From NCBI RefSeq assembly GCF_037038585.1, contig NC_092556.1, positions 386,619-450,618 of the forward strand: a stretch of 64,000 bases of DNA, in the 5' to 3' direction. Shown in pieces: positions 1 through 64,000 of this stretch. The notes under the pieces are model-generated. The model worked only from the letters and a program-made list of their open reading frames with translations, searched no databases and was not told the DNA's origin. Both the position numbers and the translations under genes were made by a program. Origin of the DNA: Patagioenas fasciata (Eukaryota). The number at the start of each line of letters is the position of its first letter. Positions within the stretch are counted from its first letter, which is position 1.

Positions 1-262
1 GCCATCTTGGATCGGCGTCCATCTTGGACCGGCGGCCATCTTGGATTGGTGGCCATCTTGGTCAGCGGCCATCTTGGATTGGCGGCCATTTTGGATCGGC
101 GGCCATCTTGGATCGGTGGCCATCTTGGATCGGCGGCCATCTTGGATCGGCGGCCATCTTGGATCGACGGCCATCTTGGATCGGCGGCCATCTTGGACCG
201 GCGGCCATCTTGGTCGGCGGCCATCTTGGAACACAACGCATCGCTGCCGGGCGGCCATCTTG
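1..262 (+). repeat. Tandem array of about 14 units of about 17 bp, CGGCGGCCATCTTGGAT. Each unit contains a YY1-like core (GCCATCTTG)
   Basis: Direct reading. The array is truncated by the window start. Two inverted copies, AAGATGGCCGCC, are at about 1495-1535. Confidence 0.9.
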
Positions 263-440
263 GCTTCCCCCCCCTCCCCGGGCGCCATTTTGGGGGGGAA
301 TTGAACCCATTTTGGTGCCATTTCCCGCCCAATAAACCCCAATTACGTTTTAATTAAACATTTGAAGCTTAATTAAGCGTTTGTTGGGTTTTTATTCATT
401 AAATATCTTATCCACAAAGTTAGAAAATATAATCAGAAAT

Positions 441-1310
441 ATCACAGGAAATGGGCCCGAACTCCTGGGTCCCCCCCGAACTCCTGGGTCCCCCCCGAAC
501 TCCTGGGTCCCTCCCCGAACTCCTGGGTCCCCCCCCCGAACTCCTGGGTCCCTCCCGCACTCCTGGGTCCCCCCCGAACTCCTGGGTCCCTCCCCGAACT
601 CCTGGGTCCCCCCCGAACTCCTGGGTCCCCCCCCGAACTCCTGGGTCCCTCTTCCCACCCCAGGAAGTTATTTGGGGTCAAGGGGAGGTTGACCCCTCCC
701 GAACTCCTGGGTCCCCCCCCCGAACTCCTGGGTCCCCCCCCGAACTCCTGGGTCCCTCCCGAACTCCTGAGTCCCCCCCCGAACTCCTGGGTCCCTCCCG
801 AACTCCTGGGTCCCTCCCCCGAACTCCTGGGTCCCCCCCGAACTCCTGGGTCCCTCCCCGAACTCCTGGGTCCCTCCCGAACTCCTGGGTCCCTCTTCCC
901 ACCCCAGGAAGTTATTTGGGGTCAAGGGGAGGTTGACCCCTCCCGAACTCCTGGGTCCCCCTCCCGAACTCCTGGGTCCCTCCCGAACTCCTGGGTCCCC
1001 TCCCGAACTCCTGGGTCCCTCCCGAACTCCTGGGTCCCTCCCGAACTCCTGGGTCTCCCTCCCGAACTCCTGGGTCCCTCCCCCGAACTCCTGGGTCCCC
1101 CTCCCGAACTCCTGGGTCCCCCTCCCGAACTCCTGGGTCCCTCCCGAACTCCTGGGTCCCTCCCGAACTCCTGGGTCCCTCCCGAACTCCTGGGTCTCCC
1201 TCCCGAACTCCTGGGTCCCTCCCCCGAACTCCTGGGTCCCCTCCCGAACTCCTGGGTCCCCCTCCCGAACTCCTGGGTCCCTCCCCCGAACTCCTGGGTC
1301 CCCATTGACC
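441..1310 (+). repeat. Satellite, unit 17-19 bp GAACTCCTGGGTCCC(C)n, about 45 copies, with two about 50 bp spacers (648-701 and 893-946)
   Basis: Direct reading. The reverse complement GGGACCCAGGAGTTCGGG recurs at 5740-5890 and 18800-20000. Confidence 0.9.
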
Positions 1311-1559
1311 CCCAGCTCCTCCATGGCCACCTCATGGGTGCGAAAGGTGCCCAGGGTGGGTTCCTCTTGCCCGGTGGCCACCGTGGCCACCAAGGCTTGG
1401 GCCCCGCCCCCCCCGGCCCTCCCATCATCCTCTGGGAGCCTCACGGGCCCGGCCCAGGGCTCCAAGGACCCCGAGCGGCGGCGCCGGCGCCGGGCAACCA
1501 AGATGGCCGCCAACATGGCCACCAAGATGGCCGCCGTGGCCACCACCGGCAACGGCCAC

Positions 1560-2800
1560 CACCATAGGGCCACCTGGGGATGGGACGGGGCCACCGGGGG
1601 TGGGTGGTGGCCAACGGTGGCCAATGGGGCCTCTTGGTGGCCAATGGTGGCCGTTGAAGACTCCCGGTGGCCAATGGTGGCCATTGAGGACGATTGGTGG
1701 CCAATGGTGGCCATTGAGGACGATTGGTGGCCAATGGTGGCCGTTGAAGCCTCTTGGTGGCCAATGGTTGGTCCCGAAGACGGTTGGTGGCCAATGGTGG
1801 CCGTCGAAGCTGGTTGGTGGCCAATGGTGGCCAATGGGGCTTCTTGGTGGCCAATGGTGGCCGTTGAGGCCTCTTGGTGGCCAATGGTTGGTTCTGAAGA
1901 TGGTTGGTGGCCAATGGTGGCCAATGGGGTCTCTTGGTGGCCAATGGTGGCCAATGGGGACCCGTCGGTGGCTTCGGTGGCCAATGGGGCTTCTTGGTGG
2001 CCAATGGTGGCCAATGGGGCTTCTTGGTGACTCTTGGTGGCCAATGGGATCTCTTGATGGCCAACGGTGGCCAATGGGGCTTCTTCGTGACTCATGGTGG
2101 CCAATGGGGCCTCTTGATGACCAATGGTGGCCAATGAGGACCCATCGGTGGCCAATGGGGACTCTTGGTGGCCCTTGGTGGCCAATGGGGCTTCTTGATG
2201 ACCAATGGTGGCCAATGAGGACCCATCGGTGGCCAATGGGGCTTCTTGGTGGCCCTTGGTGGCCAATGGGGCTTCTTGATGACCAATGGTGGCCAATGAG
2301 GACCCATCGGTGGCCAATGGGGACTCTTGATGGCCAATGGTGGCCAATGGGGCTTCTTGATGACCAATGGTGGCCAATGAAGGCTCATCAGCAGCCAATG
2401 GGGCCTCTTGGTGACCCATGGTGGCCAATGGGGCTTCTTGGTGGCCAATGGTGGCCAATGGGGCTTCTTGATGACCAATGGTGGCCAATGAGGACCCATC
2501 GGTGGCCAATGGGGCCTCTTGATGGCCAATGGTGGCCAATGGGGCTTCTTGATGACCAATGGTGGCCAATGAAGGCTCATCAGCAGCCAATGGGGCCTCT
2601 TGGTGACCCATGGTGGCCAATGGGGCTTCTTGATGACCAATGGTGGCCAATGGGGCTTCTTGGTGGCCAATGGTGGCCAATGGAGCTTCTTGATGACCAA
2701 TGGTGGCCAATGAGGACCCATCGGTGGCCAATGGGGACTCTTGGTGGCCAATGGTGGCCGATGGGGGCCCATTGGTGGCCTCGGTGGCCAATGGGGACCC
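1560..2800 (+). repeat. Satellite GGTGGCCAATGGGGCYTCTT (10/20 bp), about 60 copies of the NF-Y-type GGCCAATGG motif
   Basis: Direct reading. Confidence 0.9.
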
Positions 2801-2929
2801 AGTGGTGGCCCCCATGGGGGGATCTATGGGGCAGAGGCCGGTGAGCAGCAGCACACAGAGGGCGGGGGCCGCGCGCGCCGTGGGGCGGCCCCACATGGCC
2901 GTGGGGCGCGGGGGGCGGGACCTGTGGGG

Positions 2930-4390
2930 ACACAATGGGGCGACCCACACATGGCACCCACGGGACCCACAAGTCCATCCTGGGACCCCCAAGTCCCCAT
3001 AGCACCCATGGGACCCCCAAGTCCCCATAGCACCCATGGGACCCCCCAAGTCCCTCTTGAGATCCCCAAATCCCCCCAGCACCCATGGGTGCCCCATAAC
3101 CCCCTTGGGACCCACAAGTCCCTCTTGGGCCCCACAGCACCCATGGGACCCCCAAGTCCCTCCTGGGACCCCCAAATGCCCACAGGACCCTTGGGTGCCC
3201 CATAACCCCCAAGGGACCCCCAAGTCCCCCCTGAGCCCCCCAAGTCCCCCCAGCACCCATGGGTGCCCCATAACCCCCATGGGCCCCACAGCACCCATGG
3301 GACCCCCAAGTACATCCTGGGCCCCCCAAGTCCCCATAGCACCCATGGGTGCCCCATAACCCCCATGGCTGCCCCACAGCACCCATGGGACCCCCAAGTC
3401 CATCTTGGGACCCCCAAGTCCCCATAACTCCCATGGACCCCCAAGTCGTTCTTGGGCCCCACAGCACCCATGGGCGCCCCATAACCCCCATGGGACCCCC
3501 AAGTCCCTCCTGAGCCCCCCAAGTCCCCATAACTCCCATGGGTGCTCCATAACCCCCATGGCTGCCCCAAGGCACCCATAGGACCCCCAAGTTCATCTTG
3601 GGACCCCCAAGACCCCCATGAGACCCCAAGTCCCCCCAGCACCCATGGGTGCCCCATAACCCCCATGGGCCCCACAGCACCCACGGGACCCCCAAGTCCC
3701 TTCTGAGCCCCCCAAGTCCCCATAACCCCCATGGGACCCCCCCAAGTCCCCACAGCACCTATGGGACCCCCATGGGACCCCCAAGTGCCCTAAACACCCA
3801 TGGGTGCCCCATAACCCACACGGCTGCCCCATAGCACCCATGGGACCCCCAAGTCCATCTTGGGACCCACAGCACCCTCGGGTGCCCCATAACCCCCATG
3901 GGACCCCCAAGTCCCCCCAGCACCCATGGGACCCCCAAGTCCATCCTGGGCCCCCCAAGTCCCCATAGCACCCATGGGTGCCCCATAACCCCCATGGGCC
4001 CCACAGCACCCACGGGACCCCCAAGTCCCTTCTGAGCCCCCCAAGTCCCCATAACCCCCATGGGACCCCCAAGTCCCCCCAGCACCTATGGGACCCCCAT
4101 GGGACCCCCAAGTCCCCCCAGCACCCATGGGACCCCCAAGTCCCTCCTGAGCCCCCCAAGTCCCCACAGCACCCATGGGACCCCCCAAGTCCCTCTTGGG
4201 ACCCCCAAGTCCCCACAGCACCCATGGGCCCCATAGCACCCCATGGGCCCCACAGCACCCATGGGTGCCCCATAACCCCCATGGGCCCCACAGCACCCAC
4301 GGGACCCCCAAGTCCCTCCTGAGCCCCCCAAGTCCCCCCCAGCACCCATGGGCCCCATAGCACCCATGGGTGCCCCATAACCCCCTATGG
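2930..4390 (+). repeat. Satellite about 18-24 bp CCCATGGGACCCCCAAGTCC / CCCCATAGCACCCATGG variants
   Basis: Direct reading. Confidence 0.85.
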
Positions 4391-4529
4391 GTCCCGGTAC
4401 CTGTGGGGCCGCGGCCGTTGGCGCGGGAACCGGGACAGGAAGTGGCGAGTGGGGCAGGAAACCCCGCCCCCCCCGCCCCTCCCCCCCCCCGCCCCACATC
4501 CGGGAGCCAAGCGGGGCCAACATGGCGGC

Positions 4530-5540
4530 TCAATCAGCCCCATAGATGTGGGGCAGCCCCATAGATGTGGGGAGACCCCCATTGGTTGCAATCAGCCCCA
4601 TAGATGTGGGGCGGACCCATAGATGTGGGGAGACCCCATTGGTTGCAATGAGCCCCATAGATGTGGGGCGGACCCATAGATGTGGGGAGACCCCATTGGT
4701 TGCAATGAGCCCCATAGATGTGGGGCGGACCCATAGATGTGGGGCGGCCCCATTGGTTGCAATGAGCCCCATAGATGTGGGGCGGACCCATAGATGTGGG
4801 GCGGCCCCATTGGTTGCAATGAGCCCCATAGATGTGGGGTGGCCCCATAGATGTGGGGTGACCCCCATTGGTTTCAATGAGCCCCATAGATGTGGGGAGA
4901 CCCCATTGGTTGCAATGAGCCCCATAGATCTGGGGAGACCCCATAGTTGCGGGGTGGCCCCATTGATTTCAATGAGCCCCATAGATGTGGGGAGACCCCA
5001 TTGGTTGCAATGAGCCCCATAGATCTGGGGAGACCCCATAGTTGCGGGGTGGCCCCATTGATTTCAATGAGCCCCATAGATGTGGGGAGACCCCATTGGT
5101 TGCAATGAGCCCCATAGATGTGGGGCGGACCCATAAATGTGGGGAGACCCCATTGTTTGCAATGAGCCCCATAGATGTGGGGCGGACCCATAGATGTGGG
5201 GCGGCCCCATTGGTTGCAATGAGCCCCATAGATGTGGGGCGGACCCATAGATGTGGGGCGGCCCCATTGGTTTCAATGAGCCCCATAGATGTGGGGAGAC
5301 CCCATTGGTTGCAATGAGCCCCATAGATCTGGGGAGACCCCATAGATGTGGGGTGGCCCCATTGATTTCAATGAGCCCCATAGATGTGGGGAGACCCCAT
5401 TGCTTTCAATGCACCCCATAGATATGGGGCGGCCCCATTGATTTCGATGAGCCCCATAGATCTGGGGAGACCCCATTGATTCCAATGCGCCCCATAGATC
5501 TGGGGAGACCCCATTGGTTTCAAGGCGCCCCATAGATTTG
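4530..5540 (+). repeat. Satellite about 40-60 bp CCCATAGATGTGGGGNGACCCCATTGGTTGCAATGAG
   Basis: Direct reading. Confidence 0.85.
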
Positions 5541-5899
5541 GGGACTTATGGGTCCGGGTCCAACTTATGGGTCCAGACCCAGAGGGAAGGGGACAAGGGG
5601 GGGACCCCAAACCCCCCACCGGACGCCTGGGTCCCCCCCCAAGAAGGGACCCAGGCGTCCGGGACCCCAAAATCCAAGCCACCAAATGCAAAACCCAGAC
5701 GCTTTATTCCCCCAAATGAAGGCGTTTTTGGGGGGGGACACAGAAATTTGGGGGACCCAGGAGTTCGGGGGGGACCCAGGAGTCCGGGGAGGGACCCAGG
5801 AGTTCGGGGGGACCCAGGAGTTCGGGGGGGGACCCAGGAGTTCGGGGGGACCCAGGAGTTCGGGGGGGGACCCAGGAGTTCGGGGCGGGGAGACTGGGA

Positions 5900-7790
5900 C
5901 ACAATGGGGGGTCCTGGGTAGACCTGGTGGCCCTGGGGGGCTCCTGGGTAGACCTGGTGGCCCTGGGGAGACCCCGAGATTTTGGGGGGTTCCTTGGGGT
6001 TTAGGGGGGTCCCCTGGATTATGGGGGGATCCAAGGGCTTAGGGGGGTCCCCAAGATCTTGGGGGGACCCAGGAGTTCGGGGGGAAGGGGAGAAATAGGA
6101 CATGGAAGCCAATGGGGGGACCTGGGTAGTCCTGGTGGCCCTGGGAGGCTCCCGGGTAGACCTGGTGGCCCTGGGGGGACCCCGAGATTTTGGGGGGTTC
6201 CTTGGGGTTTAGGGGGGGTCCCCTGGATTTTGGGGGGACCCAAGGGCTTAGGGGGGTCCCCAGGGTCCCCAAGATTTTGGGGGGACCCAGGAGTTCGGGG
6301 GGGAATGGAGAAATAGGGCATAGAAACCAATGGGGGGACCTGGGTAGACCTGGTGGCCCTGGGAGGCTCCTGGGTAGACCTGGTGGCCCTGGGGGGACCC
6401 CGAGATTTTGGGGGGTTCCCTGGGGTTTTTGGGGGTCCCCTGGATTATGGGGGGACCCGAGGGCTTAGGGGGGTCCCCAGGGTCCCCAAGATTTTGGGGG
6501 GACCCAGGAGTTCGGGGGGAAATGGAGAAATAGGGCATAGAAACCAATGGGGGGTCCTGGGTAGACCTGGTGGCCCTGGGAGGCTCCTGGGTAGACCTGG
6601 TGGCCCTGGGGGGACCCCGAGATTTTGGGGGGTTCCTTGGGGTTTGGGGACGTCCCCTGGATTTTGGGGGGACCCAAGGGCTTAGGGGAGTCCCCAAGAT
6701 CTTGGGGGGACCCAGGAGTTCGGGGGGAAGGGGAGAAATAGGACATGGAAGCCAATGGGGGGTCCTGGGTAGACCTGGTGGCCCTGGGAGGCTCCTGGGT
6801 AGACCTGGTGGCCCTGGGGGGACCCCGAGATTTTGGGGGGTTCCTTGGGGTTTGGGGGGGGGTCCCCTGGATTATGGGGGGACCCAAGGGCTTAGGGGGG
6901 TCCCCAGGGTCCCCAAGATTTTGGGGGGACCCAGGAGTTCGGGGGGGAATGGAGAAAGAGGGCATAGAAACCAATGGGGGGTCCTGGGTAGACCTGGTGG
7001 CCCTGGGAAGCTCCTGGGTAGACCTGGTGGCCCTGGGGGGACCCCGAGATTTTGGGGGGTTCCCTGGGGTTTAGGGGGGTCCCCTGGATTATGGGGGGAC
7101 CCAAGGGCTTAGGGGAGTCCCCAAGATCTTGGGGGGACCCAGAAGTTCGGGGGGAAGGGGAGAAATAGGACATGGAAGCCAATGGGGGGTCCTGGGTAGA
7201 CCTGGTGGCCCTGGGAGGCTCCTGGGTAGACCTGGTGGCCCTGGGGGGACCCCGGGGTTTTGGGGGGGTTCCCTGGGGTTTAGGGGGGTCCCCTGGATTA
7301 TGGGGGGACCCGAGGGCTTAGGGGGGTCCCCAGGGTCCCCAAGATTTTGGGGGGACCCAGGAGTTCGGGGGGAAATGGAGAAATAGGGCATAGAAACCAA
7401 TGGGGGGTCCTGGGTAGACCTGGTGGCCCTGGGAGGCTCCTGGGTAGACCTGGTGGCCCTGGGGAGACCCCGAGATTTTGGGGGGTTCCCTGGGGTTTGG
7501 GGGGGTCCCCTGGATTATGGGGGGACCCAAGGGCTTAGGGGGTCCCCAAGATTTTGGGGGGACCCAGGAATTCGGGGGGAAGGGGAGAAATAGGGCATAG
7601 AAACCAATGGGGGGACCTGGGTAGACCTGGTGGCCCTGGGAGGCTCCTGGGTAGACCTGGTGGCCCTGGGAGGTCCTGGGTAGACCTGGTGGCCCTGGGG
7701 GGACCCCGGGGTTTTGGGGGGGGTTCCCTGGGGTTTAGGGGGGTCCCCTGGATTTTGGGGGGTCCCAGGAGGGACCCAGGCGTCCGGGGG
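5900..7790 (+). repeat. Higher-order repeat, about 215 bp unit in about 8.5 copies (GGGTAGACCTGGTGGCCCTGGGAGGCTCC ... GGAGAAATAGGGCATAGAAACCAATGGGG)
   Basis: Copies start at about 6121, 6345, 6560, 6775, 6990, 7200, 7415 and 7630. This is the 3' flank of MYLPF. Confidence 0.85.
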
Positions 7791-7804
7791 GTTTTGGGGT
7801 GCCC

Positions 7805-7909
7805 TCATTCTCCCTCTTTGTCCTCGCCATGCGTTATCACGTAGCAGATGTTCTTGTAATCCACGTTGCCGGCCACGTCGGGGGGAAACGCCGCCCACAT
7901 GTTCTTGAT
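7805..7909 (-). CDS. MYLPF: MYLPF exon 7 ([34 protein letters not shown], stop)
   Basis: Acceptor cccccccccag|ATCAAGAAC. The stop codon TGA is at 7805-7807 on the minus strand. Confidence 0.9.
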
Positions 7910-10900
7910 CTGGGGGGGGGGACACCCCAAAATTGGTCAGTGGGGGACCCCAAAATACAAGGGGGGGGGTGCAATGTAGCATGGGGGGGATTTGGGGGGG
8001 ATTTGGGGGGGATTGGGGGGGATTTGGGGGGATTAGGGGGGGATTTGGGGGGTCAGCAAAGGGGGTTTGGGGGGAGCAGTGAGGGGGTATAGGGGGGGTT
8101 TTGGGGTCTCTATGGGGGGGTTTGGGGTCCCCATGGGGGGTTGGGGTCCCCAAGGGGGGTTTGGGGTCCCAAGGGGGGGTCCCAAGGGGGTTTGGGGTCC
8201 CTATGGGCAGTTTGGGGTCCGCATGGGGGGTTTGGGGTCCTCATGGGGGGTTTGGGGTCCCAAGGGGGGGTCCCAAGGGGGTTTGGGGTCCCTATGGGCA
8301 GTTTGGGGTCCCAAGGGGGTTTGGGGTCCGCATGGGGGGTTGGGGTCCCCAAGGGGGTTTGGGGTCCCAAGGGGGGTCCCAAGGGGGTTTGGGGTCCTCA
8401 TGGGGGGTTTGGGGTCCCCATGGGGGTTTGGGGTCCCCAGGGGGTTTGGGGTCCCCAAGGGGGTTTGGGGTCCTCATGGGGGGTTTGGGGTCCCATGGGG
8501 GGTTTGGGGTCCCCATGGGGGGTTTGGGGTCCCAAGGGGGGTTTGGGGTCCCCAAGGGGGTTTTGGGGTCCCCATGGGGGTTTGGGGTCCCCAGGGGGTT
8601 TGGGGTCCCCATGGGGGTTTGGGGTCCCCAGGGGGTTTGGGGTCCCAAGGGGGGTTTGGGGTCCCAAGGGGGTTTTGGGGTCCCCAAGGGGGTTTTGGGG
8701 TCCCCATGGGGGTTTGGGGTCCCCAGGGGGTTTGGGGTCCCAAGGGGGTTTGGGGTCCTCATGGGGGTTTGGGGTCCCCAAGGGGGTTTTGGGGTCCCCA
8801 AGGGGGTTTTGGGGTCCCCATGGGGGTTTGGGGTCCCCAGGGGGTTTGGGGTCCCAAGGGGGTTTGGGGTCCCCATGGGGGTTTGGGGTCCCAAGGGGGT
8901 TTGGGGTCCCCATGGGGGGTTTGGGGTCCTCATGGGGGGTTTGGGGTCCTCATGGGGGTTTGGGGTCCCCAAGGGGGTTTGGGGTCCCAAGGGGGGTCCC
9001 AAGGGGGTTTGGGGTCCCCATGGGGGTTTGGGGTCCTCATTGGGGGTTTGGGGTCCCCATGGGGGGTTTGGGGTCCTCATGGGGGGTTTGGGGTCCCAAG
9101 GGGGTTTGGGGTCCCAAGGGGGTTTTGGGGTCCCCATGGGGGTTTGGGGTCCTCATTGGGGGTTTGGGGTCCCCATGGGGGGTTTGGGGTCCCCAAGGGG
9201 GTTTGGGGTCCCAAGGGGGTTTGGGGTCCCCAAGGGGAGTTTGGGGTCCCCATGGGGGGTTTGGGGTCCTCATTGGGGGTTTGGGGTCCCCAAGGGGAGT
9301 TTGGGGTCCCAAGGGGGGTTTGGGGTCCCAAGGGGGTTTGGGGTCCCAAGGGGGTTTTGGGGTCCCCATGGGGGTTTGGGGTCCTCATGGGGGGTTTGGG
9401 GTCCCAAGGGGGTTTGGGGTCCCAAGGGGGTTTTGGGGTCCCCATGGGGGGTTTGGGGTCCCCATGGGGGTTTGGGGTCCTCATGGGGGGTTTGGGGTCC
9501 CAAGGGGGTTTGGGGTCCCCATGGGGGTTTGGGGTCCCCATGGGGGGTTTGGGGTCCCATGGGGGTTTGGGGTCCTCATGGGGGGTTTGGGGTCCCAAGG
9601 GGGTTTGGGGTCCCCATGGGGGTTTTGGGGGGTTCTGGGGGTTTTGGGGGTGGTTTTGGGGGGTTTTGGGGGGTCCCGGGGGGGTTTGGGGCTGATTTTG
9701 GGGTGATTTGGGGGGTTTTGGGGCTCTCACCTCCTCGGGGGTGAAGCGGTCGCACTGGGTGGTCAGGAGCTCCTCAAGGCTGGGGGGGCACAGTGACCCC
9801 AATGTCCCCATTGACCCCCACTGGCCCCCATTGGCCCCCATTGGCCTCCATTGACCCCCACTGGCCCCCATTGGCCCCCGTTGGCCCCCCATTGTCCTCA
9901 TTGGCCCCCATTGGCCCCCATTGGCCCCCCATTATCCCCATTGTCACCCCATCGGTCCCATTGCCCCCCATTGTCCCCCCATTGGCCCCATTGGCCCCCA
10001 CTGGCCCCCATTGGCCCCCATTGGCCCCCATTGTCACCCATTGTCCCCATTGTCCTCATTGGCCCCCATTGGCCCCCACTGGCCCCCATTGGCCCCCGTT
10101 GGCCCCCATTGTCACCCATTATCCCCATTGGCCCCCCATTGGCCCCATTGGCCCCCACTGGCCTCCATTGACCCCCATTGGCCCCCATTGGCACCATTGT
10201 CACCCATTGGCCCCATTGTCACCCATTGTCCCCATTGGTCCCCATTGGCCCCATTGTCACCCATTGTCCCCATTGTCCCCCCATTGTCCCCCATTGGCCG
10301 CCATTGCCCCCCATTGTCCCCCCATTGCCCCCCATTGTCACCCCATTGGCCCCCATTGGCTCCCATTGACCCCCATTGGCCCCCATTGGCCCCCCATTGT
10401 CCTCACTGTCCCCCATTGTCCCCATTGTCCCCATATCCCCCAATGTCCCCATATCCCCCAACACCCCCATTGTCCCCCCATGTCCCCCATGTCCCCCATG
10501 TCCCCAATGTCCCCATATCCCCCAACACCCCCATTGTCCCCCCATGTCCCCAATGTCCCCAATGTCCCCATTCCCCCCAACACCCCCATTGTCCCCCCAT
10601 GTCCCCCATGTCCCCCATGTCCCCAATGTCCCCAATGTCCCCATATCCCCCAACACCCCCATTGTCCCCCAATGTCCCCCATGTCCCCAATGTCCCCAAT
10701 GTCCCCATATCCCCCAACACCCCCATTGTCCCCCCATGTCCCCCATGTCCCCCATGTCCCCAACGTCCCCACTCACAAGCTCTTCTTGATGGAGCCCTTC
10801 CCGTCGGGGTCCAGCACCTTGAACGCCCCCATGATCACGTCCTCGGGGTCCGCGCCTGCCCCACGGGGTCCCCAAGGTCAAGGTCACGGCCCCAATGTCC

Positions 10901-13900
10901 CCAATGTCCCCCCATGTCCCCCAATGTCCCCCCATATCCCCCAATGTCCCCCCATGTCCCCCAATGTCCCCCCATATCCCCCAATGTCCCCCCAATGTCC
11001 CCAATGTGCCCCCATGTCCCTCATTGTCCCCATATCCCCAAATGTGTCCCCATGTCCCCCCATATCCCCACATCCCCCAATGTCCCCATGTCCCCCAATA
11101 TCCCCCTGTCCCCATATGTCCCATTGTCCCCATATCCCCCAATGTCCCCATTTTCCCCTCCATGTCCCCCATATCCCCCAATGTCCCCATTGCCCCCAAT
11201 GTCCCCATTGTCCCCATAGTCCCCCCATATCCCCCCATGTGCCCCCATTTATCCCCCCATATCCCCCAATGTCCCCATGTCCCCCATTGTCCTCATTGCC
11301 CCCAATGTCCCCATTGCCCCCAATGTCCCCATTGTCCCCCTATGCCCCCATAACCCCCATTGCCCCCAATGTCCCATTGTCCCCATGTCCCCCAATGTCC
11401 CCATGTCCCCCCATTATCCCCATACCCCCCACATCCCCCATATCCCCCAATGTCCCCATATCCCCCCATGTCCCCCATTGCCCCCCAATGTCCCCACGTC
11501 CCCCCATTATCCCCATGTCCCCCAATGTCCCCATGTCCCCCAATGTCCCCATGTCCCCCCATTATCCCCATATCCCCCAATGTCCCCATGTCCCCCAATG
11601 TCCCCAGATCCCCCCATTATCCCCATATCCCCCAATGTCCCCATGTCCCCCCATTATCCCCATATCCCCCAATGTCCCCATTGTCCCCCAATGTCCCCAG
11701 ATCCCCCCATTATCCCCATATCCCCCAATGTCCCCATTGTCCCCAATGCCCCCATTGTCCCCCTATCCCCCCATGTCCCCCCATTATCCCCCTGTCCCCC
11801 AATGTCCCCCTGTCCCCCAATGTCCCCATGTCCCCCAATGTCCCCCAATGTCCCCCAACGTCCCCAACGTCCCCACCCTTGAGCTTCTCCCCGAACATGG
11901 TGAGGAACACGGTGAAGTTGATGGGGCCGCTGGCCTCTTTGATCATGGCGTCCAGCTCCTCGTTCTTCACGTTCAGCCGGCCTATCAGAGACAGGGGGCG
12001 GGGCTTAGCGGGACACGCCCACCCCCAAACCCCGCCCCCTAGGCAATAAACCCCGCCCCTTACCATTCGGATTCCACACCCCCCCCTTGGCTCTATAGGC
12101 AATGGAATGGCCCTGGAGGCCACGCCCCCATTCACAAGCCACGCCCCCCTTTTAAACCCCCATTCCCTCCATTGGGTACCAAGGCCACGCCCCCTTTGTG
12201 CAAACCACGCCCCCTTTCCCAACCCCTATTGGCCCTGAGGCCACGCCCCCATTCTAAAGCCACGCCCCCAATCTTTAACCCCGCCTCCTTCTCCATAAGG
12301 CGCTAAGCCCCGCCCACCTTGCATAAGCGACGCCCCCCCCATTCTACCCAATTGGCTCTTGAGGCCACGCCCACATTTCCTCAAGCCACGCCCACATTTC
12401 CTCAAGCCACGCCCCTTTTCTAGACTCCGCCCCCTTCTCTATGAGGCGCTAAGCCACGCCCCCCTTTTCAATCTTCCATTTAATCCATTGGTTCTGGAAG
12501 CCACGCCCCCCCTTCAATCTCCCATTTACTCTACTGGCTGTGGAGGCCACGCCCCCTTTGCATAAGCCACGCCCCCTTTCAATATCCCATTTAATCTATT
12601 GGCTCTGGAGGCCACGCCCCCCACAAGCCCCACCCCTGCAAGCCGCTAAGCTCCGCCCCTTTGCCGCAAGCCACGCCCCCCCCCTTCCACCCCCCCAATT
12701 TACTCTATTGGCTCTGGAGGCCACGCCCACATTGCTCAGGCCACGCCCCCTCGGCAAACCCCACCCCCCCATTCATCCCTATGGCCCCATTGACCCCTCC
12801 ACCCCCCACAAGGCCACACCCATGCTCACTGAGGCCACACCCTCCAAGCCACGCCCACCTCCCCAAGCCACGCCCACCTCCCCCAAGCCACGCCCCCTCA
12901 CCCATGGCGGCGAAGGTCTCGCGCAGATCATCCTTATCAATGATCCCGTCCCGGTTCTGATCGATCACCGTGAACGCCTGCAGGGGGCGCGGGGGAGCAT
13001 GGGCCGCAGGCCACGCCCCCCGCCCCAAGCCACGCCCCCCCGCCCCAAGCCACGCCCCCCACCCCCCCCCCAAGCCTTCAAGGAGACATTGGAGCCGGCA
13101 ACAGGTGCTGGAAAGGACCCAGGCGTCCGGGGAAAGGGACCCAGGCGGCCGGGGGTTGGACCAAATAAGGGACCCAGGCGTCCGGGTGACCCCACCCCCC
13201 CCAAAAAAGGGACCCTGGAGTTCGGGGGTTGAACCAAAAAAGGACCCAGGCGTCCGGGGGGGTCTGATCAAGGGACCCAGGCGTCCGGGGAAAGGGACCC
13301 AGGCGTCCGGGGTGACCCCACCCCCCCAAAAAAGGGACCCTGGAGTTCGGGGGTTGAACCAAAAAAGGACCCAGGCGTCCGGGGTGACCCCTAAAAAGGG
13401 ACCCAGGCGTCCGGGGTGACCCCACCCCCCAAAAAAGGGACCCTGGAGTTCGGGGTTGAACCAAAAAAGGACCCAGGCATCCGGGGTGACCCCTAAAAAG
13501 GGACCCAGGCGTCCGGGGGGATCTGCCCGAGGGACCCAGGCGTCCGGGGGGGTCTGCCCAAGGGACCCAGGCGTCCGGGGGGGTCTGATCAAGGGACCCA
13601 GGCGTCCGGGGGGGTCTGATCAAGGGACCCAGGCGTCCGGGCAAAGGGACCCAGGCATCCGGGGTGACCCCTAAAAAGGGACCCAGGCGTCCGGGGGGGG
13701 TCTGCCCAAGGGACCCAGGCGTCCGGGGGGGTCTGCCCGAGGGACCCAGGCGTCCGGGGGGGTCTGCCCGAGGGACCCAGGCGTCCGGGGGGGTCTGATC
13801 AAGGGACCCAGGCGTCCGGGCAAAGGGACCCAGGCATCCGGGGTGACCCCTAAAAAGGGACCCAGGCGTCCGGGGGGGGTCTGCCCAAGGGACCCAGGCG

Positions 13901-16900
13901 TCCGGGGGGGGGTCTGAAAAAGGGACCCAGGCGTCCGGGGGGGTCTGCCCGAGGGACCCAGGCGTCCGGGGGGGGTCTGAAAAAGGGACCCAGGCGTCCG
14001 GGGGGGTCTGCCCGAGGGACCCAGGCATCCGGGGTTGCCCCCCCATTCCCCCCAAAAGGGACCCAGGCGTCCGGGGGGGTCTGCCCGAGGGACCCAGGCG
14101 TCCGGGGGGGTCTGCCCGAGGGACCCAGGCGTCCGGGGGGGTCTGCCCGAGGGACCCAGGCGTCCGGGGGGGTCTGATCAAGGGACCCAGGCGTCCGGGC
14201 AAAGGGACCCAGGCATCCGGGGTGACCCCTAAAAAGGGACCCAGGCGTCCGGGGGGGTCTGCCCGAGGGACCCAGGCGTCCGGGGGGGTCTGATCAAGGG
14301 ACCCAGGCGTCCGGGCAAAGGGACCCAGGCATCCGGGGTGACCCCTAAAAAGGGACCCAGGCGTCCGGGGGGGTCTGCCCAAGGGACCCAGGCGTCCGGG
14401 GGGGTCTGCCCGAGGGACCCAGGCGTCCGGGCGCCCCCACCTCCTTGAACTCCTGGATCTGGGTCTGGTCGAACATGGAGAAAACGTTGGAGCTGCCCTC
14501 GGCCGCTCGGCGCTTCGCCTTCTTGGGGGCCTGCGCGCAGATGGGGGGCAGGATGGGGGGTGGGTGTGGGGCAGGATGGGGGGGGATGTGGGGCAGGATG
14601 TGGGGGGGATGTGGGGGGGATGTGGGGCGGGTGTGGGGGGGTGTGGGGGGGGTGTGGGGCAGGATGGGGGGGGATGTGGGGCAGGATGGGGGGGGGTGTG
14701 GGGCTGGGTGTGGGGGGGGTGTGGGGCAGGATGTGGGGCAGGATGGGGGGCAGGATGGGGGGGATGTGGGGCAGGATGTGGGGCGGGCGTGGGGTGGGTG
14801 TGGGGCAGGATGGGGGGCGGGTGTGGGGTACAAATGGGGCAGGATGTGGGGGGGATGTGGGGCAGGATGTGGGGCAGGATGGGGGGGGGATGTGGGGGGG
14901 ATGTGGGGGGGATGTGGGGCAGGATGGGGGGGGATGTGGGGGGGGATGTGGGGTACAAATGGGGTGGATGTGGGGCAGGATGGGGGGCGGGTGTGGGGCA
15001 GGATGGGGGGGGGATGTGGGGTGGGATGTGGGGGGGATGTGGGGCAGGATGGGGGGGGATGTGGGGTACAAATGGGGCAGGATGTGGGGGGGATGTGGGG
15101 CGGGTGTGGGGGGGATGTGGGGGGGATGTGGGGCAGGATGTGGGGGGGATGTGGGGCGGGTGTGGGGCGGGATGGGGGGGGATGTGGGGCGGGTGTGGGG
15201 CGGGTGTGGGGGGGATGTGGGGGGGATGTGGGGCAGGATGTGGGGGGGATGTGGGGCGGGTGTGGGGCGGGATGGGGGGGGATGTGGGGTACAAATGGGG
15301 CAGGATGTGGGGGGGATGTGGGGGGGATGTGGGGGGGATGTGGGGCGGGTGTGGGGCAGGATGTGGGGGGGATGTGGGGCAGGATGGGGGGCGGGTGTGG
15401 GGGGGATGTGGGGGGGATGTGGGGTGGGATGTGGGGCAGGATGTGGGGCAGGATGGGGGGCGGGTGTGGGGCAGGATGGGGTGGGGATGTGGGGTGGGAT
15501 GTGGGGGGGATGTGGGGGGGATGTGGGGCAGGATGGGGGGGGATGTGGGGGGGATGTGGGGGGGATGTGGGGCAGGATGGGGGGGGATGTGGGGTACAAA
15601 TGGGGCAGGATGTGGGGGGGATGTGGGGCGGGATTTGGGGGGAGATGTGGGGGGGATGTGGGGGGGATGTGGGGGGGATGTGGGGTACAAATAGGGTGGG
15701 ATTTGGGGTACAAATGGGGCAGGTGTGGGGGGGATGTGGGGCAGGATCTGGGGGGGATGTGGGGTGGGATTTGGGGTACAAATGGGGCGGATGTGGGGTG
15801 GATTGGGGGGGATGTGGGGCAGGGATGTGGGGCAGATGGGGAGCAGGGGGTCCCTGGGGGTCCCTATGGGGTCTGGGGGGGATCTGGGGGGGATCTGGGG
15901 GTCCCTATGGGGTCTGGGGGTCCCTATGGGGTTCCCTATGGGGTCTGGGGGTCCCTATGGGGTCTGGGGGTCCCTATGGGGTCTGGGGGGTCCCTGGGGG
16001 TCCCTATGGGGTCTGGGGGTCCCTGGGGGTCCCTATGGGGTCTGGGGGTCCCTATGGGGTCAGGGGGTCCCTGGGGGTCCCTATGGGGTCTGGGGGTCCC
16101 TATGGGGTCTGGGGGTCCCTGGGGGTCTGGGGGGGATGTGGGGGTCCCTATGGGGTCTGGGGGTCCCTGGGGGTCCCTATGGGGTCTGGGGGTCCCTGGG
16201 GGTCTGGGGGGGATGTGGGGGTCCCTATGGGGTCTGGGGGTCCCTGGGGGTCCCTATGGGGTCTGGGGGTCCCTATGGGGTCTGGGGGGGATGTGGGGGT
16301 CCCTATGGGGTCTGGGGGTCCCTGGGGGTCCCTATGGGGTCTGGGGGTCCCTATGGGGTCAGGGGGTCCCTGGGGGTCCCTATGGGGTCTGGGGGTCCCT
16401 ATGGGGTCTGGGGGTCCCTGGGGGTCTGGGGGGGATGTGGGGGTCCCTATGGGGTCTGGGGGTCCCTGGGGGTCCCTATGGGGTCTGGGGGTCCCTGGGG
16501 GTCTGGGGGGGATGTGGGGGTCCCTATGGGGTCTGGGGGTCCCTGGGGGTCCCTATGGGGTCTGGGGGTCCCTATGGGGTCTGGGGGGGATGTGGGGGTC
16601 CCTATGGGGTCTGGGGGTCCCTGGGGGTCCCTATGGGGTCTGGGGGTCCCTATGGGGTCTGGGGGGGATGTGGGGGTCCCTATGGGGTCTGGGGGTCCCT
16701 GGGGGTCCCTATGGGGTCAGGGGGTCCCTGGGGGTCCCTATGGGGTCTGGGGGTCCCTATGGGGTCTGGGGGTCCCTGGGGGTCCCTATGGGGTCTGGGG
16801 GGTCCCTATGGGGTTCCCTATGGGGTCTGGGGGTCCCTATGGGGTCAGGGGGTCCCTATGGGGTCTGGGGGTCCCTGGGGGTCCCTATGGGGTCAGGGGG

Positions 16901-18164
16901 TCCCTGGGGGTCCCTATGGGGTCTGGGGGTCCCTATGGGGTCAGGGGGTCCCTGGGGGTCCCTATGGGGTCTGGGGGTCCCTATGGGGTCAGGGGGTCCC
17001 TGGGGGTCCCTATGGGGTCTGGGGGTCCCTATGGGGTCTGGGGGTCCCTGGGGGTCTGGGGGGGATGTGGGGGTCCCTATGGGGTCTGGGGGTCCCTGGG
17101 GGTCCCTATGGGGTCTGGGGGTCCCTATGGGGTCTGGGGGGGATGTGGGGGTCCCTATGGGGTCTGGGGGTCCCTGGGGGTCCCTATGGGGTCTGGGGGT
17201 CCCTATGGGGTCTGGGGGGGATGTGGGGGTCCCTATGGGGTCTGGGGGTCCCTGGGGGTCCCTATGGGGTCTGGGGGTCCCTATGGGGTCTGGGGGGGAT
17301 GTGGGGGTCCCTATGGGGTCTGGGGGTCCCTGGGGGTCCCTATGGGGTCTGGGGGTCCCTATGGGGTCTGGGGGGGATGTGGGGGTCCCTATGGGGTCTG
17401 GGGGTCCCTGGGGGTCCCTATGGGGTCTGGGGGTCCCTATGGGGTCTGGGGGGGATGTGGGGGTCCCTATGGGGTCTGGGGGTCCCTATGGGGTCTGGGG
17501 GTCCCCATGGGGTCTGGGGGGGATGTGGGGGTCCCTATGGGGTCTGGGGGTCCCTATGGGGTCTGGGGGTCCCTGGGGTTCCCTATGGGGTCTGGGGGGG
17601 ATCTGGGGGTCCCTATGGGGTTTGGGGGTCCCTATGGGGTCTGGGGGTCCCTGGGGGTCCCTATGGGGTCTGGGGGTCCCTGGGGTTCCCTATGGGGTCT
17701 GGGGGTCCCTATGGGGTTCCCTATGGGGTCTGGGGGTCCCTATGGGGTTCCCTATGGGGTCTGGGGGGGATCTGGGGGATCTGAAAAGGGACCCAGGCGT
17801 CCGGGCTGCCCCCCCCCCATCCCCCCCAAAAGGGACCCAGGCGTCCGGGGGTGTCCTTCCCCAATTTGGGGTTAATTGGGGGTTAATTGGGGGTCCAGGG
17901 GGGTTAATTGGGGGTAATTGGGGGGTTAATTGAGGGTTAATTGGGGGTAATTGGGGGTAATTGGGGGGTTAATTGAGGGTTAATTGGGGGTAATTGGGGG
18001 TCCAGGGGGGTTAATTGGGGGTAATTGGGGGGTCCAGGGGGGTTAATTGGGGGTCCAGGGGGGTTAATTGGGGGTAATTGGGGGGTCCAGGGGGGTTAAT
18101 CGTGGGTCCAGGGGGGTTAATTAGGAGCTAATGAGGGGTTAATTAACCGGGGTCCCCTCACCAT
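7805..18164 (-). CDS. MYLPF: Fast skeletal muscle myosin regulatory light chain 2 (MLC2f), complete CDS in 7 exons, 168 aa
   Basis: Spliced minus-strand exons: 18162-18164 (ATG only), 14441-14530, 12902-12977, 11877-11981, 10777-10855, 9731-9779, 7805-7909 (includes stop). Translation: [168 protein letters not shown]. This matches my recall of vertebrate MYLPF, and the chicken protein in particular. All junctions are GT..AG with pyrimidine-rich acceptors, and exon phases are consistent. Confidence 0.9.
8070..9720 (+). repeat. G-rich satellite, about 20-22 bp GGGGTTTGGGGTCCCCATGG, about 75 copies (MYLPF intron 6)
   Basis: Direct reading. Confidence 0.9.
9731..9779 (-). CDS. MYLPF: MYLPF exon 6 ([17 protein letters not shown])
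   Basis: Acceptor gtgcccccccag|CCTTGAG and donor GAGGAG|gtgagagc. 49 bp. Confidence 0.9.
9790..11870 (+). repeat. 9-bp periodic C-rich satellite (CCCCATTGG / CCCCATGTC / CCCAATGTC variants) filling MYLPF introns 4 and 5, interrupted by exon 5
   Basis: Direct reading. The minus strand reads GGCCAATGGG repeatedly. Confidence 0.9.
10777..10855 (-). CDS. MYLPF: MYLPF exon 5 ([26 protein letters not shown])
   Basis: Acceptor cgtggggcag|GCGCGG and donor AAGAGCTT|gtgagtgg. 79 bp. Confidence 0.9.
11877..11981 (-). CDS. MYLPF: MYLPF exon 4 ([35 protein letters not shown])
   Basis: Acceptor tctgatag|GCCGGC and donor CTCAAGG|gtgggga. 105 bp. Confidence 0.9.
12060..12900 (+). repeat. About 60 bp repeats built on CCACGCCCC cores (MYLPF intron 3)
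   Basis: Direct reading. Confidence 0.8.
12902..12977 (-). CDS. MYLPF: MYLPF exon 3 ([26 protein letters not shown])
   Basis: Acceptor ccccctgcag|GCGTTC and donor GCCATGG|gtgaggg. This is the EF-hand 1 region. Confidence 0.9.
13080..14440 (+). repeat. Satellite about 30 bp GGGACCCAGGCGTCCGGGGGGGTCTGCCCGA (MYLPF intron 2)
   Basis: Direct reading. Confidence 0.9.
14441..14530 (-). CDS. MYLPF: MYLPF exon 2 ([30 protein letters not shown])
   Basis: Acceptor ..ctgcgcgcag|GCCCCC and donor AAGGAG|gtgggggc on the minus strand. 90 bp, phase 0 to 0. Confidence 0.9.
14560..15800 (+). repeat. Satellite GGGATGTGGGGCAGGATGTGG (8-11 bp GATGTGGGG core) in MYLPF intron 1
   Basis: Direct reading. The same core recurs at 62520-64000. 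Confidence 0.9.
15840..17790 (+). repeat. Satellite about 24-30 bp GGGGTCCCTATGGGGTCTGGGGGTCCCTGG (MYLPF intron 1)
   Basis: Direct reading. Confidence 0.9.
17860..18130 (+). repeat. Satellite GGGGTTAATTGGGGGTAATTG
   Basis: Direct reading. Confidence 0.85.
18162..18164 (-). CDS. MYLPF: MYLPF exon 1 coding part (initiator ATG only, then GTGAGG donor)
   Basis: Minus strand reads gcggccATG|gtgagggg. Exon 2 begins with the codon after Met (APKKAKRR), so exon 1 must end exactly at the ATG. A TATA-like TTTAAAA lies 43 nt upstream. Confidence 0.55.
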
Positions 18165-18245
18165 GGCCGCTCTCGGGGTCTCTGGGGGTCCCGGCCCCTC
18201 CGGGGGTTTTAAAGCCTCTTGGCCCCGCCCCCCCCCCGGACGCCT
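18165..18245 (-). promoter_or_regulatory. MYLPF: MYLPF core promoter: TATA/MEF2-like TTTAAAA (18207-18213 plus-strand coordinates) about 43 nt upstream of the ATG, with a GC box (ggggcgggg) further upstream
   Basis: Minus strand reads gggggcggggccaagaggcTTTAAAAcccccggaggggccgggacccccagagaccccgagagcggccATG|gtgagg. The placement assumes an exon 1 that ends at the ATG. Confidence 0.45.
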
Positions 18246-20000
18246 GGGTCCCTCCCCGAATTCCTAAGAAGTTCGTCCCGAACGCCTGGGTCCCTCCCCC
18301 CCCCCCCCCCCGAATTCCTGGGGCACTGGGGCACTCCTGGGTCCCCCCCGAACTCCTGGGTCCCTGGGGCACTCCTGGGTCCCTCCCGAACTCCTGGGTC
18401 CCCCCGAACTCCTGGGTCCCTGGGGCACTCCTGGGTCCCTTGGGGTACTCCTGGGTCCCTTGGGGCACTCCTGGGTCCCTCCCTGAACTCCTGGGTCCCT
18501 CCCGAACTCCTGGGTCCCCCTGGACTCGTGGGTCCCTTGGGGCACTCCTGGGTCCCTGGGGCACTCCTGGGTCCCTGGGGCACTCCTGGGTCCCTCCGGA
18601 ACTCCTGGGTCCCTGCCGAACTCCTGGGTCCCTTGGGGCACTCCTGGGTCCCCCCCTGAATTCCTGGGTCCCCCCCCGAACTCCTGGGTCCCCCCTCCCC
18701 CCTCCCCGAACTCCTGGGTCCCCCCTCCCCCCTCCCCGAACTCCTGGGTCCCCTCCAAGTGGGGGAGGGGCGGGAGAAGGCGGCAGGTGCAAGGAGGGGG
18801 GAGGGGGGGGAAGAAGGGACCCAGGCGTCCGGGAGGGGACCCAGGAGTTCGGGGGGGAGGGGACCCAGGCGTCCGAGCGCTATTTTTACCCCTTTGTCCC
18901 GATAAGGGCACCCGGGGGGACCCAGGAGTGCGGGAGGGACCCAGGAGTGCCCCAGGAACCCAGGAGTGCCCCAAGGGACCCAGGAGTGCCCCAAGGGACC
19001 CAGGAGTTCAGGGGGGGACCCAGGAGTGCGGGAGGGACCCAGGAGTGCCCCAGGGACCCAGGAGTGCCCCAAGGGACCCAGGAGTTCAGGGGGGGACCCA
19101 GGAGTGCCCCAGGGACCCAGGAGTTCAGGGGGGGACCCAGGAGTGCGGGAGGGACCCAGGAGTTCGGGGAGGGACCCAGGAGTGCCCCAAGGGACCCAGG
19201 AGTTCGGGGAGGGACCCAGGAGTCCGGGAGGGACCCAGGAGGTCGGGGAGGGACCCAGGAGTGCCCCAAGGGACCCAGGAGTTCGGGAGGGGACCCAGGA
19301 GTCCGGGAGGGGACCCAGGAGTCCGGGAGGGACCCAGGAGTCCGGGAGGGACCCAGGAGTTCCGGGAAGGACCCAGGAGTTCGGGAGGGGACCCAGGAGT
19401 CCGGGAGGGGACCCAGGAGTCCGGGAGGGACCCAGGAGTGCCCCAAGGGACCCAGGAGTTCCGGGAAGGACCCAGGAGTTCGGGAGGGGACCCAGGAGTG
19501 CCCCAAGGGACCCAGGCGTTCGGGAGGGACCCAGGAGTTCAGGAAGGGACCCAGGAGTTCGGGGAAGGACCCAGGAGTGCCCCAAGGGACCCAGGAGTTC
19601 GGGAGGGGACCCAGGAGTTCGGGGGGGAAACCAGGGGTCTGCGAGGGACCCAGGAGTTCAGGAAGGGACCCAGAAGTTCAGAGGGACCCAGGAGTTCGGG
19701 GAGGGACCCAGGAGTGCCCCAGGGACCCAGGAGTTCGGGGGAGGGACCCAGGAGTCCGGGAGGGACCCAGGAGTTCAGGAAAGGACCCAGGAGTCCAGGA
19801 GGGGACCCAGGAGTGCCCCAAAGGACCCAGGAGTTCGGGAGGGGACCCAGGAGTTCGGGAGGGACCCAGGAGTTCGGGAAAGGACCCAGGAGTTCGGGAG
19901 GGGACCCAGGAGTGCCCCAAAGGACCCAGGAGTTCGGGAGGGGACCCAGGAGTTCGGGAGGGACCCAGGAGTTCGGGAAAGGACCCAGGAGTTCGGGAGG
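18230..20000. repeat. GGGACCCAGGAGTKCSGG family satellite. Plus orientation is GAACTCCTGGGTCCC / CACTCCTGGGTCCCTGGGG at 18230-18760. The reverse orientation is at 18800-20000
   Basis: Direct reading. The orientation switches near 18770. Confidence 0.9.
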
Positions 20001-20339
20001 AACCCCACATTGCCCCATTTTACACCACAATTTACCCCAACTTCCCGCCATTTTCCGCTCTGGCCCCGCCCCTTCCCGCTCCCCCACTCGCTCCCCATTG
20101 GCTCACGGCACCGCTCGCCCCGCCCACTCGCTCCCCATTGACCCCATCGCCTCGCCCCGCCCACTCGCTCCCCATTGGCTCACGGCGCCGTCCGCCCCGC
20201 CCACTCGCTCCTCATTGACCCCCATCGCCTCGCCCCGCCCACTCGCTCCCCATTGGCTCACGGCGCCGCTCGCCCCGCCCACTCGCTCCCCATTGGTTCT
20301 CCACGTCCTCTCCCTCCCCTCCTCCCATTGATTGAGGCG

Positions 20340-21840
20340 CCAAACCCATTTTGGGCTCAAATAACCCAGTTTTGGGGGTCAAAGAACCCAGTTTTGGGGT
20401 CGAAAAAGCCATTTTTGGGGTCAAAGAACCCATTTTTGGGGTCAAAACCCCCATTTTTTGGGTCAAATGACCCATTTTTGGGGTCGAAAAAGCCATTTTT
20501 GGGCTCAAATAACCCATTGTTGGGTCTCAAATAACCCATTTTGGGGGTCAAAAAAGCCTTTTTTGGGGTCACAACAGTCATTTCTGGGGTCAAATAACCC
20601 ACTTTTGGGCTCAAATAACCCATTCTTGGGGTCAAATAACCCACACTTGGGCCTAAATAACCCACACTTGGACTCCCATCACCTGTTTTGGGGGTCAAAT
20701 CACCCATTTTTGGGGTTGAAAAAACCATTTTTTGGGTCAAAAAAGCCATTTTTGGGGTCGAAAAAGCCATTTTGAGGCCCAAATAACCCAAGTTTGGGCT
20801 CAAATAACCCATTCTTGGACTCCAATAACCCATTCTTGGGAGTCAAATAACCCACACTCGGGCCTAAATAACCCACACTTGGGCCTAAATAACCCACACT
20901 TGGACTCAAATCACCTGTTTTTGGGTCAAATAACCTGTTTTTTGGGTCAAATAACCCATTTTTGGGGTGGAGGAAGCCGATTTTGGGGTGGAAGAAGCCA
21001 TTTTGGGGGTCACAACAGCCATTTCTGGGGTCAAATAACCCATTCTTAGGCCCAAATAACCCATTCTTGGGGGTCAAATAACCCACTCTTGGGCCTAAAT
21101 AACCCACACTTGGACTCCAATCACCCGTTTTTGGGGTCAAATAACCCGTTTTTTGGGTCAAAAAAGCCATTTTGAGGCCCAAATAACCCAAGTTTGGGCT
21201 GAAATAACCCATTCTTGGACTCCAATAACCCATTCTTGGGGGTCAAATAACCCACACTCGGGCCTAAATAACCCACACTTGGACTCCAATCACCTGTTTT
21301 TGGGTCAAATCACCCGTTTTTGGGGTCAAATAACCCATTTTTGGGGTGGATGAAGCCATTTTGGGGGTCACAACAGCCATTTCTGGGGTCAAATAACCCA
21401 TTCTTAGGCCCAAATAACCCATTCTTGGGGGTCAAATAACCCACTCTTGGGCCTAAATAACCCACACTTGGACTCCAATCACCTGTTTTTGGGTCAAATC
21501 ACCCGTTTTTGGGGTCAAATCACCCGTTTTTGGGGTCAAATAACCCGTTTTTTGGGTCAAAAAAGCCATTTTGAGGCCCAAATAACCCAAGTTTGGGCTC
21601 AAATAACCCATTCTTGGACTCCAATAACCCATTCTTGGGCGTCAAATAACTCACACTCGGGCCTAAATAACCCACACTTGGGCCTAAATAACCCACACTT
21701 GGGCCTAAATAACCCACACTTGGACTCCAATCACCTGTTTTTGGGTCAAATCACCCGTTTTTGGGGTCAAATAACCCGTTTTTGGGGTCAAATCACCCGT
21801 TTTTGGGGTGGAGGAAGCCGATTTTGGGGTGGATGAAGCC
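20340..21840 (+). repeat. AT-richer satellite about 20-22 bp GGGTCAAATAACCCATTYTTGG / GGCCTAAATAACCCACACTTGG with an about 400 bp higher-order period
   Basis: Direct reading. Confidence 0.85.
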
Positions 21841-21850
21841 GATTTTGGGG

Positions 21851-22011
21851 TCAGCAGGGCGGTTTCTGGGCGCCGCGGCGCGCGGGCCCGGGCGGGAAGA
21901 GCTCCACGGGGTCCTGCCCGGTGCGCAGCAGCTGCTGCTCCAGCGCCTGGTGCCGCTTCATGTCCCACAGCACCTTGTCCAGCGCCGCCCGCCGCGACAC
22001 GCGGCCCGGGC
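21851..22011 (-). CDS. PAGR1: PAGR1 exon 3 (..[30 protein letters not shown].., stop)
   Basis: Acceptor tgttgcag|GCCCGGGCC. The stop codon TGA is at 21851-21853. This matches the C-terminal block of human PAGR1. Confidence 0.85.
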
Positions 22012-25000
22012 CTGCAACACCCGAAAACCACGCAATTCAACCCAAACCGCCCGCCCCCACACGCGGCCCGGGCCTGCAACCCAAAATCGCCGCAATTCAA
22101 CCCAAAGCGCCCGCCGCCACACGCGGCCCGGGCCTGCAACACCCGAAAACCACGCAATTCAACCCAAACCGCCCGCCGCCACACGCGGCCCGGGCCTGCA
22201 ACCCAAAATCACCCCAATTCAACCCAAAGCGCCCGCCCCCACACGCGGCCCGGGCCTGCAACACCCGAAAACCACGCAATTCAACCCAAACCGCCCGCCG
22301 CCACACGCGGCCCGGGCCTGCAACCCAAAATCACCGCAATTCAACCCAAAAGTACTTGGGGAGGTTGGGGGAGATCTGGGGGAGATTTGGGGGAGATTTG
22401 GGGGAGATTTGGGGGAGATTTGGGGGAGATTTAAGGGAAATTTAAGGGAAATTTAGGGGAAATTTGGGGGAAATTTGGGGGAGATTTGGGGGAGATTTGG
22501 GGGAGATTTGGGGGAGATTTGGGGGAGATTTAGGGGGAGATTTGGGGAAAAATTTAGGGGAAATTTAGGGGAAATTTGGGGGAAATTTGGGGGAAATTTA
22601 AGGGGAAATTTAAGGGGAAATTTGGGGGAGATTTGGGGGAGATTTGGGGGAGATTTGGGGGAGATTTGGGGGAGATTTGGGGGAGATTTGGGGGGAAATT
22701 TAAGGGGAGATTTGGGGAAAAATTTAGGGGAAATCTAGGGGAAATTTGGGGGAAATTTGGGGGAAATTTAAGGGGAAATTTGGGGGAGATTTGGGGGAGA
22801 TTTGGGGAGGAACGTGGGGCCCACAACCCCAAAAACGCCAGAATTCAACCCAAAGCGCCCGCCCCCACACGCGGCCCGGGCCTGGAACCCAAAAACACCG
22901 CAATTCAACCCAAAAGTAGTGGGGGAGATTTGGGGGAGATCTGGGGGAGATTTGGGGGAGATCTGGGGGAAATTTGGGGGAAATTTGGGGGAAATTTGGG
23001 GGAAATTTAGGGGGAAATTTAGGGGGAAATTTAGGGGAGATTTAAGGGAAATTTAGGGGAAATTTGGGGGAAATCTGAGAGAAATTTAAGGGAAGATTTG
23101 GGGGAGATTTGGGGGGAAATGTAAGGGGAAATTTAGGGGGAGATTTGGGGGAAATTTGGGGGAAAATTTAGAGGAAATTTAGGGGAAATTTAAGGGAAAA
23201 TTTGGGAAATTTGGGGGTAATTTGGGGGAAATTTGGGGGGAAATTTGGGGGGAAATTTGGGGGGAAATTTGGGGGGAATTTGGCGGGAATTTTGGGGGAA
23301 ATTTAGGGGAAATTTGAGGGGAAATTCAGGGGAAATTCGGGGGAAATTTGAGGGGAATTTTGAAGGGAAATTTGGGGAAAATTTGGCGGGAATTTCGAGG
23401 GGGATTTGGGGGATTTTAAGGGAATTTTGGGGGAAATTTTGGGGGGAATTTTGGGGGGAATTTGGCGGGAAGCTCTGGGGTTTCCAGGGATGTAAGGGCA
23501 GCGCGTGGGGGTTAACGAGGGGTTGGTGAGGGGTTAGTGAAGGGTTAATGAGGAGCTAATGAGGAGCTAATGAGGGGTTAATTAGCAGTTAAAGAGGGGC
23601 TAACGAGGGGCTAACGAGGGGTTAATGAGGGGCTAATGAGGGGCTAAGGAGGGGTTAATTAGCGGTTAACGAGGGGCTAACGAGGGTCTCGGGGCCTCAC
23701 CGTGCGCCCTCCGTCGGTCGATGAGCGGCTGCGGCGCCACGGGCTCCAGGGGCTCGTCCTCGAACTCGAACTGCGGCACCACCCGCGGCCTGGGCACAGA
23801 AACCCCCCCAGCTCCCTCAGTCCCCCCCAAATCGCCCTCACAATCCCCCCCAAATCGCCCTCACAATCTCCCCCAAATCGCCCTCACAATCCCCCCCAAA
23901 TCGCCCTCCCAGTCCCCCCCAAATCGCCCTCACAATCCCCCCCAAATCGCCCTCACAATCCCCCCCAAATCGCCCTCCCAGCCCCCCCCAAATCGCCCTC
24001 ACAATCCCCCCCAAATCACCCTCACAATCCCCCCCAAATCGCCCTCCCAGCCCCCCCCAAATCACCCTCACAATCCCCCCCAAATCGCCCTCACAATCCC
24101 CCCCAAATCGCCCTCCCAGCCCCCCCCAAATCGCCCTCACAATCCCCCCCAAATCGCCCTCACAGCCCCCCCCAAATCGCCCTCACAATCCCCCCCAAAT
24201 CGCCCTCCCAGCCCCCCCCAAATCGCCCTCACAGCCCCCCCCAAATCGCCCTCACAGCCCCCCCCAAATCGCCCTCACAATCCCCCCCAAATCGCCCTCA
24301 CAATCCCCCCCAAATCGCCCTCACAATCCCCCCCAAATCGCCCTCACAGTCCCCCCCAAATCGCCCTCCCAGCCCCCCCCAAATCGCCCTCCCAGCCCCC
24401 CCCAAATCGCCCTCACAGCCCCCCCCAAATCGCCCTCACAATCCCCCCCAAATCGCCCTCACAATCCCCCCCAAATCGCCCTCACAGTCCCCCCCAAATC
24501 GCCCTCCCAGCCCCCCCCAAATCACCCTCACAATCCCCCCCAAATCGCCCTCCCAATCCCCCCCAAATCGCCCTCCCAGCCCCCCCCAAATCGCCCTCCC
24601 AGCCCCCCCCAAATCGCCCTCACAGCCCCCCCCAAATCACCCTCACAATCCCCCCCAAATCGCCCTCCCAGCCCCCCCCAAATCGCCCTCCCAATCCCCC
24701 CCAAATCGCCCTCCCAGCCCCCCCAAATCGCCCTCACAGCCCCCCCCAAATCGCCCTCCCAGCCCCCCCCAAATCGCCCTCCCAGCCCCCCCCAAATCGC
24801 CCTCACAGCCCCCCCCAAATCACCCTCACAATCCCCCCCAAATCGCCCTCCCAGCCCCCCCCAAATCGCCCTCCCAGCCCCCCCAAATCGCCCTCACAAT
24901 CCCCCCCAAATCGCCCTCACAGCCCCCCCCAAATCGCCCTCACAATCCCCCCCAAATCGCCCTCACAGCCCCCCCCAAATCGCCCTCCCAGCCCCCCCCA

Positions 25001-28000
25001 AATCGCCCTCACAATCCCCCCCAAATCGCCCTCACAATCCCCCCCAAATCGCCCTCCCAGCCCCCCCCAAATCGCCCTCACAGCCCCCCCAAATCGCCCT
25101 CACAATCCCCCCCAAATCGCCCTCACAATCCCCCCCAAATCGCCCTCCCAGCCCCCCCCAAATCGCCCTCACAATCCCCCCCAAATCACCCTCACAATCC
25201 CCCCCAAATCGCCCTCCCAGCCCCCCCCAAATCGCCCTCCCAGCCCCCCCCAAATCGCCCTCACAATCCCCCCCAAATCGCCCTCACAATCCCCCCCAAA
25301 TCGCCCTCACAGCCCCCCCCAAATCGCCCTCACAATCCCCCCCAAATCGCCCTCACAGCCCCCCCCAAATCGCCCTCCCAGCCCCCCCCAAATCGCCCTC
25401 ACAATCCCCCCCAAATCGCCCTCCCAGCCCCCCCCAAATCGCCCTCCCAGCCCCCCCCAAATCGCCCTCACAGCCCCCCCAAATCGCCCTCACAATCCCC
25501 CCCAAATCGCCCTCACAATCCCCCCCAAATCGCCCTCCCAGCCCCCCCCAAATCGCCCTCCCAGCCCCCCCCAAATCGCCCTCACAGCCCCCCCCAAATC
25601 GCCCTCACAATCCCCCCCAAATCGCCCTCACAATCCCCCCCAAATCGCCCTCACAGTCCCCCCCAAATCGCCCTCCCAGCCCCCCCCAAATCACCCTCAC
25701 AATCCCCCCCAAATCGCCCTCCCAATCCCCCCCAAATCGCCCTCCCAGCCCCCCCCAAATCGCCCTCCCAGCCCCCCCCAAATCGCCCTCACAGCCCCCC
25801 CCAAATCACCCTCACAATCCCCCCCAAATCGCCCTCCCAGCCCCCCCCAAATCGCCCTCCCAATCCCCCCCAAATCGCCCTCCCAGCCCCCCCAAATCGC
25901 CCTCACAGCCCCCCCCAAATCGCCCTCCCAGCCCCCCCCAAATCGCCCTCCCAGCCCCCCCCAAATCGCCCTCACAGCCCCCCCCAAATCACCCTCACAA
26001 TCCCCCCCAAATCGCCCTCCCAGCCCCCCCCAAATCGCCCTCCCAGCCCCCCCAAATCGCCCTCACAATCCCCCCCAAATCGCCCTCACAGCCCCCCCCA
26101 AATCGCCCTCACAATCCCCCCCAAATCGCCCTCACAGCCCCCCCCAAATCGCCCTCCCAGCCCCCCCCAAATCGCCCTCACAATCCCCCCCAAATCGCCC
26201 TCACAATCCCCCCCAAATCGCCCTCCCAGCCCCCCCCAAATCGCCCTCCCAGCCCCCCCCAAATCGCCCTCACAATCCCCCCCAAATCGCCCTCCCAGCC
26301 CCCCCCAAATCGCCCTCCCAGCCCCCCCCAAATCGCCCTCACAGCCCCCCCAAATCGCCCTCACAATCCCCCCCAAATCGCCCTCACAATCCCCCCCAAA
26401 TCGCCCTCCCAGCCCCCCCCAAATCGCCCTCCCAGCCCCCCCAAATCGCCCTCCCAGCCCCCCCAAATCGCCCTCACAGCCCCCCCCAAATCGCCCTCCC
26501 AGCCCCCCCCAAATCGCCCTCACAATCCCCCCCAAATCGCCCTCCCAGCCCCCCCCAAATCGCCCTCCCAATCCCCCCAAATCGCCCTCACAATCCCCCC
26601 CAAATCGCCCTCCCAGCCCCCCCCAAATCGCCCTCCCAGCCCCCCCAAATCGCCCTCACAATCCCCCCCAAATCGCCCTCACAGCCCCCCCCAAATCGCC
26701 CTCACAATCCCCCCCAAATCGCCCTCACAGCCCCCCCAAATCGCCCTCCCAGCCCCCCCCAAATCGCCCTCCCAATCCCCCCCAAATCGCCCTCCCAGCC
26801 CCCCCCAAATCGCCCTCACAATCCCCCCCAAATCGCCCTCACAATCCCCCCCAAATCGCCCTCACAGCCCCCCCCAAATCGCCCTCCCAGCCCCCCCCAA
26901 ATCGCCCTCCCAGCCCCCCCCAAATCGCCCTCACAGCCCCCCCAAATCGCCCTCACAATCCCCCCCAAATCGCCCTCACAATCCCCCCCAAATCGCCCTC
27001 CCAGCCCCCCCCAAATCGCCCTCACAATCCCCCCCAAATCGCCCTCACAATCCCCCCCAAATCACCCTCACAATCCCCCCCAAATCGCCCTCACAATCCC
27101 CCCCAAATCGCCCTCACAGCCCCCCCCAAATCGCCCTCACAATCCCCCCCAAATTTCCCCCTAAGTTCCCCCCAAATTGCCCTCAAAATCCCCCCCAAAC
27201 TTCCCCCCAAATTTCCCCCAAAATTCCCCCAAAATTTCCCCCTAAATTCCCCCCAAATTCTCCCAAATTTCCCTCAAAATCCCCCCCAAACTTCCCCCAA
27301 ACTTCCCCCAAACCTCCCCCAAACCTGCCGCCAAATTCCCCTCCATAATCCCCCCAAATTTCTCCTCAAAATCTCCCAAATTTCCCTCAAAATTCCCCCC
27401 AAATTTCCCCTCACAATTCCCCCCAAATTTCCCTCAAAATTCCCACCAAATTTCCCCCAACTTTTCCCCAAATTTCCCCCAAATCTCCCTCAAAATTCCC
27501 CCCACATTCTTCCCCAAATCTCCCCCAATTCTCTCCCAAATTTCCCCCAAATTATCCCCAAATCTCCCCCCAATTTCCCTCAAAATTTCTCCCAAGTGCC
27601 CCAAAATCTCCCTCAAATCTCCCCCAAATCCCCCCTTAAATTCCCTCTCAAATCTCTCCTTAAATTTCCCAAAATTTCCCCCAAATTTCCCCTCAAATTT
27701 TCCCCAAATCTCCCCCAAATTTCCCCACAAATCTCCCCCAAATTTTCCCCTCAAATTTTCCCCAAATTTCCCTCAAATTTCCCCAAATCGCCCCCAAATT
27801 TTCCCCTAAATTTTCCCAAATTTCCCCCAAATTTTCCCCAAATCTCCCCCAAATTTCTCCCTAAATTCCCCCAAATTTCTCCCTAAATTTCCTCAAATTC
27901 CCCCCAAATTTCCCTCAAATTTTCCCCAAATCTCCCTCAAATTTCCCTCAAATTTTCCCCAAATTTCCCTCAAATTTTCCCCAAATTTCCTCAAATTTCC

Positions 28001-28838
28001 CTCAAATTTTCCCCAAATTTCCCTCAAATTTCCCCAAATTTCCCTCACATTTTCCCCAAATTTCCCCTCAAATTTCCCCAAATTTCACTCAAATTTCCCC
28101 CAAATTTCTCCCCAAATTTTCCCCAAATTCCCCCCAATTTTCCCTGAAATTTCCCCAAATTTCCCTCAAATTTTCCCCAAATTTCCCCTCAAATCTCCCC
28201 CAAATTTTCCCCAATTTTTCCCCAAATTTCCCCTCAAATTTCCCCCAATTTTCCCCCAAATTCCCCCCAAATTTCCCCTCAATTTCCCCCAAATCTCCCC
28301 CCAATCTCCCCCCGATCCCCCCCAGTCCGCACTTGTGCGGGGGCAGGGCGGGCCGCTCGTCGTGGCGCTGCGGCTCGGGGGGCTCCTGGGGGTGGGGGGT
28401 GGGGGGCCGGCGGGGCCGGGAGCCCCCCCGCAGGCGCAGGGTCCCGTGCCGCTCGATCAGCTCCAGCAGGCGCCGCAGCTCGGGGGGCGCGGGCGCCCAG
28501 CCCCCGCCTTCCTCCTCCTCCTCCTCCGCGTCGCTGCACGGGACGCACCAATCGGCGCCCTCCTTGTCCCAATCGGCGCCCTCCTTGTCCCAATTAGCGC
28601 CTTCGTTACCGCAATTAGCGCCTTCGTTACCGCAATTAGCGCCCTCGTTACCCCAAGGGGCGTCCTTCCGGTCCCAAGGGGCGTCCTTCCGGTCCCACGG
28701 GGCGTCCTTCCGGTCCCACGGGGCGCCCTTCCGGTCCCACGGGGCGCCCTTCCGGTCCCAAGGGGCGCCCGGGGGGTCCTCGCCGCCCGTCATGGCCGCC
28801 GGGCTGGGGGAGGCGGGAGCGGCGGCCTCGGCCGCCAT
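21851..28838 (-). CDS. PAGR1: PAXIP1-associated glutamate-rich protein 1 (PA1), complete CDS in 3 exons, about 251 aa
   Basis: Minus-strand exons: 28333-28838, 23701-23789, 21851-22011. Translation: [33 protein letters not shown](WDRK..)...[156 protein letters not shown]. From recall it aligns with human PAGR1 over [95 protein letters not shown]. Length and exon number agree with human PAGR1. Confidence 0.82.
22001..22330 (-). other. PAGR1: About 60 bp unit in about 6 copies, each reiterating the PAGR1 exon 3 splice acceptor plus the first about 11 nt of the exon (ACGCGGCCCGGGCCTGCAAC on the plus strand)
   Basis: The motif is at 22001, 22061, 22121, 22181, 22241 and 22301, with a further copy at 22861. 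Only the 22001-22020 copy joins the real exon. Confidence 0.85.
22340..23480 (+). repeat. 13-bp satellite GGGGGAGATTTGG / GGGGAAATTTAGG (PAGR1 intron 2)
   Basis: Direct reading. Confidence 0.9.
23701..23789 (-). CDS. PAGR1: PAGR1 exon 2 ([31 protein letters not shown])
   Basis: Acceptor tctgtgcccag|GCCGCGGG and donor GCGCACG|gtgaggcccc. This matches the human [23 protein letters not shown] block. Confidence 0.85.
23800..27160 (+). repeat. Largest array: about 155 copies of the 21-22 bp C-rich unit CCCCCCAAATCGCCCTCACAAT (alternating CACAAT / CCCAGC variants), 3.4 kb in PAGR1 intron 1
   Basis: Direct reading. Confidence 0.92.
27160..28320 (+). repeat. Satellite CCCCAAATTTCCCYCAAATTT variants (PAGR1 intron 1)
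   Basis: Direct reading. Confidence 0.85.
28333..28838 (-). CDS. PAGR1: PAGR1 exon 1 (Kozak gcagccATGG; ends ..PPH + AA|gtgcgg)
   Basis: The ORF starts at 28838. The acidic [15 protein letters not shown] and [15 protein letters not shown] segments match PAGR1. The donor was chosen as the only GT that keeps frame with exon 2, and it is a weak donor (gtgcgg). An acceptor-like ccctccatttgcag lies immediately 5' of the ATG, which suggests an upstream non-coding exon. Confidence 0.72.
28540..28760 (-). repeat. PAGR1: In-frame coding 21-bp minisatellite inside PAGR1 exon 1: (APWDRKG/D) x5, (NEGANCG) x3, (DKEGADW) x2
   Basis: Plus strand reads ggtcccacggggcgcccttcc x5, ttaccgcaattagcgccttcg x3 and tcccaatcggcgccctccttg x2. 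All units are 21 bp, so the frame is preserved into the conserved DWCVPCSD block. Confidence 0.85.
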
Positions 28839-28969
28839 GGCTGCAAATGGAGGGTTAATTAGCTTAGAACTGCGTTAATTACAGAGAGAAACGGGCGGTT
28901 TCACTCAGGAATGGGTTAATTAATTCATACGTTCCGTTGTTTGCCGTGGAAATGGGGGTTTAGCTTCGG

Positions 28970-29640
28970 AAAGTGGGGGTTTGGCCTCGGAAATTGCGGA
29001 TTTAACCTCAGAAAATGGGGAATTAACCTCAGAAATTGAATTATTTACCTCAAAAAATGGGGGATTTGCCTCACAAAATGGGGATTTACCCTCAGAAAAT
29101 GGGGATTTAACCTCAGAAAATGGGGATTTAACCTCAGAAAATGGGGATTTAGCCTCGGAAAGTGGGGTTTTAGCCTCAGAAAATGGGGGGTTTGCCTCAG
29201 AAATTGAATTGTTTGCCTCAGAAAATGGGGATTTAACCTCAGAAAATGGGGATTTAACCTCAGAAAATGGGGATTTACCTCAGAAAATGGGGATTTAACC
29301 TCAGAAAATGGGGATTTAACCTCAGAAAATGGGGATTTACCTCACAAATTGAATTGTTTACCTCAGAAAATGGGGATTTAACTTGAAAAAATCGGGGTTT
29401 TGCCTCAAAAAATGGGGATTTAACCTCAAAAATTGGGGGATTTGCCTCAGAAAATGGGGATTTAACCTCAGAAAATGGGGGTTTTGCCTCAGAAAATGGG
29501 GATTTAACCTCAAAATGGGTTCATTACCTTACAAATTGAATTATTTACCTCAAAAATCAGGGGATTTAACCTCAGAAAATGGGGATTTAACCTCAGAAAA
29601 TGGGGATTTAGCCTCAGAAAATGTAGATTATTTACCCCCC
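28970..29640 (+). repeat. 22-bp satellite CCTCAGAAAATGGGGATTTAA, about 30 copies
   Basis: Direct reading. Confidence 0.9.
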
Positions 29641-30000
29641 CATTCCCAGTGTGGCCATGCCGGGGGTCACTGGTTCATACTGGGAATGGGGGGGGGGTTA
29701 CTGGGCCATACTGGGAATGGGGGGGGGGTTACTGGGCCATACTGGGAATGGGGGGGGGTTACTGGGCCATACTGGGGGTCACTGGGCCATACTGGGGGGA
29801 ATGGGGGGGGGGTTACTGGGCCATACTGGGGGTTACTGGGCCATACTGGGAATGGGGGGGGGTTACTGGGCCACACTGGGGGGAATGGGGGGGGTTACTG
29901 GGCCATACTGGGGGTTACTGGGCCATACTGGGAATGGGGGGGGGGTTACTGGGCCATACTGGGGGTCACTGGGCCATACTGGGAATGGGGGGGGGGGCGC
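29640..30000 (+). repeat. Satellite CCATACTGGGAATGGGGGGGGTTACTGGG
   Basis: Direct reading. Confidence 0.85.
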
Positions 30001-30480
30001 TGGGCTCCTACCGGCTCCGCTGTGTCCTCAATGGCGGCCGCGTCCCCGCCCTTTCCCCCCGCCCACCTCCCCGGAACCACCCAATCAGCGCCCTCTCCCT
30101 TGCCCGCACCGCCCTCTGATTGGCCGCCCCTTTCCCTTAACCCCGCCCCCTCCCTGGCACGCCCGCTTCCCTGCCGCCTCAGCGCCCCCAGCGCGCATGC
30201 GCCGCCTTCCCCCCTCCCACCACCTCCGCCGGGGTCCACTTCCGGTTGCCGCCGGCGCCATCTTGGAGCCGGGGCGGCGGGAAAAGCGGCGGCGCCGGGG
30301 GGTCCCGCGGGTTCCCCCCCCCCCCAGGGTGGTTTTTGGGGTGAAATCGGCGCTTTTGGGGGCTCCCCCGGAGCGGGGGGGCGGGCGGGGCCCCCCCCCG
30401 GGAGCTGCAGCCGCCGGGGGGGGGGGAAACTTATGGGGCCGGGTCGGGAGCCACAAGTGGAGACAGCGGAGAGAACGGTG
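30000..30480. promoter_or_regulatory. Non-repetitive CpG-island promoter between head-to-head PAGR1 and TAOK2, probably bidirectional. Motifs found: YY1-like gccgccattgagg (minus, about 30030) and gcgccatcttgg (30256-30266); CCAAT 30081-30085; inverted CCAAT 30119-30123; NRF1 GCGCATGCGC 30193-30202; ETS/GABP cacTTCCGG 30237-30245; several GC boxes; a candidate TAOK2 non-coding exon 1 donor AACG|gtgagg at 30477/30478
   Basis: This is the only unique, CpG-dense stretch in the 4.1 kb between the PAGR1 ATG (28838, minus) and the TAOK2 ATG (32941, plus). The GABP + NRF1 + YY1 + NF-Y + SP1 combination is typical of bidirectional promoters. PAGR1 has an acceptor immediately 5' of its ATG and TAOK2 has an acceptor at 32856/57, so both need upstream non-coding exons. 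Confidence 0.5.
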
Positions 30481-30499
30481 AGGGGCGGAATGGGGGGGT

Positions 30500-32820
30500 C
30501 TGGGGCACTTGTGGGGCAGAGCTGGGGTCACTGAGGCACTTATGGGGCCGAATGGGGGGGTTTGGGGCACTTATGGGGAGTTTGGGGGCACTTATGGGGA
30601 GTTTGGGGGCACTTATGGGGCAGAACTTGGGGTACTTATGGGGCAGAACTGGGTCCTCTGGGGCACTTGTGGGGCTGAATGGGGAGCTTTGGGGCACTTA
30701 TGGGGAGTTTGGGGCGCTTATGGGGCAGAACTTGGGCTCTCGTGGCACTTAGGGGGCAGAACTGGGTCCTCTGAGTCACTTATGGGGCAGAATGTGGGGG
30801 TTTGGGGCACTTATGGGGCAGAACGTGGGGTCTTGGGGCACTTAGGGGGCAGAACTGGGTCCTCTGAGTCACTTATGGGGCAGAATGTGGGGGTTTGGGG
30901 CACTTATGGGGCAGAACTTGGGGTCTTGGGGCACTTATGGGGCAGAACTGGGTCCTCTGAGTCACTTATGGGGCAGAATGTGGGGGTTTGGGGCACTTAT
31001 GGGGCAGAACTGGGTCCTCTGGGTCACTTATGGGGCTGAATGGGGAGGTTTGGGTCAGTTATGGGGAGTTTGGGGGCACTTATGGGGCAGAACCCGAGTC
31101 ACTTATGGGGCTGAACTGGGTCCTCTGGGGCACTTATGGGGCAGGATCTGGGTTTGCTGGTCACTTATGGGGCACAACCTGAGTCACTTATGGGGCAGGA
31201 TTTGGTTCCCAGGTTCACTTATGGGGCAGGATTAGGACCCCTGAATCACTTATGGGGCAGGATTTGGATCCGTGGGTCACTTATGGGGCAGGATTTAGTC
31301 CCCAGGTTCACTTATGGGGCAGGATTAGGACCCCTGAATCAGTTATGGGGCAGGATTTGGATCCGTGGGTCACTTATGGGGCAGGATTTGATCCCATGGA
31401 TCACTTATGGGGCAGAACCTGGGTCACTTATGGGGTAGGAATTGGTTCTCTGAGTCACTTATGGGTCAGAATTTGGTCTCCTGAGTCACTTATGGGGCAG
31501 AATTGGGACCCCTGGGTCACTTATGGGGCAGAACCTGAGTCACTTATGGGTCAGGATTTAGTGCCTTGGGTCACTTATGGGGCTGCCTTGGGGCCCCAGG
31601 TTCACTTATGGGTCAGGATTTGGACCCCTCAGTCACTTATGGGGCTGAGTTGGGACCCCTGGGTCACTTATGGGGCAGAACCTGGGTCACTTATGGGTCA
31701 GAATTCGGTCTCCTGAGTCACTTATGGGGCAGAATTGGGACCCCTGGGTCACTTATGGGGCAGAACCTGAGTCACTTATGGGTCAGAATTCGGTCTCCTG
31801 AGTCACTTATGGGGCAGAATTGGGACCCCTGGGTCACTTATGGGGCAGAACCTGGGTCACTTATGGGTCAGGATTTGGTTCCCAGGTTCACCTATGGGTC
31901 AGGATTTGAATCCGTGGGTCACTTATGGGTCAGGATTTGAATCCCTGGGTCACTTATGGGTCAGGATTAGGACCCCTGTGTCACTTATGGGGCAGAACCT
32001 GGGTCACATATGGGTCAGGATTAGGACCCCTGAATCACTTATGGGTCAGGATTTGGATCCGTGGGTCACTTATGGGTCAGGATTTGGATCCGTGGGTCAC
32101 TTATGGGTCAGGATTTGGATCCGTGGCTCACTTATGGGTCAGGATTAGGACCCCCGTGTCACTTATGGGGCAGAACCTGGGTCACTTATGGGTCAGGATT
32201 TGGTTCCCAGGTTCACCTATGGGTCAGGATTTGAATCAGTGGGTCACTTATGGGTCAGGATTTGAATCCCTGGGTCACTTATGGGTCAGGATTAGGACCC
32301 CCGTGTCACTTATGGGGCAGAACCTGGGTCACCTATGGGTCAGGATTAGGACCCCTGAATCACTTATGGGTCAGGATTTGGATCCGTGGGTCACTTATGG
32401 GTCAGGATTTGGATCCGTGGGTCACTTGTGGGTCAGGATTTGAATCCGTGGGTCACTTATGGGTCAGGATTAGGACCCCCGTGTCACTTATGGGGCAGAA
32501 CCTGGGTCACTTATGGGTCAGGATTTGGTTCCCAGGTTCACCTATGGGTCAGGATTTGAATCAGTGGGTCACTTATGGGTCAGGATTTGAATCCCTGGGT
32601 CACTTATGGGTCAGGATTAGGACCCCCGTGTCACTTATGGGGCAGAACCTGGGTCACCTATGGGTCAGGATTAGGACCCCTGAATCACTTATGGGTCAGA
32701 ATTTGAATCCGTGGGTCACTTATGGGTCAGGATTTGGATCCGTGGGTCACTTATGGGTCAGGATTTGGATCCGTGGGTCACTTATGGGTCAGGATCAGGA
32801 CCCCCGTGTCACTTATGGGG
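30500..32820 (+). repeat. Satellite about 40 bp CACTTATGGGGCAGRAYYTGGGTCCTCTGAGT, two subfamilies, 2.3 kb upstream of the TAOK2 ATG
   Basis: Direct reading. Confidence 0.9.
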
Positions 32821-32940
32821 CAGCACCTGACCCCCGTGTCCCTCCTTCCCCCCCCAGGCCGCCTCCCGCCTGCCCCACGGCTCCCAGCTGGGACCTCTGC
32901 CGACGCGTGGGGCCGCCCCATAGATTCCGTGGGTCGCGCG

Positions 32941-33051
32941 ATGCCGTCGCTCAGCCCCACGGATCCCGGGTTGTTCCGCCCCGAAGACCCCGAGACCCTG
33001 TTTGGGGACCTATGGGAGATCGGGCACGGCAGCTTCGGCGCCGTCTACTCC
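32941..33051 (+). CDS. TAOK2: TAOK2-like coding exon 1
   Basis: gcgcgATGCCG (purine at -3) through TACTCC|gtgagt. Encodes [37 protein letters not shown], including the glycine-loop GxGxxG. Confidence 0.85.
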
Positions 33052-36000
33052 GTGAGTGCCGCCCCATAGCCGCCCCATAGCCGCCCCATAGCCGCCCCAT
33101 AGCCGCCCCATAACGTCCTGCACCCCCCATCAGGCCCGGGACCTTCGCACTAACGAGCTCGTCGCGATTAAGAAAATGTCCTATGGGGGGAAACGATCCG
33201 ATGAGGTAATGGGGGGGGGTTGGGGAAGGGACCCAGGCGTCCGGGAGGGGACCCAGGCGTCCGGGCCCCACGGATCCGTGGGTCTGCCCCCCAGAAATGG
33301 CGCGACATCGTGCGCGAGGCGTCGCTGCTGCAGCGCCTGCGCCACCCCAACATCGTGGCCTTCCGGGGCTGCTACCTGCGGGGCCACACGGCCTGGGTGA
33401 GCGACCCACAAGTGTGGGGCGGGACCCATAAGTGTGGGGTGGGACCCATAAGTGTGGGGCAGGGGGGAGTGGGGTTGGAAATGGGGGTTTGGGGAGGGTT
33501 TGGGGGCTCAGAAATGGGGGTTATGGGGGGATGTTGGGACCCATAAGTGTGGGGCAGGACCCACAAGTGTGGGGCAGGGGGGAGTGGGGTCGGAAATGGG
33601 GGTTTTAGGAGGGTTTGGGGAGGGTTTTGGGGCTCAAATGTGGGTTATAGGGGGATGTTGGGGCCCGTAAGTGTGGGGCAGGACCCATAAGTGTGGGGCA
33701 GGACCCATAAGTGTGGGGCGGGACCCATAAGTGTGGGGCAGGGGGGAGTGGGGTCGGAAATGGGGGTTTTAGGAGGGTTTGGGGAGGGTTTTGGGGCTCC
33801 AATGTGGGTAATGGGGGGATGTTGGGGCCCATAAGTGTGGGGCTGGACCCATAAGTGTGGGGCAGGGGGGAGTGGGGTTAGAAATGGGGGTTTTGTGAGG
33901 GTTTGGGGGCTCAGAAATGGGGTTTTGGGGGTGGGTTTGGGACCCATAGATGTGGGGCAGGGGGTGTTGGGCCCCATAAGTGTGGGGCAGGACCCATAGA
34001 GGTGGGGCAGGGGGTGTTGGGCCCCATAAGTGTGGGGCTGACCCATAGATGTGAGGCAGGGGGTGTTGGGCCCCATAAGTGTGGGGCTGACCCATAGATG
34101 TGGGGCAGGGGGTGTTGGGCCCCATAAGTGTGGGGCTGACCCATAGATGTGAGGCAGGGGGTGTTGGGCCCCATAAGTGTGGGGCTGACCCATAGATGTG
34201 GGGCAGGGGGTGTTGGGCCCCATAAGTGTAGGGGAAGGACTTGGGGCCCAGAAATGGGGCTTTGGGGGGCACTGGGACCCCCAAATGTGGGGCAGGGGGT
34301 GTTGGGCCCCCTAAGTGTGGGGCAGAGGGTTGTCGTGCCCCACATCTATGGGGCAGGCCCGCTCTCCCTAGCTGGCCATGGAGCGCTGCCTGGGCTCGGC
34401 CGCCGACCTGCTGGAGGGTGAGTGCCGTGGGGCGGCGCTGTGGGGCAGCCCCACAGATCCCGGAGCTCACCCCCCAACCTCTGCCCCACAAGTGCACAAG
34501 AAGCCGCTGCGGGAGGCGGAGATCGCGGCCATCAGCCAGGGGGCGCTGCGCGGCCTGGCCTACCTGCACCGCCTGGGGGTCGTCCACAGGTCAGCCCCAT
34601 AGATCGACCCATAGATCGACCCATAGGTCCCGCCCCATAGGTCCTGACCCATAGCGGGACCCACAGCACCTGTTGTATTGGTTTCTCTGGGTCTTTTCTT
34701 GTGCTTGTTGGTCCCGCCCCATAGGTCCCGCCCCATAGATCCCGACCCATAGATCCCGCCCCATAGATCCCGCCCCATAGATCCCGCCCCATAGCGGGAC
34801 CCACAGCCCCCGTTGTGTTGGTTTCTCTGGGTCTTTTCTTGCTTGTGCTGGTCGGACCCGCCCCATAGGTCCCACCCCATAGATCCCGCCCCATAGGTCC
34901 CACCCCGTAGATCCCGCCCCATAGATCCCGACCCATAGCGGGACCCACAGCCCCCGTTGTGTTGATTTCTCTGGGTCTTTTCTTGCTTGTGCTTGTTGGA
35001 CCCGCCCCATAGGTCCCGCCCCATAGGTCCCGACCCATAGATCCCGACCCATAGATCCCGCCCCATAGATCCCGCCCCATAGCAGGACCCACAGCCCCCG
35101 TTGTGTTGATTTCTCCGGGTGTTTTCTTGCTTGTGCTGGTCGGTCCCACCCCATAGATCCTGACCCATAGATCCTGACCCATAGATCCCGCCCCATAGAT
35201 CCCGCCCCATAGCAGGACCCACAGCCCCCGTTGTGTTGATTTCTCCGGGTGTTTTCTTGCTTGTGCTGGTCGGTCCCACCCCATAGATCCTGACCCATAG
35301 ATCCCGACCCATAGATCCCGCCCCATAGATCCCGCCCCATAGCAGGACCCACAGCCCCCGTTGTGTTGATTTCTCCGGGTGTTTTCTTGCTTGTGCTGGT
35401 TGGTCCCACCCCATAGATCCTGACCCATAGATCCCAACCCATAGATCCTGACCCATAGCGGGACCCACAGCCCCCATTGTGTTGGTTTCTCTGGGTCTCC
35501 CCTTGCTTGTGTTTGTTGGTCCCGCCCCATAGGTCCCGCCCCATAGGTCCCGCCCCATAGATCCCACCCCATAGGTCCCGCCCCATAGGTCCCACCCCAT
35601 AGATCCCACCCCATAGATCCTGCCCCATAGCAGGACCCACAACCCGTGTTGTACGGATTTCTCTGCTTCTTTTCTTGCCCCACTGATTCTGCCCCACATT
35701 CTCTACTGTGCCCCACAGCTCCTGCCCCACTGATCCCACCCCACTCATCTCTGGCCCCACAGCTCCTGCCCCGCTGATCCTGCCCCACAGCTTCCGCCCC
35801 ACTGATCCCACCCCACTCCTCTCCCTCTTCTCTGCCCCACAGCTCCTGCCCCACTGCTCCTGCCCCACTGATCCCACCCCACTTCTCTCCCTCTTCTCTG
35901 CCCCACTGATCCCGCCCCACTGATCCTGCCCCACTTATTTCCCTATTCTCTGCCCCACAGATCCCGCCCCACTGATCCCGCCCCACTGATCCCGCCCCAC

Positions 36001-39000
36001 TGATCCTGCCCCACTCATCTCCATAATCTCTGCCCCACAGCTCTTTTGCTTCTTCTCTGCCCCACTGACCCCGCCCCACTGACCCCGCCCCACTGACCCC
36101 GCCCCACAGCTCCTGCCCCACTGACCCCGCCCCACTGACCCCGCCCCACTGACCCCGCCCCACGGCTGCTGCCCCACTGACCCCACCCCACAGCTCCCGC
36201 CCCACAGCTCCTGCCCCACTGACCCAGCCCCACTGACCCAGCCCCACAGCTCCCGCCCCACTGACCCCGCCCCACAGCTCCCGCCCCACAGCTCCCGCCC
36301 CACAGCTCCTGCCCCACTGACCCCGCCCCACTGACCCCGCCCCACTGACCCCGCCCCACTGACCCCGCCCCACGGCTGCTGCCCCCAGGGACGTGAAGGC
36401 CGGGAACATCCTGCTCAGCCCCACAGCCCAGGTCAAACTCGGCGACTTCGGCTCCGCCGCCACGGCCGCCCCGGCCGGGGCCTTCGTGGGGACCCCCTAC
36501 TGGTGAGAGACCCACACGTGTGGGGCTGGGACCCCCAAGTGTGGGGCTGGGACCCCCAAGTGTGGGGCTGGGACCATAGAGCGGCTGGGAGTGGGGGTTG
36601 CGACCCCCAAGTGTGGGGCTGGGACCCCCAAGTGTGGGGCTGGGACCATAGAGTGGCTGGGAGTGGGGGTTGTGACCCCCAAGTGTGGGGCTGGGACCCC
36701 CAAGTGTGGGGCTGGGACCATAGAGTGGCTGGGAGTGGGGGTTGTGACCCCCAAGTGTGGGGCTGGGACCCCCAAGTGTGGGGCTGGGACCATAGAGTGG
36801 CTGGGAGTGGGGGTTGTGACCCCCAAGTGTGGGGCTGGGACCCCCAAGCGTGGGGCTGGGACCATAGAGCGGCTGGGAGTGGGGGTTGTGACCCCCAAGT
36901 GTGGGGCTGGGACCCCCAAGTGTGGGGCTGGGACCATAGAGCGGCTGGGAGTGGGGGTTGTGACCCCCAAGTGTGGGGCTGGCCCCACACCCCAGCCCCG
37001 CTCCCTGCCCTGCCCCCGCCCCGCCCACAGTGCTGCCCCACACCCCTGCCCCACACCCCGCCCCCTGCCCCGCCCCCAGTGCTGCCCCGCCCCCCTGCCC
37101 CCCTGCCCCACCCCCAGTGCTGCCCCGCCCCCCTGCCCCCCTGCCCCGCCCCCAGTGCTGCCCCGCCCTCCCCACCCCGCCCCACACCCTCACCCCACAC
37201 CCCTCCTCACACCCCCACCCCACACCCCCGCCCCACAGCCCCCACCCCTGCCCCCCACCCTGCCCCACAACCCCACCCCACACCCCCCCCACCCTGCCCC
37301 GCCCCCCAGCCCCGCCCCACGTCCCTGCCCCACACCCCTGCCCCACATCCCCCCCCCACCCCTGCCCCACACCCCCCCCACCCCCGCCCCTGATCCCCGC
37401 CCCTGCCCCACACCCCCACCTCCCATCTTGCCCCACACCCCCGCCCCACACCCCTCCCCACACCCCCGCCCCATCACCGCTGCCCCACACCCCCGCCCCA
37501 CATCCCTCCCCACACCCCTGCCCCACACCCCTGCCCCACACCCCTGCCCCACACCCCGCCCCCAGTGCTGCCCCGCCCCCCCTGCCCCCGCCCCGCCCCC
37601 AGCGCTGCCCCGCCCCCTGCCCCACACCCCGCCCCATCACCGCTGCCCCACAGCCCCGTCCCACACCCCGCCCCCTGCCCCCCGCCCCGCCCCACGCGCG
37701 CTGTCCCCAGGATGGCCCCCGAGGCGATCGTGGCTCCGGACGGGCGGGCGAGCGACGGCAGAGCCGACGTCTGGGCCCTGGGCATCACCTGCATCGAGCT
37801 GGGTGAGACGTGACCCCTGACCCTGACCCTGACCTCTGACCCCTGACCCCTGACCCTGACCCCTGACCCTGACCCCTGACCCACGGCTGACCCGTGACCC
37901 TGACCCACGGCTGACCCATAGCTGACCCACGGCTGACCCACAGCTGACCCACGGCCCTGCCCCATGGTTGACCCATAACCTTGACCCATAGCTGACCCAT
38001 AGCCCTGACCCACAGCTGACCCATAGCCCTGACCCACAGCTGACCCACGGCTGACTCATAACCCTGACCCACAGCTGACCCACGGCTGACCCACAGCCTG
38101 ACCCATAGCCCTGACCCATAGCCTGACCCACATCCTGCCCCATGGCCTGACCCATAGCCTGACCCACAGCTAACCTATGGCTGACCCATAGCCCTGCCCC
38201 ATAGCTGACCCACGGCTGACCCATAGCCCTGACCCATAGCTGACCCACAGCCTGACCCACAGCCTGACCCACAGCCAGAGCCTGACTCACAGCCACCCCA
38301 TAGCTGATCCACATCCTGACCCACATCCTGACCCACATCCTGACCCACATCCTGACCCACAGCCCTGAGCCACAGCCCTGACCCACATCCTGCCCCATAG
38401 CCTGACCCACAACCTGACCCACAGCCAGAGCCTGACCCACATCCACCCCACATCCACCCACATCCCTGACCCACATTCAACCCACACCCACATCCACCCC
38501 ACAGCTGCCCCACATCTCCCCTCACACCCCACCCCCCACCCCACCCCACCCATTGTTGGGGTCTCGTTCCTGTTCCAATTGGGGGGCGGCGGGCGGGGGC
38601 GGTTCTGGGGCTGCTGTGGGGCTGCCCCCCCGCTCTGCCCCACACATCCCCCCCCGCTCTGCCCCACACATCCCCCCCGCTCTGCCCCACACATCCCCCC
38701 CCGCTCTGCCCCACACATCCCCCCCCGCTCTGCCCCACACATCCCCCCCGCTCTGCCCCACACATCCCCCCCCGCTCTGCCCCACACATCCCCCCCCGCT
38801 CTGCCCCACACATCCCCCCCCGCTCTGCCCCACACATCCCCCCCGCTCTGCCCCACATATCCCCCCCGCTCTGCCCCACACATCCCCCCCGCTCTGCCCC
38901 ACACATCCCCCCCGCTCTGCCCCACACATCCCCCCCGCTCTGCCCCACACATCCCCCCCGCTCTGCCCCACACATCCCCCCCGCTCTGCCCCACACATCC

Positions 39001-42000
39001 CCCCCCGCTCTGCCCCACACATCCCCCCCGGCTCTGCCCCACACATCCCCCCCGGCTCTGCCCCACACATCCCCCCTGCTCTGCCCCACACATCCCCCCC
39101 GCTCTGCCCCACACATTCCCCCCCGCTCTGCCCCACCCCCCGCTCAGCCCCACCCCCCGCTCAGCCCCACCCCCCGCTCAGCCCCACCCCCCGCTCAGCC
39201 CCGCCCCCCCGCTCAGCCCCGCCCCCCCGCTCAGCCCCGCCCCCCCGCTCAGCCCCGCCCCCCCGCTCAGCCCCGCCCCCCCGCTCAGCCCCGCCCCCCC
39301 GCTCAGCCCCGCCCCCCCGCTCAGCCCCGCCCCCCGCTCAGCCCCGCCCCCCGCTCAGCCCCGCCCCCCGCTCAGCCCCGCCCCCCGCTCAGCCCCGCCC
39401 CCCGCTCAGCCCCACCCCCCCGCTCAGCCCCACCCCCCGCTCAGCCCCACCCCCCGCTCAGCCCCACCCCCCCGCTCAGCCCCACCCCCCGCTCAGCCCC
39501 ACCCCCCGCTCAGCCCCACCCCCCCGCTCAGCCCCACCCCCCGCTCAGCCCCACCCCCCGCTCAGCCCCACCCCCCCGCTCAGCCCCACCCCCCGCTCAG
39601 CCCCACCCCCCGCTCAGCCCCACCCCCCCGCTCAGCCCCACCCCCCCGCTCAGCCCCACCCCCCCGCTCAGCCCCACCCCCCGCTCAGCCCCACCCCCCC
39701 GCTCAGCCCCACCCCCCCGCTCAGCCCCACCCCCCGCTCAGCCCCACCCCCCGCTCAGCCCCACCCCCCGCTCAGCCCCACCCCCCCGCTCAGCCCCACC
39801 CCCCCGCTCAGCCCCACCCCCCCGCTCAGCCCCGCCCCCCGCTCAGCCCCGCCCCCCGCTCAGCCCCGCCCCCCGCTCAGCCCCGCCCCCCGCTCAGCCC
39901 CGCCCCCCGCTCAGCCCCGCCCCCCGCTCAGCCCCGCCCCCCGCTCAGCCCCGCCCCCCGCTCAGCCCCGCCCCCCGCTCAGCCCCGCCCCCCGCTCAGC
40001 CCCGCCCCCCGCTCAGCCCCGCCCCCCTGCCCCCCAGCGGAGCGGAAGCCCCCCCTGTTCCACATGAACGCCATGAGCGCCCTGTACCACATCGCACAGA
40101 GCGCCCCCCCCCGCCTGCACGGGACCCAATGGTGAGCGTAGGACGCCTGGGTCCCTTGGGGCACTCCTGGGTCCCTCCCGAACTCCTGGGTCCCTCCCGA
40201 ACTCCTGGGTCCCCCCCGAACTCCTGGGTCCCCCCCCGAACTCCTGGGTCCCCCCCCGAACTCCTGGGTCCCTCCCGAACTCCTGGGTCCCTCCTGAACT
40301 CCTGGGTCCCTCCTGAACTCCTGGGTCCCCCCCGAACTCCTGGGTCCCCCCCCGAACTCCTGGGTCCCTCCTGAACTCCTGGGTCCCCCCCCAAACTCCT
40401 GGGTCCCTTGGGGCACTCCCGGGTCCCTGGGGCACTCCCGGGTCCCTTGGGGCACTCCTGGGTCCCTTGGGGCACTCCCAGGTCCCTGGGGCACTCCTGG
40501 GTCCCTGGGCCACTCCTGGGTCCCTTTCCCCCCTCCCCTGGGTCCCTTGGGGCACTCCCGGGTCCCTGGGGCTCTCCTGGGTCCCTGGGGCACTCCTGGG
40601 TCCCTTTCCCCCCTCCCCTGGGTCCCTTGGGGCACTCCCGGGTCCCTGGGGCACTCCCGGGTCCGTGGGGCACTCCTGGGTCCCTTTCCCCCCTCCCCTG
40701 GGTCCCTTGGGGCACTCCCGGGTCCCTGGGGCACTCCTGGGTCCCTGGGCCACTCCTGGGTCCCTTTCCCCCCTCCCCTGGTTCCCTTGGGGCACTCCCG
40801 GGTCCCTGGGGCACTCCCAGTTCCCTTGGGGCACTCCTGGGTCCCTTGGGGCACTCCTGGGTCCCCGGGGCACTCCTGGGTCCCTGGGGCACTCCTGGGT
40901 CCCTGGGGCACTCCCGGGTCCCTTGGGGCACTCCTGGGTCCCTGGGGCACTCCCAGTTCCCTTGGGGCACTCCTGGGTCCCTGGGGCACTCCCAGGTCCC
41001 TTGGGGCACTCCTGGGTCCCTTGGGGCACTCCCGGGTCCCTGGGGCACTCCTGGGTCCCCGGGGCACTCCCGGGTCCCTGACGGGGTCCCAGGTCCCCGT
41101 GTTTCGGGGGGTTCGTGGCTTCGTGTCTGCAGAAGCGGCCGCAGGAGCGCCCCACGGCCCAGGAGCTGCTGCAGGTGCCTCGTTAGCGCCAATTAGCGCT
41201 CATTAACGCTCATTAACGCTCGTCGCCCCTCATCGCCCCTCATTGTCCCCTCGTTACCCCGGTACCCCCTCAATTGCCCCATCGAGCCCCGTTATCCCGT
41301 TAATTACCCCACTGATCCCCATTATACTGTTAATTATCCCCATTGATTCCCGTTATCCCCATTATCCCATTAATTACCCCATTTATCCCCATTATCCCAT
41401 TAATTACCCCATTGATCACTATTATCCTATTTATTATCCCCATTGATTCCCAGTGTCCTTATTATCCCATTAATTACCCCATTGATCCCCATTATCCTGT
41501 TAATTATCCCCATTGATTCCCATTGTCCTTATTAACCCATTAATTACCCCATTGATCCCCATTATCCTGTTAATTATCCCCATTGATTCCCATTGTCCTT
41601 ATTAACCCATTAATTACCCCATTGATCCCCGTTATCCTGTTAATTATCCCCATTGATTCTGGTTATCCCCATTATCCCGTTAATTACCCCATTGATCCCC
41701 ATTGTCCTGTTAATTATCCCCATTGATTCCCGTTATCCCCATTATCCCATTAACTACCCCATTGATCCTCATTATCCTGCTAATTATCCCCATTGATTCC
41801 CATTGTCCCCATTATCCCATTAATTACCCCATTGATCCCCATTATCCTGTTAATTATCCCCATTGATTCCCATTGTCCCCATTATGCCATTAATTACCCC
41901 ATTGATCCCCATTATCCTGTTAATTATCCCCATTGATTCCCGTTATCCCCATTATCCCATTAATTACCCCATTGATCCCCATTATCCTGTTAATTATCCC

Positions 42001-44491
42001 CATTGATTCCCGTTATCCCCATTATCCCATTAATTACCCCATTGATCCCCATTATCCTGTTAATTATCCCCATTGATTCCCGTTATCCCCATTATCCCAT
42101 TAATTACCCCATTGATCCCCATTATCCCATTAATTATCCCCATTGATTCCCGTTATCCCCATTATCCCATTAATTACCCCATTTATCCCCATTATCCCAT
42201 TAATTACCCCACTGATCCCCATTATCCTGTTAATTATCCCCATTGATTCCCATTGTCCTTATTAACCCATTAATTACCTCATTGATCCCCGTTATCCTGT
42301 TAATTATCCCCATTGATTCCGGTTATCCCCATTATCCCGTTAATTACCCCATTGATCGCCATTATACTGTTAATTATCCCCATTGATTCCCATTGTCCCT
42401 ATTATCCCATTAATTGCCCCATTGATCCCCATTATCCCATTAATTACCCCATTCATTCCCATTGTCCCCATTATCCCATTAATTACCCCATTGATTCCCA
42501 TTACCCCATTAATTACCCCCATTGATCCCTATTATTCCATTAATTAGCCCCATTGATCCCCATTATCTCCATTATCCCGTTAATTATTGATCCCCATTGA
42601 TCTCAATTACCCCGTTAATTACCCCATTGATCTCCATTATCCCATTAATTACCCCATTGATCCCCATTATCCCATTAATTACCCCATTGATCCCTGCTAT
42701 CCCAGTAATTACCCCCATTGATCCCCATTGACCCCATTATCCCATTAATTACCCCTATTGACCCCCATTGATCCCATTAATTACCCCCGTTGATCCCATT
42801 AATTATCCGTGTTATCCCATTAGTTACCCCATTCATACCCATTATCCCATTAATTACCCCATTGATCCCCGTTACCCCGTTAATTACCCCATTAATTACC
42901 CCATTACCCCGTTAATTACCCCATTAATTACCCCATTACCCCGTTAATTACCCCATTAATTACCCCATTGCCCCGTTAATTACCCCGTTGACCCCGTTAC
43001 CCATCGATCCCATTCATTCCTTCATCCCCCCCATTCCCCCCTTCTCCCCTCACCCCATTGGCTCACTCTGCCCTTTGGCCCCGCCCCTTTCTCCAGCACC
43101 ACTTCCTGCAGAGGCCCCGCCCCCCGCGCGTGCTCCTGGATCTGATTGGCCGAGCCCAGGCGGCCGCGCGGGCCCTGGACCAGCTGCACCTGCGGCCAAT
43201 CAGGAAGCTGCTGCTCCCGGAAGGCCCCGCCCCCGGCCCCGCCCACCAGGTTCGTGGGGGGCGATTTTGGGGACGTTTTGGGGGAATTTGGGGACATTTT
43301 GGTCACCTTTCCGGACCCATTGTCCCTGTGGGGTGGCCCCATTGGCCCCATTGACCCCATGGGGCATCCCCAAGGTCCCGTTGACCCCATTGGGGTCCCC
43401 ATTGACCCCCATGTCCCCATTGTCCCCATTGGGGTCCCCATTGACCCCTTGGGCTCCGTTGACCCCCCAGGTGTCCTCATTGACCTCATTGTCCCCATTG
43501 GGGTCCCCATTGTCCCCTTGGGCTCCATTGACCCCCCATGTCCCCGTTGTCCCCAGTGTCACCTCCTGAGCTCCCATTGTCCCCATTGACCCCACAAGGT
43601 CCTATTGACCCCCATGTCCCCATTGTCCCGTTGGGTTCCATTGACCCCATGGGACATCCCCAAGGTCCCATTACCCCTATTGGGGTCCCCCATTGTCCCC
43701 CATTGTCCCCATATCCCCATTGGGGTTCCCATTGTCCCCTTGGGCCCCATTGACCCCATGGGACGTCCCCAAGGTCCCATTGTCCCCATTGACCCCATTG
43801 TCCCCATGGGACGTCCCCATTGACCCCACAAGGTCGCATTGACCCCCATGTCACCATTGGGGTCCCCATTGTCCCCTTGGGCCCCATTGACCCCATGGGA
43901 CGTCCCATTGTCCCCATTGACCCCACTGACCCCATGGGACGTCCCATTGTCCCCATTGACCCCATTGACCCCATGGGACGTCCCATTGTCCCCATTGACC
44001 CCATTGACCCCATGGGACGTCCCATTGTCCCCATTGACCCCATGGGACGTTCCATTGTCCCCTTGGGCCCCATTGACCCCATGGGACGTCCCCAAGGTCC
44101 CATTGTCCCCATTGTCCCCATGGGATGTCCCATTGTCCCCATTGACCCCACAAGGTCCCATTGACCCCATTTGTCCCCATTGGGGTCCCCATTGTCCCCT
44201 TGGGCCCCATTGACCCCATGGGACGTCCCCAAGGTCCCATTGACCCCATGGGACGTCCCCGATGTCCCCATTGACCCCATGGGATGTCCCCAATGTCCCC
44301 AGGGGGCGGAGCCCGCCGGCAGCCCCGAGCGCAGCCATTGGCCGCCCAGCGCGTCCGTCAGCGAATCGAGCGGCAGCAGCGGTGCCAGTGCGGCCAATGA
44401 CGACGGTGACGGTGACGACGGTGACGGTGACGACGGTGACGGTGACGACGGGGATGAGGAAGGGCCCCCATTGGCCGCCCCGCACCCGCCC
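32941..44491 (+). CDS. TAOK2: TAO-family Ser/Thr kinase (TAOK2-like), N-terminal 11 coding exons covering the kinase domain through the acidic region; C-terminal exons not found
   Basis: Plus-strand exons: 32941-33051, 33134-33205, 33295-33396, 34372-34417, 34493-34589, 36389-36502, 37711-37802, 40038-40131, 41093-41174, 43097-43249, 44303-44491. All are GT..AG and phases are consistent. The first exon starts at an acceptor at 32858, with 5'UTR before the ATG at 32941. Translation begins [361 protein letters not shown]...[12 protein letters not shown]. It is collinear with my recall of the human TAOK1/2/3 kinase domain. The acidic tract followed by EEGP and the 16p11.2 synteny favour TAOK2. 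Confidence 0.82.
33134..33205 (+). CDS. TAOK2: TAOK2-like coding exon 2 ([24 protein letters not shown])
   Basis: Acceptor ccatcag|GCCCGG and donor GATGAG|gtaatg. VAIKK contains the catalytic lysine. Confidence 0.85.
33295..33396 (+). CDS. TAOK2: TAOK2-like coding exon 3 ([34 protein letters not shown])
   Basis: Acceptor ccccccag|AAATGG and donor GCCTGG|gtgagc. Confidence 0.85.
33400..34340 (+). repeat. Satellite about 21 bp GACCCATAAGTGTGGGGCAGG with an about 125-160 bp higher-order period (TAOK2 intron 3)
   Basis: Direct reading. Confidence 0.85.
34372..34417 (+). CDS. TAOK2: TAOK2-like coding exon 4 ([15 protein letters not shown])
   Basis: Acceptor ctctccctag|CTGGCC and donor GGAGG|gtgagtgc. 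Confidence 0.82.
34493..34589 (+). CDS. TAOK2: TAOK2-like coding exon 5 ([33 protein letters not shown])
   Basis: Acceptor ccccacaag|TGCACAAG and donor CCACAG|gtcagc. Confidence 0.82.
34590..35700 (+). repeat. About 125 bp unit in about 8 copies (CCCCATAGRTCCCGCC blocks plus TTGTGTTGGTTTCTCTGGGTCTTTTCTTGCTTGTGCTGGTCGG) in TAOK2 intron 5
   Basis: Copies are near 34670, 34805, 34945, 35100, 35220, 35340, 35465 and 35640. Confidence 0.85.
35700..36370 (+). repeat. Satellite CCCCACTGACCCCGCCCCACAGCTCCTG (TAOK2 intron 5)
   Basis: Direct reading. Confidence 0.85.
36389..36502 (+). CDS. TAOK2: TAOK2-like coding exon 6 ([10 protein letters not shown]...DFGSA...VGTPYW)
   Basis: Acceptor ctgcccccag|GGACGTG and donor CTACTG|gtgagaga. 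Carries the HRDVKAGN and DFG motifs. Confidence 0.85.
36510..36970 (+). repeat. 63-bp unit in 7 copies (ACCCCCAAGTGTGGGGCTGGGACCCCCAAGTGTGGGGCTGGGACCATAGAGTGGCTGGGAGTGGGGGTTGTG), starting 8 nt after the TAOK2 exon 6 donor
   Basis: Direct reading. Confidence 0.9.
36970..37700 (+). repeat. C-rich low-complexity repeat CCCTGCCCCACACCCC (TAOK2 intron 6)
   Basis: Direct reading. Confidence 0.8.
37711..37802 (+). CDS. TAOK2: TAOK2-like coding exon 7 ([30 protein letters not shown])
   Basis: Acceptor ctgtccccag|GATGGCC and donor GAGCTGG|gtgagacg. Carries the APE motif. Confidence 0.85.
37810..38500 (+). repeat. 12-13 bp satellite CTGACCCACAGC / CCTGACCCATAGC (TAOK2 intron 7)
   Basis: Direct reading. 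Confidence 0.85.
38640..40020 (+). repeat. 23-bp satellite CTCTGCCCCACACATCCCCCCCG (38640-39120), then 16-17 bp CTCAGCCCCACCCCCCG in about 55 copies (39120-40020) (TAOK2 intron 7)
   Basis: Direct reading. Confidence 0.9.
40038..40131 (+). CDS. TAOK2: TAOK2-like coding exon 8 ([32 protein letters not shown])
   Basis: Acceptor ctgccccccag|CGGAGCGG and donor CCAATG|gtgagcgt. Confidence 0.85.
40140..41080 (+). repeat. GAACTCCTGGGTCCC / GCACTCCTGGGTCCCTGGG satellite (TAOK2 intron 8)
   Basis: Direct reading. Same family as 441-1310. Confidence 0.9.
41093..41174 (+). CDS. TAOK2: TAOK2-like coding exon 9 ([27 protein letters not shown])
   Basis: Acceptor ggggtcccag|GTCCCCG and donor CTGCAG|gtgcct. 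Matches the human [24 protein letters not shown] block. Confidence 0.78.
41240..43000 (+). repeat. 60-bp AT-richer satellite in about 28 copies, CCCCATTGATTCCCGTTATCCCCATTATCCCATTAATTACCCCATTGATCCCCATTATCCTGTTAATTATC (TAOK2 intron 9)
   Basis: Direct reading. Confidence 0.9.
43097..43249 (+). CDS. TAOK2: TAOK2-like coding exon 10 ([51 protein letters not shown])
   Basis: Acceptor ctttctccag|CACCAC and donor CACCAG|gttcgt. Matches the human [42 protein letters not shown] block. Confidence 0.8.
43300..44290 (+). repeat. 9-bp-based satellite CCCATTGACCCCATGGGACGTCCCATTGTCC (TAOK2 intron 10)
   Basis: Direct reading. Confidence 0.85.
44303..44491 (+). CDS. TAOK2: TAOK2-like coding exon 11 (Ser-rich then (DGDGDD)n acidic tract, ..[12 protein letters not shown])
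   Basis: Acceptor aatgtccccag|GGGGCGGAG and donor CCGCCC|gtgagtcc. Corresponds to the human [21 protein letters not shown] region. Confidence 0.65.
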
Positions 44492-44639
44492 GTGAGTCCA
44501 GGAGGGTCCCAAAAACCCCCAAAATGGGTTAAAACGCCCCAAAAAGGCCCCAAAATGTGGTTGAGACCCCAAAGAAACCTCTGGGAGGGATTAAAGGGTC
44601 GGGGGCTCTTTAAGAAACTGGTGGGTGGGGCTTAGGGGG

Positions 44640-44890
44640 TGGGGTTTGGGCTTGCGGCCAATCAGCTGCTGAGGAGGCCATGGGGGGCTGTTTAAGGACA
44701 AGGGGGCGGGGCTTGAGGGGGGGGCGGGGCTTGGGGGGGGTGGAGTTTGGGGGGTTTGTAGAACCTGATTGGTCAGAGGGTTCTGGGCGTCTGATTGGTC
44801 AGAAGGCCCTGGGAGGTCCATATAAGGTGGTGGGCGGGGTCTGAGAGGGGATTGGACAAGAGCTTAAAGGGGGCGGAGCTAAAGGGGTTG
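44640..44890. promoter_or_regulatory. Promoter-like motif cluster: CCAAT gcggCCAATcag about 44656, two inverted CCAAT (tgATTGGtcag, twice), a CArG/TATA element CCATATAAGG about 44818-44827, and GC boxes gggggcggggc
   Basis: Unique sequence downstream of the last TAOK2-like exon found. Motifs only; no transcript evidence. Confidence 0.25.
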
Positions 44891-45449
44891 TAGTTGTTCC
44901 CTATGGAGGGGGGGGAGCGTTTGGGGCCCCCAAAAACCCCTAAATGAGCCCAAAATTGACCCCGAAACCCACGGGGGGGGCTGGAAATGGCCCAAAATAC
45001 CCAAAAAGTGCTGAAAACGCCCCAAACCCACCCAAAATAGCCCAAAAAACACCCCAAGAACACCCCCAAAAATCCCTCAGATCAGCCTGAAAAGGGCTCG
45101 AAAATCACACAAACTGACCCAAAATGGACCCAAAATGGACCCAAAACAGCGCAAATTCAACCCAAAAATGCGAGGGGGTTCAAGGGGGGGTTTGTGCCCC
45201 TATTTCCAGATTTCGGGTGCAATTTTGGGGTGATCTGTGTGGTTATTGGAGCGTTTTGGGGTCTCGGAGCCCCAAAAGCGTGGGATTTTGCCCCAATTTC
45301 AGGCGGAGGACCAGGAGCCTCCTCCGGTCGGCGCTAACGAGGCTGCGGAGCAATTAGCGGCGCGGTTAACGAAGCCGCGCGAGCGGGGCGGCCCCGGAGG
45401 CGACCCGGGGACCCCAAATGCCCGGCGTTTCGCCCCAAATTCCAGCGTT

Positions 45450-46090
45450 TCCCGCCCAAATTCCCTCCGGCTTCACCCCCATTGCCCCCCCAGTTCCCCC
45501 CATTCCACCCCCAATTCCCCCTATTCCACCCCCAATTTCTCCCCCATTTCCCCCCCAGATTTCCCCCCCAGTTCCCCCATTGGTCCCCCCAGTTCCACCC
45601 CCACTTTCTCCCCCATTGATCCCCCCACTGATCCCCCCATTGATCCCCCCACTGATCCCCCCATTGATTCCCCCATTGATCCCCCCAGTTCCCCCATTAA
45701 GCCCCCCAGTTTGACCCCCAAAAATCCCCCCAGTTCCCCCATTGATCCCCCCAATTCCACCCCCACTTTCCCCCCCATGAACCCCATTGATCCCCCCATT
45801 GGCCCCATTGACCCCATTGGCCCCATTGACCCCATTGGCCCCATTGACCCCATTGATCCCATTGACCCCATTGGCCCCATTGATCCCATTGGCCCCATTG
45901 GCCCCATTGACCCCATTGACCCCATTGGTCCAATTGGCCCCATTCATCCCATCGGCCCCATTCATCCCATTGGCTCCATTGGCCTCATTGATCCCATTGG
46001 CCCCATTGACCCCATTGGCCCCATTGACCCCATTGACCCCATCGACCCCATCGACCCCATCGACCCCCTCGACCCCATTGCCCCCCTCGA
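45450..46090 (+). repeat. 6-12 bp satellite CCCCATTGATCC / CCATTGGCCCCATTGACC
   Basis: Direct reading. Confidence 0.85.
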
Positions 46091-47039
46091 CCCCCTTGCC
46101 CCCATCCCCCCCCCTCCCCTCCCCGCCCTCCCCAAGCCCCGCCCCCCGCCCCTCCCCCCCGCTCTCCCATTGGCCACCGCCCTCGCCGCCCTTTACCTCC
46201 GCCCCTCCCTCCCCCTCCTCCTCCTCCTCCTCCTCCTCTGGCTCCTCCCCCGCGCCGGGCGCGGCCCCGTGGGGGGCGGAGCCATGGGCGTGGCCTTGGC
46301 GCTGACCCTCCCGGAGCCCTCCTGGCGCCTGGGGCTGGCGGCCCTGGGCGCGGGGGCGGGGCTTTGGCCGCTGCTGGGGGCGCTGCCCCCCGGCCCCCGC
46401 GCCTGCGCCCCCGCGCTGCTGCTGGCGGCGCAGCTGCTGCGCTGGCCCTGCCTCTTCCTGGCCGCCTACCTGCTGGGGGCGGGGGGCCGGGGGGCGCTGG
46501 GGGGCGGCGGGGGGCGCCTGCAGCGCTGGCTCTTCCGGGGGGTGCTCGGCCTGCCCCCCCCCGTTTTCCGCCTCCTTTCCCGCCTGGGCTTGGTGGCCGA
46601 AGGGCGTTTCGCCCAAATCTTCCCCAAAACGCGGCCCCGTTGGGGCTTCCGCTCCCGCCTGCCCGTCCCCCGGCGCCGGCCCGCCCCGCCCCCCCCGCCC
46701 CTCCCCCTGCGCCTCTGGCGCCGCCTCCGCAGGGCTTGGGGGGAGGGGTGGGCGTGGGGGAGGGGGAGGGGGTGGGGGAGGGGGAGGGGAAGGGGGGGGG
46801 GAGCCCCCCAGCCGCATCCCACGCCCCGCCCCCCGCCCCCCCGCGGGGCCCCCAGGGAGGGGGGGAGGGGCCAGAAGCCCAGCGGGGGGGGCGGGGAGGG
46901 GAGCGGGGGCTCCGCCCCCGAGGAAACCGTGGAGGTGATGGAGGCCCCGCCCCCGCGGGGAGGAGGAGCCAATGGGGGGGGGGGGAGGGGAGGGGAGGGG
47001 AGGGGGGGTGGGGCGAGAAGGGCGGGAAAGGGGGGGGGA

Positions 47040-48100
47040 TTTGGAAATTGGGAAATTGGGAAAATGGGAAAATGTTGAAAATTTCCCAGGATTTTGGAAA
47101 TTTGGAGAATGGAAAAATTGTGGAGATTTCCCAAGATTTTGGAGATTTGGAAATTTTGAGTTTTCCCAAGATTTTGGAAATTTGGAAATTTGGAAAGTTT
47201 GAATTTTCCCAAGATTTTGGAAATTTGGAATTTTCCCAAGATTCTGAAAATTTGGAAATTTGTAAAGTTTGAATTTTCCCAAGATTTTGAAAATCTGGAA
47301 ATTTTGAATTTTGCCAAAATTTTGGAAATTTGGAAAGTTTGAATTTTCCAAGGTGTTGAAAATGTGAACATTTTGGAAATTTGGGAGCTTTCCAAGGTTT
47401 TGAGAATTTGAAACTTTTGAATTTGTCCAAAAGTTCAGGAATTTTGAAAATTTTCACAGGTCAAGATTTGGAAGAATTTGAAAAATTTTAAAATTGAAAA
47501 CTTTTGAACATTTTTAGAATTGAAAATCTTGTAAATTTTGAGGTTTTTTAGAATTGGAAATGGTGGAAATTTGGAGAATTGAAAATTTGGAAGATGTCGG
47601 AAATTTTTAGAATTGGAAATTTTGCAGATTTGAAGAATTTTAGAATTGGAAAGTTTGAAAAAGTTTTAGAATTGAAAATTTGGAAGATTTTTAGGATCAA
47701 AAATCTTGAAAATTTTTAGACTTTGAAATTTTGAGAATTTTGAAAACTTTTAGAGCTGAAAATGTTGGAAATTTTTAAAATGAAGAATTTTGAATAACGA
47801 AAATTTTTAGAATTGAAAAATCGAAGCATTTTTAGAATTTTTAAAATTTAAAAATCAAACTCTTGGCAAATTTTTAAATTTTGGAAAATTTTTAAAATTC
47901 AAAAATAACCTTGAAAATGTGAGAAATTTCAACATTTTTTAAATTTCAAATGGAAATTTTGGAAAATTTTGACCGGCTTGAGATTTTTAAAATTTAAAAA
48001 TTGCGATTTTTAAAAGTTTTGTATTTTGGGGAAATTTTTAACATTTGAAATTTTGAAATTTTCAAACTTGAACAAATGGAAATGTAAAGAATTTAAAAAT
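47040..48100 (+). repeat. AT-rich satellite (GGAAATTTGGAAATTTTGAATTTTCCCAAGATTTTGG and degenerate GAATTTTAGAATTGGAAA units), a compositional outlier
   Basis: Direct reading. Confidence 0.85.
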
Positions 48101-48780
48101 GCATCAAATTGGCCAAAGCCGAATTTGGGGCAGAAATGGGGAATTGGAGGGGAAAGGGGGAATTTTGGGGCTCAAAAGCCTCATTTTGGGGCCCAAAATC
48201 CATCGTTTGGGGGCAAAAAAACCTCAAATTTGGGGCCAAATAGAAGAATTGGGCCCTGAAAACTCCAATTTTGGGGCTAAAAGCTCTGATTTTGGGGTGA
48301 AAAACCCTGATTTTGGGACCCGAACCCCGCACATTTTGGGACCCAAACCCCCCAGTTATTTTGGGGCCAAAAATCCCTGATTTGGGGGCAAAAAAAATCC
48401 CCAAATTTGGGGCTAAAAATCCCGAAATTTTGGGGCGGAAAACTCTAATTTTGGGAGCCGAAAATTCCCAATTTTGGGACCTGGAAACCCCCGATTTTGG
48501 GGCCGGAAACCCCAATTTTGGGGGCACAAAAACTCTAATTTTAGGGGTGAAACCCCCAGGTTTTGGGGCGGAAACGCTCGATTTTGGGTCAGAAATCCCT
48601 AATTTGGGGTCAGAAATGGTTCATTTGGGGACTCGAAGCCCAAATTTGGGGCCAGAAATCGACGAATTTGGGGCCAGGAATCGACAATTTTGGGACCCAA
48701 ACCCCCCCAATTTGGGGCCAAAAAGCCCGAATTTGGGGTCCGGGACCCCCCGAATTTTGGGGCGATTTCTCCCTTTTCCA
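48100..48780 (+). repeat. About 40 bp satellite AATTTTGGGGCCAAAAMCCCYGATTTGGGGC
   Basis: Direct reading. Confidence 0.8.
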
Positions 48781-48959
48781 TCATTTTGTGTCATTTTTGG
48801 TTCATTTTCCCCGGTTTATTTTATTTTGTGTCCAATAGAATTATTTAATTCTCCCCAAATTCTTCATTTTTCGGTGTTTTTGGGGGGAGGGGCACCCATG
48901 GGGGGGGGGAGGGGCCTGGTGACGTCATCAACGGGGGCGGCCAATGGGGACCCAACGAT

Positions 48960-49450
48960 CGCCCCACAGGGACTCAACGTGAGCCAATGGGGAGCGAGGA
49001 GTGGGTGAGGGAGCCAGCGGTCAGCCAATGGGGAGCAAGAGGCGGGTGAAGGGGCCAATGGGGAGCCAGCGATGAGCCAACGGCCAATGGGGAGCCAGCG
49101 GGGTCTTGGTGGGGACACGGGGAACCAATGGGGAGCAAGAAGTGGGTGAGGGAGCCAATGGGAACCCAACGATGACCCAACAGCCAATGGGGAACCAATG
49201 GGGTCTTGGTGGGGACTCAATAGCCAATGGGAACCCAACGATGACCCGACAGCCAATGGGGAGCCAATGGGGTCTTGAGGGGGCCACAGGGAACCAATGG
49301 GGACCAAGAGGTGGGTGAGGGAACCAATGGGGAGCCAGCGATGACCCAACGGCCAATGGGGAGCCAATGGGGTCTTGAGGGGGACATGGGGAACCAATGG
49401 GGAGCAAGAGGTGGGTGGGGGAACCAATGCTGACCCCACATTGACCCCAA
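48960..49450 (+). repeat. About 60 bp satellite rich in GCCAATGGGGA (NF-Y-like CCAAT boxes)
   Basis: Direct reading. Confidence 0.8.
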
Positions 49451-49799
49451 TGACCCCACATTGACCCCATTGCTGACCCCACATTGACCCCAGATGTGTG
49501 GGGCAGGGGGTCCCCAACCCCCCATATGCTCCCCCCACCACCCCCCCTCCCATTTTTATCCACTTTAATTAAAACCTCAATTAACCCCCGATCATTTGCG
49601 AGGCCACGCCCACTTCGCTCCCGAACGCCTGGGTCCACCCGGAAGGGGGGGGGGGGGGGGCGGTTAATTAAGGGTCTAATTAAGGGTCTGGGCGGGCGGG
49701 GAGGCCCGGGGGGGGGCGGGGAGGCCCGGGGGAGGGGGGTGGCCCGGGGGGGGGCGGGGAGGCCCGGGGGGGGCGGGGTTAATTAGCGGCTCGTTAATT

Positions 49800-50039
49800 A
49801 CTCACGTCAATCAGCGCCTCTTCCCGCGTCGCCATGGGAACGGCGGGCGGGGCGGGCGGGACCGCGGCGCCGCGCGCGGGGGATGCCGGGAAGGAGAAAT
49901 GGGGAGGGGGGGGAGGTGAGCGCGGCGCTGATTGGTGGCGGGGAGGGGGGAGCGCGGCGCTGGTTGGCTGGGAGGGGGGAGGGCGGGGCGCGGCGCGGTC
50001 ACGTGGGGGGCGGGGTTAAAGGCGGCGCGGAGCGGGGCC
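49800..50039 (+). promoter_or_regulatory. CDIPT: CDIPT TATA-less GC-rich promoter region (inverted CCAAT gctgATTGGtgg about 49926-49937, E-box CACGTG 50000-50005, multiple GC boxes)
   Basis: Unique GC-rich sequence immediately 5' of the CDIPT ATG at 50040, with housekeeping-type motifs. Confidence 0.45.
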
Positions 50040-50088
50040 ATGGGGGGGAAGGGGGAGAACGTCCTGCTGTTCGCGCCCAACGTCATCG
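50040..50088 (+). CDS. CDIPT: CDIPT exon 1 (MGGKGENVLLFAPNVIG)
   Basis: ggggccATGG start, then ATCG|gtaacg. A GC-box and E-box promoter lies upstream. Confidence 0.85.
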
Positions 50089-53000
50089 GTAACGGGGGGA
50101 CCGGGGGACTGGGGGGACTGGGGAGCGATTTGGGGTGACTGGGATGGACTGGGAGGGACTGGGGAGCGATTTGGGGTGACTGGGAGGGACTGGGGGGCGA
50201 TTTGGGGCGACTGGGATGGATGGGGAGGGACTGGGGGGCGACTGGGAGGGACTGGGAGGGATGCGGGGGGAACTGGGAGCGATTGGGAAGGACTGGGAGT
50301 GCTGGGATGGACTGGGGGGACTGGGAGCGACTGGGGGGCGATTTGGGGCGACTGGGATAAACTGGGAAGGGACTGGGGGGGACTGGGAGGGATGGGGGGG
50401 AACTGGGAGCGATTGGGAGGGACTGGGAGTGCTGGGATGGACTGGGGGGAACTGGGAGGGACTGGGAAGGGGTTGGGGGTGACTGGGATAAACTGGGGGG
50501 GCGCTGGGATGAACTGGGAGGGACTGGGGGGCACTGGGAAGGGATTGGGGGCACTGGGAGGGAACTGGGGAGGACTGGGATGTATTGGGAGGAACTGGGG
50601 GGACTGGGGGCACTGGGATGAACTGGGTGGACTGGGAAGCGATTTGGGGTGACTGGGAGGGCCTGAGAAGGGACTGGGAGGGATGGGGGGGGCACTGGGA
50701 GGGACTGGGAAAGGGTTGGGGGTGACTGGGGTAAACTGGGGGGGCACTGGGATGAACTGGGAGGGACTGGGGGGCACTGGGAAGCCTCTAAGAGTGGGTT
50801 TGGGGGTCTCTGTGCACAGGGGGTGCTCGGGGGGGGTTCTGGGTGACCCCCAGGGCCCTTGGGGAGCTGAAACGACCCATACTGGTCCATACTGGTTTAT
50901 ACTGGTTTATACTGGAAATGCCTCTAAGAGTGGATTTGGGGGTTCCTGTGCATAGGGGGTGCTTGGGGGGGGTTCTGGGTGACCCCCAGGGCCCTTGTGG
51001 AGCTGAAACGACCCATACTGGTCCATACTGGTCCATGCTGGTTTATACTGGAAACGCCTCTAAGAGCGGGTTTGGGGGTCTCTGTGCACAGGGGGTGCTC
51101 GGGGGGTCCCTGCTGACCCCCCCGCCCCTCCCCCCCCCCCAGGCTACGCCCGCGTGGCGCTGGCGGCCGCCTCGTTCTGGCTGATGCCGTCGCGCCCCGG
51201 CCCCGCGGCCGCGCTCTACGGGGCCAGCGCCGCTCTGGACGCCGTGGACGGCGCCGTGGCCCGCAGGCTCCACCAGGGTGGGCGGGGCTTGGGGGGGCGG
51301 GGCCTGGGGGCGGGGAGTTTGGGGGGCGGGGCTGATGGGGTGGGGGTGGGGTAGGTTGGGTGGATGGGGGGAGGATGGGGCATGGGGAGGTGGAGGGGGG
51401 GCGTGGTTTAGGAGGGAGGGGGGTGTGGTTTAGAGGGGGTGTGGTTTAGGTGGAGGGGGTGTGGATTAGAGGGGGTGTGGTTTAGGTGGGAGGGGGTGTG
51501 GTTTAGGAGGGAGGGGGGTGTGGTTTAGGTTGGAGGGGGGTGTGGTTTAGGTGGGGGGTGCGGTTTAGGTTGGAGGGGGTGTGGTTTAGGTGGGAGGGGG
51601 CGTGGTTTAGAGGGGGAGTGGTTTACAGGGGGTGTGGTTTAGGTGGGAGGGGGAGTGGCTTGGAGGGGGAGTGGCCTGAGGGGGTGGGGATGCAATGGGG
51701 CGGGGCCTCGGGGCTGGGGGAGGGGTAACGGGGGTGTATAGGGGTGGGGGGGGACATAGGGAGGTGGGAGGGGGCGTGGTTTAGGTGGGGAGGGGTGGGG
51801 CTTTTGGGGGTGGGGATTGGGGGGCGGGGTTTCCGGGGGGCGGGGCCTTGGGGGTGGGGGAGTGGTAACTGCGATGTATAGGGTGGGGAGGGGGCGTGGT
51901 TTAGAGGGGGTGTGGTTTAGGTGGAGGGGGTGTGGTTTAGAGGGGGTGTGGTTTAGGTGGGAGGGGGCGTGGTTTAGGTTGGAGGGGGTGTGGTTTAGGT
52001 GGGAGGGGGCGTGGTTTAGGTGGGAGGGGGCGTGGTTTAGAGGGGGAGTGGTTTATGTGTATTGGGTGTGGTTTAGAGGGGGTGTGGTTTAGAGGGGGTG
52101 TGGTTTAGAGGGGGTGTGGTTTAGAGGGGGCGTGGTTTAGAGGGGGTTGTGGTTTAGAGGGGGCGTGGTTTAGGTGGGAGGGGGCGTGGCTTGGAGGAGT
52201 CGAGGCCACGAGGGGGCAGGTGAAATGACCTATACTGGTTTATACTGGTCCATATTGGTTTATACTGGTCCATACTGGTTTATACTGGGAATGGCATTAT
52301 GGGGGTTTTCTTGGGCAAGGGGGAGCCAGGGGGTCACTGGGGGGTCCCCTAGGACCCTTGAGGAGGTGAAATGACCGATACTGGTTTATACTGGTCCATA
52401 CTGGTTTATACTGGTTTCTGCTGGTTTGAAGGCCCTTAGGGGGTGTCTATGGGGGGTTGGTTCCGGGGGTCACCCGGGGGCCCCCCCGCTGTCCCCGCCC
52501 CCCCAGGGACCCGTTTTGGCGCCATGCTGGACATGCTGACCGACCGGCTGAGCTCCATGTGCCTATTGGTCAACCTGGCGCTGCTCTACCCGGCAACCGC
52601 CGCCCTGTTCCAGCTCAGCATGGCGCTGGACATCGCCAGCCATTGGCTGCACCTGCACTGGTGGGCGGGGCCGGCGGGGGGCGGGGCCCGGCCAGAAGGG
52701 GCGGGGGCAGAGGGGGTGGGGATAAAGGGGGGGGCATAGAGGGGGCGGAGCTAAACGGGGTGGGGGTAAGAGGGTGGGGGTAAGGGGGCGGAGCTAAAGG
52801 GGTGGGGATAGAGGGGGCGGAGCTAAAGGGGTGGAGGTATGGGGGCGGAGCTAAAGGGGTGGGGATAGAGGGGGCGGAGCTAAAGGGCTGAGGGGTGGGG
52901 ACAAAGGGGGTGGGGATAAAGGAGGCGGAGCTTGCAAGAGGGGGTGGGGATAAAGGGGGTGGGGCTAAAGGAGAGAGGTGAAGGGGGCGGTGCTAAAGGG

Positions 53001-56000
53001 GGTGGGGATGAAGAGGGTGGGGCTAAAAGGGGGTGGGGCTAAAGGGGTGGAGCTAAAGGCAGTGGGAATAAAAGGGGTGGAGCTAAGGGGGGCGGGGATA
53101 AAGGGGGTGGGGTTAGAAGGGGCGGGGATAGAGGAGGTGGAGCTAAAAGGGGTTGGGAAGAAGGGGTGGAGCTAAAGGGGCGGAGCTTGGAGGGGATGGG
53201 CGGGGCTAAGGGGGTGTGGTCGGGGGGTGAACTGGGGGGTGCTGGGAAGGCCCAGCTGGGGTCTATGGGGGGGGGGGTGGGCGAAGGGGCGTGGCCGGTG
53301 GGCGTGTCCCCCGTGACCCCGCCCCCTTTCCCCTCCCCCAGCACCACCCTGGAGGGCGGAGCCTCCCACAAGAACGTGGGGGGGGAGGGGCACTGGCTGC
53401 TGCGCCTCTACTACACACACAAGGTGGGGGAGGGGCCAAGGGGGAGGGGCCAAGGGGTGGGGGAGGGGTCATGGGGTTGGGGGAGGGGCCAAGGGGGAGG
53501 GGTCATGTGGTAGGGGGAGGGGTCAGGGGTTTGGGGTGGGGTTGGGGGTGGAGTCATGGATTTGGGGGTGTGGTCAGGGGTTTGGGGGTGGGGTGATGGA
53601 TTTGGGGGTGGGGTCATGGATTTGGGGGTGTGGTCAGGGGTTTGGGGGCGGGGTGATGGATTTGGGGGTGGGGTCAGGGATTTGGGGGTGGGGTCAGAGG
53701 GGTGGGGTGGGGTCATGGGGCGTGGCCAATGTAGGAGGCGGGGTCATTATTTGGGGGCGGGGCCAGGGATTTGGGGGTGTGGTCAGTGTAGGGGTGGAGT
53801 CATTTGGGGGTGGGGGGGCGTGGTCAGTGTGGGGGTGGAGTCAGGGTGGGGTCAGTGTATGGGGACGGGGTCATTATTGGGGGCGGGGCCGTGGGGTTGT
53901 GGGCGGGGCCACGGGGTTGGGGTGGGGTCAGGCGGCTGTGGGCGGGGCCGGGGGCGTGTCCAGCTCAGGGGGCGTGTCGGCGCTGTCCCCGCCCCCAGCC
54001 GGTGCTGTTCGTGGTCTGTGCTGGGAACGAAGCGTTTTACTGCGCGCTCTACCTGCTCCGCTTCGGCGACGGGCCCCGCGGTGAGGCGCTGGGCACACGG
54101 GGCACAGACTGGGCACAGACTGGGTACACTGGGTACAGACTGGTTAGACTGGGTACAGACTGGTCAGACTGGGTACGGACTGGTCAGACTGGGTACAGAC
54201 TGGTTAGATTGGGTACAGACTGGTCAGACTGGGTACAGACTGGTCAGACTGGGTACGGACTGGTCAGACTGGGTACGGACTGGTTAGACTGGGTACAGAC
54301 TGGTTAGACTGGGTACGGACTGGTTAGACTGGGTACGGACTGGTCAGACTGGGTACGGACTGGTCAGACTGGGTACAGACTGGTCAGACTGGGTACGGAC
54401 TGGTCAGACTGGGTACGGACTGGTCAGACTGGGTACGGACTGGTCAGACTGGGTACGGACTGGTCAGACTGGTTACAGACTGGTCAGACTGGGTACAGAC
54501 TGGTCAGACTGGGTACAGACTGGTCAGACTGGGTACAGACTGGTCAGACTGGGTACGGACTGGTCAGACTGGGTACGGACTGGTCAGACTGGGTACAGAC
54601 TGGTTAGATTGGGTACAGACTGGTCAGACTGGGTACAGACTGGTTAGACTGGGTACGGACTGGTCAGACTGGGTACAGACTGGTCAGACTGGGTACGGAC
54701 TGGTCAGACTGGGTACAGACTGGTCAGACTGGGTACAGACTGGTCAGACTGGGCACAGACTGGTCAGACTGGGTACAGACTGGTCAGACTGGGTACGGAC
54801 TGGTCAGATTGGGTACGGACTGGTCAGACTGGGTACAGACTGGTCAGACTGGGTACAGACTGGTCAGACTGGGTACGGACTGGTCAGACTGGGTACGGAC
54901 TGGTCAGACTGGGTACGGACTGGTCAGACTGGGTACAGACTGGTCAGACTGGGTACAGACTGGTCAGACTGGGTACGGACTGGTCAGACTGGGTACGGAC
55001 TGGTCAGACTGGGTACAGACTGGTCAGACTGGGTACAGACTGGTCAGACTGGGCACAGACTGGTCAGACTGGGTACAGACTGGTTAGATTGGGTACAGAC
55101 TGGTCAGACTGGGTACGGACTGGTCAGACTGGGTACAGACTGGTTAGATTGGGTACAGACTGGTCAGACTGGGTACGGACTGGTCAGACTGGGTACAGAC
55201 TGGTCAGACTGGGTACAGACTGGTCAGACTGGGTACAGACTGGTCAGACTGGGTACAGACTGGTCAGACTGGGTACGGACTGGTCAGACTGGGTACAGAC
55301 TGGTCAGACTGGGTACAGACTGGTTAGACTGGGTACAGACTGGTCAGACTGGGTACGGACTGGTCAGACTGGGTACAGACTGGTCAGACTGGGCACAGAC
55401 TGGTTAGATTGGGTACAGACTGGTTAGATTGGGTACAGACTGGTCAGACTGGGTACAGACTGGTTACAGACTGGTTAGACTGGTTACAGACTGGTTACAG
55501 ACTGGTTACACTGGTTACAGACTGGTTACAGACTGGTTACAGACTGGTTAGACTGGTTACACTGGTTACAGACTGGTTACAGACTGGTTAGACTGGTTAC
55601 ACTGGTTACAGACTGGTTAGACTGGTTACAGACTGGTTAGACTGGTTACAGACTGGTTACAGACTGGTTACACTGGTTACAGACTGGTTACAGACTGGTT
55701 AGACTGGTTACACTGGGTACAGACTGGTTACAGACTGGTTACAGACTGATTACACTGGTTACACTGGTTACAGATTGGTCAGACTGGTTACACTGGTTAC
55801 ACTGGTTACACTGGTTACACACTGGTTACACTGGGGAGAGAGTGGTCAGACTGGTTACAGACTGGTCACAGACTGGTTACACTGGTCAGACTGGTCACAG
55901 ACTGGTTACACTGGTCAGACTGGTTACAGACTGGTTACACTGGTTACAGACTGGTTACACTGGTTACAGACTGGTTACAGACTGGTTACACTGGTTACAG

Positions 56001-57697
56001 GCTGGTTAAACTGGTTACAGACTGGTTACACTGGTTACAGGCTGGTTAAACTGGTTACAGACTGCTCAGACTGGTTACAGACCGGTTACACTGGTTACAG
56101 ACTGGTTACACTGGTTACACTGGTTACACTGGTTACACTGGTTACAGACTGGTCAGACTGGTTACAGACTGGTTAGACGACTGGTTACACTGGTTACAGA
56201 CTGGTTACAGACTGGTTACACTGGTTACAGACTGGTCAGACTGGTCAGACTGGTTACACTGGTTACAGACTGGTCAGACTGGTCAGACTGGTTACAGACT
56301 GGTTGCACTGGTTACACACTGGTTACACTGGTTACAGACTGGTTAGACTGGTCAGACTGGTCAGACTGGTTACACACTGGTTACACTGGTTACAGACTGG
56401 TCAGACTGGTTACACTGGTTACAGACTGGCTACACTGCGGAGAGACTGGTTATACTGGTTAGAGACTGGATATACCAGTTATGGACTGGTCAGACTGGTT
56501 ACAGACTGGTTAGACTGGAGAGAGACTGGTTAGAGACTGGGGAGAGACTGGTTAGACTGGTTAGAGACTGGGGAGAGACTGGTTAGACTGGTTAGAGACT
56601 GGATAGACCAGTTACAGACCGGTTAAACTGGTTACAGACTGGTTAGAGACTGGGGAGAGACTGGTTAGACTGGTTAGAGACTGGATATACCAGTTACGGA
56701 CTGGTTAGACTGGTTACAGACTGGTTAGACTGGAGAGAGACTGGTTAGAGACTGGATATACCAGTTACGGACTGGTTAGACTGGTTACAGACTGGTTAGA
56801 GACTGGATAGACCAGTTACAGACTGGTTAGACTGGTTAGAGAGACTGGTTATAGCCATTAGAGACTGGTTAGCCTGGTTATACCAGTTAGAGACCAGTTA
56901 GAGCCTCATTAGACTGGTTAGAGCCTCATTAGACTGGTTAGAGACTGGGGAAAGAGACCGGTTATGATACTGGTTATACTGGTTAGAGAGACTGGTTAGA
57001 CTGGTTAGCGAGATTGGTTAGACTGGGGAGACTGGTCAGACTGGGGAGTTACACTGGTTATACTGGGAACACTGGTTATACTGGGGGTCTGGTTATACTG
57101 GGGAGGTTGGTTATACTGGGAGACTGGGGGGAACTACGGGGAACTGGTTTATACTGGAGGGACTGGGAGGGATTGGGGAGCACTGGGATGAACTGGGAGG
57201 GGATTGGGAAGGACTGGGGGGGTCACTGGGATGAACTGGGGGTCACTGGTCGGTACTGGTCTGTACTGGTCCATACTGGTCTGGACTGGTCCGTACTGGT
57301 CCCAGGGGGCCCCGGGCTGTTCAGCCTCCTCCTCTGGGTCGGGACTGGGGGGCACTGGTCTGAACTGGTCCGTACTGGTCTGAACTGGTCCATACTGGTC
57401 CATACTGGTCTGAACTGGTCCGTACTGGTCTGAACTGGTCCGTACTGGTCTGAACTGGTCCGTACTGGTCCATACTGGTCTGAACTGGTCCATACTGGTC
57501 TGAACTGGTCCGTCCTGGTCCCAGTGCTCCCGGGGGGCCCCGGGCTGTTCCGCCTCCTCCTCTGGGTCGCGACCCCCATGGCCGCCCTCAAGTTCCTGCT
57601 GAACCTGCTGCAGCTGGGCGGAGCCGCCGCGCGATTGGCCGCCCTGGACGCCGCCGCCAGGCGATTGGACGGGGCGCCCCGCCCCAAAACCCAGTGA
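50040..57697 (+). CDS. CDIPT: CDP-diacylglycerol--inositol 3-phosphatidyltransferase (phosphatidylinositol synthase), complete CDS in 6 exons, 224 aa
   Basis: Plus-strand exons: 50040-50088, 51143-51277, 52507-52660, 53342-53423, 53999-54080, 57525-57697 (includes stop). Translation: MGGKGENVLLFAPNVIGYARVALAAASFWLMPSRPGPAAALYGASAALDAVDGAVARRLHQGTRFGAMLDMLTDRLSSMCLLVNLALLYPATAALFQLSMALDIASHWLHLHCTTLEGGASHKNVGGEGHWLLRLYYTHKPVLFVVCAGNEAFYCALYLLRFGDGPRGVLPGGPGLFRLLLWVATPMAALKFLLNLLQLGGAAARLAALDAAARRLDGAPRPKTQ*. It is collinear with my recall of human CDIPT (..FLFVPNLIGYARI...DAFDGHAARALNQGTRFGAMLDMLTDRCSTMCLLVNLALLYP...SHWLHLH...LRIYYTSRPALFTLCAGNELFYCLLYL..) and carries the CDP-alcohol phosphatidyltransferase D-G-x-x-A-R...G-x-x-x-D-x-x-x-D signature. 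All junctions are GT..AG. Confidence 0.9.
50090..50790 (+). repeat. 7-bp based satellite GACTGGGAGGGACTGGGGGGC (CDIPT intron 1)
   Basis: Direct reading. Confidence 0.85.
51143..51277 (+). CDS. CDIPT: CDIPT exon 2
   Basis: Acceptor cccccccccag|GCTACGCC and donor CACCAGG|gtgggcgg. Confidence 0.88.
51290..52170 (+). repeat. About 20 bp satellite GGTGTGGTTTAGGTGGGAGGG (CDIPT intron 2)
   Basis: Direct reading. Confidence 0.85.
52507..52660 (+). CDS. CDIPT: CDIPT exon 3
   Basis: Acceptor cgcccccccag|GGACCCG and donor GCACTG|gtgggcgg. Contains the GAMLDMLTDR active-site block. Confidence 0.9.
52690..53230 (+). repeat. About 30 bp satellite GGCGGAGCTAAAGGGGTGGGGATAAAGG (CDIPT intron 3)
   Basis: Direct reading. 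Confidence 0.85.
53342..53423 (+). CDS. CDIPT: CDIPT exon 4
   Basis: Acceptor cctcccccag|CACCACC and donor CACAAG|gtgggggag. Confidence 0.88.
53999..54080 (+). CDS. CDIPT: CDIPT exon 5
   Basis: Acceptor cgcccccag|CCGGTGCTG and donor CCCCGCG|gtgaggcg. Confidence 0.88.
54090..57060 (+). repeat. 3 kb satellite in CDIPT intron 5: 22-bp GACTGGTCAGACTGGGTACAGAC in about 60 copies (54090-55450), grading into ACTGGTTACAGACTGGTTAC variants (55450-57060)
   Basis: Direct reading. Confidence 0.9.
57525..57697 (+). CDS. CDIPT: CDIPT exon 6 (terminal; ..LWVATPMAALKFLLNLL.., stop TGA)
   Basis: Acceptor cgtcctggtcccag|TGCTCCC. Frame is continuous from exon 5. The stop is at 57695-57697. Confidence 0.82.
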
Positions 57698-57789
57698 CTC
57701 CGCCCCAGAACCCGCCCGGGACCCCCGCGAAATGTCCCCAAAACCGCCCCATAAACGGAGCAACCGCCCACCCCTGGAGGGGTTTCCTC

Positions 57790-59400
57790 ACCATTGACTC
57801 GTTAACGCCTTCGCCAATCAACGGGGGGTTAATTAGGGGCTAATTAAGAGTGGGGAGGGGTCTCCTGACCTTCTAGACCCCATAACTACCAACCCAACCC
57901 ATTGAGACCCAATGACCACCAACCCCATTGAGACCCAACCACCAACCCTATGTAGATGCAACTTCACCATTGACTCATTAAGCCTCTGGCCAATCAATGG
58001 GGGGTTAATTAGGGGCTAATTAAGAGTGGGGGAGGAGTCACCTGACCTTCTAGACCCCATAACTACCAACCCAACCCACTGAGACCCAATGACCACCAAC
58101 CCCATTGAGATGCAACCACCAACCCCTTGAGATGTTTCCTCACCATTGACTCATTAAGCCCTTGGCCAATCAACGGGGGGTTAATTAGGGGCTAATTAAG
58201 ACTGGGGGAGGAGTCACCTGACCTTCTAGACCCCATAACTACCAACCCCATAGAGACCCAATGACTACGAACCCATTGAGACTCAAGAACCATCAACCCC
58301 ATTGAGTTGTTTCTCCACCATTGACTCATTAAGCCCTTGGCCAATCAAAAGGTTAATTAATTATGGACTAATTAAGAGTGGGGAGGGGTCTCCTGACCTT
58401 CTAGACCCCGTAACTACCAACCCAACCCATTGAGACCCAATGACCACCAACCCCATTGAGATGCAACCACCAACCCCTTGAGATGTTTCCTCACCATTGA
58501 CTCATTAAGACCTTGGCCAATCAAAATGTTAATTAATAAGGGGTTAATTAAGAGTGGGGAGGGGCCTCCTGGCCTTCTAGACCCCATAACTACCAACCCC
58601 ATAGAGACCCAATGACCACCAACCCACTGAGACCCAATGACCGTGAACCCCATTGAGATGCAACCACCAACCCCTTGAGATGTTTCCTCACCATTGACTC
58701 ATTAAGCCCTTGGCCAATCAACGGGGGGTTAATTAGGGGCTAATTAAGACTGGGGGAGGAGTCATCTGACCTTCTAGACCCCATAACTACCAACCCCATA
58801 GAGACCCAATGACCATGAACCCATTGAGACCCAACGACCATCAACCCCATTGAGTTGTTTCTCCACCATTGACTCATTAAGCTCTTGGCCAATCAAAAGG
58901 TTAATTAATTATGGACTAATTAAGAGTGGGGAGGGGTCTCCTGACCTTCTAGACCCCATAACTACCAACCCAACCCACTGAGACCCAATGACCACCAACC
59001 CCATTGAGACCCAACCACCAACCCTATGTAGACGCAACTTCACCATTGACTCATTAAGCCTTTGCCAATGAATGGGGGGTTAATTAGGGGCTAATTAAGA
59101 GTGGGGAGGGGCCTCCTGGCCTTCTAGACCCCATAACTACCAACCCCATAGAGACCCAATGACCACCAACCCATTGAGACTCAAGAACCATCAACCCCAT
59201 TGAGATGTTTCCTCACCATTGACTCATTAAGCCCTTGGCCAATCAACGGGGGGTTAATTATGGACTAATTAAGAGTGGGGAGGGGTCTCCTGACCTTCTA
59301 GACCCCATAACTACCAACCCAACCCACTGAGACCCAATGACCGTGAACCCCATTGAGATGCAACCACCAACCCCTTGAGATGTTTCCTCACCATTGACTC
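57790..59400 (+). repeat. 177-bp (nucleosome-length) satellite in about 9 copies, containing GGCCAATCAA and GGGTTAATTAGGGGCTAATTAAG motifs, between the convergent 3' ends of CDIPT and MFAP4-like
   Basis: Monomer starts (CACCATTGACTCATTAAGCC) are near 57965, 58143, 58316, 58494, 58685, 58862, 59040, 59215 and 59390. Confidence 0.88.
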
Positions 59401-59472
59401 CTGAAGCCTGTGGCCAATTAACGAGCGGGTTTAATTGCACGCGCGGGGGCGGGGCGGGGCGGGGGCGGGGCC

Positions 59473-59720
59473 TCAGAGGCGCCGGATCTTCATCTCGCTC
59501 TTGCGCAGCGAGTAGTAGAAGCCCTTCCACTGGGCCCAGTTGATGCCGTTGGCGTAGGAGAGGTGGGCGCCCCCCAGGTAGAAGCCGTTGAGGTTGGAGA
59601 AGTGGCAGCTGCGGAACCACCAGGCGCCCGAGGAGAGGGCGGCGCAGTTCTGCACGTACAGGTCCTGGTCGCGGTCGAAGGTGGAGAACTTCTGCCCGTT
59701 GTGGTAGCTCAGGGAGTCCC
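59473..59720 (-). CDS. MFAP4: MFAP4-like last exon ([39 protein letters not shown]...EMKIRRL*)
   Basis: Acceptor caccccccag|GGGACTCC on the minus strand. The stop codon TGA is at 59473-59475. Confidence 0.88.
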
Positions 59721-62510
59721 CTGGGGGTGGGGGGGGTCGTTGGGGTGGGGTCCCCGTCCCCATGGTTGACATTGACCTGGGGTCCCCTCCATTGACCTGG
59801 GGTCCCCTCCATTGACCTGGGGTCCCCTCCATTGACCTGGGGTCCCATTCCCATGGTTGACGTTGACTTGATCTCCCTCCCATTGACCCCCATTGACCAC
59901 ATTGAACCCCATTGACCCCCATTGACCCCCATTGACTCCCATTGATCCCCATTGACTGCCATTGAACCCCATTGACCCCCATTGACCCCCATTGACGCCC
60001 ATTGACTCCCATTGACCGCCATTGACTCCCATTGACCCCCACTGATCCCCATTGACCCCCATTAACTCCCATTGACGCCCATTGATTCCCATTGATCCCC
60101 ATTGACCCCCATTGACTTCCATTGATTCCCATTGACCCCCATTGACCTCCATTGACTCCCATTGACCCCCATTGACCCCATTGATCCCCATTGACCCCCA
60201 TTGACTCCTGGTCGCGGTCGAAGGTGGAGAACTTCTGCCCGTTGTGGTAGCTCAGGGAGTCCCCTGGGGGTGGGGGGGTCGTTGGGGTGGGGTCCCCGTC
60301 CCCGTGATTGACGTTGACCTGGGGTCCCCTCCCCATGGTTGACATTGACCTGGGGTCCCCTCCATTGACCTGGGGTCCCCTCCCCATGGTTGACATTGAC
60401 CCAATGGCCCTCATGGTGGACGTTGACCTGGGGTCCCCTCCATTGACCTGGGGTCCCCTCCATTGACCTGGGGTCCCATTCCCATGGTTGACGTTGACTT
60501 GATCTCCCTCCCATTGACCACATTGAACCCCATTGACCCCCATTGATCCCCATTGACTCCCATTGATCCCCATTGACTGCCATTGAACCCCATTGACCCC
60601 CATTGACCCCTGTTGATCCCCATTGACTCCCATTGACTTCCATTGATTCTCATTGACTCCCATTGACCCCATTGACGCCCATTGACTCCCATTGACCGCC
60701 ATTGACCCCCATTGACTCCCATTGACCCCCATTGACTCCCATTGACCACCATTGACCCCCACTGACCCCCATTGACCCCCATTGACCCCCATTGACCCCC
60801 ATTGATCCCCATTGATCCCCATTGACCCCCATTGACTCCTGGTCGCGGTCGAAGGTGGAGAACTTCTGCCCGTTGTGGTAGCTCAGGGAGTCCCCTGGGG
60901 GTGGGGGGGTCGTTGGGGTGGGGTCCCCGTCCCCATGGTTGACATTGACCTGGGGTCCCCTCCATTGACCTGGGGTCCCCTCCATTGACCTGGGGTCCCC
61001 TCCATTGACTTCTTGTCCCCTCCCCATGGTTGACATTGACCTGGGGTCCCCTCCATTGACCTGGGGTCCCATTCCCATGGTTGACGTTGACTTGATCTCC
61101 CTCCCATTGACCACATTGAACCCCATTGACCCCCATTGACCACATTGAACCCCATTGACCCCCATTGACTCCCATTGACCCCCACTGACCCCCACTGACC
61201 CCCATTGATTCCTATTGACCCCCATTGACTCCCATTGACTTTCATTGATTCCCATTGACCCCCATTGACTCCCAGTGACCCCCAGTGACCCCCACTGACC
61301 CCCATTGACCCCCATTGACTCCCATTGACCCCCATTGACTCCCAGTGACCCCCAGTGACCCCCACTGACCCCCATTGACCCCCATTGACCCCCATTGACT
61401 CCCATTGACCCCCACTGACCCGCATTGACTCCCATTGACCCCCATTGACTCCCATTGACCCCCACTGACCCCCATTGACTCCCATTGACCCCCATTGACC
61501 CCATTGACCCCCACTGACCCCCACTGACCCCCATTGAACCCCATTGACTCCCATTGACCCCCATTGACCCCATTGACCCCCATTGACCCCCATTGATCCC
61601 CATTGACTCCCATTGACTCCCATTGACCCCCATTGACCCCGTTGACCCCCATTGACCCCATTGACCCCCATTGACTCCTGGTCGCGGTCGAAGGTGGAGA
61701 ACTTCTGCCCGTTGTGGTAGCTCAGGGAGTCCCCTGGGGGTGGGGGGGTCGTTGGGGTGGGGTCCCCGTCCCCGTGATTGACGTTGACCTGGGGTCCCCT
61801 CCATAGACCTGGGGTCCCCTCCATGGACCTGGGGTCCCATTCCCATGGTTGACGTTGACTTGATCTCCCTCCCATTGACCACATTGAACCCCATTGACCC
61901 CCATTGACCACATTGACTCCCATTGACCCCCATTGACTCCCATTGATCCCCATTGACTGCCATTGAACCCCATTGACCCCCATTGACCCCTGTTGATCCC
62001 CATTGACCCCCATTGACTTCCATTGATTCTCATTGACTCCCATTGACCCCCACTGACGCCCATTGACCCCCATTGACCCCAATTGACTCCCACTGACCCC
62101 CATTGACCCCCACTGACCCCCACTGATCCCCACTGACCCCCATTGACTCCCATTGACCCCCATTGACTCCGTTGACCCCCATTGACCCCCACTGATCCCC
62201 ATTGACCCCATTGACCCCCATTGACCCCCATTGATCCCCATTGACTCCCATTGACTCCGTTGCCCCCCACTGACCCCCACTGACCCCCATTGCCCCCCGT
62301 CGCCCCCCGTCGCCCCCCGCCCCTCACCGGCGCCGCCGTCCACGAAGCCGCCCACGTGCAGGGTGTACCCGTCCTCCTCGGCGCTCACGGCGTGGGGCGA
62401 CAGCGCGAAGCGGCCGTAGGTGGCGGCCGCCGAGTTGTTCTCGAAGTCCTCGAGCTCCACGCGCAGCTCGTAGCGGCCCTGCAGCGTCAGCAGGTGCAGC
62501 GCCTGCAGCC
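59473..62510 (-). CDS. MFAP4: MFAP4-like fibrinogen C-terminal domain protein, 3' terminal two coding exons only (partial at window end)
   Basis: Minus-strand exons 62328-62510 and 59473-59720. Translation: (G)[142 protein letters not shown]. It is nearly collinear with my recall of the human MFAP4 C-terminus (..[142 protein letters not shown]). Upstream exons must lie beyond 64000. Confidence 0.82.
59730..62310 (+). repeat. 12-bp satellite CCATTGACCCCC with a 550-840 bp higher-order structure carrying copies of the MFAP4-like last-exon 5' fragment (MFAP4-like intron)
   Basis: Direct reading. Confidence 0.9.
62328..62510 (-). CDS. MFAP4: MFAP4-like penultimate exon ([25 protein letters not shown]...[10 protein letters not shown])
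   Basis: Acceptor ccccacctgcag|GGCTGCAG and donor GGCGCCG|gtgaggggcg on the minus strand. 183 bp. Phase is consistent with the last exon. Confidence 0.82.
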
Positions 62511-62519
62511 CTGCAGGTG

Positions 62520-64000
62520 GGGTGATGTGGGGTGATGTGGGGTGATGTGGGGCAGATGTGGGGCGGGATGTGGGGTGATGTGGGGCAGATGTGGGGCGGG
62601 ATGTGGGGTGATGTGGGGCGGGATGTGGGGTGATGTGGGGCGGGATGTGGGGCAGCTCGTAGCGGCCCTGCAGCGTCAGCAGGTGCAGCGCCTGCAGCCC
62701 TGCAGGTGGGGCGATGTGGGGTGATGTGGGGTGATGTGGGGCAGGATGTGGGGCGGGATGTGGGGCAGATGTGGGGCGGGATGTGGGGCAGCTCGTAGCG
62801 GCCCTGCAGCGTCAGCAGGTGCAGCGCCTGCAGCCCTGCAGGTGGGGCGATGTGGGGTGATGTGGGGTGATGTGGGGTGATGTGGGGAGGGATGTGGGGC
62901 AGATGTGGGGCGGGATGTGGGGCAGCTCGTAGCGGCCCTGCAGCGTCAGCAGGTGCAGCGCCTGCAGCCCTGCGTGTGGGGTGATGTGGGGTGATGTGGG
63001 GTGATGTGGGGCAGATGTGGGGCAGATGTGGGGCGGGATGTGGGGCAGCTCGTAGCGGCCCTGCAGCGTCAGCAGGTGCAGCGCCTGCAGCCCTGCAGGT
63101 GGGGTGATGTGGGGTGATGTGGGGCAGATGTGGGGCGGGATGTGGGGCAGATGTGGGGTGATGTGGGGCAGATGTGGGGCAGGATGTGGGGCAGCTCGTA
63201 GCGGCCCTGCAGCGTCAGCAGGTGCAGCGCCTGTAGCCCTGGATGTGGGGTGATGTGGGGTGATGTGGGGCGGGATGTGGGGCAGCTCGTAGCGGCCCTG
63301 CAGCGTCAGCAGGTGCAGCACCTGCAGCCCTGCATGTGGGGTGATGTGGGGTGATGTGGGGTGATGTGGGGTGATGTGGGGCAGGATGTGGGGCGGGATG
63401 TGGGGCAGCTCGTAGCGGCCCTGCAGCGTCAGCAGGTGCAGCGCCTGCAGCCCTGCAGGTGGGGCGATGTGGGGTGATGTGGGGTGATGTGGGGCAGGAT
63501 GTGGGGCGGGATGTGGGGCAGATGTGGGGCGGGATGTGGGGCAGCTCGTAGCGGCCCTGCAGCGTCAGCAGGTGCAGCGCCTGCAGCCCTGCAGGTGGGG
63601 CGATGTGGGGTGATGTGGGGTGATGTGGGGTGATGTGGGGAGGGATGTGGGGCAGATGTGGGGCGGGATGTGGGGCAGCTCGTAGCGGCCCTGCAGCGTC
63701 AGCAGGTGCAGCGCCTGCAGCCCTGCGTGTGGGGTGATGTGGGGTGATGTGGGGTGATGTGGGGCAGATGTGGGGCAGATGTGGGGCGGGATGTGGGGCA
63801 GCTCGTAGCGGCCCTGCAGCGTCAGCAGGTGCAGCGCCTGCAGCCCTGCAGGTGGGGTGATGTGGGGTGATGTGGGGCAGATGTGGGGCGGGATGTGGGG
63901 CAGATGTGGGGTGATGTGGGGCAGATGTGGGGCAGGATGTGGGGCAGCTCGTAGCGGCCCTGCAGCGTCAGCAGGTGCAGCGCCTGTAGCCCTGGATGTG
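62520..64000 (+). repeat. About 120-150 bp tandem units in about 11 copies. Each is a copy of the MFAP4-like penultimate-exon acceptor plus the first about 50 nt of that exon, followed by GATGTGGGG satellite
   Basis: The unit GGGCAGCTCGTAGCGGCCCTGCAGCGTCAGCAGGTGCAGCGCCTGCAGCCCTGCAGGTGGGGTGATGTGGGG.. is repeated. The minus-strand ORF 62812-63321 reads [17 protein letters not shown] three times. Confidence 0.9.

Follow-up and report, generated by a model that had tools for sequence, protein, structure and literature searches.

The DNA analysed (the window) was a 64,000-nucleotide stretch of the Patagioenas fasciata genome (RefSeq assembly GCF_037038585.1, contig NC_092556.1, positions 386,619 to 450,618, forward strand), with genes including MFAP4, CDIPT and PAGR1 and the putative N-terminus of a TAOK2-like kinase, assigned by its motif. 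Base composition was 61.8% GC, and tandem repeats (TRF) covered 83.7% (84%) of the window, 99% of PAGR1 intron 1 and 96% of PAGR1 intron 2. Composition and gene content lend indirect support to a putative dot-microchromosome location.

PAGR1 was placed on the minus strand, in agreement with the initial annotation, and its 251-aa product was 100% identical to the RefSeq protein XP_071657449.1 and matched Pfam PAXIP1_C (2.3e-20). The coding part of exon 1 (28333..28838, ATG at 28838) contains in-frame coding repeats and ends in the donor CACAA|GTGCGG, exon 2 (23701..23789) ends in the donor CACG|GTGAGG, and the coding part of exon 3 (21853..22011) has its first exon base at 22011 and a TGA stop at 21853-21851. 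Exon 3 was assigned by translation, identity to XP_071657449.1 and PAXIP1_C profile positions 108-131; this source exon is intact, with the RefSeq-identical protein, the PAXIP1_C match and a conserved C-terminal motif. The acceptor AG used in the model (22012..22013, minus strand; gene strand ...ggttttcgggtgttgcag|GCCCGGG) is joined to the exon 2 donor in phase 1.

The 20-mer ACGCGGCCCGGGCCTGCAAC (+ strand) was found in six exact copies in and next to this acceptor, at 21999, 22061, 22121, 22183, 22243 and 22305 (21999-22324 together), with no match in 100 dinucleotide shuffles, so that the roughly sixfold reiteration of the exon 3 junction noted initially was confirmed. On the gene strand the 20-mer reads GTTGCAG|GCCCGGGCCGCGT and consists of 7 nt of intron and 13 nt of exon, not of 11 nt of exon as first described. 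The further copy noted near 22861 was located at 22869, with one mismatch, 564 bp upstream of the last copy of the main array. TRF analysis confirmed a tandem array (21985..22350, minus strand) but replaced the uniform 60-bp unit by an alternation of 62 and 60 bp: period 62 was returned with 6.0 copies (87% matches) or, better, period 122 with 3.0 copies (97% matches). The alternation therefore defines two sub-units, A (62 nt) and B (60 nt), that make up a 122-bp higher-order unit, of which there are three copies. Several substitutions and a 2-nt indel separate A from B units, and the higher-order copies are 96-97% alike.

Each unit combines 27 nt of exon-derived sequence with 33-35 nt of the 3' end of the intron (TTTGGGTTGAATTGCG..TTGCAG). 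Similarity to the gene extends 26-27 nt into exon 3 and over approximately 35 nt of intron; units match exon 3 positions 1-27 and then change to TTTGGGTTGAATTG, and the 3'-most 26-27 nt of the array on the gene strand are the beginning of the real exon 3. A fixed C/G difference separates the copies from the real exon at exon position +16 (window 21996). The distal copy (22794..22915, minus strand) comprises about 1.9 units at 72% to the reference, with the acceptor TTCCAG|GCCCGGG, an exon-like start at 22881 and a degenerate second unit, GTTGTG|GGCCCC; its 5' edge (...TAC|TTTTGGGTTGAATTGCGGTG) is shared with the main array. It is surrounded by an 11-bp satellite, TTGGGGGAAAT on the + strand (TRF, 22365..23471), that makes up most of intron 2, and a second 11-bp satellite, GGGGTTAATGA (TRF, 23508..23686), occupies the 5' end of the intron.

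Judged by sequence, the genuine acceptor is the array copy adjoining exon 3: its exon 2/3 junction (RRRAH|G|) aligns with pigeon and primate PAGR1 orthologues, an in-frame stop lies 9 codons upstream of it, and the conserved C-terminus is lost with all upstream copies. The RefSeq PAGR1 protein of Patagioenas fasciata likewise corresponds to the downstream acceptor. The initial annotation's placing of the copies upstream of the real exon held for five tandem copies but not for the first of the six, which is the real junction, leaving five tandem decoys and one distal decoy.

Decoy 1 (22061..22080, B-type, exon-like start 22073) would add 62 nt and shift the frame to give a 38-aa aberrant tail, decoy 2 (22121..22140, A-type, 22133) and decoy 3 (22183..22202, B-type, 22195) would add 122 and 184 nt, respectively, each with a frameshift, decoy 4 (22243..22262, A-type, 22255) would add 244 nt with a stop after 15 aa, and decoy 5 (22305..22324, B-type, 22317), which is the 5'-most array unit and is preceded by the satellite/TAC edge, would add 306 nt with a stop after 73 aa (all minus strand). 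Splicing to the distal decoy would add 870 nt. An aberrant tail is predicted for all six, and use of any decoy would yield PAGR1 without its conserved PTIP-binding C-terminus. The genuine junction on mRNA would read CACG|GCCCGGGCCGCGTGTCGCGG, marked by C at +16, and predicted decoy-junction reads would continue ...GTGTGGCGG or ...GTGTGGGGG.

The suggestion that acceptor-like copies are arrayed in register was upheld in an extended form, the upstream copies appearing as full 3' splice-site modules in register with the real acceptor. TTGCAG or TTCCAG stands directly upstream of the exon-like part, and each of the six decoys carries its sole branch-point-like adenines (candidate, GAA at -26/-23), a weak G/T-rich tract, CAG|G and about 27 nt of exon. 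In decoys 2 and 4 the intron from -40 to -1 is identical to that of the real site and the match extends to +15. By sequence the decoys equal the real site in strength, so that their being passed over would not be readily explained. A 441-nt stretch of pre-mRNA folded no more stably than its shuffles (z = -1.14; 14/100 as good), by which RNA structure hiding the decoys was rejected, and no known RNA family reached gathering score in 20000-30000.

The architecture was compared with exon stuttering, in which copies of lateral exon parts, together with the adjoining splice site, spread along the neighbouring intron (Hron et al., Genome Biol Evol 2026;18(3):evag038, PMC12954441; bioRxiv 10.1101/2025.09.16.676548). 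The phenomenon was described on chicken dot chromosomes, the published screen being of chicken, and arrays were verified by nanopore; exon parts measure 20-187 bp (median 36) and occur in 1-44 copies (median 4), >90% of cases have a source no more than 1 nt from the exon border, related species show independent expansions, and population or intraspecies variation in intron length is a defining feature (PMC12954441). For PAGR1, exons 1-3 were searched against introns 1-2 by blastn-short with the published thresholds (length of at least 20 nt, bit score of at least 42.1). Exon 3 positions 1-26/27 gave six matches in the adjacent intron 2, each in direct orientation (36.2-46.1 bits); there was no match of exons 1-3 in intron 1, and every match was of exon 3 to intron 2. 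With exon-only queries of 26-27 nt, three copies scored 44.1-46.1 bits and the other three 36.2-38.2 bits against the threshold of 42.1, shuffled introns giving 36.2 bits at most; when the query was extended by 15 nt of flanking intron, all six copies scored 42.1-73.8 bits. All matches begin at exon position 1, at the very border of the exon, and all copies lie on the same strand, in tandem at 62/60 spacing with one further upstream.

As in exon stuttering, an exon edge and its splice site are thus present in imperfect direct tandem copies across the adjacent intron, the source begins at the exon border, the exon is intact, the host intron is nearly all tandem repeat, and both the length of the exon part (27 nt) and the number of copies (6) are inside the published ranges. 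Related species also carry differently structured expansions at this junction. The pigeon case differs from those in chicken in its clean two-level structure (60/62, then 122 bp), in copies that are complete 3' splice-site modules including the only branch-point-like adenines, and in an outgroup that fixes the ancestral single-acceptor state.

Other known systems resemble the array in part. With intronic minisatellite/VNTR arrays it shares head-to-tail units of tens of bp, higher-order periodicity and growth probably by slippage or unequal exchange, but its unit was seeded by unique gene sequence including a functional splice junction, which makes each unit a potential splice site. Several competing AG acceptors close to one exon start recall NAGNAG and pseudo or decoy 3' splice sites; NAGNAG sites, however, are spaced by 3 nt, have a single branch point and polypyrimidine tract in common and yield in-frame variants of 1 aa, whereas the PAGR1 sites each have their own upstream signals and all disrupt the reading frame, and the 60/62-nt spacing rules out NAGNAG tandem acceptors. 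A recursive splice site (AG|GT) was ruled out since all copies read CAG|GCCCGG, and a coding tandem repeat or exon duplication by stops in all three frames.

Within the window, the likeness drawn initially to MFAP4 and CDIPT was sustained for MFAP4, where reiteration affects two acceptors (11 times and 3 times), but not for CDIPT, of which three exons were located by tblastn, none with a further copy in the window. Human CDIPT and MFAP4 sequences served as probes only; the matches were computed. Since MFAP4 shows the pattern of PAGR1, the process appears regional and not gene-specific, and chicken MFAP4, on dot chromosome 38, is listed among exon-stuttering genes (PMC12954441). A 10-nt palindrome, GGCCCGGGCC, is present in each PAGR1 junction copy and CCTGCAGG at the internal MFAP4 junction; the junction of the last MFAP4 exon has none, and palindromes were rejected as a general trigger of stuttering.

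In Columba livia, 11-12 copies were found at the orthologous PAGR1 junction, with exon breakpoints at approximately 20 and 42 nt, whereas in PAGR1 of Caloenas nicobarica the acceptor is single, intron 2 is AT-rich and 23 kb contained no junction copies. The single acceptor of Caloenas indicates that the Columba and Patagioenas arrays are derived, and the difference between genera in unit structure, breakpoints and copy number, together with the absence from Caloenas, points to turnover and not conservation. The comparison of the three species speaks for a single junction that has expanded repeatedly, lineage by lineage; alternatively, its stuttering in two genera might reflect a local hotspot or selection. 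The Columba livia RefSeq protein (XP_064900382.1) contains a 23-aa in-frame insertion that is exactly one stutter copy (L001:14288-14356), and the row ends and starts of three rows of the GCA_032206205.1 annotation (KAK2510975-7) coincide with decoy boundaries. Over its first 38 nt each Columba decoy is the same as the real exon, and the encoded protein is identical whichever path is taken, for which reason these models may reflect aligner or predictor ambiguity. A homology search returned no transcript-derived (Logan) pigeon PAGR1 protein, only NCBI models in clusters of one member each.

The array is very probably exon stuttering, and probably a by-product of local repeat expansion. A segment across the intron 2/exon 3 boundary, comprising about 35 nt of the 3' end of the intron and about 27 nt of exon, would have been duplicated in tandem and then amplified inside intron 2, the rest of which is nearly all satellite. 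The distal copy at 22794-22915 may go back to an early copy with its flanking 11-mer satellite; the 60-62-nt unit would afterwards have diverged into the A and B forms, and the 122-bp A+B dimer would have been triplicated recently, as the 96-97% identity suggests. The right breakpoint falls inside the exon and the last copy stays joined to the intact exon, so that the coding sequence survives and the copies are in register. Replication slippage, unequal exchange or gene conversion probably generated the array, on what would be a dot microchromosome rich in GC and dense in repeats, and as an outcome six decoy 3' splice sites would precede the genuine acceptor. The spliceosome presumably picks the most downstream site, since the body of the real exon past +27 is present behind that copy alone. 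Most likely the array is a neutral to slightly harmful by-product and not a device, although the match in predicted strength between decoys and real site means that a reading as harmless may understate the cost to splicing.

A wider set of claims, that the decoys are spliced at appreciable levels, that the array acts as a PAGR1 sink, that exon 2/3 is a hotspot and that exon edges are converted by intronic copies, is considered unlikely. If true, a fast-evolving, copy-number-variable array would determine how much functional PAGR1 Patagioenas and Columba make, and dot-chromosome exon edges would evolve also by gene conversion, with the C/G difference at +16 (Ser versus Trp) as its trace. Purposeful use of the decoys, as a regulatory device in which they are unproductive-splicing sinks that set PAGR1 dosage or recruit U2AF/U2 and assist a weak genuine site, is less probable again. 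Some use is made plausible by the two decoys that match the real site fully over -40 to +15 and by the candidate branch adenines in all, and the reiteration in Columba livia and the two Columba annotations with exon boundaries exactly on decoy sites point the same way; against a device are the differences between genera and the absence from Caloenas, the same pattern in MFAP4, the possible ambiguity of the Columba models and an unremarkable RNA fold (z = -1.14).

An artefact, in which long-read assembly would have spuriously expanded a difficult GC-rich region, is very doubtful. The copies are non-identical, with the A/B indel and substitutions, 96-97% identity within the array and 72% in the distal copy, which is the pattern of real, aged duplicates, and the same architecture recurs at the Columba junction, at MFAP4 and, verified by nanopore, in chicken. 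In its favour, the Patagioenas evidence comes from one assembly, an exact protein look-up having given no other contig, and the two Columba livia assemblies differ by 20 one-base homopolymer insertions and 0 substitutions and may not be independent. That the array is coding, or that exon 3 truly starts at an upstream copy and PAGR1 carries a repeated peptide, is scarcely credible: the coding repeats of exon 1 and the copy taken in frame into the Columba RefSeq model are outweighed by stop codons that interrupt the array in each of the three frames (the TGA of each TTGAATT unit changes frame with the 60/62 alternation), by the loss from every upstream start of the invariant motif LDKVL.DMKRH..LE.Q.LRTG and by the use of the downstream site in the RefSeq protein of this species.

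The PAGR1 array is very probably a new example of the already described exon stuttering. Gene models can be corrupted by stutter copies, as by the 23-aa insertion in Columba livia RefSeq PAGR1. For the choice of 3' splice sites the locus offers a clean natural experiment, with up to six decoys, two of which diverge from the real site only past +15 (C/G at +16, and fully after +27). PAGR1, which was not found in the searchable text or text supplements of the published work (PMC12954441), is added as a stuttering gene, and exon stuttering, catalogued so far in chicken alone, is extended to Columbidae.

On the minus strand, translation of 22011 to 21853 matched the C-terminal end of the Pfam family PAXIP1_C, giving the coding part of exon 3 (52 residues). 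Exon 2 was placed at 23789-23701 (minus strand, donor CACG|GTGAGG) and the coding part of exon 1 at 28838-28333 (minus strand, donor CACAA|GTGCGG). The assembled 251-aa protein matched PAXIP1_C at 2.3e-20 and was 100% identical over its full length to XP_071657449.1 (RefSeq, PAXIP1-associated glutamate-rich protein 1, Patagioenas fasciata), which identifies the DNA as that of the band-tailed pigeon and the gene as PAGR1, with three coding exons.

The 20-mer ACGCGGCCCGGGCCTGCAAC was found exactly at 21999, 22061, 22121, 22183, 22243 and 22305 and with one mismatch at 22869 (all plus strand), and had zero matches in 100 dinucleotide-preserving shuffles of the window, bearing out the reiterated exon 3 acceptor junction and the further distal copy proposed in the initial annotation. 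It consists, as proposed, of exon start and acceptor context, but with 13 nt of exon and 7 nt of intron rather than 11 nt of exon. Tandem Repeats Finder (TRF) delimited the array to 21985-22350 and returned 62 x 6.0 (87% matches) and, much better, 122 x 3.0 (97% matches). Copies are spaced alternately by 62 and 60 nt, from which it follows that two diverged sub-units, A (62 nt) and B (60 nt), form a dimer of which the array holds three copies. On the gene strand each unit starts with GCCCGGGCCGCGTGTGG(C/G)GGCGGGCG(G/C), which matches the start of exon 3 over 26-27 nt except at two positions (invariably G instead of the exon's C at +16, and variable at +18), and continues with TTTGGGTTGAATTGCG.. 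through to a terminal TTGCAG. Past position 27 the real exon 3 diverges from the repeat, reading CGCTGGACAAGG, not TTTGGGTTGAAT. The distal, seventh copy (22794-22915) was 72% identical to the reference, with acceptor TTCCAG followed by a degenerate second unit, and is older than the main-array copies. It shares its 5' edge (satellite, TAC, TTTTGGGTTGAATTGCGGTG) with the main array, which argues that amplification of the short units came after a larger block comprising satellite and junction had been duplicated.

Splicing to the six upstream copies (decoys) would start exon 3 at 22073, 22133, 22195, 22255, 22317 or, for the distal copy, 22881, adding 62, 122, 184, 244, 306 or 870 nt and ending the protein in tails of 38, 58, 163, 15, 73 or 52 residues, respectively. 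None of the six tails contains the invariant motif LDKVL.DMKRH..LE.Q.LRTG, a stop codon lies 9 codons upstream of 22011 in the exon 3 frame, and the exon 2/3 junction aligned without gaps with Columba, Caloenas and primate proteins; as initially annotated, the true acceptor (AG at 22013-22012, minus strand) is thus the downstream copy of the array and not an upstream one. Stops are present in all three frames of the array, which is noncoding. Over the 35 nt that precede each AG, GAA supplies the only non-AG adenines (-26/-25 in A units, -24/-23 in B units, with an additional adenine at -14 in B), so that a candidate branch site lies within each unit. A G/T-rich tract, 44-56% pyrimidine between -20 and -5, leads up to CAG|G; every unit plausibly carries its own branch site, weak tract and acceptor, and the structural reading of cryptic acceptors in register beside the genuine one was upheld. 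Between -40 and +15, decoys 22133 and 22255 have the same sequence as the genuine site, and splice-site scores on that interval therefore cannot tell them apart. The real exon 3 has no AG in its first 27 nt and differs from the copies at +16; unlike Columba, Patagioenas thus has no silent decoy path to the same protein. RNA structure as a reason for the decoys being ignored was unsupported (fold z = -1.14).

Sequence stuttering has been described on chicken dot chromosomes, and includes exon stuttering, in which one lateral portion of a coding exon is copied through the neighbouring intron together with the donor or acceptor beside it (Hron et al., Genome Biol Evol 2026, PMC12954441). In chicken, the source lay at most 1 nt from the exon border in >90% of cases, exon parts measured 20-187 bp (median 36) in 1-44 copies (median 4), stuttered introns had heavy simple-repeat coverage, and orthologous introns of related birds carried expansions of differing structure (PMC12954441). 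The main text of that paper makes no mention of RNA-seq and gives no transcript data, and PAGR1 and CDIPT are absent from it and from the searchable supplement text. The published screen was rerun on PAGR1 (blastn-short, dust off; published threshold 42.1 bits). Exon 3 positions 1-26/27 gave six matches in intron 2, all direct, at 36.2-46.1 bits, against a maximum of 36.2 bits in shuffled introns (n=100), and zero matches to any PAGR1 exon were found in intron 1. Three copies exceeded the threshold with the exon-only query, and 6/6 reached it (42.1-73.8 bits) when 15 nt of intron were added. The PAGR1 array is exon stuttering, here in a pigeon, and has in common with the chicken cases an exon-edge part with its splice site, confined to the adjacent intron, and an intact exon.

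Coding regions were reported as intact in chicken (PMC12954441), whereas repeat expansion extends into the coding sequence of PAGR1 exon 1, where in-frame 21-nt tandem repeats (28548-28767, minus strand; TRF 93-96% matches) encode ~5.5 copies of APWDRKG, ~3 of GNEGANC and ~2.6 of WDKEGAD. Caloenas nicobarica has a different repeat (AAADY) at the corresponding place.

The window has a G+C content of 61.8%, and 83.7% of it consists of tandem repeats; the corresponding figures for PAGR1 introns 1 and 2 are 99% and 96%. In the whole 64 kb, only 59 stretches of 60 bp or more are free of repeats (9.7 kb in total), and those checked (PAGR1, CDIPT, MFAP4) coincided with exons. No Rfam family was found in 20000-30000. 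A GGGGGA(A/G)ATTT 11-mer satellite family fills intron 2 (22365-23471) and intron 1 beside exon 1 (28000-28330), in opposite orientations (C-rich and G-rich on the gene strand, respectively); since it also occurs in the Caloenas nicobarica intron 1 (L003:10448-11279, L003 being the PAGR1 locus of that species), it is not strictly local to one intron.

The window also contains MFAP4 and CDIPT, to which the array had been likened. The pattern recurs at two MFAP4 acceptors: that of an internal exon (exon start 62511, minus strand) has 11 copies at 62652-63994 (60-64 nt, 95-100% identity), and that of the last exon (59721, minus strand) has 3 copies at 60206, 60837 and 61676 (73 nt, 100%; span 60206-61748). 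Each internal-junction copy is followed by CCCCACATC satellite and each last-exon copy by GTCAATGGGG satellite. MFAP4 on chicken chr38 is one of 115 listed genes (PMC12954441). The likeness to CDIPT was not confirmed: for its three exons located by tblastn (51142-54076, plus strand), no junction copies were found elsewhere in the window.

In Columba livia (L001, GCA_036013475.2), 11 decoys by pattern match and 12 by blastn-short lie upstream of the real exon 3 (L001:14866), in units of ~62-157 nt composed of (GATTTGGGNN)n, tttcggcag| and an exon part. The latter is ~42 nt in young copies and ~20 nt in older ones, compared with an exon breakpoint at 27 nt in Patagioenas. The layout was the same in L002, another assembly of C. 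livia (GCA_032206205.1). Over the whole of intron 2 (L001:12013-14865 and L002:13184-16057), the two differed by 20 insertions of a single base in homopolymers (17 C, 3 G) and zero substitutions, which looks like sequencing error and not two different birds, and L002 was therefore not treated as a further individual. In the outgroup Caloenas nicobarica, intron 2 is AT-rich and ends in one acceptor only, ttttttgcgattccag|GCCCCTCCGGG, with no junction copy in the 23 kb searched. A single acceptor is therefore likely to be ancestral, the arrays having probably arisen and been remodelled on the branch or branches to Columba and Patagioenas.

A 23-aa in-frame insertion in XP_064900382.1, the C. livia RefSeq protein, is exactly reproduced when the stutter copy L001:14288-14356 is read as an extra 69-nt exon (donor TTTG|gtctga); the insertion either represents a genuine isoform or is an artefact of gene prediction. 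A donor-like AAG|gtgcag closes the exon part of each Columba decoy. Several row boundaries in the L002 GenBank annotation (15516, 15570-15607 and 15870) coincide with decoy acceptors and AAG|gtgcag, and a 38-nt decoy mini-exon followed by an AG inside the real exon forms a path encoding the same protein. Either the decoys are used in Columba, or the repeated 38 nt cannot be placed by aligners and predictors. The rows of KAK2510975-7 (L002:15479-16257) end or start at such sites, and the model C-terminus is shifted relative to L001 because a GCGCGC run differs by 1 nt.

The array was probably founded by a tandem duplication that broke on the left within the intron satellite and on the right 27 nt into exon 3. 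Amplification would have followed via slippage, unequal exchange or gene conversion, the processes put forward for stuttering at large (PMC12954441). The genuine site would be chosen because the real exon body lies downstream of that copy only, and the array is most likely a by-product, not a device. What the pigeon case adds is polarity across species and an explanation of probable annotation artefacts.

What the first reader, a model, noticed from the sequence alone, without database searches (positions are those of the whole stretch)
28839..32940. Head-to-head PAGR1 and TAOK2 separated by 4.1 kb, with one CpG-island promoter (30000-30300) carrying the bidirectional-promoter motif set
In human these two genes are not adjacent. 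Here their ATGs face away from each other. Both coding first exons are preceded by strong acceptors (ccctccatttgcag|ccATGG for PAGR1, and cccccccag at 32856 for TAOK2), which implies upstream non-coding exons. The only unique CpG-dense sequence between them contains motifs for GABP/ETS (CACTTCCGG), NRF1 (GCGCATGCGC), two YY1-like sites, two CCAAT boxes and SP1. The rest of the interval is three satellites. This is the classic composition of a shared bidirectional promoter.
Basis: partly seen in the sequence, partly recalled or inferred. Interest (0 to 1): 0.6.

Follow-up and report, generated by a model that had tools for sequence, protein, structure and literature searches.

The report
Probable shared PAGR1/TAOK2 pigeon promoter
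In a band-tailed pigeon microchromosome, PAGR1 and TAOK2 point away from each other across one small CpG island that looks like an ordinary two-way promoter. The island is TAOK2's old promoter, and PAGR1 seems to have been moved next to it in the pigeon lineage; transcript data are still needed to prove that both genes start there.

Summary
The window is Patagioenas fasciata: my spliced PAGR1 model is 100% identical to the NCBI protein. The PAGR1 ATG (28838, minus strand) and TAOK2 ATG (32941, plus strand) face apart, 4.1 kb from each other. Between them lie three tandem-repeat arrays and one unique 485-bp CpG island (29997-30481; GC 0.76, CpG o/e 0.72).

The set never co-occurs in 5000 shuffles. 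Each motif falls in a block that is invariant across three pigeon genera.

The island is bounded by two outward-facing splice donors, on the minus strand at 30012 and on the plus strand at 30477. Both ATG exons have conserved acceptors.

The same CCAAT-SP1-ETS-YY1 layout and exon-1 donor lie upstream of TAOK2 in a honeyguide and a parrot, where the neighbour is not PAGR1. The island is therefore TAOK2's ancestral promoter.

Ostrich PAGR1 is not next to TAOK2. It also has a CpG-island donor and a strong acceptor 3 nt before its ATG. A second Columba annotation splices PAGR1 from the island at the donor I predicted.

Verdict: a likely (about 0.6) but unproven bidirectional promoter, and an ordinary member of a known class. 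No transcription-start data were reachable.

The parts
28333..28840 (-). PAGR1 ATG-containing exon. Coding runs from 28838 to 28333, donor CAA|GTGCGG. The two bases CC (28840-28839) precede the ATG.
   Evidence: The spliced model built from this exon is 100% identical to the NCBI P. fasciata PAGR1 protein. It hits Pfam PAXIP1_C.
28841..28949 (-). 3' end of the putative PAGR1 intron 1. It contains the acceptor AG (28842-28841), the pyrimidine tract ccctccattt and a unique AT-rich stretch.
   Evidence: A pyrimidine tract followed by CAG sits 2 nt 5' of the ATG in Patagioenas, Columba and Caloenas, while the sequence further upstream is satellite. Pyrimidine content is 0.69, the same as proven TAOK2 acceptors. 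Ostrich has an even stronger acceptor 3 nt 5' of its ATG.
28950..29623 (.). Satellite A: 21-bp unit AAATGGGGATTTAACCTCAGA, about 32 copies. Lies within the putative PAGR1 intron 1.
   Evidence: Tandem Repeats Finder. The same unit family lies at the same place in Columba and Caloenas.
29662..29996 (.). Satellite B: GGGGGTTACTGGGCCATACT-type units of 20/31/51/84 nt. Lies within the putative PAGR1 intron 1.
   Evidence: Tandem Repeats Finder. It is much longer in Caloenas (L002 6616-8497).
29997..30481 (.). The unique CpG island (GC 0.758, CpG o/e 0.72, no TATA), proposed as the bidirectional promoter plus two non-coding first exons.
   Evidence: It aligns at 79-80% identity over about 500 bp to the same position in Columba and Caloenas.
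30003..30019 (-). Minus-strand splice-donor block CGGAGCCG|GTAGGAGCC. The last exon base is 30012. It marks the proposed end of PAGR1 non-coding exon 1. An alternative donor, GAG|GTGGGC, ends at 30067.
   Evidence: This is the longest invariant run in the left part of the island across three pigeons. Its PWM score is 6.3, against 6.6-8.8 for proven donors. The Columba gene model P0003 uses exactly this donor. Joining here puts an in-frame stop 7 codons 5' of the ATG.
30031..30038 (+). YY1-like ATGGCGGC. Read in the PAGR1 sense it is GCCGCCAT.
   Evidence: Invariant in three pigeons.
30081..30123 (.). Pair of CCAAT boxes: CCAAT at 30081 (+) and ATTGG at 30119 (inverted).
   Evidence: Both are conserved in the pigeons. 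Counterparts exist in Pezoporus and Indicator.
30137..30148 (-). SP1/KLF-type GC box TTAACCCCGCCC.
   Evidence: Invariant in three pigeons. TAACCCCGCC is conserved in all five birds aligned.
30193..30202 (.). NRF1 palindrome GCGCATGCGC.
   Evidence: The only copy in the 64-kb window, P=0.0006 in shuffles. Invariant in three pigeons. Absent at the aligned place in Indicator.
30237..30245 (-). Strict GABP/ETS consensus CCGGAAGTG, written CACTTCCGG on the plus strand.
   Evidence: the only CCGGAAGT in the window. Invariant in the pigeons and present in Indicator. The consensus is as used in PMC2077898.
30255..30267 (+). YY1 site GCGCCATCTTGGA.
   Evidence: CGCCATCTTGG is conserved in all five birds, upstream of TAOK2 in each.
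30270..30292 (+). Block CGGGGCGGCGGGAAAAGCGGCGG, a GC box plus an E2F-like GCGGGAAA.
   Evidence: A 23-nt invariant run in three pigeons.
30245..30477 (+). Putative TAOK2 non-coding exon 1. The start is not known; about 30245 is a guess from the ETS/YY1 positions. It ends at the donor ACG|GTGAGG, last exon base 30477.
   Evidence: This is the best plus-strand donor in the island (8.8; the next best is 4.0) and is identical to a proven PAGR1 donor. The donor and the exon blocks (GGTGAAATCGGCG, GGAGCTGCAGCCGCCGGGGG) are conserved in pigeons, Indicator and Pezoporus.
30478..32857 (+). Putative TAOK2 intron 1, almost entirely satellite C (30482-32829; 31-bp GGGGCACTTATGGGGCAG... family).
   Evidence: Tandem Repeats Finder. 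In Pezoporus the same interval is about 43 nt and holds one copy of the unit.
32858..33051 (+). TAOK2 exon 2: 83 nt of 5'UTR, then the ATG at 32941 and 37 codons. Donor TCC|GTGAGT.
   Evidence: tblastn with human TAOK2 recalled from memory. The acceptor CAG|GCCG(C/G)CTCCC with its pyrimidine tract (0.94) is conserved in Patagioenas and Caloenas, and the first exon bases in Columba too. The same ATG is annotated in Columba (P0076) and Caloenas.

Best explanation
The 485-bp CpG island at 29997-30481 is a TATA-less, housekeeping-type promoter region that serves both genes.

**TAOK2 side.** Transcription probably starts near the ETS/YY1 pair, around 30240-30260. That start position is inferred. 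It would produce a non-coding exon ending at 30477, spliced across a 2.4-kb satellite-filled intron to 32858, which lies 83 nt before the ATG.

**PAGR1 side.** Transcription probably starts on the other strand inside the same island, somewhere between about 30040 and 30200. That range is also inferred. It would produce a short non-coding exon ending at 30012 (or 30067), spliced across a 1.2-kb satellite-filled intron to 28840, which lies 2 nt before the ATG. If both exons are real, the two starts are less than 465 bp apart, so NRF1, GABP, YY1, NF-Y and SP1 sites would sit in the promoter of both genes.

**Origin.** By origin the island is TAOK2's own promoter. PAGR1 was placed beside it by rearrangement in the pigeon lineage or somewhat earlier. 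PAGR1 already had a non-coding first exon and an acceptor just before its ATG.

**Shown:** the gene identities and orientation, the island, the motifs and their conservation, the conserved splice signals, and the synteny differences between species.

**Inferred:** the start sites, use of the splice sites, and factor binding.
For: - **Anatomy and statistics:**
- **Real arrangement:** the same PAGR1(-)/island/TAOK2(+)/CDIPT(+) order occurs in independent assemblies of Columba livia (two assemblies) and Caloenas nicobarica.
- **Motif conservation:** the invariant runs of at least 8 nt in the three-pigeon alignment coincide with the minus-strand donor block, the YY1-like site, a CCAAT box, SP1, NRF1, ETS, YY1 and the GC/E2F block. 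The ETS-YY1-E2F core is 91% invariant, against about 40% in the flanking satellite.
- **Outward-facing donors at both edges of the island:** the plus-strand donor at 30477 scores 8.8. The minus-strand donors at 30012 and 30067 score 6.3 and 7.3. Proven donors in the window score 6.6-8.8.
- **Acceptors before both ATGs:** both are conserved in pigeons and have pyrimidine tracts as good as proven acceptors.
- **Little room for a local PAGR1 promoter:** in Columba the satellite runs to about 40 nt from the PAGR1 ATG.
- **Independent gene model:** the Columba model P0003 joins the island to the PAGR1 ATG exon at the same GAGCCG|GTAGGAGCC donor.
- **Ostrich PAGR1:** a CpG island with seven GCGCATGCGC copies, a CAG|GTGAGC donor, and a very strong acceptor 3 nt before the ATG. 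This suggests the same two-exon 5' structure there, read from sequence only.
- **TAOK2 promoter in other bird orders:** the architecture and the exon-1 donor are conserved in Indicator and Pezoporus.
- **GC skew:** it changes sign inside the island, from -0.46 at 30000-30199 to +0.28 or more beyond 30300, as expected for divergent transcription.
- **Literature:** the motif set equals the five motifs over-represented in divergent promoters, and the strict GABP site is reported to confer reverse-direction activity (PMC2077898).
Against: - No transcript, CAGE or chromatin evidence was available. No Logan or RNA-derived protein for either pigeon gene appeared in the protein searches.
- CAGCCATGG before the PAGR1 ATG is also a near-consensus Kozak context, so the AG there is partly expected without splicing.
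- Satellites on avian dot chromosomes also fill intergenic DNA (PMC12954441). 'Satellite, therefore intron' is not a safe argument.
- The P0003 model may be ab initio, and its ATG inside the island is Columba-specific.
- Two minus-strand donors compete (30012 and 30067).
- The GC-skew signal is confounded by the G-rich satellites on both flanks.
- The motif set is typical of CpG-island promoters in general, including one-way ones such as TAOK2's in other birds.
Confidence: 0.6

Rival explanations
1. The island is TAOK2's promoter only. PAGR1 is merely a neighbour and starts transcription close to its own ATG, either in the 110-bp unique AT-rich stretch at 28840-28949 or inside satellite A. The minus-strand donor and the 'acceptor' are not used.
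For: The same island architecture serves TAOK2 in Indicator and Pezoporus without PAGR1 next to it. CAGCCATGG doubles as a Kozak context. Dot-chromosome intergenic DNA is also repeat-filled. The left 84 bp of the island is only 54% invariant overall.
Against: The 17-nt donor block is the longest invariant run in the left part of the island. The pyrimidine tract plus CAG is kept in three genera although the surrounding sequence is not. In Columba only about 40 nt of non-satellite DNA precede the ATG. Ostrich PAGR1 shows the same pattern of exon-1 donor plus acceptor just before the ATG. The P0003 model uses the donor. The stretch 28840-28949 has no promoter-like motifs or CpG enrichment apart from the coding part.
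Confidence: 0.25
2. There are two juxtaposed promoters rather than one shared promoter. The rearrangement carried PAGR1's own first exon and a remnant of its NRF1-type promoter with it. This would account for the left edge of the island and possibly the NRF1 site. It was fused to TAOK2's ETS/YY1 promoter, so each gene is driven mainly by its own elements.
For: Ostrich PAGR1 has an NRF1-rich promoter with seven GCGCATGCGC copies. The pigeon NRF1 site has no counterpart at the aligned place in Indicator. The leftmost 84 bp does not align convincingly to the TAOK2 islands of Indicator or Pezoporus.
Against: Sequence homologous to the TAOK2 islands of other birds (CCAAT, inverted CCAAT, TAACCCCGCC) extends left to about 30081, beyond the NRF1 site. 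At most about 85 bp could therefore be PAGR1-derived. Alignment of the pigeon left edge to the ostrich PAGR1 upstream region is not convincing. With starts less than 465 bp apart the two would still meet the operational definition of a bidirectional promoter.
Confidence: 0.2
3. The adjacency is an assembly artefact, caused by a false join through satellite DNA.
For: 84% of the window is tandem repeat, which is a known assembly hazard.
Against: The same order, orientation and island occur in four assemblies of three genera (and the window itself). The window contains no Ns.
Confidence: 0.02

Closest known systems
Mammalian bidirectional (divergent) CpG-island promoters with GABP, NRF1, YY1, NF-Y and SP1 sites (Trinklein et al. 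2004 and Lin et al. 2007, cited from memory; Collins et al. 2007, PMC2077898)
   Same: Head-to-head genes around one TATA-less CpG island. All five over-represented motifs are present, including the strict GABP consensus CCGGAAGTG. The inferred start sites are less than 1 kb apart.
   Different: Start sites and two-way activity are not measured here. Both genes reach the island only through satellite-filled first introns, so the ATGs are 4.1 kb apart. The pair is lineage-specific, whereas many mammalian pairs are anciently conserved.
TAOK2 5' CpG island in other birds (Indicator indicator L003 8540-9080; Pezoporus flaviventris L004 9540-9930)
   Same: The order CCAAT, inverted CCAAT, TAACCCCGCC, (C)CTTCC(GG), CGCCATCTTGG is kept. 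So are the exon-1 blocks and the CGGTGAGG/CGGTAAGG donor.
   Different: The divergent neighbour there is an SSF (SLC5A-like) gene or a trypsin-like gene, not PAGR1. There is no GCGCATGCGC at the aligned position in Indicator. In Pezoporus the 'intron' is about 43 nt.
Ostrich PAGR1 5' region (L009 9230-10003)
   Same: A CpG island with NRF1 palindromes and a YY1-like AAAATGGCGGCGG. A putative non-coding exon 1 ends in a good donor. An acceptor lies immediately before the ATG (3 nt in ostrich, 2 nt in pigeon).
   Different: It stands alone downstream of a same-strand CUB/Sushi gene and is not head to head with TAOK2. The intron is about 250 nt and free of satellite. It has seven NRF1 sites, against one in the pigeon island.
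'Sequence stuttering' of avian dot-chromosome genes (PMC12954441)
   Same: Introns and flanks are filled with imperfect short tandem repeats of local origin. There are exon-derived repeats and coding 21-bp repeats in PAGR1. 84% of the window is tandem repeat.
   Different: That work concerns chicken and does not address promoters or this gene pair. It contains no mention of TAOK2, PAGR1 or 'bidirectional'.

Membership tests
Bidirectional (divergent) promoter, operational definition of Trinklein/Collins | Two genes on opposite strands, arranged head to head | tested here: met
   PAGR1 is on the minus strand with its ATG at 28838. TAOK2 is on the plus strand with its ATG at 32941.
Bidirectional (divergent) promoter, operational definition of Trinklein/Collins | [quoted passage not shown] | tested here: inconclusive
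   There are no start-site data. If the two conserved outward-facing donors (30012 and 30477) are used, both starts lie within 465 bp. The ATGs themselves are 4.1 kb apart.
Bidirectional (divergent) promoter, operational definition of Trinklein/Collins | CpG island, usually without a TATA box | tested here: met
   GC 0.758 and CpG o/e 0.72 over 485 bp. No TATAAA.
Bidirectional (divergent) promoter, operational definition of Trinklein/Collins | Enrichment of GABP, NRF1, YY1, CCAAT/NF-Y and SP1 motifs | tested here: met
   All five are present. They co-occur in 0 of 5000 shuffles and are conserved in three pigeon genera. The motif list is from PMC2077898.
Bidirectional (divergent) promoter, operational definition of Trinklein/Collins | Promoter activity in both orientations, or co-expression of the pair | not testable with these tools
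   This needs CAGE, RNA-seq or reporter assays.
PAGR1 (PA1; Pfam PAXIP1_C) | PAXIP1_C domain and orthology to annotated PAGR1 | tested here: met
   Pfam PF15364 at E=2.3e-20. 100% identity to NCBI P. fasciata PAGR1. A profile search recovers PAGR1 across tetrapods.
TAOK2 (as opposed to TAOK1 or TAOK3) | TAO-type kinase domain closest to TAO2, with 16p11.2-type neighbours | tested here: met
   Rat TAO2 scores 456 bits against 436 for TAO3. The nearest hit is named TAO2 in Caloenas, and zebra finch and chicken hits are also named TAO2. CDIPT, PAGR1 and MYLPF are neighbours. The bit-score margin is small and no tree was built.
Avian dot-chromosome 'sequence stuttering' | Introns or flanks filled by imperfect tandem repeats of local origin | tested here: met
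   84% of the window is masked by Tandem Repeats Finder. The unit of the TAOK2 intron-1 satellite exists as a single copy at the same place in Pezoporus. The description is in PMC12954441.

The most novel reading that the evidence does not exclude
TAOK2's ancient CpG-island promoter may act as a reusable docking site on a highly unstable avian microchromosome. Rearrangements with breakpoints in the 'stuttering' satellites beside it have placed different genes head to head with TAOK2 in different bird orders: PAGR1 in pigeons, an SLC5A-like gene in a honeyguide and a trypsin-like gene in a parrot. In pigeons, PAGR1 would have given up its own NRF1-rich promoter, still seen in ostrich, and would now be driven by the antisense side of TAOK2's island. 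That would be a datable, natural case of a new bidirectional gene pair arising by promoter capture.
Probability: 0.3. Interest if true: 0.5.

Novelty: new member of a known kind. Interest (0 to 1): 0.27.

Why it matters
If confirmed, this adds one more bidirectional CpG-island promoter. The class already covers about 10% of human genes, so the finding is routine in itself.

Its modest extra value is evolutionary. PAGR1 is not head to head with TAOK2 in ostrich, a lizard or human. The island is demonstrably TAOK2's older promoter. The locus could therefore show how a relocated gene comes to share a neighbour's promoter, on a chromosome type where satellites have replaced almost all non-functional DNA. 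That replacement leaves exons, splice sites and promoter motifs standing out as the only unique, conserved sequence.

It is also useful for annotation. Several public models at this locus are wrong or truncated: satellite is translated as protein, and start codons differ between assemblies.

Tried and rejected
- **Transcript evidence, not reachable.** Exact-protein look-ups failed for P. fasciata PAGR1, zebra finch TAO2 isoform X5 and stork PAGR1 X2. No RNA-derived (Logan) proteins from pigeons appeared for either gene. Gene ranges in the look-ups are CDS extents, so they say nothing about UTR exons.
- **Uninformative loci.** Bambusicola L005 is AT-rich, macrochromosome-like sequence, so it is probably another TAO paralogue. 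In Calidris L006 only 155 bp of contig precede the gene, so the upstream neighbour cannot be seen.
- **Another gene or RNA in the island, rejected.** The long stop-free frames in the island have no Pfam hit. Rfam gave only sub-threshold miRNA-like hits inside satellites.
- **N-terminal extension of PAGR1 into the island, rejected.** It would hit an in-frame stop with either donor, and there is no in-frame upstream ATG. The P0003 start codon in the island is Columba-specific.
- **Failed pattern search.** A degenerate DNA pattern for WCVPC, meant to find PAGR1 in other loci, found nothing. Even Columba differs at that motif (WCVPR).
- **PAGR1 search in L003 and L004, incomplete.** These loci never appeared in the sandbox, so tblastn for PAGR1 could not be run on them. 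I only read the DNA between the annotated neighbours and TAOK2 by eye and saw no PAGR1-like GC-rich exon.
- **Homology of the pigeon left edge to ostrich PAGR1 exon 1, not convincing**.
- **Splice scoring is approximate.** It used a weight matrix recalled from memory, so the scores are relative only. Two of my reference acceptor coordinates were misplaced, and I ignored them.

Full report
**Source and genes.** The window comes from the band-tailed pigeon, Patagioenas fasciata. I built a three-exon PAGR1 model on the minus strand (28838-28333, 23789-23701, 22011-21851). It is 100% identical over its full 251 residues to the NCBI protein of that species and carries the Pfam PAXIP1_C domain. Tandem Repeats Finder masks 84% of the 64 kb, and the unmasked islands are essentially exons. 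From those I read the gene order MYLPF(-), PAGR1(-), TAOK2(+), CDIPT(+), MFAP4-like(-). The kinase is a TAO-family kinase. It scores slightly better against rat TAO2 (456 bits) than TAO3 (436 bits). Its closest database relative, at 88% identity, is named TAO2 in Caloenas. It sits among genes whose human counterparts lie in 16p11.2.

**The observation.** All the sequence statements hold.
- The PAGR1 ATG is at 28838 and follows ccctccatttgCAG|CC.
- The TAOK2 ATG is at 32941 and lies 83 nt after ccttcccccccCAG|G, so the exon starts at 32858.
- Between the ATGs (4103 bp) there are three tandem arrays: 28950-29623, 29662-29996 and 30482-32829.
- There is one unique CpG-dense block, 29997-30481, with GC 0.758 and CpG o/e 0.72. 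The satellites have o/e of about 0-0.3.
- The block holds CACTTCCGG (30237), GCGCATGCGC (30193), GCCATCTT (30257), ATGGCGGC (30031), CCAAT (30081) and its inverse (30119), eight GGGCGG, an E2F-like GCGGGAAA (30277), and no TATA box.
- The NRF1 palindrome and CCGGAAGT are each unique in the 64 kb. The joint occurrence of NRF1, ETS, YY1 and two CCAAT boxes was never reached in 5000 dinucleotide-preserving shuffles of the island.
- The human order PAGR1, MVP, CDIPT, SEZ6L2, ASPHD1, KCTD13, TMEM219, TAOK2 is documented (PMC7945342).

**The arrangement is real and conserved within pigeons.** Columba livia (two assemblies) and Caloenas nicobarica show the same PAGR1(-)/TAOK2(+) pair, followed by CDIPT(+) where the locus extends that far. 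The island aligns at 79-80% identity over about 500 bp in both, while the flanking satellites do not align. In the three-species alignment, the invariant runs of at least 8 nt fall on these elements:
- a 17-nt block at the left edge, GGCTCCTACCGGCTCCG (30003-30019);
- the YY1-like site;
- a CCAAT box;
- the TTAACCCCGCCC GC box;
- the NRF1 palindrome;
- the ETS site;
- the YY1 site;
- a 23-nt GC/E2F block.

The ETS-YY1-E2F core is 91% invariant, against about 40% for the adjoining satellite.

**Splice signals.** The island is bounded by two outward-facing donors.
- *Plus strand.* ACG|GTGAGG (last exon base 30477) is by far the best donor in the island. It scores 8.8 on an approximate matrix, the next best scores 4.0, and it is identical to a proven PAGR1 donor.
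- *Minus strand.* CCG|GTAGGA (30012, score 6.3) lies within the invariant 17-nt block, exactly where unique sequence gives way to satellite. A second candidate, GAG|GTGGGC (30067, score 7.3), exists. Proven donors in the window score 6.6-8.8.
- *TAOK2 acceptor.* It has a 94% pyrimidine tract and is conserved in Patagioenas and Caloenas; the first exon bases (GCCGCCTCCCGCC) are also conserved in Columba, whose acceptor lay just outside the aligned stretch.
- *PAGR1 acceptor.* A pyrimidine tract plus CAG sits 2 nt before the ATG in all three pigeons, although the sequence just upstream differs and soon becomes satellite. In Columba only about 40 nt separate the satellite from the ATG.
- *Reading frame.* Joining either minus-strand donor to 28840 gives an in-frame stop before the ATG and no in-frame upstream ATG. 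The upstream exon would therefore be non-coding.

**Independent support for a PAGR1 upstream exon.**
- A second Columba livia annotation (P0003, locus tag Q9966_016764) has a PAGR1 model whose first exon lies in the island and ends at ...GAGCCG|gtaggagcc. That is the same donor. The model is spliced across the 20-mer satellite to an acceptor 38 nt before the conserved ATG. I do not know whether that model used RNA evidence.
- In ostrich, PAGR1 is not next to TAOK2; a CUB/Sushi gene lies upstream on the same strand. Its ATG is nonetheless preceded by a textbook acceptor, tgtttcccccccccccccattcttttcag|GAAATG. About 250 nt further upstream there is a CAG|GTGAGC donor at the end of a CpG island holding seven GCGCATGCGC palindromes.

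For ostrich this rests on splice signals read from sequence, not on transcripts.

**Origin of the island.** In Indicator indicator and Pezoporus flaviventris, TAOK2 is again followed by CDIPT. Its divergent upstream neighbour there is an SSF (SLC5A-like) gene and a trypsin-like gene respectively, not PAGR1. Upstream of TAOK2 in both species lies a CpG island with the same order of elements:
- CCAAT, inverted CCAAT and TAACCCCGCC;
- CTTCC(GG) and CGCCATCTTGG;
- the blocks GGTGAAATCGGCG and GGAGCTGCAGCCGCCGGGGG;
- a CGGTGAGG/CGGTAAGG donor.

From about 30081 rightwards, the pigeon island is therefore TAOK2's ancestral promoter and first exon. In Pezoporus the interval between this donor and the ATG exon is only about 43 nt. 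It contains one copy of GGGGCACTTATGGGGCAG, the unit that has expanded to 2.4 kb in the pigeon. In the lizard Phrynocephalus, the TAO kinase and PAGR1 lie on the same contig nine locus tags apart. The PAGR1-TAOK2 adjacency is thus derived within birds.

**Interpretation.** The island works as a bidirectional, housekeeping-type CpG-island promoter. A TAOK2 non-coding exon runs rightwards to 30477 and a short PAGR1 non-coding exon runs leftwards to 30012, each spliced over a satellite-filled intron. The motif set is exactly the five motifs reported as over-represented in divergent promoters. The strict GABP consensus present here has been reported to induce reverse-direction activity when introduced into one-way promoters (PMC2077898). 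GC skew changes sign within the island.

The TAOK2 half is well supported; I put it at about 0.85. The PAGR1 half is weaker, for three reasons:
- CAGCCATGG is also a good Kozak context.
- Dot-chromosome satellites fill intergenic DNA as well as introns (PMC12954441).
- No transcript or start-site data could be reached.

The main rival (about 0.25) is that the island serves TAOK2 only and PAGR1 starts near its own ATG. A variant of the main reading is that PAGR1 brought a remnant of its own NRF1-type promoter, so the island is composite rather than truly shared. An assembly artefact is excluded by four concordant assemblies.

**Novelty.** Bidirectional CpG-island promoters of this composition are common and well described, so this is a new member of a known kind. 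The satellites correspond to the recently described 'sequence stuttering' of avian dot chromosomes. The only moderately interesting angle is evolutionary: an old TAOK2 promoter has different head-to-head partners in different bird orders, and PAGR1 apparently docks onto it in pigeons.

Noticed in passing
window 1-64000: 84% of the window is tandem repeat, and the unmasked pieces are almost exactly the exons. This matches the 'sequence stuttering' described for chicken dot chromosomes (PMC12954441), seen here in a pigeon.
   Followed up: partly
window 28548-28767 (minus-strand coding): The first coding exon of PAGR1 contains three in-frame 21-bp minisatellites. They encode heptad repeats: APWDRK(G/D) about 5 times, GNEGANC 3 times and WDKEGAD about 2.5 times. 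Columba and Caloenas PAGR1 lack these or have different ones (AADY repeats in Caloenas), so the N-terminus is evolving by coding repeat expansion.
   Followed up: partly
window 32722-32940; L001 6242-8406: The reading frame of the TAOK2 ATG stays open upstream into the satellite, with no in-frame stop from 32722. In Columba, a 567-residue gene with no Pfam hit is annotated across the satellite and the first TAOK2 coding exon. This is probably a mis-annotation that translates satellite.
   Followed up: partly
L004 9928-10013 (Pezoporus): The stretch between the TAOK2 exon-1 donor and the ATG exon is only about 43 nt. It holds one copy of GGGGCACTTATGGGGCAG, the unit of the 2.4-kb pigeon satellite. 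This is a direct view of the local origin of the array. In the parrot the 5'UTR may be unspliced.
   Followed up: no
L003 5060-6200 and 8250-8540 (Indicator); window 29662-29996; L002 6616-8497: A CCATACTGG-type satellite lies immediately left of the TAOK2 island in both pigeons and the honeyguide. In the honeyguide it recurs in inverted orientation on the far side of an SLC5A-like first-exon-like piece (about 7160-7280, minus strand; not in the annotated CDS, which starts at 5005). This hints that rearrangement breakpoints lie in this satellite.
   Followed up: no
L009 9150-9561 (ostrich): The ostrich PAGR1 upstream CpG island has seven perfect GCGCATGCGC palindromes within about 320 bp (0.01 expected by chance) and a long (GA)n run.
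   Followed up: partly
window 30433-32922 (after the proposed splice): The putative TAOK2 5'UTR would carry an upstream ORF of 36 codons, from the ATG at 30433 to a TAG at about 32920, ending just before the main ATG. The upstream ATG is present in Columba but not in Caloenas.
   Followed up: partly
L001 about 9943-10001 versus L008 11077 (Columba): The conserved PAGR1 ATG is out of frame with the NCBI-style Columba model, which starts 58 nt downstream. A poly-C run differs by one base between the two Columba assemblies. This is either an assembly error in a homopolymer or a real frameshift.
   Followed up: no
window 43240-46960: tblastn with human TAOK2 (sequence recalled from memory) stops at residue 325. 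Beyond that, only a leucine-rich hydrophobic stretch around 46252-46474 resembles, by my reading, the human TAOK2 long-isoform C-terminus. The rest of the protein is very divergent or missing, and the annotated pigeon products are short (457 and 805 residues).
   Followed up: no
window 1304-1487, 17761-20082, 59437-62516: Other coding-looking unique pieces were seen. One is a possible transmembrane-protein C-terminus at 1304-1487 (minus strand). Unidentified segments lie at 17.7-20.1 kb; Columba has an ARMC5-like gene beyond PAGR1. An MFAP4-like fibrinogen-domain gene on the minus strand at 59-63 kb has a duplicated exon (60206-60287 and 60837-60942).
   Followed up: no

Follow-up and report, generated by a model that had tools for sequence, protein, structure and literature searches.

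Does the TAOK2-like gene in this 64,000-nucleotide stretch of Patagioenas fasciata DNA (the window) end after its acidic tract, or does its coding sequence resume before CDIPT? In an initial annotation, eleven exons encoding about 420 amino acids were described, the C-terminal two thirds of the protein were reported as lacking, and the exon ending at 44491 was taken to be the last, followed only by satellites and low-complexity DNA. We found a further exon at 45303 and identified the GC-rich block beyond it as the TAOK2-alpha tail. Because exon 12 holds this tail and the coiled coil is missing, what the gene is missing is roughly the middle third, not the C-terminal two thirds.

Gene model of the locus

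The order of elements within 44,492-50,039 is intron 11, terminal coding exon, satellite DNA and CDIPT promoter. Features are as follows (a dot denotes no assigned strand).

32941..33051, +, TAOK2 exon 1 (ATG at 32941; tblastn and GT-AG model; residues 1-41 of Caloenas model P0001)
33134..33205, +, exon 2, VAIKK lysine (GT-AG model; Caloenas model match)
33295..33396, +, exon 3 (GT-AG model; Caloenas model match)
34372..34417, +, exon 4 (followed by a 75-nt intron)
34493..34589, +, exon 5 (GT-AG model)
36389..36502, +, exon 6, HRDVKAGN, DFG and activation loop (GT-AG model)
37711..37802, +, exon 7 (GT-AG model)
40038..40131, +, exon 8 (GT-AG model)
41093..41174, +, exon 9 (GT-AG model)
43097..43249, +, exon 10, helix past the kinase domain (GT-AG model; Caloenas model match)
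44303..44491, +, exon 11, Ser-rich and acidic D/G tract (gtgagt donor at 44492; Caloenas model match)
44492..45302, +, intron 11 (811 nt, CCCAAAA-type repeats; 3' end kept in Caloenas)
45303..45400, +, exon 12 head (Caloenas-conserved acceptor; P0001 residues 397-420)
45400..46136, +, Pro-rich linker (in-frame 9-, 12- and 33-66-bp tandem repeats, TRF)
46137..46700, +, TAOK2-alpha-type hydrophobic tail (phmmer, BLASTP, six-frame search, hydropathy, dN/dS)
46701..46797, +, basic/Trp segment, then G-run block at 46755-46800 (counterpart of amphipathic helix)
46798..46938, +, C-terminal peptide ..APPPRKPWR and stop (SxIP, as SRIP, at 46810-46821; frame +1 relative to the tail)
47076..47078, +, tail-frame stop codon, as assembled
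47039..48100,., AT-rich satellite, 27% GC, periods 8-93 bp (presumed 3' UTR or intergenic)
48161..48738,., 21-23-bp tandem repeat (AATTTTGGGGCCAAAAATCCCC), collinear with Caloenas
48981..49429,., 100/169-bp CCAATGGGGAGC repeat array
49500..50039, +, CDIPT promoter and CpG-rich region (collinear with Caloenas 28332-28895)
50040..50088, +, CDIPT exon 1 (MGGKGENVLLFAPNVIG)

Exons 1 to 11 (32941-44491) are joined at GT-AG sites throughout, and 11 of 11 are matched by the NCBI Caloenas nicobarica TAO2 model. The earlier description of eleven exons covering the kinase domain and acidic tract was therefore upheld, as was the gtgagt donor after 44491; the length was not, since translation gives 384 amino acids. 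The kinase domain is complete (Pfam Pkinase profile positions 6-263 of 263, E=2e-59), the VAIKK lysine, HRDxKxxN, DFG and GTPYWMAPE motifs are all present, and the closest solved structures are those of TAO2 (1u5q, the rat TAO2 kinase domain, and 2gcd; E=1e-136), followed by TAO3 (6bdn). The dN/dS value for the kinase exons versus Caloenas is 0.20. At the activation-loop serine, which we take to be the activating phosphorylation site S181 of TAOK2, the window has alanine (codon GCC, 36480-36482). 1u5q reads PANSFVGTPYW here, the Caloenas codon is TCC (Ser), and serine occurs in all other birds examined; the alanine may reflect lineage variation or an erroneous base.

Exon 12 and the TAOK2-alpha tail

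The acceptor at 45303 (tttcag/GCG; CCCCAATTTCAG/GCG) is identical in Caloenas, where the NCBI model (P0001) joins exon 11 to the equivalent site; the exon head has a single indel, of 3 nt. From this acceptor a 592-codon ORF (45303-47078) runs in frame through 9- and 12-bp repeats into the GC-rich block and matches Caloenas L001 21222-23402 without a change of frame (746 aligned columns), so that head, linker and tail are directly continuous in both pigeons. Its frame is the only one open in the window, Caloenas and Vidua alike, and the ORF from acceptor to tail is open in every species compared. Exon 11 is presumably spliced to 45303 in P. fasciata, and the repeat linker translated. The exon head is probably a remnant of the vertebrate 'QEGEHTVTSNSSVIHRL' exon, to judge from its position and the parrot sequence SSPSSIFHQL.

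Note that the coding status of the Pro-rich linker (45400-46136) is the least certain element of this model. Its repeat units (CCCCATTGA and others) encode, for example, PIDPIGPID. The linker could be intronic or merely tolerated, because the same satellite family occurs in intron 10, two of the three frames are open by construction, and dN/dS versus Caloenas is 0.77.

The satellites and GC-rich block reported earlier were both recovered (tandem repeats and a block of 80% GC), but the block (46.1-46.95 kb) proved to be a homologue of the TAOK2-alpha tail. A crude Kyte-Doolittle scan, which is not a count of TM helices, gave four hydrophobic 19-mers (46182-46238, 46329-46385, 46416-46472 and 46542-46598), and the tail also carries a 13-residue motif and FRSRLPVP (46647-46670). 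When 46197-46775 was compared exhaustively with 1.84e9 proteins using phmmer, three of the four matches were TAOK2-type: Vidua TAO2-like (6e-12), the alpha-specific tail P0122 (7e-11) and caecilian Geotrypetes TAO2 isoform X1 (5e-4). The fourth, P0123 (2.6e-5), was rejected as an unrelated repeat protein. In the reverse six-frame search with TAOK2-alpha tails, ORF 45303-47078 was the sole match (E values 3e-14, 2.5e-16 and 6e-7). Composition-corrected BLASTP gave 1e-15 and 4e-21, and a word-indexed protein search with the tail returned no matches. The tail has a dN/dS of 0.37 versus Caloenas and is recognisably conserved across four bird orders. This hydrophobic tail is specific to TAOK2-alpha and has no counterpart in TAOK1, TAOK3 or TAOK2-beta (PMC8699727); its presence in the window gene separates that gene from TAOK1 and TAOK3.

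An end peptide with SxIP (for its function in TAOK2, see PMC8699727) and KPWR-stop was found in five birds: the window, Caloenas, Vidua, Indicator and Pezoporus. SRIPRP and the stop immediately after PWR are kept in pigeon, passerine and honeyguide. Relative to the tail, the peptide lies in frame +1 in the window, +2 in Caloenas and +1 in Vidua; tail and peptide share one frame in Indicator and Pezoporus. In the window the shift falls inside G-runs (46755-46800), and no plausible intron bridging the two frames was found in the window, Caloenas or Vidua. In vivo, a single frame would presumably cover both the tail and the end peptide. The Indicator counterpart of the segment from basic/Trp to G-run is 'YWLLGRAWGWGKEWAGKLW'.

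Search for the coiled coil and predicted product

The long central and C-terminal coiled-coil region of the STE20-group TAO kinases is absent from the window gene, as the initial annotation had stated for the interval. With coiled-coil segments from five real TAOK proteins as phmmer --max queries against all six frames of the whole 64 kb window, the best E was 4.4; the same five queries match a Calidris scaffold, used as positive control, at 1e-17 to 1e-42. Beta-type and TAOK1-type C-terminal queries had no match in the 64 kb window, and beta-type C-terminal exons are absent from the locus too. The missing part amounts to ~300-450 amino acids, encoded in the lizard locus (Phrynocephalus) by 5-6 exons over 6.4 kb; in the window, acidic exon and tail are separated by 1.6 kb of intron and repeats. 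The earlier suggestion that diverged, GC-biased exons had gone unrecognised proved right for the terminal exon (linker and alpha tail) and wrong for the coiled coil.

We consider it likely that the interval comprises intron 11, the terminal exon of avian TAOK2 (linker and alpha tail), satellite DNA and the CDIPT promoter, the coiled coil being absent. Exon 12 would be the long terminal coding exon of this gene, encoding a short remnant of the post-acidic vertebrate exon, a fast-evolving Pro-rich minisatellite linker of ~245 amino acids, the two elements unique to TAOK2-alpha (a multi-pass hydrophobic domain and a basic amphipathic segment), and the alpha C-terminus with its SxIP motif and KPWR-stop. 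The predicted long product, of ~930-975 amino acids, would by homology be a catalytically equipped STE20/TAO kinase, held in the ER membrane by its tail and lacking a coiled-coil bundle, whose C-terminus may touch microtubules and EB proteins. This putative ER and microtubule function is proposed because the tail, amphipathic segment and SxIP are homologous to regions of human TAOK2 (TM helices 941-1066, amphipathic helix 1146-1162, SxIP 1192-1195 and microtubule-binding tail; PMC8699727). Alongside the long product there is probably a short isoform with the kinase only, terminating within intron 11 or shortly after it.

Comparison with other TAOK2 genes

Human TAOK2-alpha (1235 aa), the mammalian ER-microtubule tether (Nourbakhsh et al. 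2021, PMC8699727), has in common with the window gene the kinase and acidic/Ser-rich tract, the multi-pass hydrophobic tail in a long terminal exon, the basic/Trp amphipathic segment and, although out of frame with the tail in the window as assembled, SxIP and the ..PWR end. Residues 1-745 are common to isoforms alpha and beta (PMC11014455). Unlike human TAOK2, the window gene has neither the coiled coil (human ~450-745 and beyond) nor beta-type exons; a Pro-rich minisatellite linker takes the place of the alpha-specific acidic spacer, and the segment from GFRSRLPVP to SxIP is shortened to G/R-rich low complexity. It also evolves much faster (kinase domain ~60% identity, with the Ser to Ala change in the activation loop). 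In conventional TAOK2 genes (Geotrypetes XP_033800693, 1132 aa; the Phrynocephalus locus; Calidris TAO2-like) the kinase and acidic tract are likewise present, but coiled-coil exons are kept after the acidic exon, 5-6 of them before the tail exon; the alpha tail is common to the window gene and the caecilian and lizard genes.

The layout of kinase, acidic tract, lineage-specific repeat linker, alpha tail and CDIPT recurs in Caloenas, Vidua, Pezoporus and Indicator. Caloenas TAO2 (NCBI, 457 aa) is the orthologue: exons 1-11 are 84% identical, the exon-12 acceptor is shared and the locus is collinear. Its model, unlike the window gene, leaves exon 12 at a GTAGGT donor, which the window lacks, and ends on a 17-aa mini-exon (..SQWGARNG*) in a CCAAT repeat array, at about window 48975-49008; the tail ORF is present in Caloenas DNA and unannotated. 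NCBI models also omit the tail in zebra finch and Lonchura (317-398 aa), Pezoporus (349 aa) and Indicator (346 aa), and in the latter two an unannotated tail ORF follows the short TAOK2 model and precedes CDIPT. In Vidua chalybeata the kinase-linker-alpha tail architecture is already modelled by NCBI (serine/threonine-protein kinase TAO2-like isoform X1, XP_053789224.1, 864 aa, Gnomon). Its domain order is identical, linker and tail occupy a single terminal exon of 517 codons, and the gene lies directly upstream of CDIPT; its linker repeats are unrelated (P/S/N-rich, NPISSTQNLIS type) and its tail is 46-49% identical. That model continues in the tail frame and so misses the SRIP..PWR peptide.

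Alternative explanations

Loss of the coiled-coil exons through an assembly collapse or a misjoin within the repeats of 44.5-46.1 kb might be suspected in a region so dense in satellites, of extreme GC and with homopolymer-type frame inconsistencies at 46.7-46.8 kb. The initial annotation had indeed raised a rearranged or misassembled locus. We regard this as very unlikely, because the same coiled-coil-less architecture is found in four other species (Caloenas, Vidua, Pezoporus and Indicator, including three further orders), the interval is collinear with the independent chromosome-level assembly of Caloenas from exon 10 to CDIPT, and in both pigeons a single frame runs from the exon-12 head through the linker to the tail. 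A different reading, to which we give a small but larger chance, is that the gene yields nothing but a short kinase-only protein, terminating within intron 11 or at a small distal 3' exon as in the NCBI Caloenas model, with linker, tail and end peptide an untranslated, decaying relic. Short annotated products in Caloenas, zebra finch, Lonchura, Pezoporus and Indicator (317-457 aa) are consistent with it, as are two intron-less, mRNA-like passerine Logan contigs (P0050 and P0086) that end by read-through of the acidic-exon donor, the frame break that separates the tail from the end peptide in three assemblies, and, just inside intron 11, an ATTAAA at 44590 (read-through of the exon 11 donor is open for 48 codons). 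Decay is hard to reconcile with a tail conserved across four orders at a dN/dS of 0.37 between two pigeons, with the retention of SRIPRP and the stop after PWR, with an acceptor-to-tail ORF open in every species and unbroken into the end peptide in Indicator and Pezoporus, or with the long Vidua model; moreover, the Pezoporus short model is an annotation artefact that ends by reading into the consensus GTGAGT donor.

The window gene may instead be an old avian paralogue with kinase and alpha tail only, conventional TAOK2 lying elsewhere and often unassembled or lost; we hold this to be a real possibility, though we lean away from it. It is compatible with the interval's anatomy, for it bears on which gene this is and not on what the interval contains. 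A truncated paralogue or short 3' exon had been suggested earlier; the short NCBI products, the read-through contigs and the conventional, slowly evolving coiled-coil TAOK2 of Calidris, and very probably of Accipiter, support it in part. Since Calidris and probably Accipiter carry TAOK2 coiled-coil exons, the window gene may be either the TAOK2 orthologue or an old paralogue. The Calidris pugnax (ruff) gene lies on an isolated scaffold (KQ482927), and in the kinase C-lobe it shares 93% identity with caecilian and lizard TAOK2 but only 64-75% with the six other bird genes. A 1.4-kb, 68% GC contig of run ERR7220462 carries a coiled-coil exon sharing derived states with Calidris (HFST, SGYQRMRR, QLLGLE and AAAA.ADKLARRHQAI); the run is most likely a goshawk (Accipiter) Hi-C run, its number falling between goshawk and brimstone-moth blocks. 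An NJ tree places the CDIPT-adjacent genes, including that of chicken, on one long branch without Calidris, in conflict with the species tree, although this clade could reflect long-branch attraction and convergent GC-biased substitutions (K to R, S to A). The divergence also forms a gradient, with Pezoporus and Gallus nearer Calidris; both copies were seen in none of the species compared; 'TAO2' is NCBI's name for the CDIPT-adjacent gene both in Caloenas and in its latest annotation of zebra finch; and the window gene sits among 16p11.2-block genes, its neighbours being CDIPT, MYLPF and a PAXIP1_C-domain gene that is probably PAGR1. The immediate neighbours of human TAOK2, TMEM219 and HIRIP3, are not those of the window gene. 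Logan-derived matches include only one bird-like coiled-coil contig, and their length limits hide full-length proteins. More tentatively still, birds might have two TAOK2 lineages, a conventional, slow coiled-coil gene (ruff, probably goshawk) and a fast, CDIPT-adjacent gene in which lineage-specific minisatellite linkers connect the kinase to the alpha membrane/SxIP tail, nothing else having been kept. If so, jobs split between alpha and beta splice isoforms in mammals would be split between two genes in birds; if the genes are orthologous instead, the coiled coil would have been deleted independently in several bird orders, with the ER anchor kept each time.

Region between the tail and CDIPT

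Beyond the reading favoured above for exon 12, the DNA at 47.0-49.5 kb may be a satellite-filled 3' UTR or intergenic. CDIPT, whose promoter the initial annotation had put at about 49800, starts at 50040 and occupies the same relative place at four other bird loci (L001, L002, L005 and L006). An ATTAAA at 49568 (+ strand) might serve as a distal poly(A) signal for TAOK2.

Layout of the gene and its predicted terminal exon

The TAOK2-type gene upstream of CDIPT lacks its coiled-coil middle and, from sequence comparison, is predicted to retain its C-terminus. Past exon 11, the interval quite probably comprises intron 11, then one long last exon for linker, alpha tail and end peptide, a satellite 3′ UTR or intergenic stretch, and the CDIPT promoter. 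The features are:

32941-44491, plus strand: exons 1 to 11, 384 aa in total
45303-47078, plus strand: open frame of putative exon 12, 592 codons
46137-46700, plus strand: homology to the TAOK2-alpha tail
46798-46935, plus strand: end peptide

Exons 1 to 11 were placed by tblastn and manual splice-site work; all are GT-AG, and exon 11 ends in phase 0. Each is matched by the NCBI TAO2 model of Caloenas nicobarica (P0001, 457 aa), which bears out the exon count of the initial annotation. Its donor (gtgagt at 44492) and CDIPT start (50040) were also right; its product length of about 420 aa was not. The product contains a complete Pkinase domain (E = 2e-59), and the solved structure nearest to it is that of the rat TAO2 kinase domain (1u5q, E = 1e-136). 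Among proteins, Columbiformes give the best matches (C. nicobarica, 84%; a Columba livia fragment, 92%). The window DNA is GC-rich and full of satellites, and probably belongs to a pigeon or dove microchromosome.

The activation-loop Ser of TAOK2 is Ala in exon 6 (36480-36482, GCC versus TCC in Caloenas), a single T-to-G change. The rat TAO2 structure has PANSFVGTPYW at this loop, and Ser is found in every other bird TAOK2 gene examined. Either the activating phosphosite has truly been lost, or the Ala is a base error.

P0001 runs 63 residues past the acidic exon, and its following exon maps to 45309-45380. At 45303 the acceptor, CCCCAATTTCAG followed by GCG, and some 60 nt of the intron before it show no difference from Caloenas, and the sole indel between the two species in the exon 12 head is of 3 nt. 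The frame opened here passes through 12-bp and 9-bp tandem repeats (45.47-46.10 kb), read as Pro-rich PIDPIGPID-like repeats, and then through a block of 80% GC. The entire ORF was aligned to the Caloenas locus in one frame (746 columns, 44.5% identity). It is the sole frame uninterrupted across the region in the window, Caloenas and Vidua; a minus-strand ORF of equal length in the window is broken in Caloenas. Given a conserved acceptor leading into 592 codons with tail homology, the view that the gene ends at 44491, with only satellites and low complexity beyond, was abandoned.

Between the window and Caloenas, dN/dS in the linker is about 0.77. Linker repeats are unrelated among orders (PIDP in pigeons, NPISS in Vidua, APEGHR in Indicator, SPSLSP in Pezoporus), with the frame open in each.

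TAOK2-alpha tail

By homology, the GC-rich block corresponds to the tail of TAOK2-alpha. When 46197-46775 was compared exhaustively by phmmer with 1.84 billion representative proteins, four matched, three of TAOK2 type and the fourth an unrelated repeat protein.

Table. TAOK2-type matches to the tail query (phmmer E-values)
Vidua chalybeata TAO2-like cluster: 6e-12
Protein starting at the alpha-specific junction (VRQQPKSLK, then V...): 7e-11
Geotrypetes seraphini TAO2 isoform X1, 1132 aa: 5e-4

Composition-corrected BLASTP of the tail gave 1e-15 and 4e-21. When real alpha tails were searched against the six window frames, the sole match was the exon 12 ORF (3e-14, 2.5e-16 and 6e-7), covering about 190 residues. 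A word-indexed protein search with the tail gave no match, exhaustive phmmer being needed to detect homologues; under composition correction plus SEG filtering, tblastn masks the tail match, and such negatives were not trusted. Among the conserved elements are PWLFLPLYLLG, RWWLR.LLGLPPP.F and several hydrophobic 19-mers. Values of dN/dS, window versus Caloenas, are 0.37 for the tail (197 codons) and 0.20 for the kinase exons. In human TAOK2-alpha, six helices of the counterpart region sit in the ER membrane (941-1066); the region also contains an amphipathic helix (1146-1162), and its microtubule-binding tail carries an SxIP motif at 1192-1195 (PMC8699727). Note that the human TAOK2-alpha, TAOK2-beta, TAOK1, MYLPF and CDIPT queries were provisional, non-database sequences and served as leads only; conclusions on the tail rest on database proteins. 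The N-terminus of the human TAOK2 query was borne out by a database protein (P0004).

Coiled coil and assembly integrity

The coiled-coil parts of five database TAOK proteins had no match in the window, Caloenas or Vidua, and matched a Calidris scaffold strongly. Coiled-coil queries were likewise negative in Pezoporus and Indicator, and provisional, non-database beta-type and TAOK1-type C-terminal queries were negative too. At a lizard locus the coiled-coil exons fill 6.4 kb from the acidic to the tail exon, whereas the gap in the window is 1.6 kb. The C-terminal two thirds had been described as lacking; this holds for the coiled-coil middle, for which the five-query search was negative, and fails for the C-terminus, where the alpha tail was found.

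The layout is very unlikely to be an assembly artefact. Misassembly, one option initially offered, is contradicted by collinearity with Caloenas over about 21.8-54 kb, including 44.9-46.95 and 48.2-50.1 kb, and by the same layout in Vidua, Pezoporus and Indicator. NCBI isoform X1 of Vidua (864 aa) runs from kinase through acidic tract and repeat linker to tail, with residues 348-864 in one exon and CDIPT directly after. Pezoporus (349 aa) and Indicator (346 aa) have short TAOK2 models followed by an unannotated tail ORF and then CDIPT. One NCBI passerine model already has the architecture, whereas the annotations of pigeons, parrot and honeyguide do not show it; no paper on the architecture of TAOK2 in birds turned up in a literature search.

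End peptide and frame shift

The end peptide, conserved and with an SxIP motif, reads '...APPPRKPWR' with a stop directly after. It corresponds to the C-terminus of the alpha isoform (caecilian 'EKPSRIPRLL...RRPPPWR' and Indicator '...ALPPWR', each followed by a stop). In the window its frame is shifted by +1 from the tail frame; the offset is +2 in Caloenas and +1 in Vidua, and peptide and tail are in frame in Indicator and Pezoporus. The frame-shift zones, all with G-, C- or T-homopolymer runs, are:

Window: 46755-46800
Caloenas locus (L001): ~22940-23050
Vidua locus (L002): ~23600-23750

Homopolymers in the window include a C8 run near 46692-46699 and a G10 run near 46788-46797. Because Indicator 'YWLLGRAWGWGKEWAGKLW' supports the window tail frame up to the G-run block, the shift is confined to 46755-46800. 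Since each shift coincides with a homopolymer run and the shifts vary among species, consensus indel errors would be the likeliest cause of the frame break. A canonical intron joining the tail to the SRIP..PWR frame was also considered: in the window and Caloenas no GT-AG pair at least 40 nt apart fits, and Vidua has weak candidates only. Programmed frameshifting is unlikely, given that shift size and place vary (+1, +2, +1), always with homopolymer runs, and that the shift is absent in Indicator and Pezoporus.

Short isoforms and annotation

A kinase-only product is probably real in birds, because the zebra finch and Lonchura NCBI models (317-398 aa) terminate by read-through of the acidic-exon donor, as do two mRNA-like intron-less passerine Logan contigs. 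In the window, 48 codons are open past 44491, and candidate poly(A) signals (ATTAAA) lie at 44590 and 49568. The short isoform of the Caloenas model was rejected for the window, where its exon 12 GTAGGT donor is not conserved. Short avian models omitting the tail ORF (Pezoporus, Indicator, Caloenas) look like annotation truncations; automated avian TAOK2 annotation is truncated in several species, with models of 346-457 aa (pigeon, parrot, honeyguide) that have no tail. The Pezoporus model stop (L005, its locus, 13390-13407) reads GCT followed by GTGAGTTGA, a read-through into a consensus GTGAGT donor.

Origin and significance of the gene

That the CDIPT-adjacent gene is a paralogue from an old duplication is possible, but less likely than not. 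A Calidris pugnax scaffold carries a TAOK2 with C-lobe identities of 93% to TAOK2 of caecilian and lizard and only 64-75% to the other bird genes, and it also has coiled-coil exons. A contig of 68% GC from run ERR7220462 contains a coiled-coil exon with derived residues common to Calidris; the run is most likely goshawk Hi-C, because its number comes right after those of the goshawk 10X runs (ERR7220458-61) and right before those of the next project (ERR7220463 onward). The coiled-coil exon of Calidris and the probable goshawk contains 'HFSTIRTASLVTRQQ..SGYQRMRRQHQKQLLGLE..'. In a neighbor-joining tree every CDIPT-adjacent bird gene, chicken included, falls on one long branch without Calidris, which fits an old duplication but also fits rate heterogeneity with convergent GC-biased substitutions, and none of the genomes examined has both copies together. 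With the Calidris coiled coil as query, a protein search gave short fragments only; this search seems to reach about 1.75 times the query length, full-length bird TAOK2s being outside its scope. The lizard locus has no CDIPT within 5 kb downstream and so does not inform on ancestral synteny.

TAOK2 is a 16p11.2 autism-risk kinase, and experimental separation of the roles of its coiled coil and its alpha-specific ER/microtubule tail is ongoing. Birds seem to form a natural deletion series, with the kinase and membrane/SxIP tail kept under purifying selection and the coiled coil and beta exons gone; this retention argues that tethered-kinase function can stand alone. Bird genes give compact testable constructs, and suggest that DNA classed as 'satellite' or 'low-complexity' on GC-rich microchromosomes may encode protein.

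Satellites and neighboring loci

A 9-bp satellite family of the CCCCATTGA type is common to intron 10 (43334-44301) and the exon 12 linker (45773-46105), so the linker seems built from, or invaded by, the intronic satellite. The intron 7 satellite (38369-40037) is of extreme GC, with a 17-bp-type unit and 84% GC at 39-40 kb, and stays open for over 580 codons straight into exon 8; long ORFs therefore arise easily in these repeats. Upstream of TAOK2, a 3-kb satellite block (24000-27000, 67% GC) is strongly strand-asymmetric, with a GC skew of about -0.8. No Rfam families or tRNAs were found in 43-51 kb.

At 48815-48849 the minus strand carries two AATAAA motifs and one ATTAAA motif, some 0.7-1 kb upstream of the CpG island of CDIPT. 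Their placement would fit a short antisense transcript running head-to-head from the CDIPT promoter; human CDIPT has an antisense gene, CDIPT-AS1/CDIPTOSP. The segment at ~21780-22060 is collinear with L001 1219-1499, where a Caloenas minus-strand gene begins; its product has a PAXIP1_C domain and is probably PAGR1. A six-exon gene resembling MYLPF, the fast skeletal myosin light chain, occupies 7808-14530 on the minus strand, each exon being 60-88% identical to the provisional human query. In Vidua the EF-hand gene lies instead downstream of CDIPT, and gene order therefore differs between pigeon and passerine.

What the first reader, a model, noticed from the sequence alone, without database searches (positions are those of the whole stretch)
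57281..57345. Partial duplicate of the CDIPT terminal-exon acceptor and first about 40 nt, embedded in the ACTGGTCC satellite 230 bp upstream of the real exon
ctggtcccagGGGGCCCCGGGCTGTTCAGCCTCCTCCTCTGGGTCG at 57288-57330 is near-identical to the real junction ctggtcccagTGCTCCCGGGGGGCCCCGGGCTGTTCCGCCTCCTCCTCTGGGTCG at 57515-57570. The flanking CTGGTCCGTACTGGTCTGAACTGGTCC repeats also flank the real exon. This is a third independent case of an exon junction captured by a satellite.
Basis: seen in the sequence. Interest (0 to 1): 0.55.

Follow-up and report, generated by a model that had tools for sequence, protein, structure and literature searches.

The report
Exon-edge copy inside pigeon CDIPT intron
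A short, recent tandem duplication in the band-tailed pigeon copied the splice acceptor and 36 bases of the last CDIPT coding exon into the repeat-filled intron just upstream; this is one more example of the "exon stuttering" recently described for genes on bird dot chromosomes, and nothing suggests it has a function.

Summary
GGGGCCCCGGGCTGTTC[A/C]GCCTCCTCCTCTGGGTCG occurs only twice in the window, at 57306-57341 and 57534-57569 (none expected by chance). Both copies follow CTGGTCCCAG. The window is Patagioenas fasciata: my spliced CDIPT model equals NCBI's protein over all 224 aa, so 57525-57697 is the true terminal coding exon.

The upstream copy lacks the 9 nt after the AG. It ends at exon nt 45, in TCTGGGTCG, which resembles a satellite unit, and joins a G-rich unit (ACTGGGGGGC) otherwise seen only at the 5' edge of the ACTGGTCC array. 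This points to a tandem duplication of about 130-230 bp with one end in the exon.

The copy is absent from Columba livia and Caloenas nicobarica and shares a Patagioenas-derived base, so it is lineage-specific.

It passes the published exon-stuttering screen (Hron et al. 2026): 42 nt, 67.9 bits, shuffled maximum 32.2. Similar captures occur twice more in this window and in CDIPT of emu (same junction), rock pigeon, sparrow and chicken.

If the decoy AG were used, the product would be a 209-aa truncated protein. No evidence of use was found, and the real acceptor has its own 198-nt AG-free zone.

Verdict: ordinary for this genomic setting, and a new member of a known kind.

The parts
53999..54080 (+). 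CDIPT exon 5. It ends ...CCCCGCG|gtgagg and leaves 1 nt of a split codon.
   Evidence: The spliced product is identical to P0001.
54081..57524 (+). CDIPT intron 5 (3444 bp). It is almost entirely ACTGG-core satellite of about 10 nt, graded from AGACTGGTT/ACTGGTTAG through ACTGGGAGGG/ACTGGGATGA to ACTGGTCCGT/ACTGGTCTGA.
   Evidence: TRF arrays at 54105-56944, 56969-57127 and 57153-57521. There are 302 ACTGG, or 88 per kb.
57203..57244 (+). G-rich units (ATTGGGAAGG ACTGGGGGGGTC ACTGGGATGA ACTGGGGGTC) at the 5' boundary of the ACTGGTCC array. This is the inferred upstream end of the duplicated segment, and it overlaps a G-quadruplex motif at 57216-57242.
   Evidence: In-register unit listing. The same unit order precedes the array in Columba livia. 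G4 regex.
57245..57295 (+). Left ACTGGTCN array: 5 units (TCGGT, TCTGT, TCCAT, TCTGG, TCCGT), with no CTGAA motif. A sixth unit continues into the decoy acceptor.
57296..57305 (+). Copy of the acceptor CTGGTCCCAG. The decoy AG is at 57304-57305.
   Evidence: It is identical to 57515-57524.
57306..57341 (+). Copy of terminal-exon nt 10-45, 35/36 identical. The C-to-A change at 57323 creates a second AG.
57342..57353 (+). Novel junction GG + ACTGGGGGGC: exon nt 45 joined to a G-rich boundary unit. This marks the start of the right-hand copy of the duplicated segment.
   Evidence: It resembles GGACTGGGGGGGTC at 57211-57224.
57354..57514 (+). Right ACTGGTCN array: 16 units. It is AG-free and carries 7 branch-point-like CTGAA motifs, the last 21 nt from the real AG.
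   Evidence: No AG occurs between 57325 and 57522.
57515..57524 (+). The real acceptor CTGGTCCCAG of the terminal exon.
57525..57533 (+). TGCTCCCGG, the first 9 nt of the real exon, missing from the copy. It is flanked by the near-repeat TCCCAG / TCCCGG.
   Evidence: It is present in the real exon of all three pigeons, so the copy lost it.
57525..57697 (+). CDIPT terminal coding exon, with stop TGA at 57695-57697.
57561..57571 (+). Exon-internal satellite-like unit TCTGGGTCGCG, which includes the Leu-Trp codons. The duplication ends after its 9th base (exon nt 45).

Best explanation
This is a real, evolutionarily recent tandem duplication specific to the Patagioenas lineage. It is a non-functional by-product of satellite turnover in a bird dot-chromosome gene: a single-copy case of 'exon stuttering'.

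Inferred origin. Intron 5 of CDIPT is filled with an ACTGG-core satellite of about 10 nt that runs right up to the 3' splice site. The exon itself contains a satellite-like unit, TCTGGGTCGCG (nt 37-47, which includes the conserved Leu-Trp codons CTC TGG). An out-of-register exchange paired this exon unit with a G-rich intronic unit at the 5' edge of the ACTGGTCC array. The exchange could have been unequal sister-chromatid or meiotic recombination, or a replication template switch. It duplicated the segment [array + acceptor + exon nt 1-45].

Later changes. The upstream copy lost 9 nt by slippage between TCCCAG and TCCCGG and gained one C-to-A substitution. The real acceptor gained an A-to-C change at position -11. 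The two arrays drifted to 6 and 17 units.

Consequence (inferred). The decoy AG is probably used little or not at all. The real acceptor keeps its own 198-nt AG-free zone with seven branch-point-like CTGAA motifs, and the 92-nt AG-free zone upstream of the decoy has none. If the decoy were used, it is in frame and would give a 209-aa protein that replaces the last transmembrane segment and the C-terminus with satellite-encoded residues.
For: Shown:
- Two-copy exon-specific match, none expected by chance.
- The gene model is identical to NCBI's P. fasciata CDIPT.
- The copy is absent from the orthologous intron of Columba livia and Caloenas nicobarica, each of which gives one hit only.
- The copy shares the Patagioenas-derived C in CCG[C]CTCC (Columba, Caloenas, crane and sparrow have G). 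It keeps the ancestral A at -11, where the real site now has C. The event therefore falls within the Patagioenas lineage.
- TGCTCCCGG is present in the real exon of all three pigeons, so the 9-nt gap is a loss in the copy.
- The G-rich unit ACTGGGGGGC right after the fragment otherwise occurs only at the 5' edge of the array. The left block's upstream unit order matches the start of the Columba array. Both points indicate duplication of a whole segment and not insertion of an exon patch.
- The junction is in register with the 10-11-nt period.
- It passes the published exon-stuttering screen: 42 nt, 67.9 bits against a 42.1 threshold, with a shuffled-intron maximum of 32.2 (criteria from PMC12954441).
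- 84% of the window lies in tandem arrays.
- Captures of the same kind occur twice more in this window and in CDIPT of emu, rock pigeon, sparrow and chicken.
- Emu duplicated the same acceptor edge independently, with its breakpoint at exon nt 49 against 45 here.
- AG and CTGAA maps and the predicted products.
Against: - Only one assembly of P. fasciata was available, so reads, the second haplotype and population data could not be checked.
- Microhomology at the junction is only 1-2 nt. The 'register' argument rests on imperfect similarity (TCTGGGTCG against ATTGGGAAGG or ACTGGGAGGG).
- The exact upstream end of the duplicated unit cannot be fixed within a repetitive array.
- Columba livia has a small island of ACTGGTCC units (L001 16831-16869) inside the G-rich units. 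This could be a remnant of an older shared duplication that lost the exon piece.
- No transcript data were available, so non-use of the decoy is inferred only from sequence features.
- Locally the decoy site is about as good as the real one: pyrimidine fraction 0.67 against 0.72, and G against T at +1.
- Similar copy lengths in emu and pigeon are not very surprising, since published copies have a median of 36 nt.
Confidence: 0.8

Rival explanations
1. The decoy is a used alternative 3' splice site. It produces a C-terminally altered CDIPT isoform of 209 aa, or competes with the real site and so lowers functional CDIPT output.
For: The decoy AG keeps 20 of the 21 upstream intronic bases of the real site and has the preferred G at +1. 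The 9-nt loss keeps the reading frame. The decoy lies upstream and is transcribed first. Hron et al. note that such copies create potential alternatively spliced transcripts.
Against: NCBI annotates a single isoform that uses the real site. No protein in the 5.8-billion collection carries the decoy-derived tail (a weak negative). No CTGAA or yUnAy branch-point-like motif occurs in the decoy's 92-nt AG-free zone, against seven before the real AG. The product would lose the conserved last helix and C-terminus of an essential enzyme. The decoy is not conserved in Columba or Caloenas.
Confidence: 0.12
2. The duplication is older, shared with the Columba lineage. Columba later lost the exon fragment, and gene conversion has kept the Patagioenas copy similar to its own exon.
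For: Columba livia has a 3-unit ACTGGTCC island (L001 16831-16869) upstream of the main array, in a similar unit context (ACTGGGGGTTC ACTGGGATGG | TCC units). Slippage between flanking ACTGG cores could excise the fragment cleanly.
Against: This needs a precise loss in Columba plus conversion to explain the shared Patagioenas-derived C. The unit order upstream of the left block matches the start of the Columba main array at least as well. Caloenas shows neither an island nor a fragment.
Confidence: 0.15
3. The exon piece arrived as a short patch within a pre-existing array, by gene conversion or template-switch repair, and not by duplication of a whole array-plus-exon segment.
For: Only 36-46 nt are unambiguously non-satellite. 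Blastn gives an alternative ungapped alignment (exon nt 4-45 to 57300-57341) in which the AG arises from a G-to-A change, so no acceptor needs to have been copied. G-quadruplex motifs lie next to the site (57159-57242), consistent with repair at stalled forks as Hron et al. speculate.
Against: The G-rich boundary unit ACTGGGGGGC directly after the fragment is unexplained by a patch. The gapped alignment with the intact CTGGTCCCAG needs one event, against a deletion plus a substitution for the ungapped alternative.
Confidence: 0.1
4. It is an assembly artefact, from mis-joining or mis-polishing within a tandem array.
For: The region is highly repetitive and G/C-homopolymer rich. Hron et al. caution that some local variation may be technical.
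Against: The copy differs from the source by a 9-nt indel, a substitution and a distinct junction, which is not what a collapsed or duplicated read stack would give. The same kind of structure is seen in independent assemblies of five other birds. It was confirmed with raw nanopore reads in chicken.
Confidence: 0.04

Closest known systems
Exon stuttering / sequence stuttering of genes on avian dot chromosomes (Hron et al., Genome Biol Evol 2026, PMC12954441)
   Same: A lateral part of a coding exon, together with its splice site, is copied in direct orientation into the adjacent intron, which is saturated with tandem repeats, while the real exon stays intact. The copy length (36-42 nt) equals the published median of 36 nt. 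The case passes their blastn-short screen. The gene is GC-rich, in a region that is 84% tandem arrays. The orthologues lie on chromosome records of 0.49-0.77 Mb.
   Different: There is a single copy (they report 1-44, median 4, and say single copies may be an early stage or another process). The species is a pigeon, whereas their screen covered chicken only. CDIPT does not appear in the supplementary text I could search. The host repeat is a short 10-mer, not blocks of tens to hundreds of bases. Here the exon-side breakpoint lies in a motif that resembles the satellite core, a point they do not analyse.
Minisatellite or tandem-array unequal exchange and replication slippage producing local tandem duplications
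   Same: There is one novel junction, in register with the repeat period. The left copy keeps its native upstream context. Array lengths differ between the two copies. A secondary 9-nt slippage deletion lies between near-repeats.
   Different: One breakpoint lies outside the array, in unique coding sequence, so a splice site and coding bases were carried along.
Cryptic or decoy 3' splice sites created by intronic duplication
   Same: A near-identical AG context lies upstream of the authentic site. Its use would be in frame and would truncate the protein.
   Different: No evidence of use was found. The authentic site is shielded by its own AG-free zone containing branch-point-like motifs.
Satellite-filled gigantic introns, such as Drosophila Y-linked fertility genes (cited by Hron et al. 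as Fingerhut & Yamashita 2022)
   Same: Introns made largely of simple satellite DNA within expressed genes.
   Different: Those are megabase-scale and heterochromatic, and are not known for copying exon edges. Here the introns are 0.6-3.4 kb and lie in GC-rich euchromatin.

Membership tests
Exon stuttering (Hron et al. 2026) | [quoted passage not shown] | tested here: met
   Exon 6 sequence occurs at 57306-57341 in intron 5, on the same strand, 228 bp upstream of its source.
Exon stuttering (Hron et al. 2026) | blastn-short (-dust no) hit of at least 20 nt and at least 42.1 bits, above a shuffled-intron control | tested here: met
   42 nt, 95.2% identity, 67.9 bits. The maximum over 200 shuffles of the CDIPT introns was 32.2 bits. 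Criteria were read.
Exon stuttering (Hron et al. 2026) | The source lies at the exon border, and the copy spans the exon-intron boundary including the splice site | tested here: met
   The copy keeps CTGGTCCCAG and the upstream array. Caveat: the 9 nt just after the AG are missing, and the ungapped BLAST alignment starts at exon nt 4.
Exon stuttering (Hron et al. 2026) | The host intron is heavily covered by simple or tandem repeats | tested here: met
   TRF arrays cover essentially all of 54105-57521. 84% of the whole window is in arrays.
Exon stuttering (Hron et al. 2026) | The gene lies on a dot microchromosome | tested here: inconclusive
   The orthologues sit on chromosome-level records of 489,914 bp (Columba livia CM070384.2) and 774,814 bp (Caloenas CM069743.1). 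The window is 62% GC and repeat-dense. The P. fasciata record is 2.1 Mb, but its chromosome assignment is not visible with these tools.
Exon stuttering (Hron et al. 2026) | Cluster of several tandemly related copies (the typical pattern; median 4) | tested here: inconclusive
   There is only one copy; no further site matches at 20/29 or better apart from chance-level hits. The authors accept single copies but flag them as possibly early-stage or of another origin.
Exon stuttering (Hron et al. 2026) | Intron length or copy number varies between individuals | not testable with these tools
   Only one P. fasciata sequence is available. Between species, intron 5 is 3444, 1779 and 1482 bp in the three pigeons.
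Functional alternative 3' splice site or alternative terminal exon | Conserved in related species | tested here: not met
   Absent from Columba livia and Caloenas nicobarica.
Functional alternative 3' splice site or alternative terminal exon | Transcript or protein evidence for use | tested here: inconclusive
   NCBI has a single isoform, which uses the real site. A search with the decoy-tail peptide found nothing. The collection holds no transcript-derived P. fasciata CDIPT, so the negative result is weak.
Functional alternative 3' splice site or alternative terminal exon | The reading frame continues into conserved protein sequence | tested here: not met
   After GGPGLFSLLLWV the frame runs into satellite-encoded GTGGHWSELVRTGLNWS... 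and stops at 57431-57433.
Retrocopy or processed-pseudogene fragment | Lacks intron sequence and is not contiguous with the parent intron | tested here: not met
   The copy carries the intronic acceptor and is contiguous with the same intronic array.

The most novel reading that the evidence does not exclude
Exon-edge capture may not be random. Its exon-side breakpoints may be set by short homology between conserved coding motifs and the core of the neighbouring intron satellite. In CDIPT the Leu-Trp codons CTCTGG (exon-6 nt 36-41) mimic the ACTGG core. The same acceptor edge was duplicated independently in emu (break after nt 49) and band-tailed pigeon (break after nt 45). The emu exon-5 copies start exactly at an exon ACTG. 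The ACTGG-core satellite occupies the same two CDIPT introns (1 and 5), on the sense strand only, in emu and all Neoaves examined. It is absent in chicken and turtle. This would mean either persistence since the avian ancestor or a constraint on the motif, for example in splicing.
Probability: 0.3. Interest if true: 0.5.

Novelty: new member of a known kind. Interest (0 to 1): 0.3.

Why it matters
Taken alone it matters little. It is one more neutral-looking exon-edge copy in a genomic compartment where such copies are common, and the phenomenon was published in 2025-2026.

It has modest value in three ways:
- It extends exon stuttering from chicken to pigeons. With the side observations, it also extends it to emu and a sparrow.
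- The three-pigeon comparison dates one event to a single lineage and identifies which copy is ancestral. This gives an unusually clean single-step example for working out the mechanism.
- It places a near-perfect decoy acceptor upstream of the only acceptor of the last exon of an essential enzyme. That makes it a natural test of how 3' splice sites are chosen inside satellite DNA.

Tried and rejected
- The look-up of encoding contigs on P0001 (P. fasciata) and on the X2 isoforms P0006 and P0002 returned nothing. The X1 isoforms found through the listing of cluster members did give the Columba and Caloenas loci.
- A search for proteins carrying the hypothetical decoy-spliced C-termini of pigeon and emu found nothing. 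I treat this as a weak negative, because no transcript-derived P. fasciata CDIPT is in that collection.
- CDIPT does not occur in the two supplementary files of Hron et al. that are held as text. I therefore cannot say whether chicken CDIPT is on their list of 115 genes.
- No validated splice-site scoring model (such as MaxEntScan) was available offline. I report only pyrimidine fraction, AG maps and simple branch-point motifs, and I give the 'no CTGAA upstream of the decoy' point low weight, since only two TCTGN units are involved.
- Retrocopy origin was considered and rejected, because the copy contains intron sequence.
- Chance or low-complexity match was considered and rejected.
- No other CDIPT exon in the window has a partial copy.
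- I did not annotate the upstream 50 kb of the window. A screen of non-repeat islands there found only repeat-to-repeat matches.
Full report
**1. Observation**

Reading 56400-58600 shows CTGGTCCCAG followed by GGGGCCCCGGGCTGTTCAGCCTCCTCCTCTGGGTCG at 57296-57341. It shows CTGGTCCCAG-TGCTCCCGG-GGGGCCCCGGGCTGTTCCGCCTCCTCCTCTGGGTCG at 57515-57569.

- A pattern search for the 36-mer with up to 3 mismatches finds exactly these two sites in 64 kb. None of 100 dinucleotide-preserving shuffles gave a match.
- A gapped local alignment joins the two sites across a 9-nt gap (TGCTCCCGG is missing from the upstream copy). It continues upstream through the ACTGGTCC units.
- A 29-nt core that does not resemble the satellite matches 28/29. 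The next best site in the window reaches 20/29.

The match is therefore exon-specific and not just the CTGGTCC repeat.

**2. What the exon is**

tblastn with human CDIPT (sequence recalled from memory, used only to locate exons) finds six collinear pieces on the + strand. With splice sites read from the sequence, the exons are 50040-50088, 51143-51277, 52507-52660, 53342-53423, 53999-54080 and 57525-57697.

Their translation is 100% identical over 224 aa to NCBI's CDP-diacylglycerol--inositol 3-phosphatidyltransferase of Patagioenas fasciata, the band-tailed pigeon (P0001). So the window comes from that species, 57525 is the annotated start of the terminal coding exon, and the upstream copy lies in intron 5.

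**3. Setting**

Tandem Repeats Finder places 84% of the window in arrays, and GC content is 62%. Intron 5 (3444 bp) is essentially one graded ACTGG-core satellite of about 10 nt.

The orthologous genes of Columba livia and Caloenas nicobarica lie on chromosome-level records of only 0.49 and 0.77 Mb. This is the GC-rich, repeat-dense dot-chromosome environment.

**4. Anatomy**

Written in register, the sequence reads:

- ...ATTGGGAAGG ACTGGGGGGGTC ACTGGGATGA ACTGGGGGTC
- then ACTGGTCGGT ACTGGTCTGT ACTGGTCCAT ACTGGTCTGG ACTGGTCCGT ACTGGTCCCAG
- then GGGGCCCC...CTCC TCTGGGTCG (the exon fragment)
- then GG ACTGGGGGGC (the junction)
- then 16 ACTGGTCN units, then CCTGGTCCCAG
- then TGCTCCCGG GGGGCCCC...CTCC TCTGGGTCGCG ACCCC... 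(the real exon).

Three points follow.

- The copy ends at exon nt 45, inside TCTGGGTCGCG. This exon stretch looks like a satellite unit, and the junction keeps the 10-11-nt phase.
- The fragment is followed by a G-rich unit (ACTGGGGGGC) that otherwise occurs only at the 5' edge of the ACTGGTCC array (compare GGACTGGGGGGGTC at 57211-57224).
- The left block keeps the ancestral upstream unit order. The same order (ACTGGGGGGTTC ACTGGGATGA ACTGGGGGTTTC, then ACTGGTCC units) precedes the array in Columba livia.

Together these indicate one tandem duplication of the segment [G-rich boundary unit ... array ... acceptor ... exon nt 45]. They argue against insertion of a bare exon patch.

**5. Comparative dating**

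Columba livia (L001) and Caloenas nicobarica (L002) each give a single hit to the exon start, which is the real exon. Reading their whole intron 5 shows the same family of satellite but no fragment.

Diagnostic sites:

- In CCG[C/G]CTCC, the Patagioenas exon and its copy both have C. Columba, Caloenas, crane and sparrow have G.
- At position -11 of the acceptor, the copy keeps A, as in Columba and Caloenas. The real Patagioenas site has C.
- TGCTCCCGG is present in all three real exons.

The order of events on the Patagioenas branch is therefore: G-to-C change in the exon; then the duplication; then loss of 9 nt and a C-to-A change in the copy, and an A-to-C change at the real site. The 9-nt loss lies between the near-repeat TCCCAG / TCCCGG, which fits slippage.

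One alternative is not excluded. Columba has a 3-unit ACTGGTCC island at L001 16831-16869, which could be the relic of an older shared duplication. I judge this less parsimonious.

**6. Likely mechanism of origin (inferred)**

I infer an out-of-register exchange between the exon's (T)CTGGGTCG and an intronic (A/T)CTGGG unit. This could be unequal sister-chromatid or meiotic recombination, or a template switch during replication or repair. Strict microhomology at the junction is only 1-2 nt; the argument rests on register and imperfect similarity.

G-quadruplex motifs lie directly upstream of the left block (57159-57242). This is compatible with the suggestion of Hron et al. that replication stress is involved, but it does not demonstrate it.

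**7. Consequences for splicing (inferred)**

The decoy AG (57304-57305) has the context ctggtccgtactggtcccag|GGG. The real site has ctggtccgtcctggtcccag|TGC. Pyrimidine fractions are 0.67 and 0.72.

Exon 5 ends with one base of a split codon. Because 9 nt were lost, the decoy is in frame. Its use would give ...GDGPR-GGPGLFSLLLWV-GTGGHWSELVRTGLNWSILVHTGLNWSVLV*, a 209-aa protein with its stop at 57431-57433. This replaces the conserved last helix and C-terminus. The C-to-A change also creates a second AG at 57323-57324; its use would be out of frame and give 186 aa.

Features that argue against use:

- No AG occurs between 57325 and 57522, so any branch point in the right array leads to the real AG.
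- Seven CTGAA motifs lie in that zone, the last 21 nt from the real AG.
- None lies in the 92-nt AG-free zone upstream of the decoy.

In cormorant, crane, sparrow and emu a consensus CTGAC sits about 25-31 nt upstream of this acceptor. The pigeon 20-mer ACTGGTCTGAACTGGTCCGT looks like an amplified version of that branch-point and polypyrimidine region.

NCBI lists only the isoform that uses the real site. A search for the decoy-derived peptide found nothing, which is a weak negative.

**8. Comparison with what is known**

Hron et al. (Genome Biol Evol 2026, PMC12954441) describe 'sequence stuttering' of introns on chicken dot chromosomes and, within it, 'exon stuttering'. In exon stuttering a lateral part of an exon, with its donor or acceptor, is copied into the adjacent intron, 'creating potential alternatively spliced transcripts'. 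Their reported figures:

- Copies of 20-187 nt (median 36), present 1-44 times (median 4).
- More than 90% of sources within 1 nt of the exon border.
- 190 of 236 affected introns on dot chromosomes.

I applied their screen (blastn-short, no dust filter, at least 20 nt, at least 42.1 bits, adjacent intron) to this gene. It gives one hit, exon 6 to intron 5, of 42 nt and 67.9 bits, with a shuffled-intron maximum of 32.2. The finding is therefore a member of this known kind, at the single-copy end of the range. The authors say single copies may be an early stage or have another cause. It is the only paper in the searchable library that uses the term, and its screen covered chicken only.

**9. 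Other cases seen**

In the window, the minus-strand fibrinogen-C-domain gene (Pfam PF00147) has two further cases.

- Its terminal-exon acceptor plus about 60 nt is copied three times (60206, 60837, 61676), each copy followed by a GTCAATGGGG satellite.
- Another exon's acceptor plus about 50 nt (source 62463-62516) is copied at least ten times within 62580-63924.

In CDIPT of other birds, using the same screen:

- **Emu:** one copy of the same acceptor edge. It carries the branch point, the pyrimidine tract, cag and exon nt 1-49, with 1 mismatch, 158 bp upstream of the real exon. Emu also has two copies of the exon-5 donor edge.
- **Columba livia:** exon 1 plus its donor, copied once in intron 1.
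- **Zonotrichia and chicken:** the 3' edge of exon 3, copied five and at least four times respectively.
- **Caloenas, cormorant and crane:** none.

The emu and pigeon events are independent, because each copy matches its own species' exon and the intermediate taxa lack it. Their breakpoints fall 4 nt apart in homologous coordinates, just after the conserved CTCTGG. The emu exon-5 copies begin at an exon ACTG. This suggests that homology to the satellite core guides the breakpoints. Since published copies have a median of 36 nt, similar lengths alone are not strong evidence.

**10. Verdict**

The structure is a lineage-specific, single-copy exon-stuttering event, most likely a silent by-product of satellite turnover. 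Interest is low to moderate and the phenomenon is already described. The residual interest lies in whether the decoy is spliced, and in the possible role of satellite-core homology in recurrent capture of the same exon edge.

Noticed in passing
window 59437-61773 (minus strand): The terminal exon of a fibrinogen-C-domain gene ([20 protein letters not shown]...KIRRL*; Pfam PF00147, E = 3e-28) has its pyrimidine tract, cag and first ~60 nt copied three more times, at 60206-60303, 60837-60942 and 61676-61773 (99-100% identity). Each copy breaks after GACCAGGA into the GTCAATGGGG satellite.
   Followed up: partly
window 62463-63924 (minus strand): Another Fibrinogen_C exon (…[22 protein letters not shown]…) has its acceptor and first ~50 nt (source 62463-62516) repeated at least ten times with a period of ~123 bp. 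Each copy breaks after GAGCTGC into the CCCCACATC satellite, with CTGC microhomology to the satellite variant ATCTGCCCCACATC.
   Followed up: partly
window 50099-51142 and 54081-57524; L001-L006 CDIPT introns 1 and 5: An ACTGG-core satellite of ~10 nt fills CDIPT introns 1 and 5 (9-90 ACTGG per kb) in band-tailed pigeon, rock pigeon, Nicobar pigeon, cormorant, crane, sparrow and emu. Introns 3-4 have almost none in most species. The motif is on the sense strand only (window: ACTGG 415, CCAGT 37). It is absent from chicken CDIPT (0 per kb) and nearly absent from green turtle (1-2 per kb). The unit tails differ by lineage. I found no description of such conservation of a satellite core in orthologous introns across Palaeognathae and Neoaves.
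   Followed up: partly
L006 (emu) 4202-4243, 4367-4407, 4517-4565: Emu CDIPT intron 5 (593 bp) carries two perfect copies of the last 42 nt of exon 5 plus the GT donor. It also carries one copy of the terminal-exon acceptor (tctgac branch point, pyrimidine tract, cag) plus exon nt 1-49, 158 bp upstream of the real exon. This is the same junction as the pigeon finding, duplicated independently.
   Followed up: partly
L001 (Columba livia) 11431-11463: A 33-nt copy of CDIPT exon 1 (94% identity), with a GT still following it, is embedded in the TACTGGG satellite of intron 1. It is absent from the band-tailed pigeon.
   Followed up: partly
L005 (Zonotrichia) 8173-10023; L008 (chicken) 4278-5508: The last 25-27 nt of CDIPT exon 3 plus the donor are copied five times in the sparrow and at least four times in chicken. 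This is the same junction in two distant lineages. Chicken also has copies of the 5' part of exon 3 upstream (3517, 3676, 3825).
   Followed up: partly
window 57480-57524; L003 8400-8427, L004 6684-6711, L005 13553-13580: Cormorant, crane and emu have a consensus CTGAC branch point and a long C-tract before the terminal-exon AG. In pigeons the satellite runs right up to the AG and replaces the tract. The pigeon 20-mer ACTGGTCTGAACTGGTCCGT resembles the sparrow's CTGGTTCTGACCGGTTTGTTCCGG, as if the branch-point region itself had been amplified.
   Followed up: partly
L001 (Columba livia) 16831-16869: A 3-unit island of ACTGGTCC/TCTGA units sits inside the G-rich ACTGGGATGG units, ~70 bp upstream of the main ACTGGTCC array. 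It could be an intron-only duplication of the same kind or a relic of an older event.
   Followed up: no
window 57760-59436: A 176/351-bp satellite (about 9 and 5 copies) begins ~60 bp after the CDIPT stop codon. It fills the space up to the convergent fibrinogen-domain gene, so the CDIPT 3'UTR and polyadenylation region must lie within or next to repeats.
   Followed up: no
window 1-64000: 84% of the window lies in Tandem Repeats Finder arrays. Only 59 non-repeat islands of at least 60 bp (9.7 kb in total) remain, and many of them look like exons. The genes in the upstream 50 kb were not identified.
   Followed up: no

What the first reader, a model, noticed from the sequence alone, without database searches (positions are those of the whole stretch)
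57790..59400. Nucleosome-length (177 bp) satellite in 9 copies between convergent CDIPT and MFAP4-like 3' ends
Most other arrays in the window have 9-60 bp units. This one has a 177-bp monomer with about 90% identity between copies, which is typical of higher-eukaryote positioning or centromere-type satellites. It lies exactly where two convergent transcription units terminate. It contains CCAATCA boxes and paired TTAATTAG motifs. It could act as a terminator/insulator or a phased-nucleosome element.
Basis: seen in the sequence. Interest (0 to 1): 0.5.

Follow-up and report, generated by a model that had tools for sequence, protein, structure and literature searches.

The report
Pigeon MFAP4–CDIPT intergenic 176-bp tandem array
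The 176-bp repeat is real, but it is a local tandem amplification of the DNA just after the MFAP4 gene's poly(A) signal, of the kind already described as 'sequence stuttering' on repeat-saturated bird microchromosomes, and not a centromere-type satellite.

Summary
The array is confirmed. It spans window 57760-59436, with 9 full monomers (173-197 bp, mostly 175-176) and one 77-bp partial copy, about 89% mutually identical. It fills 94% of the 1775 bp between the stop codons of convergent CDIPT (+) and MFAP4 (-).

It is not special for its length. TRF places 84% of the window in tandem arrays, and 21 arrays have periods of 100 bp or more.

The MFAP4-side end of the array overlaps that gene's only poly(A) signal, ATTAAA. 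The monomer core (TAATTAA, GTTGATTGGCC, TGAGTCAATGGTGGAG.AACATCTC) matches a module found just after the MFAP4 stop codon in most of the other bird loci fetched.

Columba guinea has an orthologous array of about 9 units. Its units cluster mostly by species, and it contains a fresh copy of the MFAP4 exon end, 3'UTR and ATTAAA. Other birds carry different arrays at this spot, with units from about 10 to 155 bp.

The array is CpG-depleted (o/e 0.16), has no 10-bp WW periodicity, and occurs nowhere else in the window.

Best reading: local repeat amplification that keeps turning over by unequal exchange. A terminator or buffer role is possible but untested. Interest is low to moderate.

The parts
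57760..59436 (.). Tandem array of 9 full monomers plus one partial: m1 57760-57935, m2 57936-58111, m3 58112-58286, m4 58287-58462, m5 58463-58659, m6 58660-58834, m7 58835-59011, m8 59012-59184, m9 59185-59359, m10 (partial) 59360-59436. Each monomer is a conserved core followed by 2-4 copies of a 23-26-bp sub-repeat (CCAACCCCATTGAGACCCAATGACCA).
58112..59011 (.). Higher-order duplication. m3 matches m6 at 98% and m4 matches m7 at 96%, offset by 548 bp (three monomers). TRF also scores period 351 higher than period 176.
57527..57697 (+). CDIPT last coding exon. The stop codon TGA is at 57695-57697.
   Evidence: 96% amino-acid identity to the Columba guinea CDIPT last exon
57750..57755 (+). 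CATAAA, the only poly(A)-signal-like hexamer on the + strand between the CDIPT stop codon and the bulk of the array. It is the candidate CDIPT poly(A) signal (inferred). C. guinea has CATAAAT at the matching position.
59473..59721 (-). MFAP4 last coding exon. The stop codon is at 59475-59473.
   Evidence: 100% amino-acid and 98.4% nucleotide identity to C. guinea
59430..59435 (-). ATTAAA, the MFAP4 poly(A) signal, starting 37 nt after the stop codon. It lies inside the partial monomer m10, at the position where internal monomers read TAATTAAC. An A[AT]TAAA hexamer follows the MFAP4 stop codon in all 8 other bird loci examined.
59412..59422 (-). GTTAATTGGCC (GGCCAATTAAC on the + strand). This is the seed copy of the GTTGATTGGCC / CCAAT motif that every monomer carries. 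It lies 7 nt after the poly(A) hexamer here and in the loci that share the block. The block is kept, with one or two base changes, in 7 of the 8 other bird loci.
57829..57847 (.). First copy of the palindrome TTAATTAG-GGG-CTAATTAA (8-bp arms). It recurs once per monomer, perfect in m1, m2, m3, m6 and m8.

Best explanation
The array is a locus-specific tandem amplification of the DNA that starts at the MFAP4 poly(A) signal and runs downstream of it. It lies in the very short spacer between convergent MFAP4 and CDIPT, on a GC-rich, repeat-saturated microchromosome region of a pigeon or dove.

Origin (inferred). A unit of about 176 bp was duplicated head to tail by replication slippage or unequal exchange at short homologies. 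The unit holds an AATTAA element, GTTGATTGGCC, TGAGTCAATGGTGGAG.AACATCTC, a short G/T-rich 23-26-bp sub-repeat, and GGGGTCTAGAAGGTCAGG..CCTCCCCAC.CTTAATTAG.

Turnover (shown). The array keeps turning over by the same processes. Central copies are homogenised, a three-monomer block was re-duplicated, and the edge copies are the most diverged. The unit carries its own small minisatellite, where most length and sequence variation sits.

Recurrence. This is the 'sequence stuttering' behaviour described for genes on avian dot chromosomes, acting here on a 3' flank rather than an intron. Arrays recur at this site across birds.

Function (inferred). I think the array most likely has no sequence-specific function of its own. 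Its practical effect is to lengthen the spacer between two converging poly(A) sites from a few hundred bp to 1.7 kb.
For: 1. Local origin. The partial copy m10 (59361-59436) matches consensus positions 1-75 at 87% and runs into the unique ATTAAA of MFAP4. The full monomer is found nowhere else in the 64 kb.

2. Conserved seed. In 7 of the 8 other bird loci, A[AT]TAAA after the MFAP4 stop codon is followed by GTTGATTGGCC or a one- or two-base variant. In most of them a GGTGGAG.ACATCTC block follows as well. This is the same order as in the monomer.

3. Orthologous array in Columba guinea. L008 8620-10207 holds about 9 units that are 83-93% identical to the window consensus. One unit (L008 9204-9303) is a fresh copy of the MFAP4 exon end, 3'UTR and ATTAAA, joined at an AAGGG microhomology. 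This shows that duplication from the gene end into the array is ongoing.

4. Concerted evolution. Nearest neighbours of 14 of 17 monomers are in the same species, counting ties. Mean identity is 89% within the window array, 82% within C. guinea and 82% between them. There is no position-by-position orthology.

5. The site is a hotspot. Arrays after the MFAP4 stop codon have units of 155 bp (Pseudopodoces), about 126-140 bp in about 3 copies (Cuculus), 25/51 bp over 4.3 kb (Numenius), 29/58 bp (two parrots) and about 10 bp over more than 1 kb (Sturnus).

6. Context. TRF places 83.7% of the window in tandem arrays. MFAP4 exon pieces are themselves tandemly copied at 60205-61728 and 62653-63992.

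7. Literature. PMC12954441 describes local expansions of originally unique sequence in blocks of tens to hundreds of bases on chicken dot chromosomes. It lists MFAP4 (chr38) among its exon-stuttering genes and notes that intergenic sequence is also affected.

8. Variation pattern. Variation concentrates in the sub-repeat part of the monomer (column identity 0.69-0.85) against 0.92-0.99 in the core blocks.
Against: The core blocks are very well kept among 17 monomers of two species. Parts of the unit that are not in the seed next to the stop codon match cuckoo at 89.7% over 39 nt, and Pseudopodoces at 77% over 53 nt. That block is AGGTCAGG.GAC.CCTCCCCAC.CT.TAATTAACCCC. A repeated unit with the same motif order may therefore have persisted since early Neoaves. 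This could mean selective constraint rather than neutral turnover.

I could not search a whole pigeon genome, Dfam or Repbase. 'Single locus' is shown only for this window and the loci of 23 kb or less that I fetched.

An attempt to show that the tail of the monomer derives from the MFAP4 exon end and 3'UTR gave no significant alignment (z about 1).
Confidence: 0.72

Rival explanations
1. The array is a functional termination buffer between two converging genes. Each monomer would re-present elements from just downstream of the poly(A) site: a G/U-rich stretch on the MFAP4 sense strand, and GGGGAGGGG (similar to a MAZ-type pause site) on the CDIPT sense strand. Polymerases that read past either poly(A) site would then pause and terminate before colliding or making antisense RNA.
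For: The array lies exactly between the two candidate poly(A) signals, CATAAA at 57750 and ATTAAA at 59435-59430. The monomer is homologous to the segment conserved just downstream of the MFAP4 poly(A) signal. Repeat arrays at this spot recur in pigeon, passerine and cuckoo with shared motifs. GGGGAGGGG occurs in 6 of 9 full monomers on the + strand. From general knowledge, G-rich MAZ sites act as pause/termination elements between closely spaced human genes, and mouse rDNA carries ten repeated terminators.
Against: There are no transcript, Pol II or read-through data. Internal monomers carry no canonical poly(A) hexamer. GGGGAGGGG occurs 35 times in the window, so it is not specific to the array. 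There are no G-quadruplex motifs on either strand. Parrots and starling have unrelated short-unit arrays here, and in parrots no array follows the poly(A) signal. So no particular sequence is required at this site.
Confidence: 0.15
2. The array is a cis-regulatory array (enhancer or spacer promoter). Each monomer offers a strong NF-Y type CCAAT box (TTGGCCAATCA), an AP-1-like TGACTCA, and a pair of TAATTA homeodomain-type sites.
For: These motifs sit in the best conserved parts of the monomer. The CCAAT block is conserved after the MFAP4 poly(A) signal in 7 of the 8 other bird loci. Similar TTAATTA pairs with CAATCA occur just upstream of CDIPT exon 1, at 49658-49815.
Against: The array is strongly CpG-depleted: o/e is 0.16 overall and 0.11 for internal copies, against 0.80-0.85 in the flanks. 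That fits long-term germline methylation rather than an active, unmethylated promoter or enhancer island. The motif matches were made by eye against consensus sequences recalled from memory. No transcription start evidence exists. Any 176-bp sequence contains several such short matches.
Confidence: 0.06
3. The array is a centromere-type or nucleosome-phasing satellite whose 176-bp unit is selected to match the nucleosome repeat length.
For: The unit length is close to a nucleosome repeat. A three-monomer higher-order duplication exists.
Against: The array has only 9.4 copies in 1.7 kb, inside a gene-dense stretch between two coding exons. Unit length at the orthologous site ranges from about 10 to 176 bp among birds, and C. 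guinea mixes 154-155 and 175-bp units. The window has 21 arrays with periods of 100-430 bp. There is no WW periodicity at 10.35 bp. Published chicken centromeric repeats are the 41-bp CNM repeat and telomere-like repeats (PMC9974502).
Confidence: 0.02
4. The monomer is a fragment of a transposable element or a dispersed repeat family, or the array is an assembly artefact.
For: AT-rich palindromes with TTAA resemble some transposon ends.
Against: There is no second copy in the window. A six-frame translation of the monomer found nothing among 5.8 billion protein clusters. A 29-base core pattern found nothing in metagenome contigs. There is no Rfam hit. An independent assembly of another species, Columba guinea GCA_032206185.1, carries the same array at the same place.
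Confidence: 0.03

Closest known systems
'Sequence stuttering': local repeat expansion in genes of avian dot chromosomes (PMC12954441, Genome Biol Evol 2026)
   Same: Originally unique local sequence is copied in imperfect tandem blocks of tens to hundreds of bases. The region is GC-rich and almost entirely tandem-repetitive. Exon pieces of the same gene (MFAP4) are copied into its introns. Chicken MFAP4 is on that paper's list of exon-stuttering genes. Array structure differs between related species.
   Different: That paper describes introns and exon-intron borders. This array is intergenic and starts at a poly(A) signal. The unit, or at least its motif order, is shared between pigeon, cuckoo and a passerine. 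The paper instead reports mostly independent, species-specific expansions.
Classical minisatellites, VNTRs and macrosatellites evolving by unequal exchange
   Same: A single-locus array with diverged edge copies, homogenised interior copies, higher-order duplications and monomers that mostly cluster by species (concerted evolution).
   Different: The unit is longer than typical minisatellites and is itself composite: a unique core plus an internal 23-26-bp minisatellite. Copy-number polymorphism within a population was not tested.
Alpha-satellite-like centromeric satellites (about 171 bp)
   Same: Unit length near 170-180 bp and a hint of higher-order structure.
   Different: The array is 1.7 kb rather than hundreds of kb. 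It lies in a euchromatic gene spacer, is single-site, and has a lineage-variable unit length. No kinetochore evidence exists.
Repeated terminators or pause sites downstream of genes (mouse rDNA Sal-box T1-T10; MAZ G-rich pause sites between closely spaced Pol II genes), from general knowledge
   Same: Reiterated elements lie immediately downstream of a 3' end in a short spacer before the next transcription unit.
   Different: No binding factor or termination activity is known or tested here. The resemblance is positional only.

Membership tests
Avian dot-chromosome 'sequence stuttering' (PMC12954441) | The repeat cluster originates from adjacent unique sequence | tested here: met
   The partial monomer m10 is continuous with the unique MFAP4 ATTAAA region. 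A C. guinea unit contains the MFAP4 exon end and 3'UTR. The monomer is absent elsewhere in the window.
Avian dot-chromosome 'sequence stuttering' (PMC12954441) | Blocks of tens to hundreds of bases in imperfect tandem (the paper's worked example uses <20% edit distance from consensus) | tested here: met
   Units are 173-197 bp and 88.6-96% identical to the consensus.
Avian dot-chromosome 'sequence stuttering' (PMC12954441) | Located in a GC-rich, repeat-saturated gene region of a dot chromosome | tested here: inconclusive
   The window is 62% GC with 83.7% in TRF arrays. Chicken MFAP4 is on dot chromosome 38. The chromosome of this window itself is unknown.
Avian dot-chromosome 'sequence stuttering' (PMC12954441) | Lies within introns or at exon-intron borders | tested here: not met
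   The array is intergenic, between two stop codons. The paper notes in one sentence that intergenic sequence is also affected.
Avian dot-chromosome 'sequence stuttering' (PMC12954441) | Length variation between individuals and species | tested here: inconclusive
   Between species, array organisation differs: window spacings are 174-197 bp and C. guinea spacings are 154-176 bp plus an exon-containing unit. Variation within a species is not testable here.
Centromeric (alpha-like) satellite | Very long homogeneous arrays at or near a centromere, present in many copies | tested here: not met
   The array is 1677 bp with 9.4 copies, flanked within 62 and 36 nt by coding exons.
Centromeric (alpha-like) satellite | CENP-A or kinetochore association | not testable with these tools
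   This needs ChIP or CUT&Tag data.
Nucleosome-positioning repeat | A 10-10.5-bp periodicity of AA/TT/TA dinucleotides, or a unit length conserved at the nucleosome repeat length | tested here: not met
   The harmonic at 10.35 bp is not enriched (p 0.29). The one at 9.78 bp is nominal only (p 0.0145 among 7 tests). Orthologous-site unit lengths range from about 10 to 176 bp.
Pol II termination / pause element | Located directly downstream of a functional poly(A) signal | tested here: met
   ATTAAA (- strand, 59435-59430) and CATAAA (+ strand, 57750) bracket the array. Actual use of these signals is inferred, not shown.
Pol II termination / pause element | Demonstrated pausing or termination activity, or a specific pause motif | tested here: inconclusive
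   GGGGAGGGG is in 6 of 9 full monomers but occurs 35 times in the window. No G-quadruplex motifs are present. Activity is not testable here.

The most novel reading that the evidence does not exclude
A reiterated module that starts at the MFAP4 poly(A) signal has been kept between convergent MFAP4 and CDIPT since early Neoaves. Its parts are an AATTAA palindrome, a CCAAT/GU-rich block, GGTGGAG.ACATCTC and AGGTCAGG..CCTCCCCAC. Under this reading it is kept because it works as a multi-copy fail-safe terminator or collision buffer for two genes whose 3' ends are otherwise only a few hundred bp apart. This would be a Pol II analogue of the repeated terminators of rDNA. Copy number would be tuned by the same slippage that creates the array.
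Probability: 0.1. Interest if true: 0.55.

Novelty: new member of a known kind. Interest (0 to 1): 0.25.

Why it matters
The finding is mainly a clean worked example. In a bird microchromosome region that is 84% tandem repeat, a 'satellite-looking' 176-bp array can be traced to its source, the MFAP4 poly(A) site. It can also be followed in a sister species, where a new copy of the exon end has just been pulled into the array.

That extends the recently described 'sequence stuttering' from introns to a gene's 3' flank. It also warns against reading nucleosome-length units as centromeric or positioning satellites.

If the conserved core turned out to be constrained, the locus would be a tractable natural system for asking how closely spaced convergent genes terminate transcription.

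Tried and rejected
- Rfam scan of the whole window at gathering thresholds: no hit.
- Exact-pattern scan of metagenome contigs with a 29-base core of the monomer: 0 hits.
- Six-frame pseudo-protein of the monomer against 5.8 billion protein clusters: 674 word candidates, none at E <= 0.001.
- Exact look-up of a 449-aa window ORF to identify the source record: not on record. The alligator MFAP4 look-up also failed, so no non-avian outgroup was obtained.
- Idea that the monomer tail (GGGGTCTAGAAGGTCAGG...CTTAATTAG) is a decayed copy of the MFAP4 exon end and 3'UTR: local alignment scores are no better than shuffles (z 0.8-1.6). Rejected.
- Overall single-strand folding of the monomer on either strand: z -0.4 and -0.7, not unusual. 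Only the small palindromes fold.
- First WW-periodicity test used non-harmonic periods and was uninformative. It was redone on harmonics of the circular consensus.
- Literature search for a known pigeon satellite of this kind found nothing relevant.
- No tool here gives access to a full eukaryotic genome, Dfam or Repbase. Genome-wide copy number remains unknown.

Full report

Yes. TRF finds an array at 57761-59436 with period 176, 9.4 copies and score 1424. The same stretch scores higher at period 351, with 82% matches and score 2034.

I segmented the array on the invariant anchor CACCATTGACTC. This gives nine full monomers of 173-197 bp, seven of them 175-177 bp, and a 77-bp partial copy at the MFAP4 end. 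Each full monomer is 88.6-96% identical to the consensus. Mean pairwise identity over aligned columns is 89%.

Monomers m3 and m6 are 98% identical, and m4 and m7 are 96% identical, both offset by 548 bp. So a three-monomer block was re-duplicated.

CCAATCA occurs in 8 of 10 copies. The perfect palindrome TTAATTAG-GGG-CTAATTAA occurs in 5 of 9 full monomers.

The unit is composite. A conserved core is followed by 2-4 copies of a 23-26-bp sub-repeat, CCAACCCCATTGAGACCCAATGACCA. That sub-repeat resembles the (CCCATTGACC)n arrays in the adjacent MFAP4 introns.

**2. Flanking genes**

tblastn with human CDIPT and MFAP4 sequences, recalled from memory, located the exons.
- CDIPT exons lie on the + strand from 50055 to 57697, with the stop codon at 57695-57697.
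- The last two MFAP4 exons lie on the - strand at 62511-62323 and 59721-59473, with the stop codon at 59475-59473.

Window-derived peptides confirm both identifications. The CDIPT peptide hits PF01066 at E 4e-13 and the MFAP4 peptide hits PF00147 at E 1e-40. The best solved-structure match of the latter is MFAP4 itself, 7zmk at E 8e-78, against 1.8e-46 for FIBCD1.

The stop-to-stop spacer is 1775 bp, and the array covers 1677 bp of it. In this spacer the only poly(A)-signal-like hexamers in the sense direction are CATAAA at 57750 (+ strand) and ATTAAA at 59435-59430 (- strand). An AATGAA at 59067 on the + strand lies deep inside the array.

**3. Context**

The window is 62% GC. TRF places 83.7% of it in tandem arrays, giving 137 non-redundant arrays. 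Twenty-one have a best period of 100 bp or more, and eight of these fall between 164 and 201 bp. There is also a 208/427-bp array at 5902-7670 with 90-93% matches. A unit of about 176 bp is therefore not exceptional here.

MFAP4 exon fragments are themselves tandemly copied.
- The 5' part of the last exon recurs at about 60205-60258, 60836-60889 and 61675-61728.
- The 5' 48 nt of the preceding exon recurs 11 times between 62653 and 63992.

**4. Where the window comes from, and the published phenomenon**

MFAP4 homologues led to genomic loci from other birds.

The Columba guinea locus (L008, GCA_032206185.1) is the closest. Its MFAP4 last exon is 100% identical in amino acids and 98.4% in nucleotides. 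Its CDIPT last exon is 96.4% and 96.5% identical. The window is therefore from a pigeon or dove.

The convergent order MFAP4 then CDIPT is also present in cuckoo and two parrots.

PMC12954441 describes 'sequence stuttering' on chicken dot chromosomes. Originally unique sequence, including exon pieces, is locally expanded in imperfect tandem blocks of tens to hundreds of bases. The paper lists MFAP4 (chr38:1462727-1477796) among its 115 exon-stuttering genes and remarks that intergenic sequence is also affected. PMC9974502 gives the general picture of GC-rich, repeat-rich dot chromosomes. It reports that chicken centromeres use the 41-bp CNM repeat and telomere-like repeats.

**5. What the monomer is**

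The partial copy m10 matches consensus positions 1-75 at 87% and ends inside the MFAP4 ATTAAA. Internal monomers read TAATTAAC at the corresponding position.

I aligned the sequence after the MFAP4 stop codon from nine sources: the window and eight other bird loci. An A[AT]TAAA hexamer follows the stop codon in every one.
- It starts 37-90 nt after the stop codon in most. In parrots it is about 600 nt away, because a 29-bp array fills the 3'UTR.
- In 7 of the 8 other loci the hexamer is followed, usually after about 7 nt, by GTTGATTGGCC or a one- or two-base variant. The window itself has GTTAATTGGCC.
- In most of these a GGTGGAG.ACATCTC..GGGGTTGGTGG block follows.

The exception is L003, a Logan contig from run ERR15285262. 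This motif order is the front part of the pigeon monomer. The array is thus built from the conserved segment at and just downstream of the MFAP4 poly(A) site.

**6. Comparative behaviour of the site**

C. guinea has an orthologous array at L008 8620-10207 with ten CCAAT phase points, spaced 154-176 bp. One unit (L008 9204-9303) is a copy of the last 60 nt or so of the MFAP4 coding sequence, with the stop codon, 3'UTR and ATTAAA. It is joined to a monomer at an AAGGG microhomology. This is a direct snapshot of duplication from the gene end into the array.

Monomers of the two species mostly cluster by species. One variant type is shared: W2, W4 and W7 are about 94% identical to G3, G7 and G9. 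There is no positional orthology. That is the signature of concerted evolution by unequal exchange or conversion.

Other birds carry other arrays at this spot.
- Pseudopodoces has a 155-bp unit in at least 4.2 copies, cut by an assembly gap. It has the same motif order: TTAATTAG..TTAATTAA..TTGATTGG..GGTGGAAA.ATCTC..GGGGTCTGGGAGGTC..CCTCCCCCAC.
- Cuculus has about three copies of about 126-140 bp.
- Numenius has 4.3 kb of a 25/51-bp unit derived from the GGTGGAGCCACATCTCC part.
- The two parrots have a 29/58-bp array in the 3'UTR.
- Sturnus has more than 1 kb of a unit of about 10 bp.

The spot just after the MFAP4 stop codon is therefore a recurrent hotspot for tandem expansion, with lineage-specific unit lengths.

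**7.

- *Nucleosome positioning.* The circular consensus shows no WW-dinucleotide enrichment at the 10.35-bp harmonic (p 0.29). There is only a nominal peak at 9.78 bp, p 0.0145 among seven harmonics. Unit length is not conserved among lineages.
- *Centromere type.* The array is 1.7 kb and lies between two exons.
- *Promoter or enhancer.* CpG o/e is 0.16, and 0.11 for internal copies, against 0.80-0.85 in the flanks. This points to long-term methylation rather than an active CpG-island-like element.
- *Structure.* Single-strand folding of the monomer is unremarkable, z -0.4 and -0.7. There are no G-quadruplex motifs and no Rfam family.
- *Terminator or buffer.* The position fits perfectly, and the monomer derives from the segment next to the poly(A) site. 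But internal copies lack a canonical poly(A) hexamer. The MAZ-like GGGGAGGGG is common throughout the window, with 35 copies. Nothing available here measures transcription.

**8. Points that keep a functional reading alive**

Across 17 monomers of two species, the core blocks are 92-99% conserved per column. The sub-repeat region is 69-85% conserved and rich in indels.

A block that is not part of the seed next to the stop codon matches cuckoo at 89.7% over 39 nt. That block is AGGTCAGG.GAC.CCTCCCCAC.CT.TAATTAACCCC.

A small palindrome in the monomer varies in a compensated way. GGTC-TCCT-GACC becomes GGCC-TCCT-GGCC in m5 and m8 (read from the sequence).

These features could reflect constraint. 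They could equally reflect homogenisation plus mutation concentrated in the slippage-prone sub-repeat.

**9. Verdict**

The positional link to gene ends is real and conserved. The satellite, centromere and nucleosome reading is not supported.

The array is best filed as a new example of local tandem expansion ('stuttering') on an avian GC-rich microchromosome, located at a 3' flank. A terminator or buffer role remains an untested possibility, which I put at 0.10-0.15.

The main limitation is that no whole bird genome or repeat library could be searched. Uniqueness of the monomer is shown only for this window and the fetched loci.

Noticed in passing
window 62323-63994 (- strand): The MFAP4 exon at 62511-62323 is followed by 11 tandem copies of its first 48 nt ([16 protein letters not shown]). 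The copies are embedded in a 123-136-bp unit together with (GATGTGGGGC)n. This is textbook 'exon stuttering'. Each copy keeps the exon's 5' edge, so cryptic splice acceptors are possible.
   Followed up: partly
window 59770-62298 (- strand): The 5' part of the last MFAP4 exon ([17 protein letters not shown]) recurs three more times, at about 60205-60258, 60836-60889 and 61675-61728. The first two lie in a repeat of about 631 bp, interleaved with (CCCATTGACC)n arrays.
   Followed up: partly
L008 9204-9303 (Columba guinea): Inside the orthologous array lies a second copy of the MFAP4 coding end ([17 protein letters not shown], then the stop codon), the 3'UTR and ATTAAA. It is joined to a monomer at an AAGGG microhomology. 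The window's array has no such insert.
   Followed up: yes
window 49658-49815; also 28846-28930, 18111-18146, 23574-23660, 350-375: Pairs of TTAATTA motifs recur at several other places. At 49775-49815 they occur with CAATCA, about 240 bp upstream of CDIPT exon 1. They look like gene boundaries in otherwise GC-rich sequence and resemble the monomer's TAATTA/CCAAT core. It was not determined whether they mark poly(A) sites or promoters.
   Followed up: no
window 5902-7670: A 208-bp unit in 8.3 copies (427-bp higher-order period, 90-93% matches) is at least as 'satellite-like' as the flagged array. It was not part of the finding.
   Followed up: no
window 58563-58574 and 59110-59121: In m5 and m8 the small palindrome GGTC-TCCT-GACC reads GGCC-TCCT-GGCC. 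Both arms changed, which keeps the dyad. This could be a shared variant spread by conversion, or a hint that the palindrome matters.
   Followed up: no
window 33092-36503 (+) and about 11713-12225 (-): Exons of a TAOK2-like protein kinase are present on the + strand (PF00069, E 8e-32). An exon resembling a myosin regulatory light chain (…[21 protein letters not shown]) lies on the - strand, but it had no Pfam hit at 38 aa. Together with CDIPT this suggests synteny with human 16p11.2. In cuckoo a protein-kinase gene also follows CDIPT.
   Followed up: partly
window 54105-57521: The last CDIPT intron, between the exons at 53996-54076 and 57527-57697, is almost entirely 20-bp and 10-bp arrays (CAGACTGGGTACAGACTGGT and ACTGGTCCGT). 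The C. guinea intron carries related arrays at about 74-76% identity.
   Followed up: no
L002 (JGI metagenome 3300005287, contig Ga0065711_1022539): A 1.8-kb contig filed under a metagenome carries a bird MFAP4 last exon and its poly(A)-site module. This is host or environmental bird DNA in a metagenome collection.
   Followed up: no
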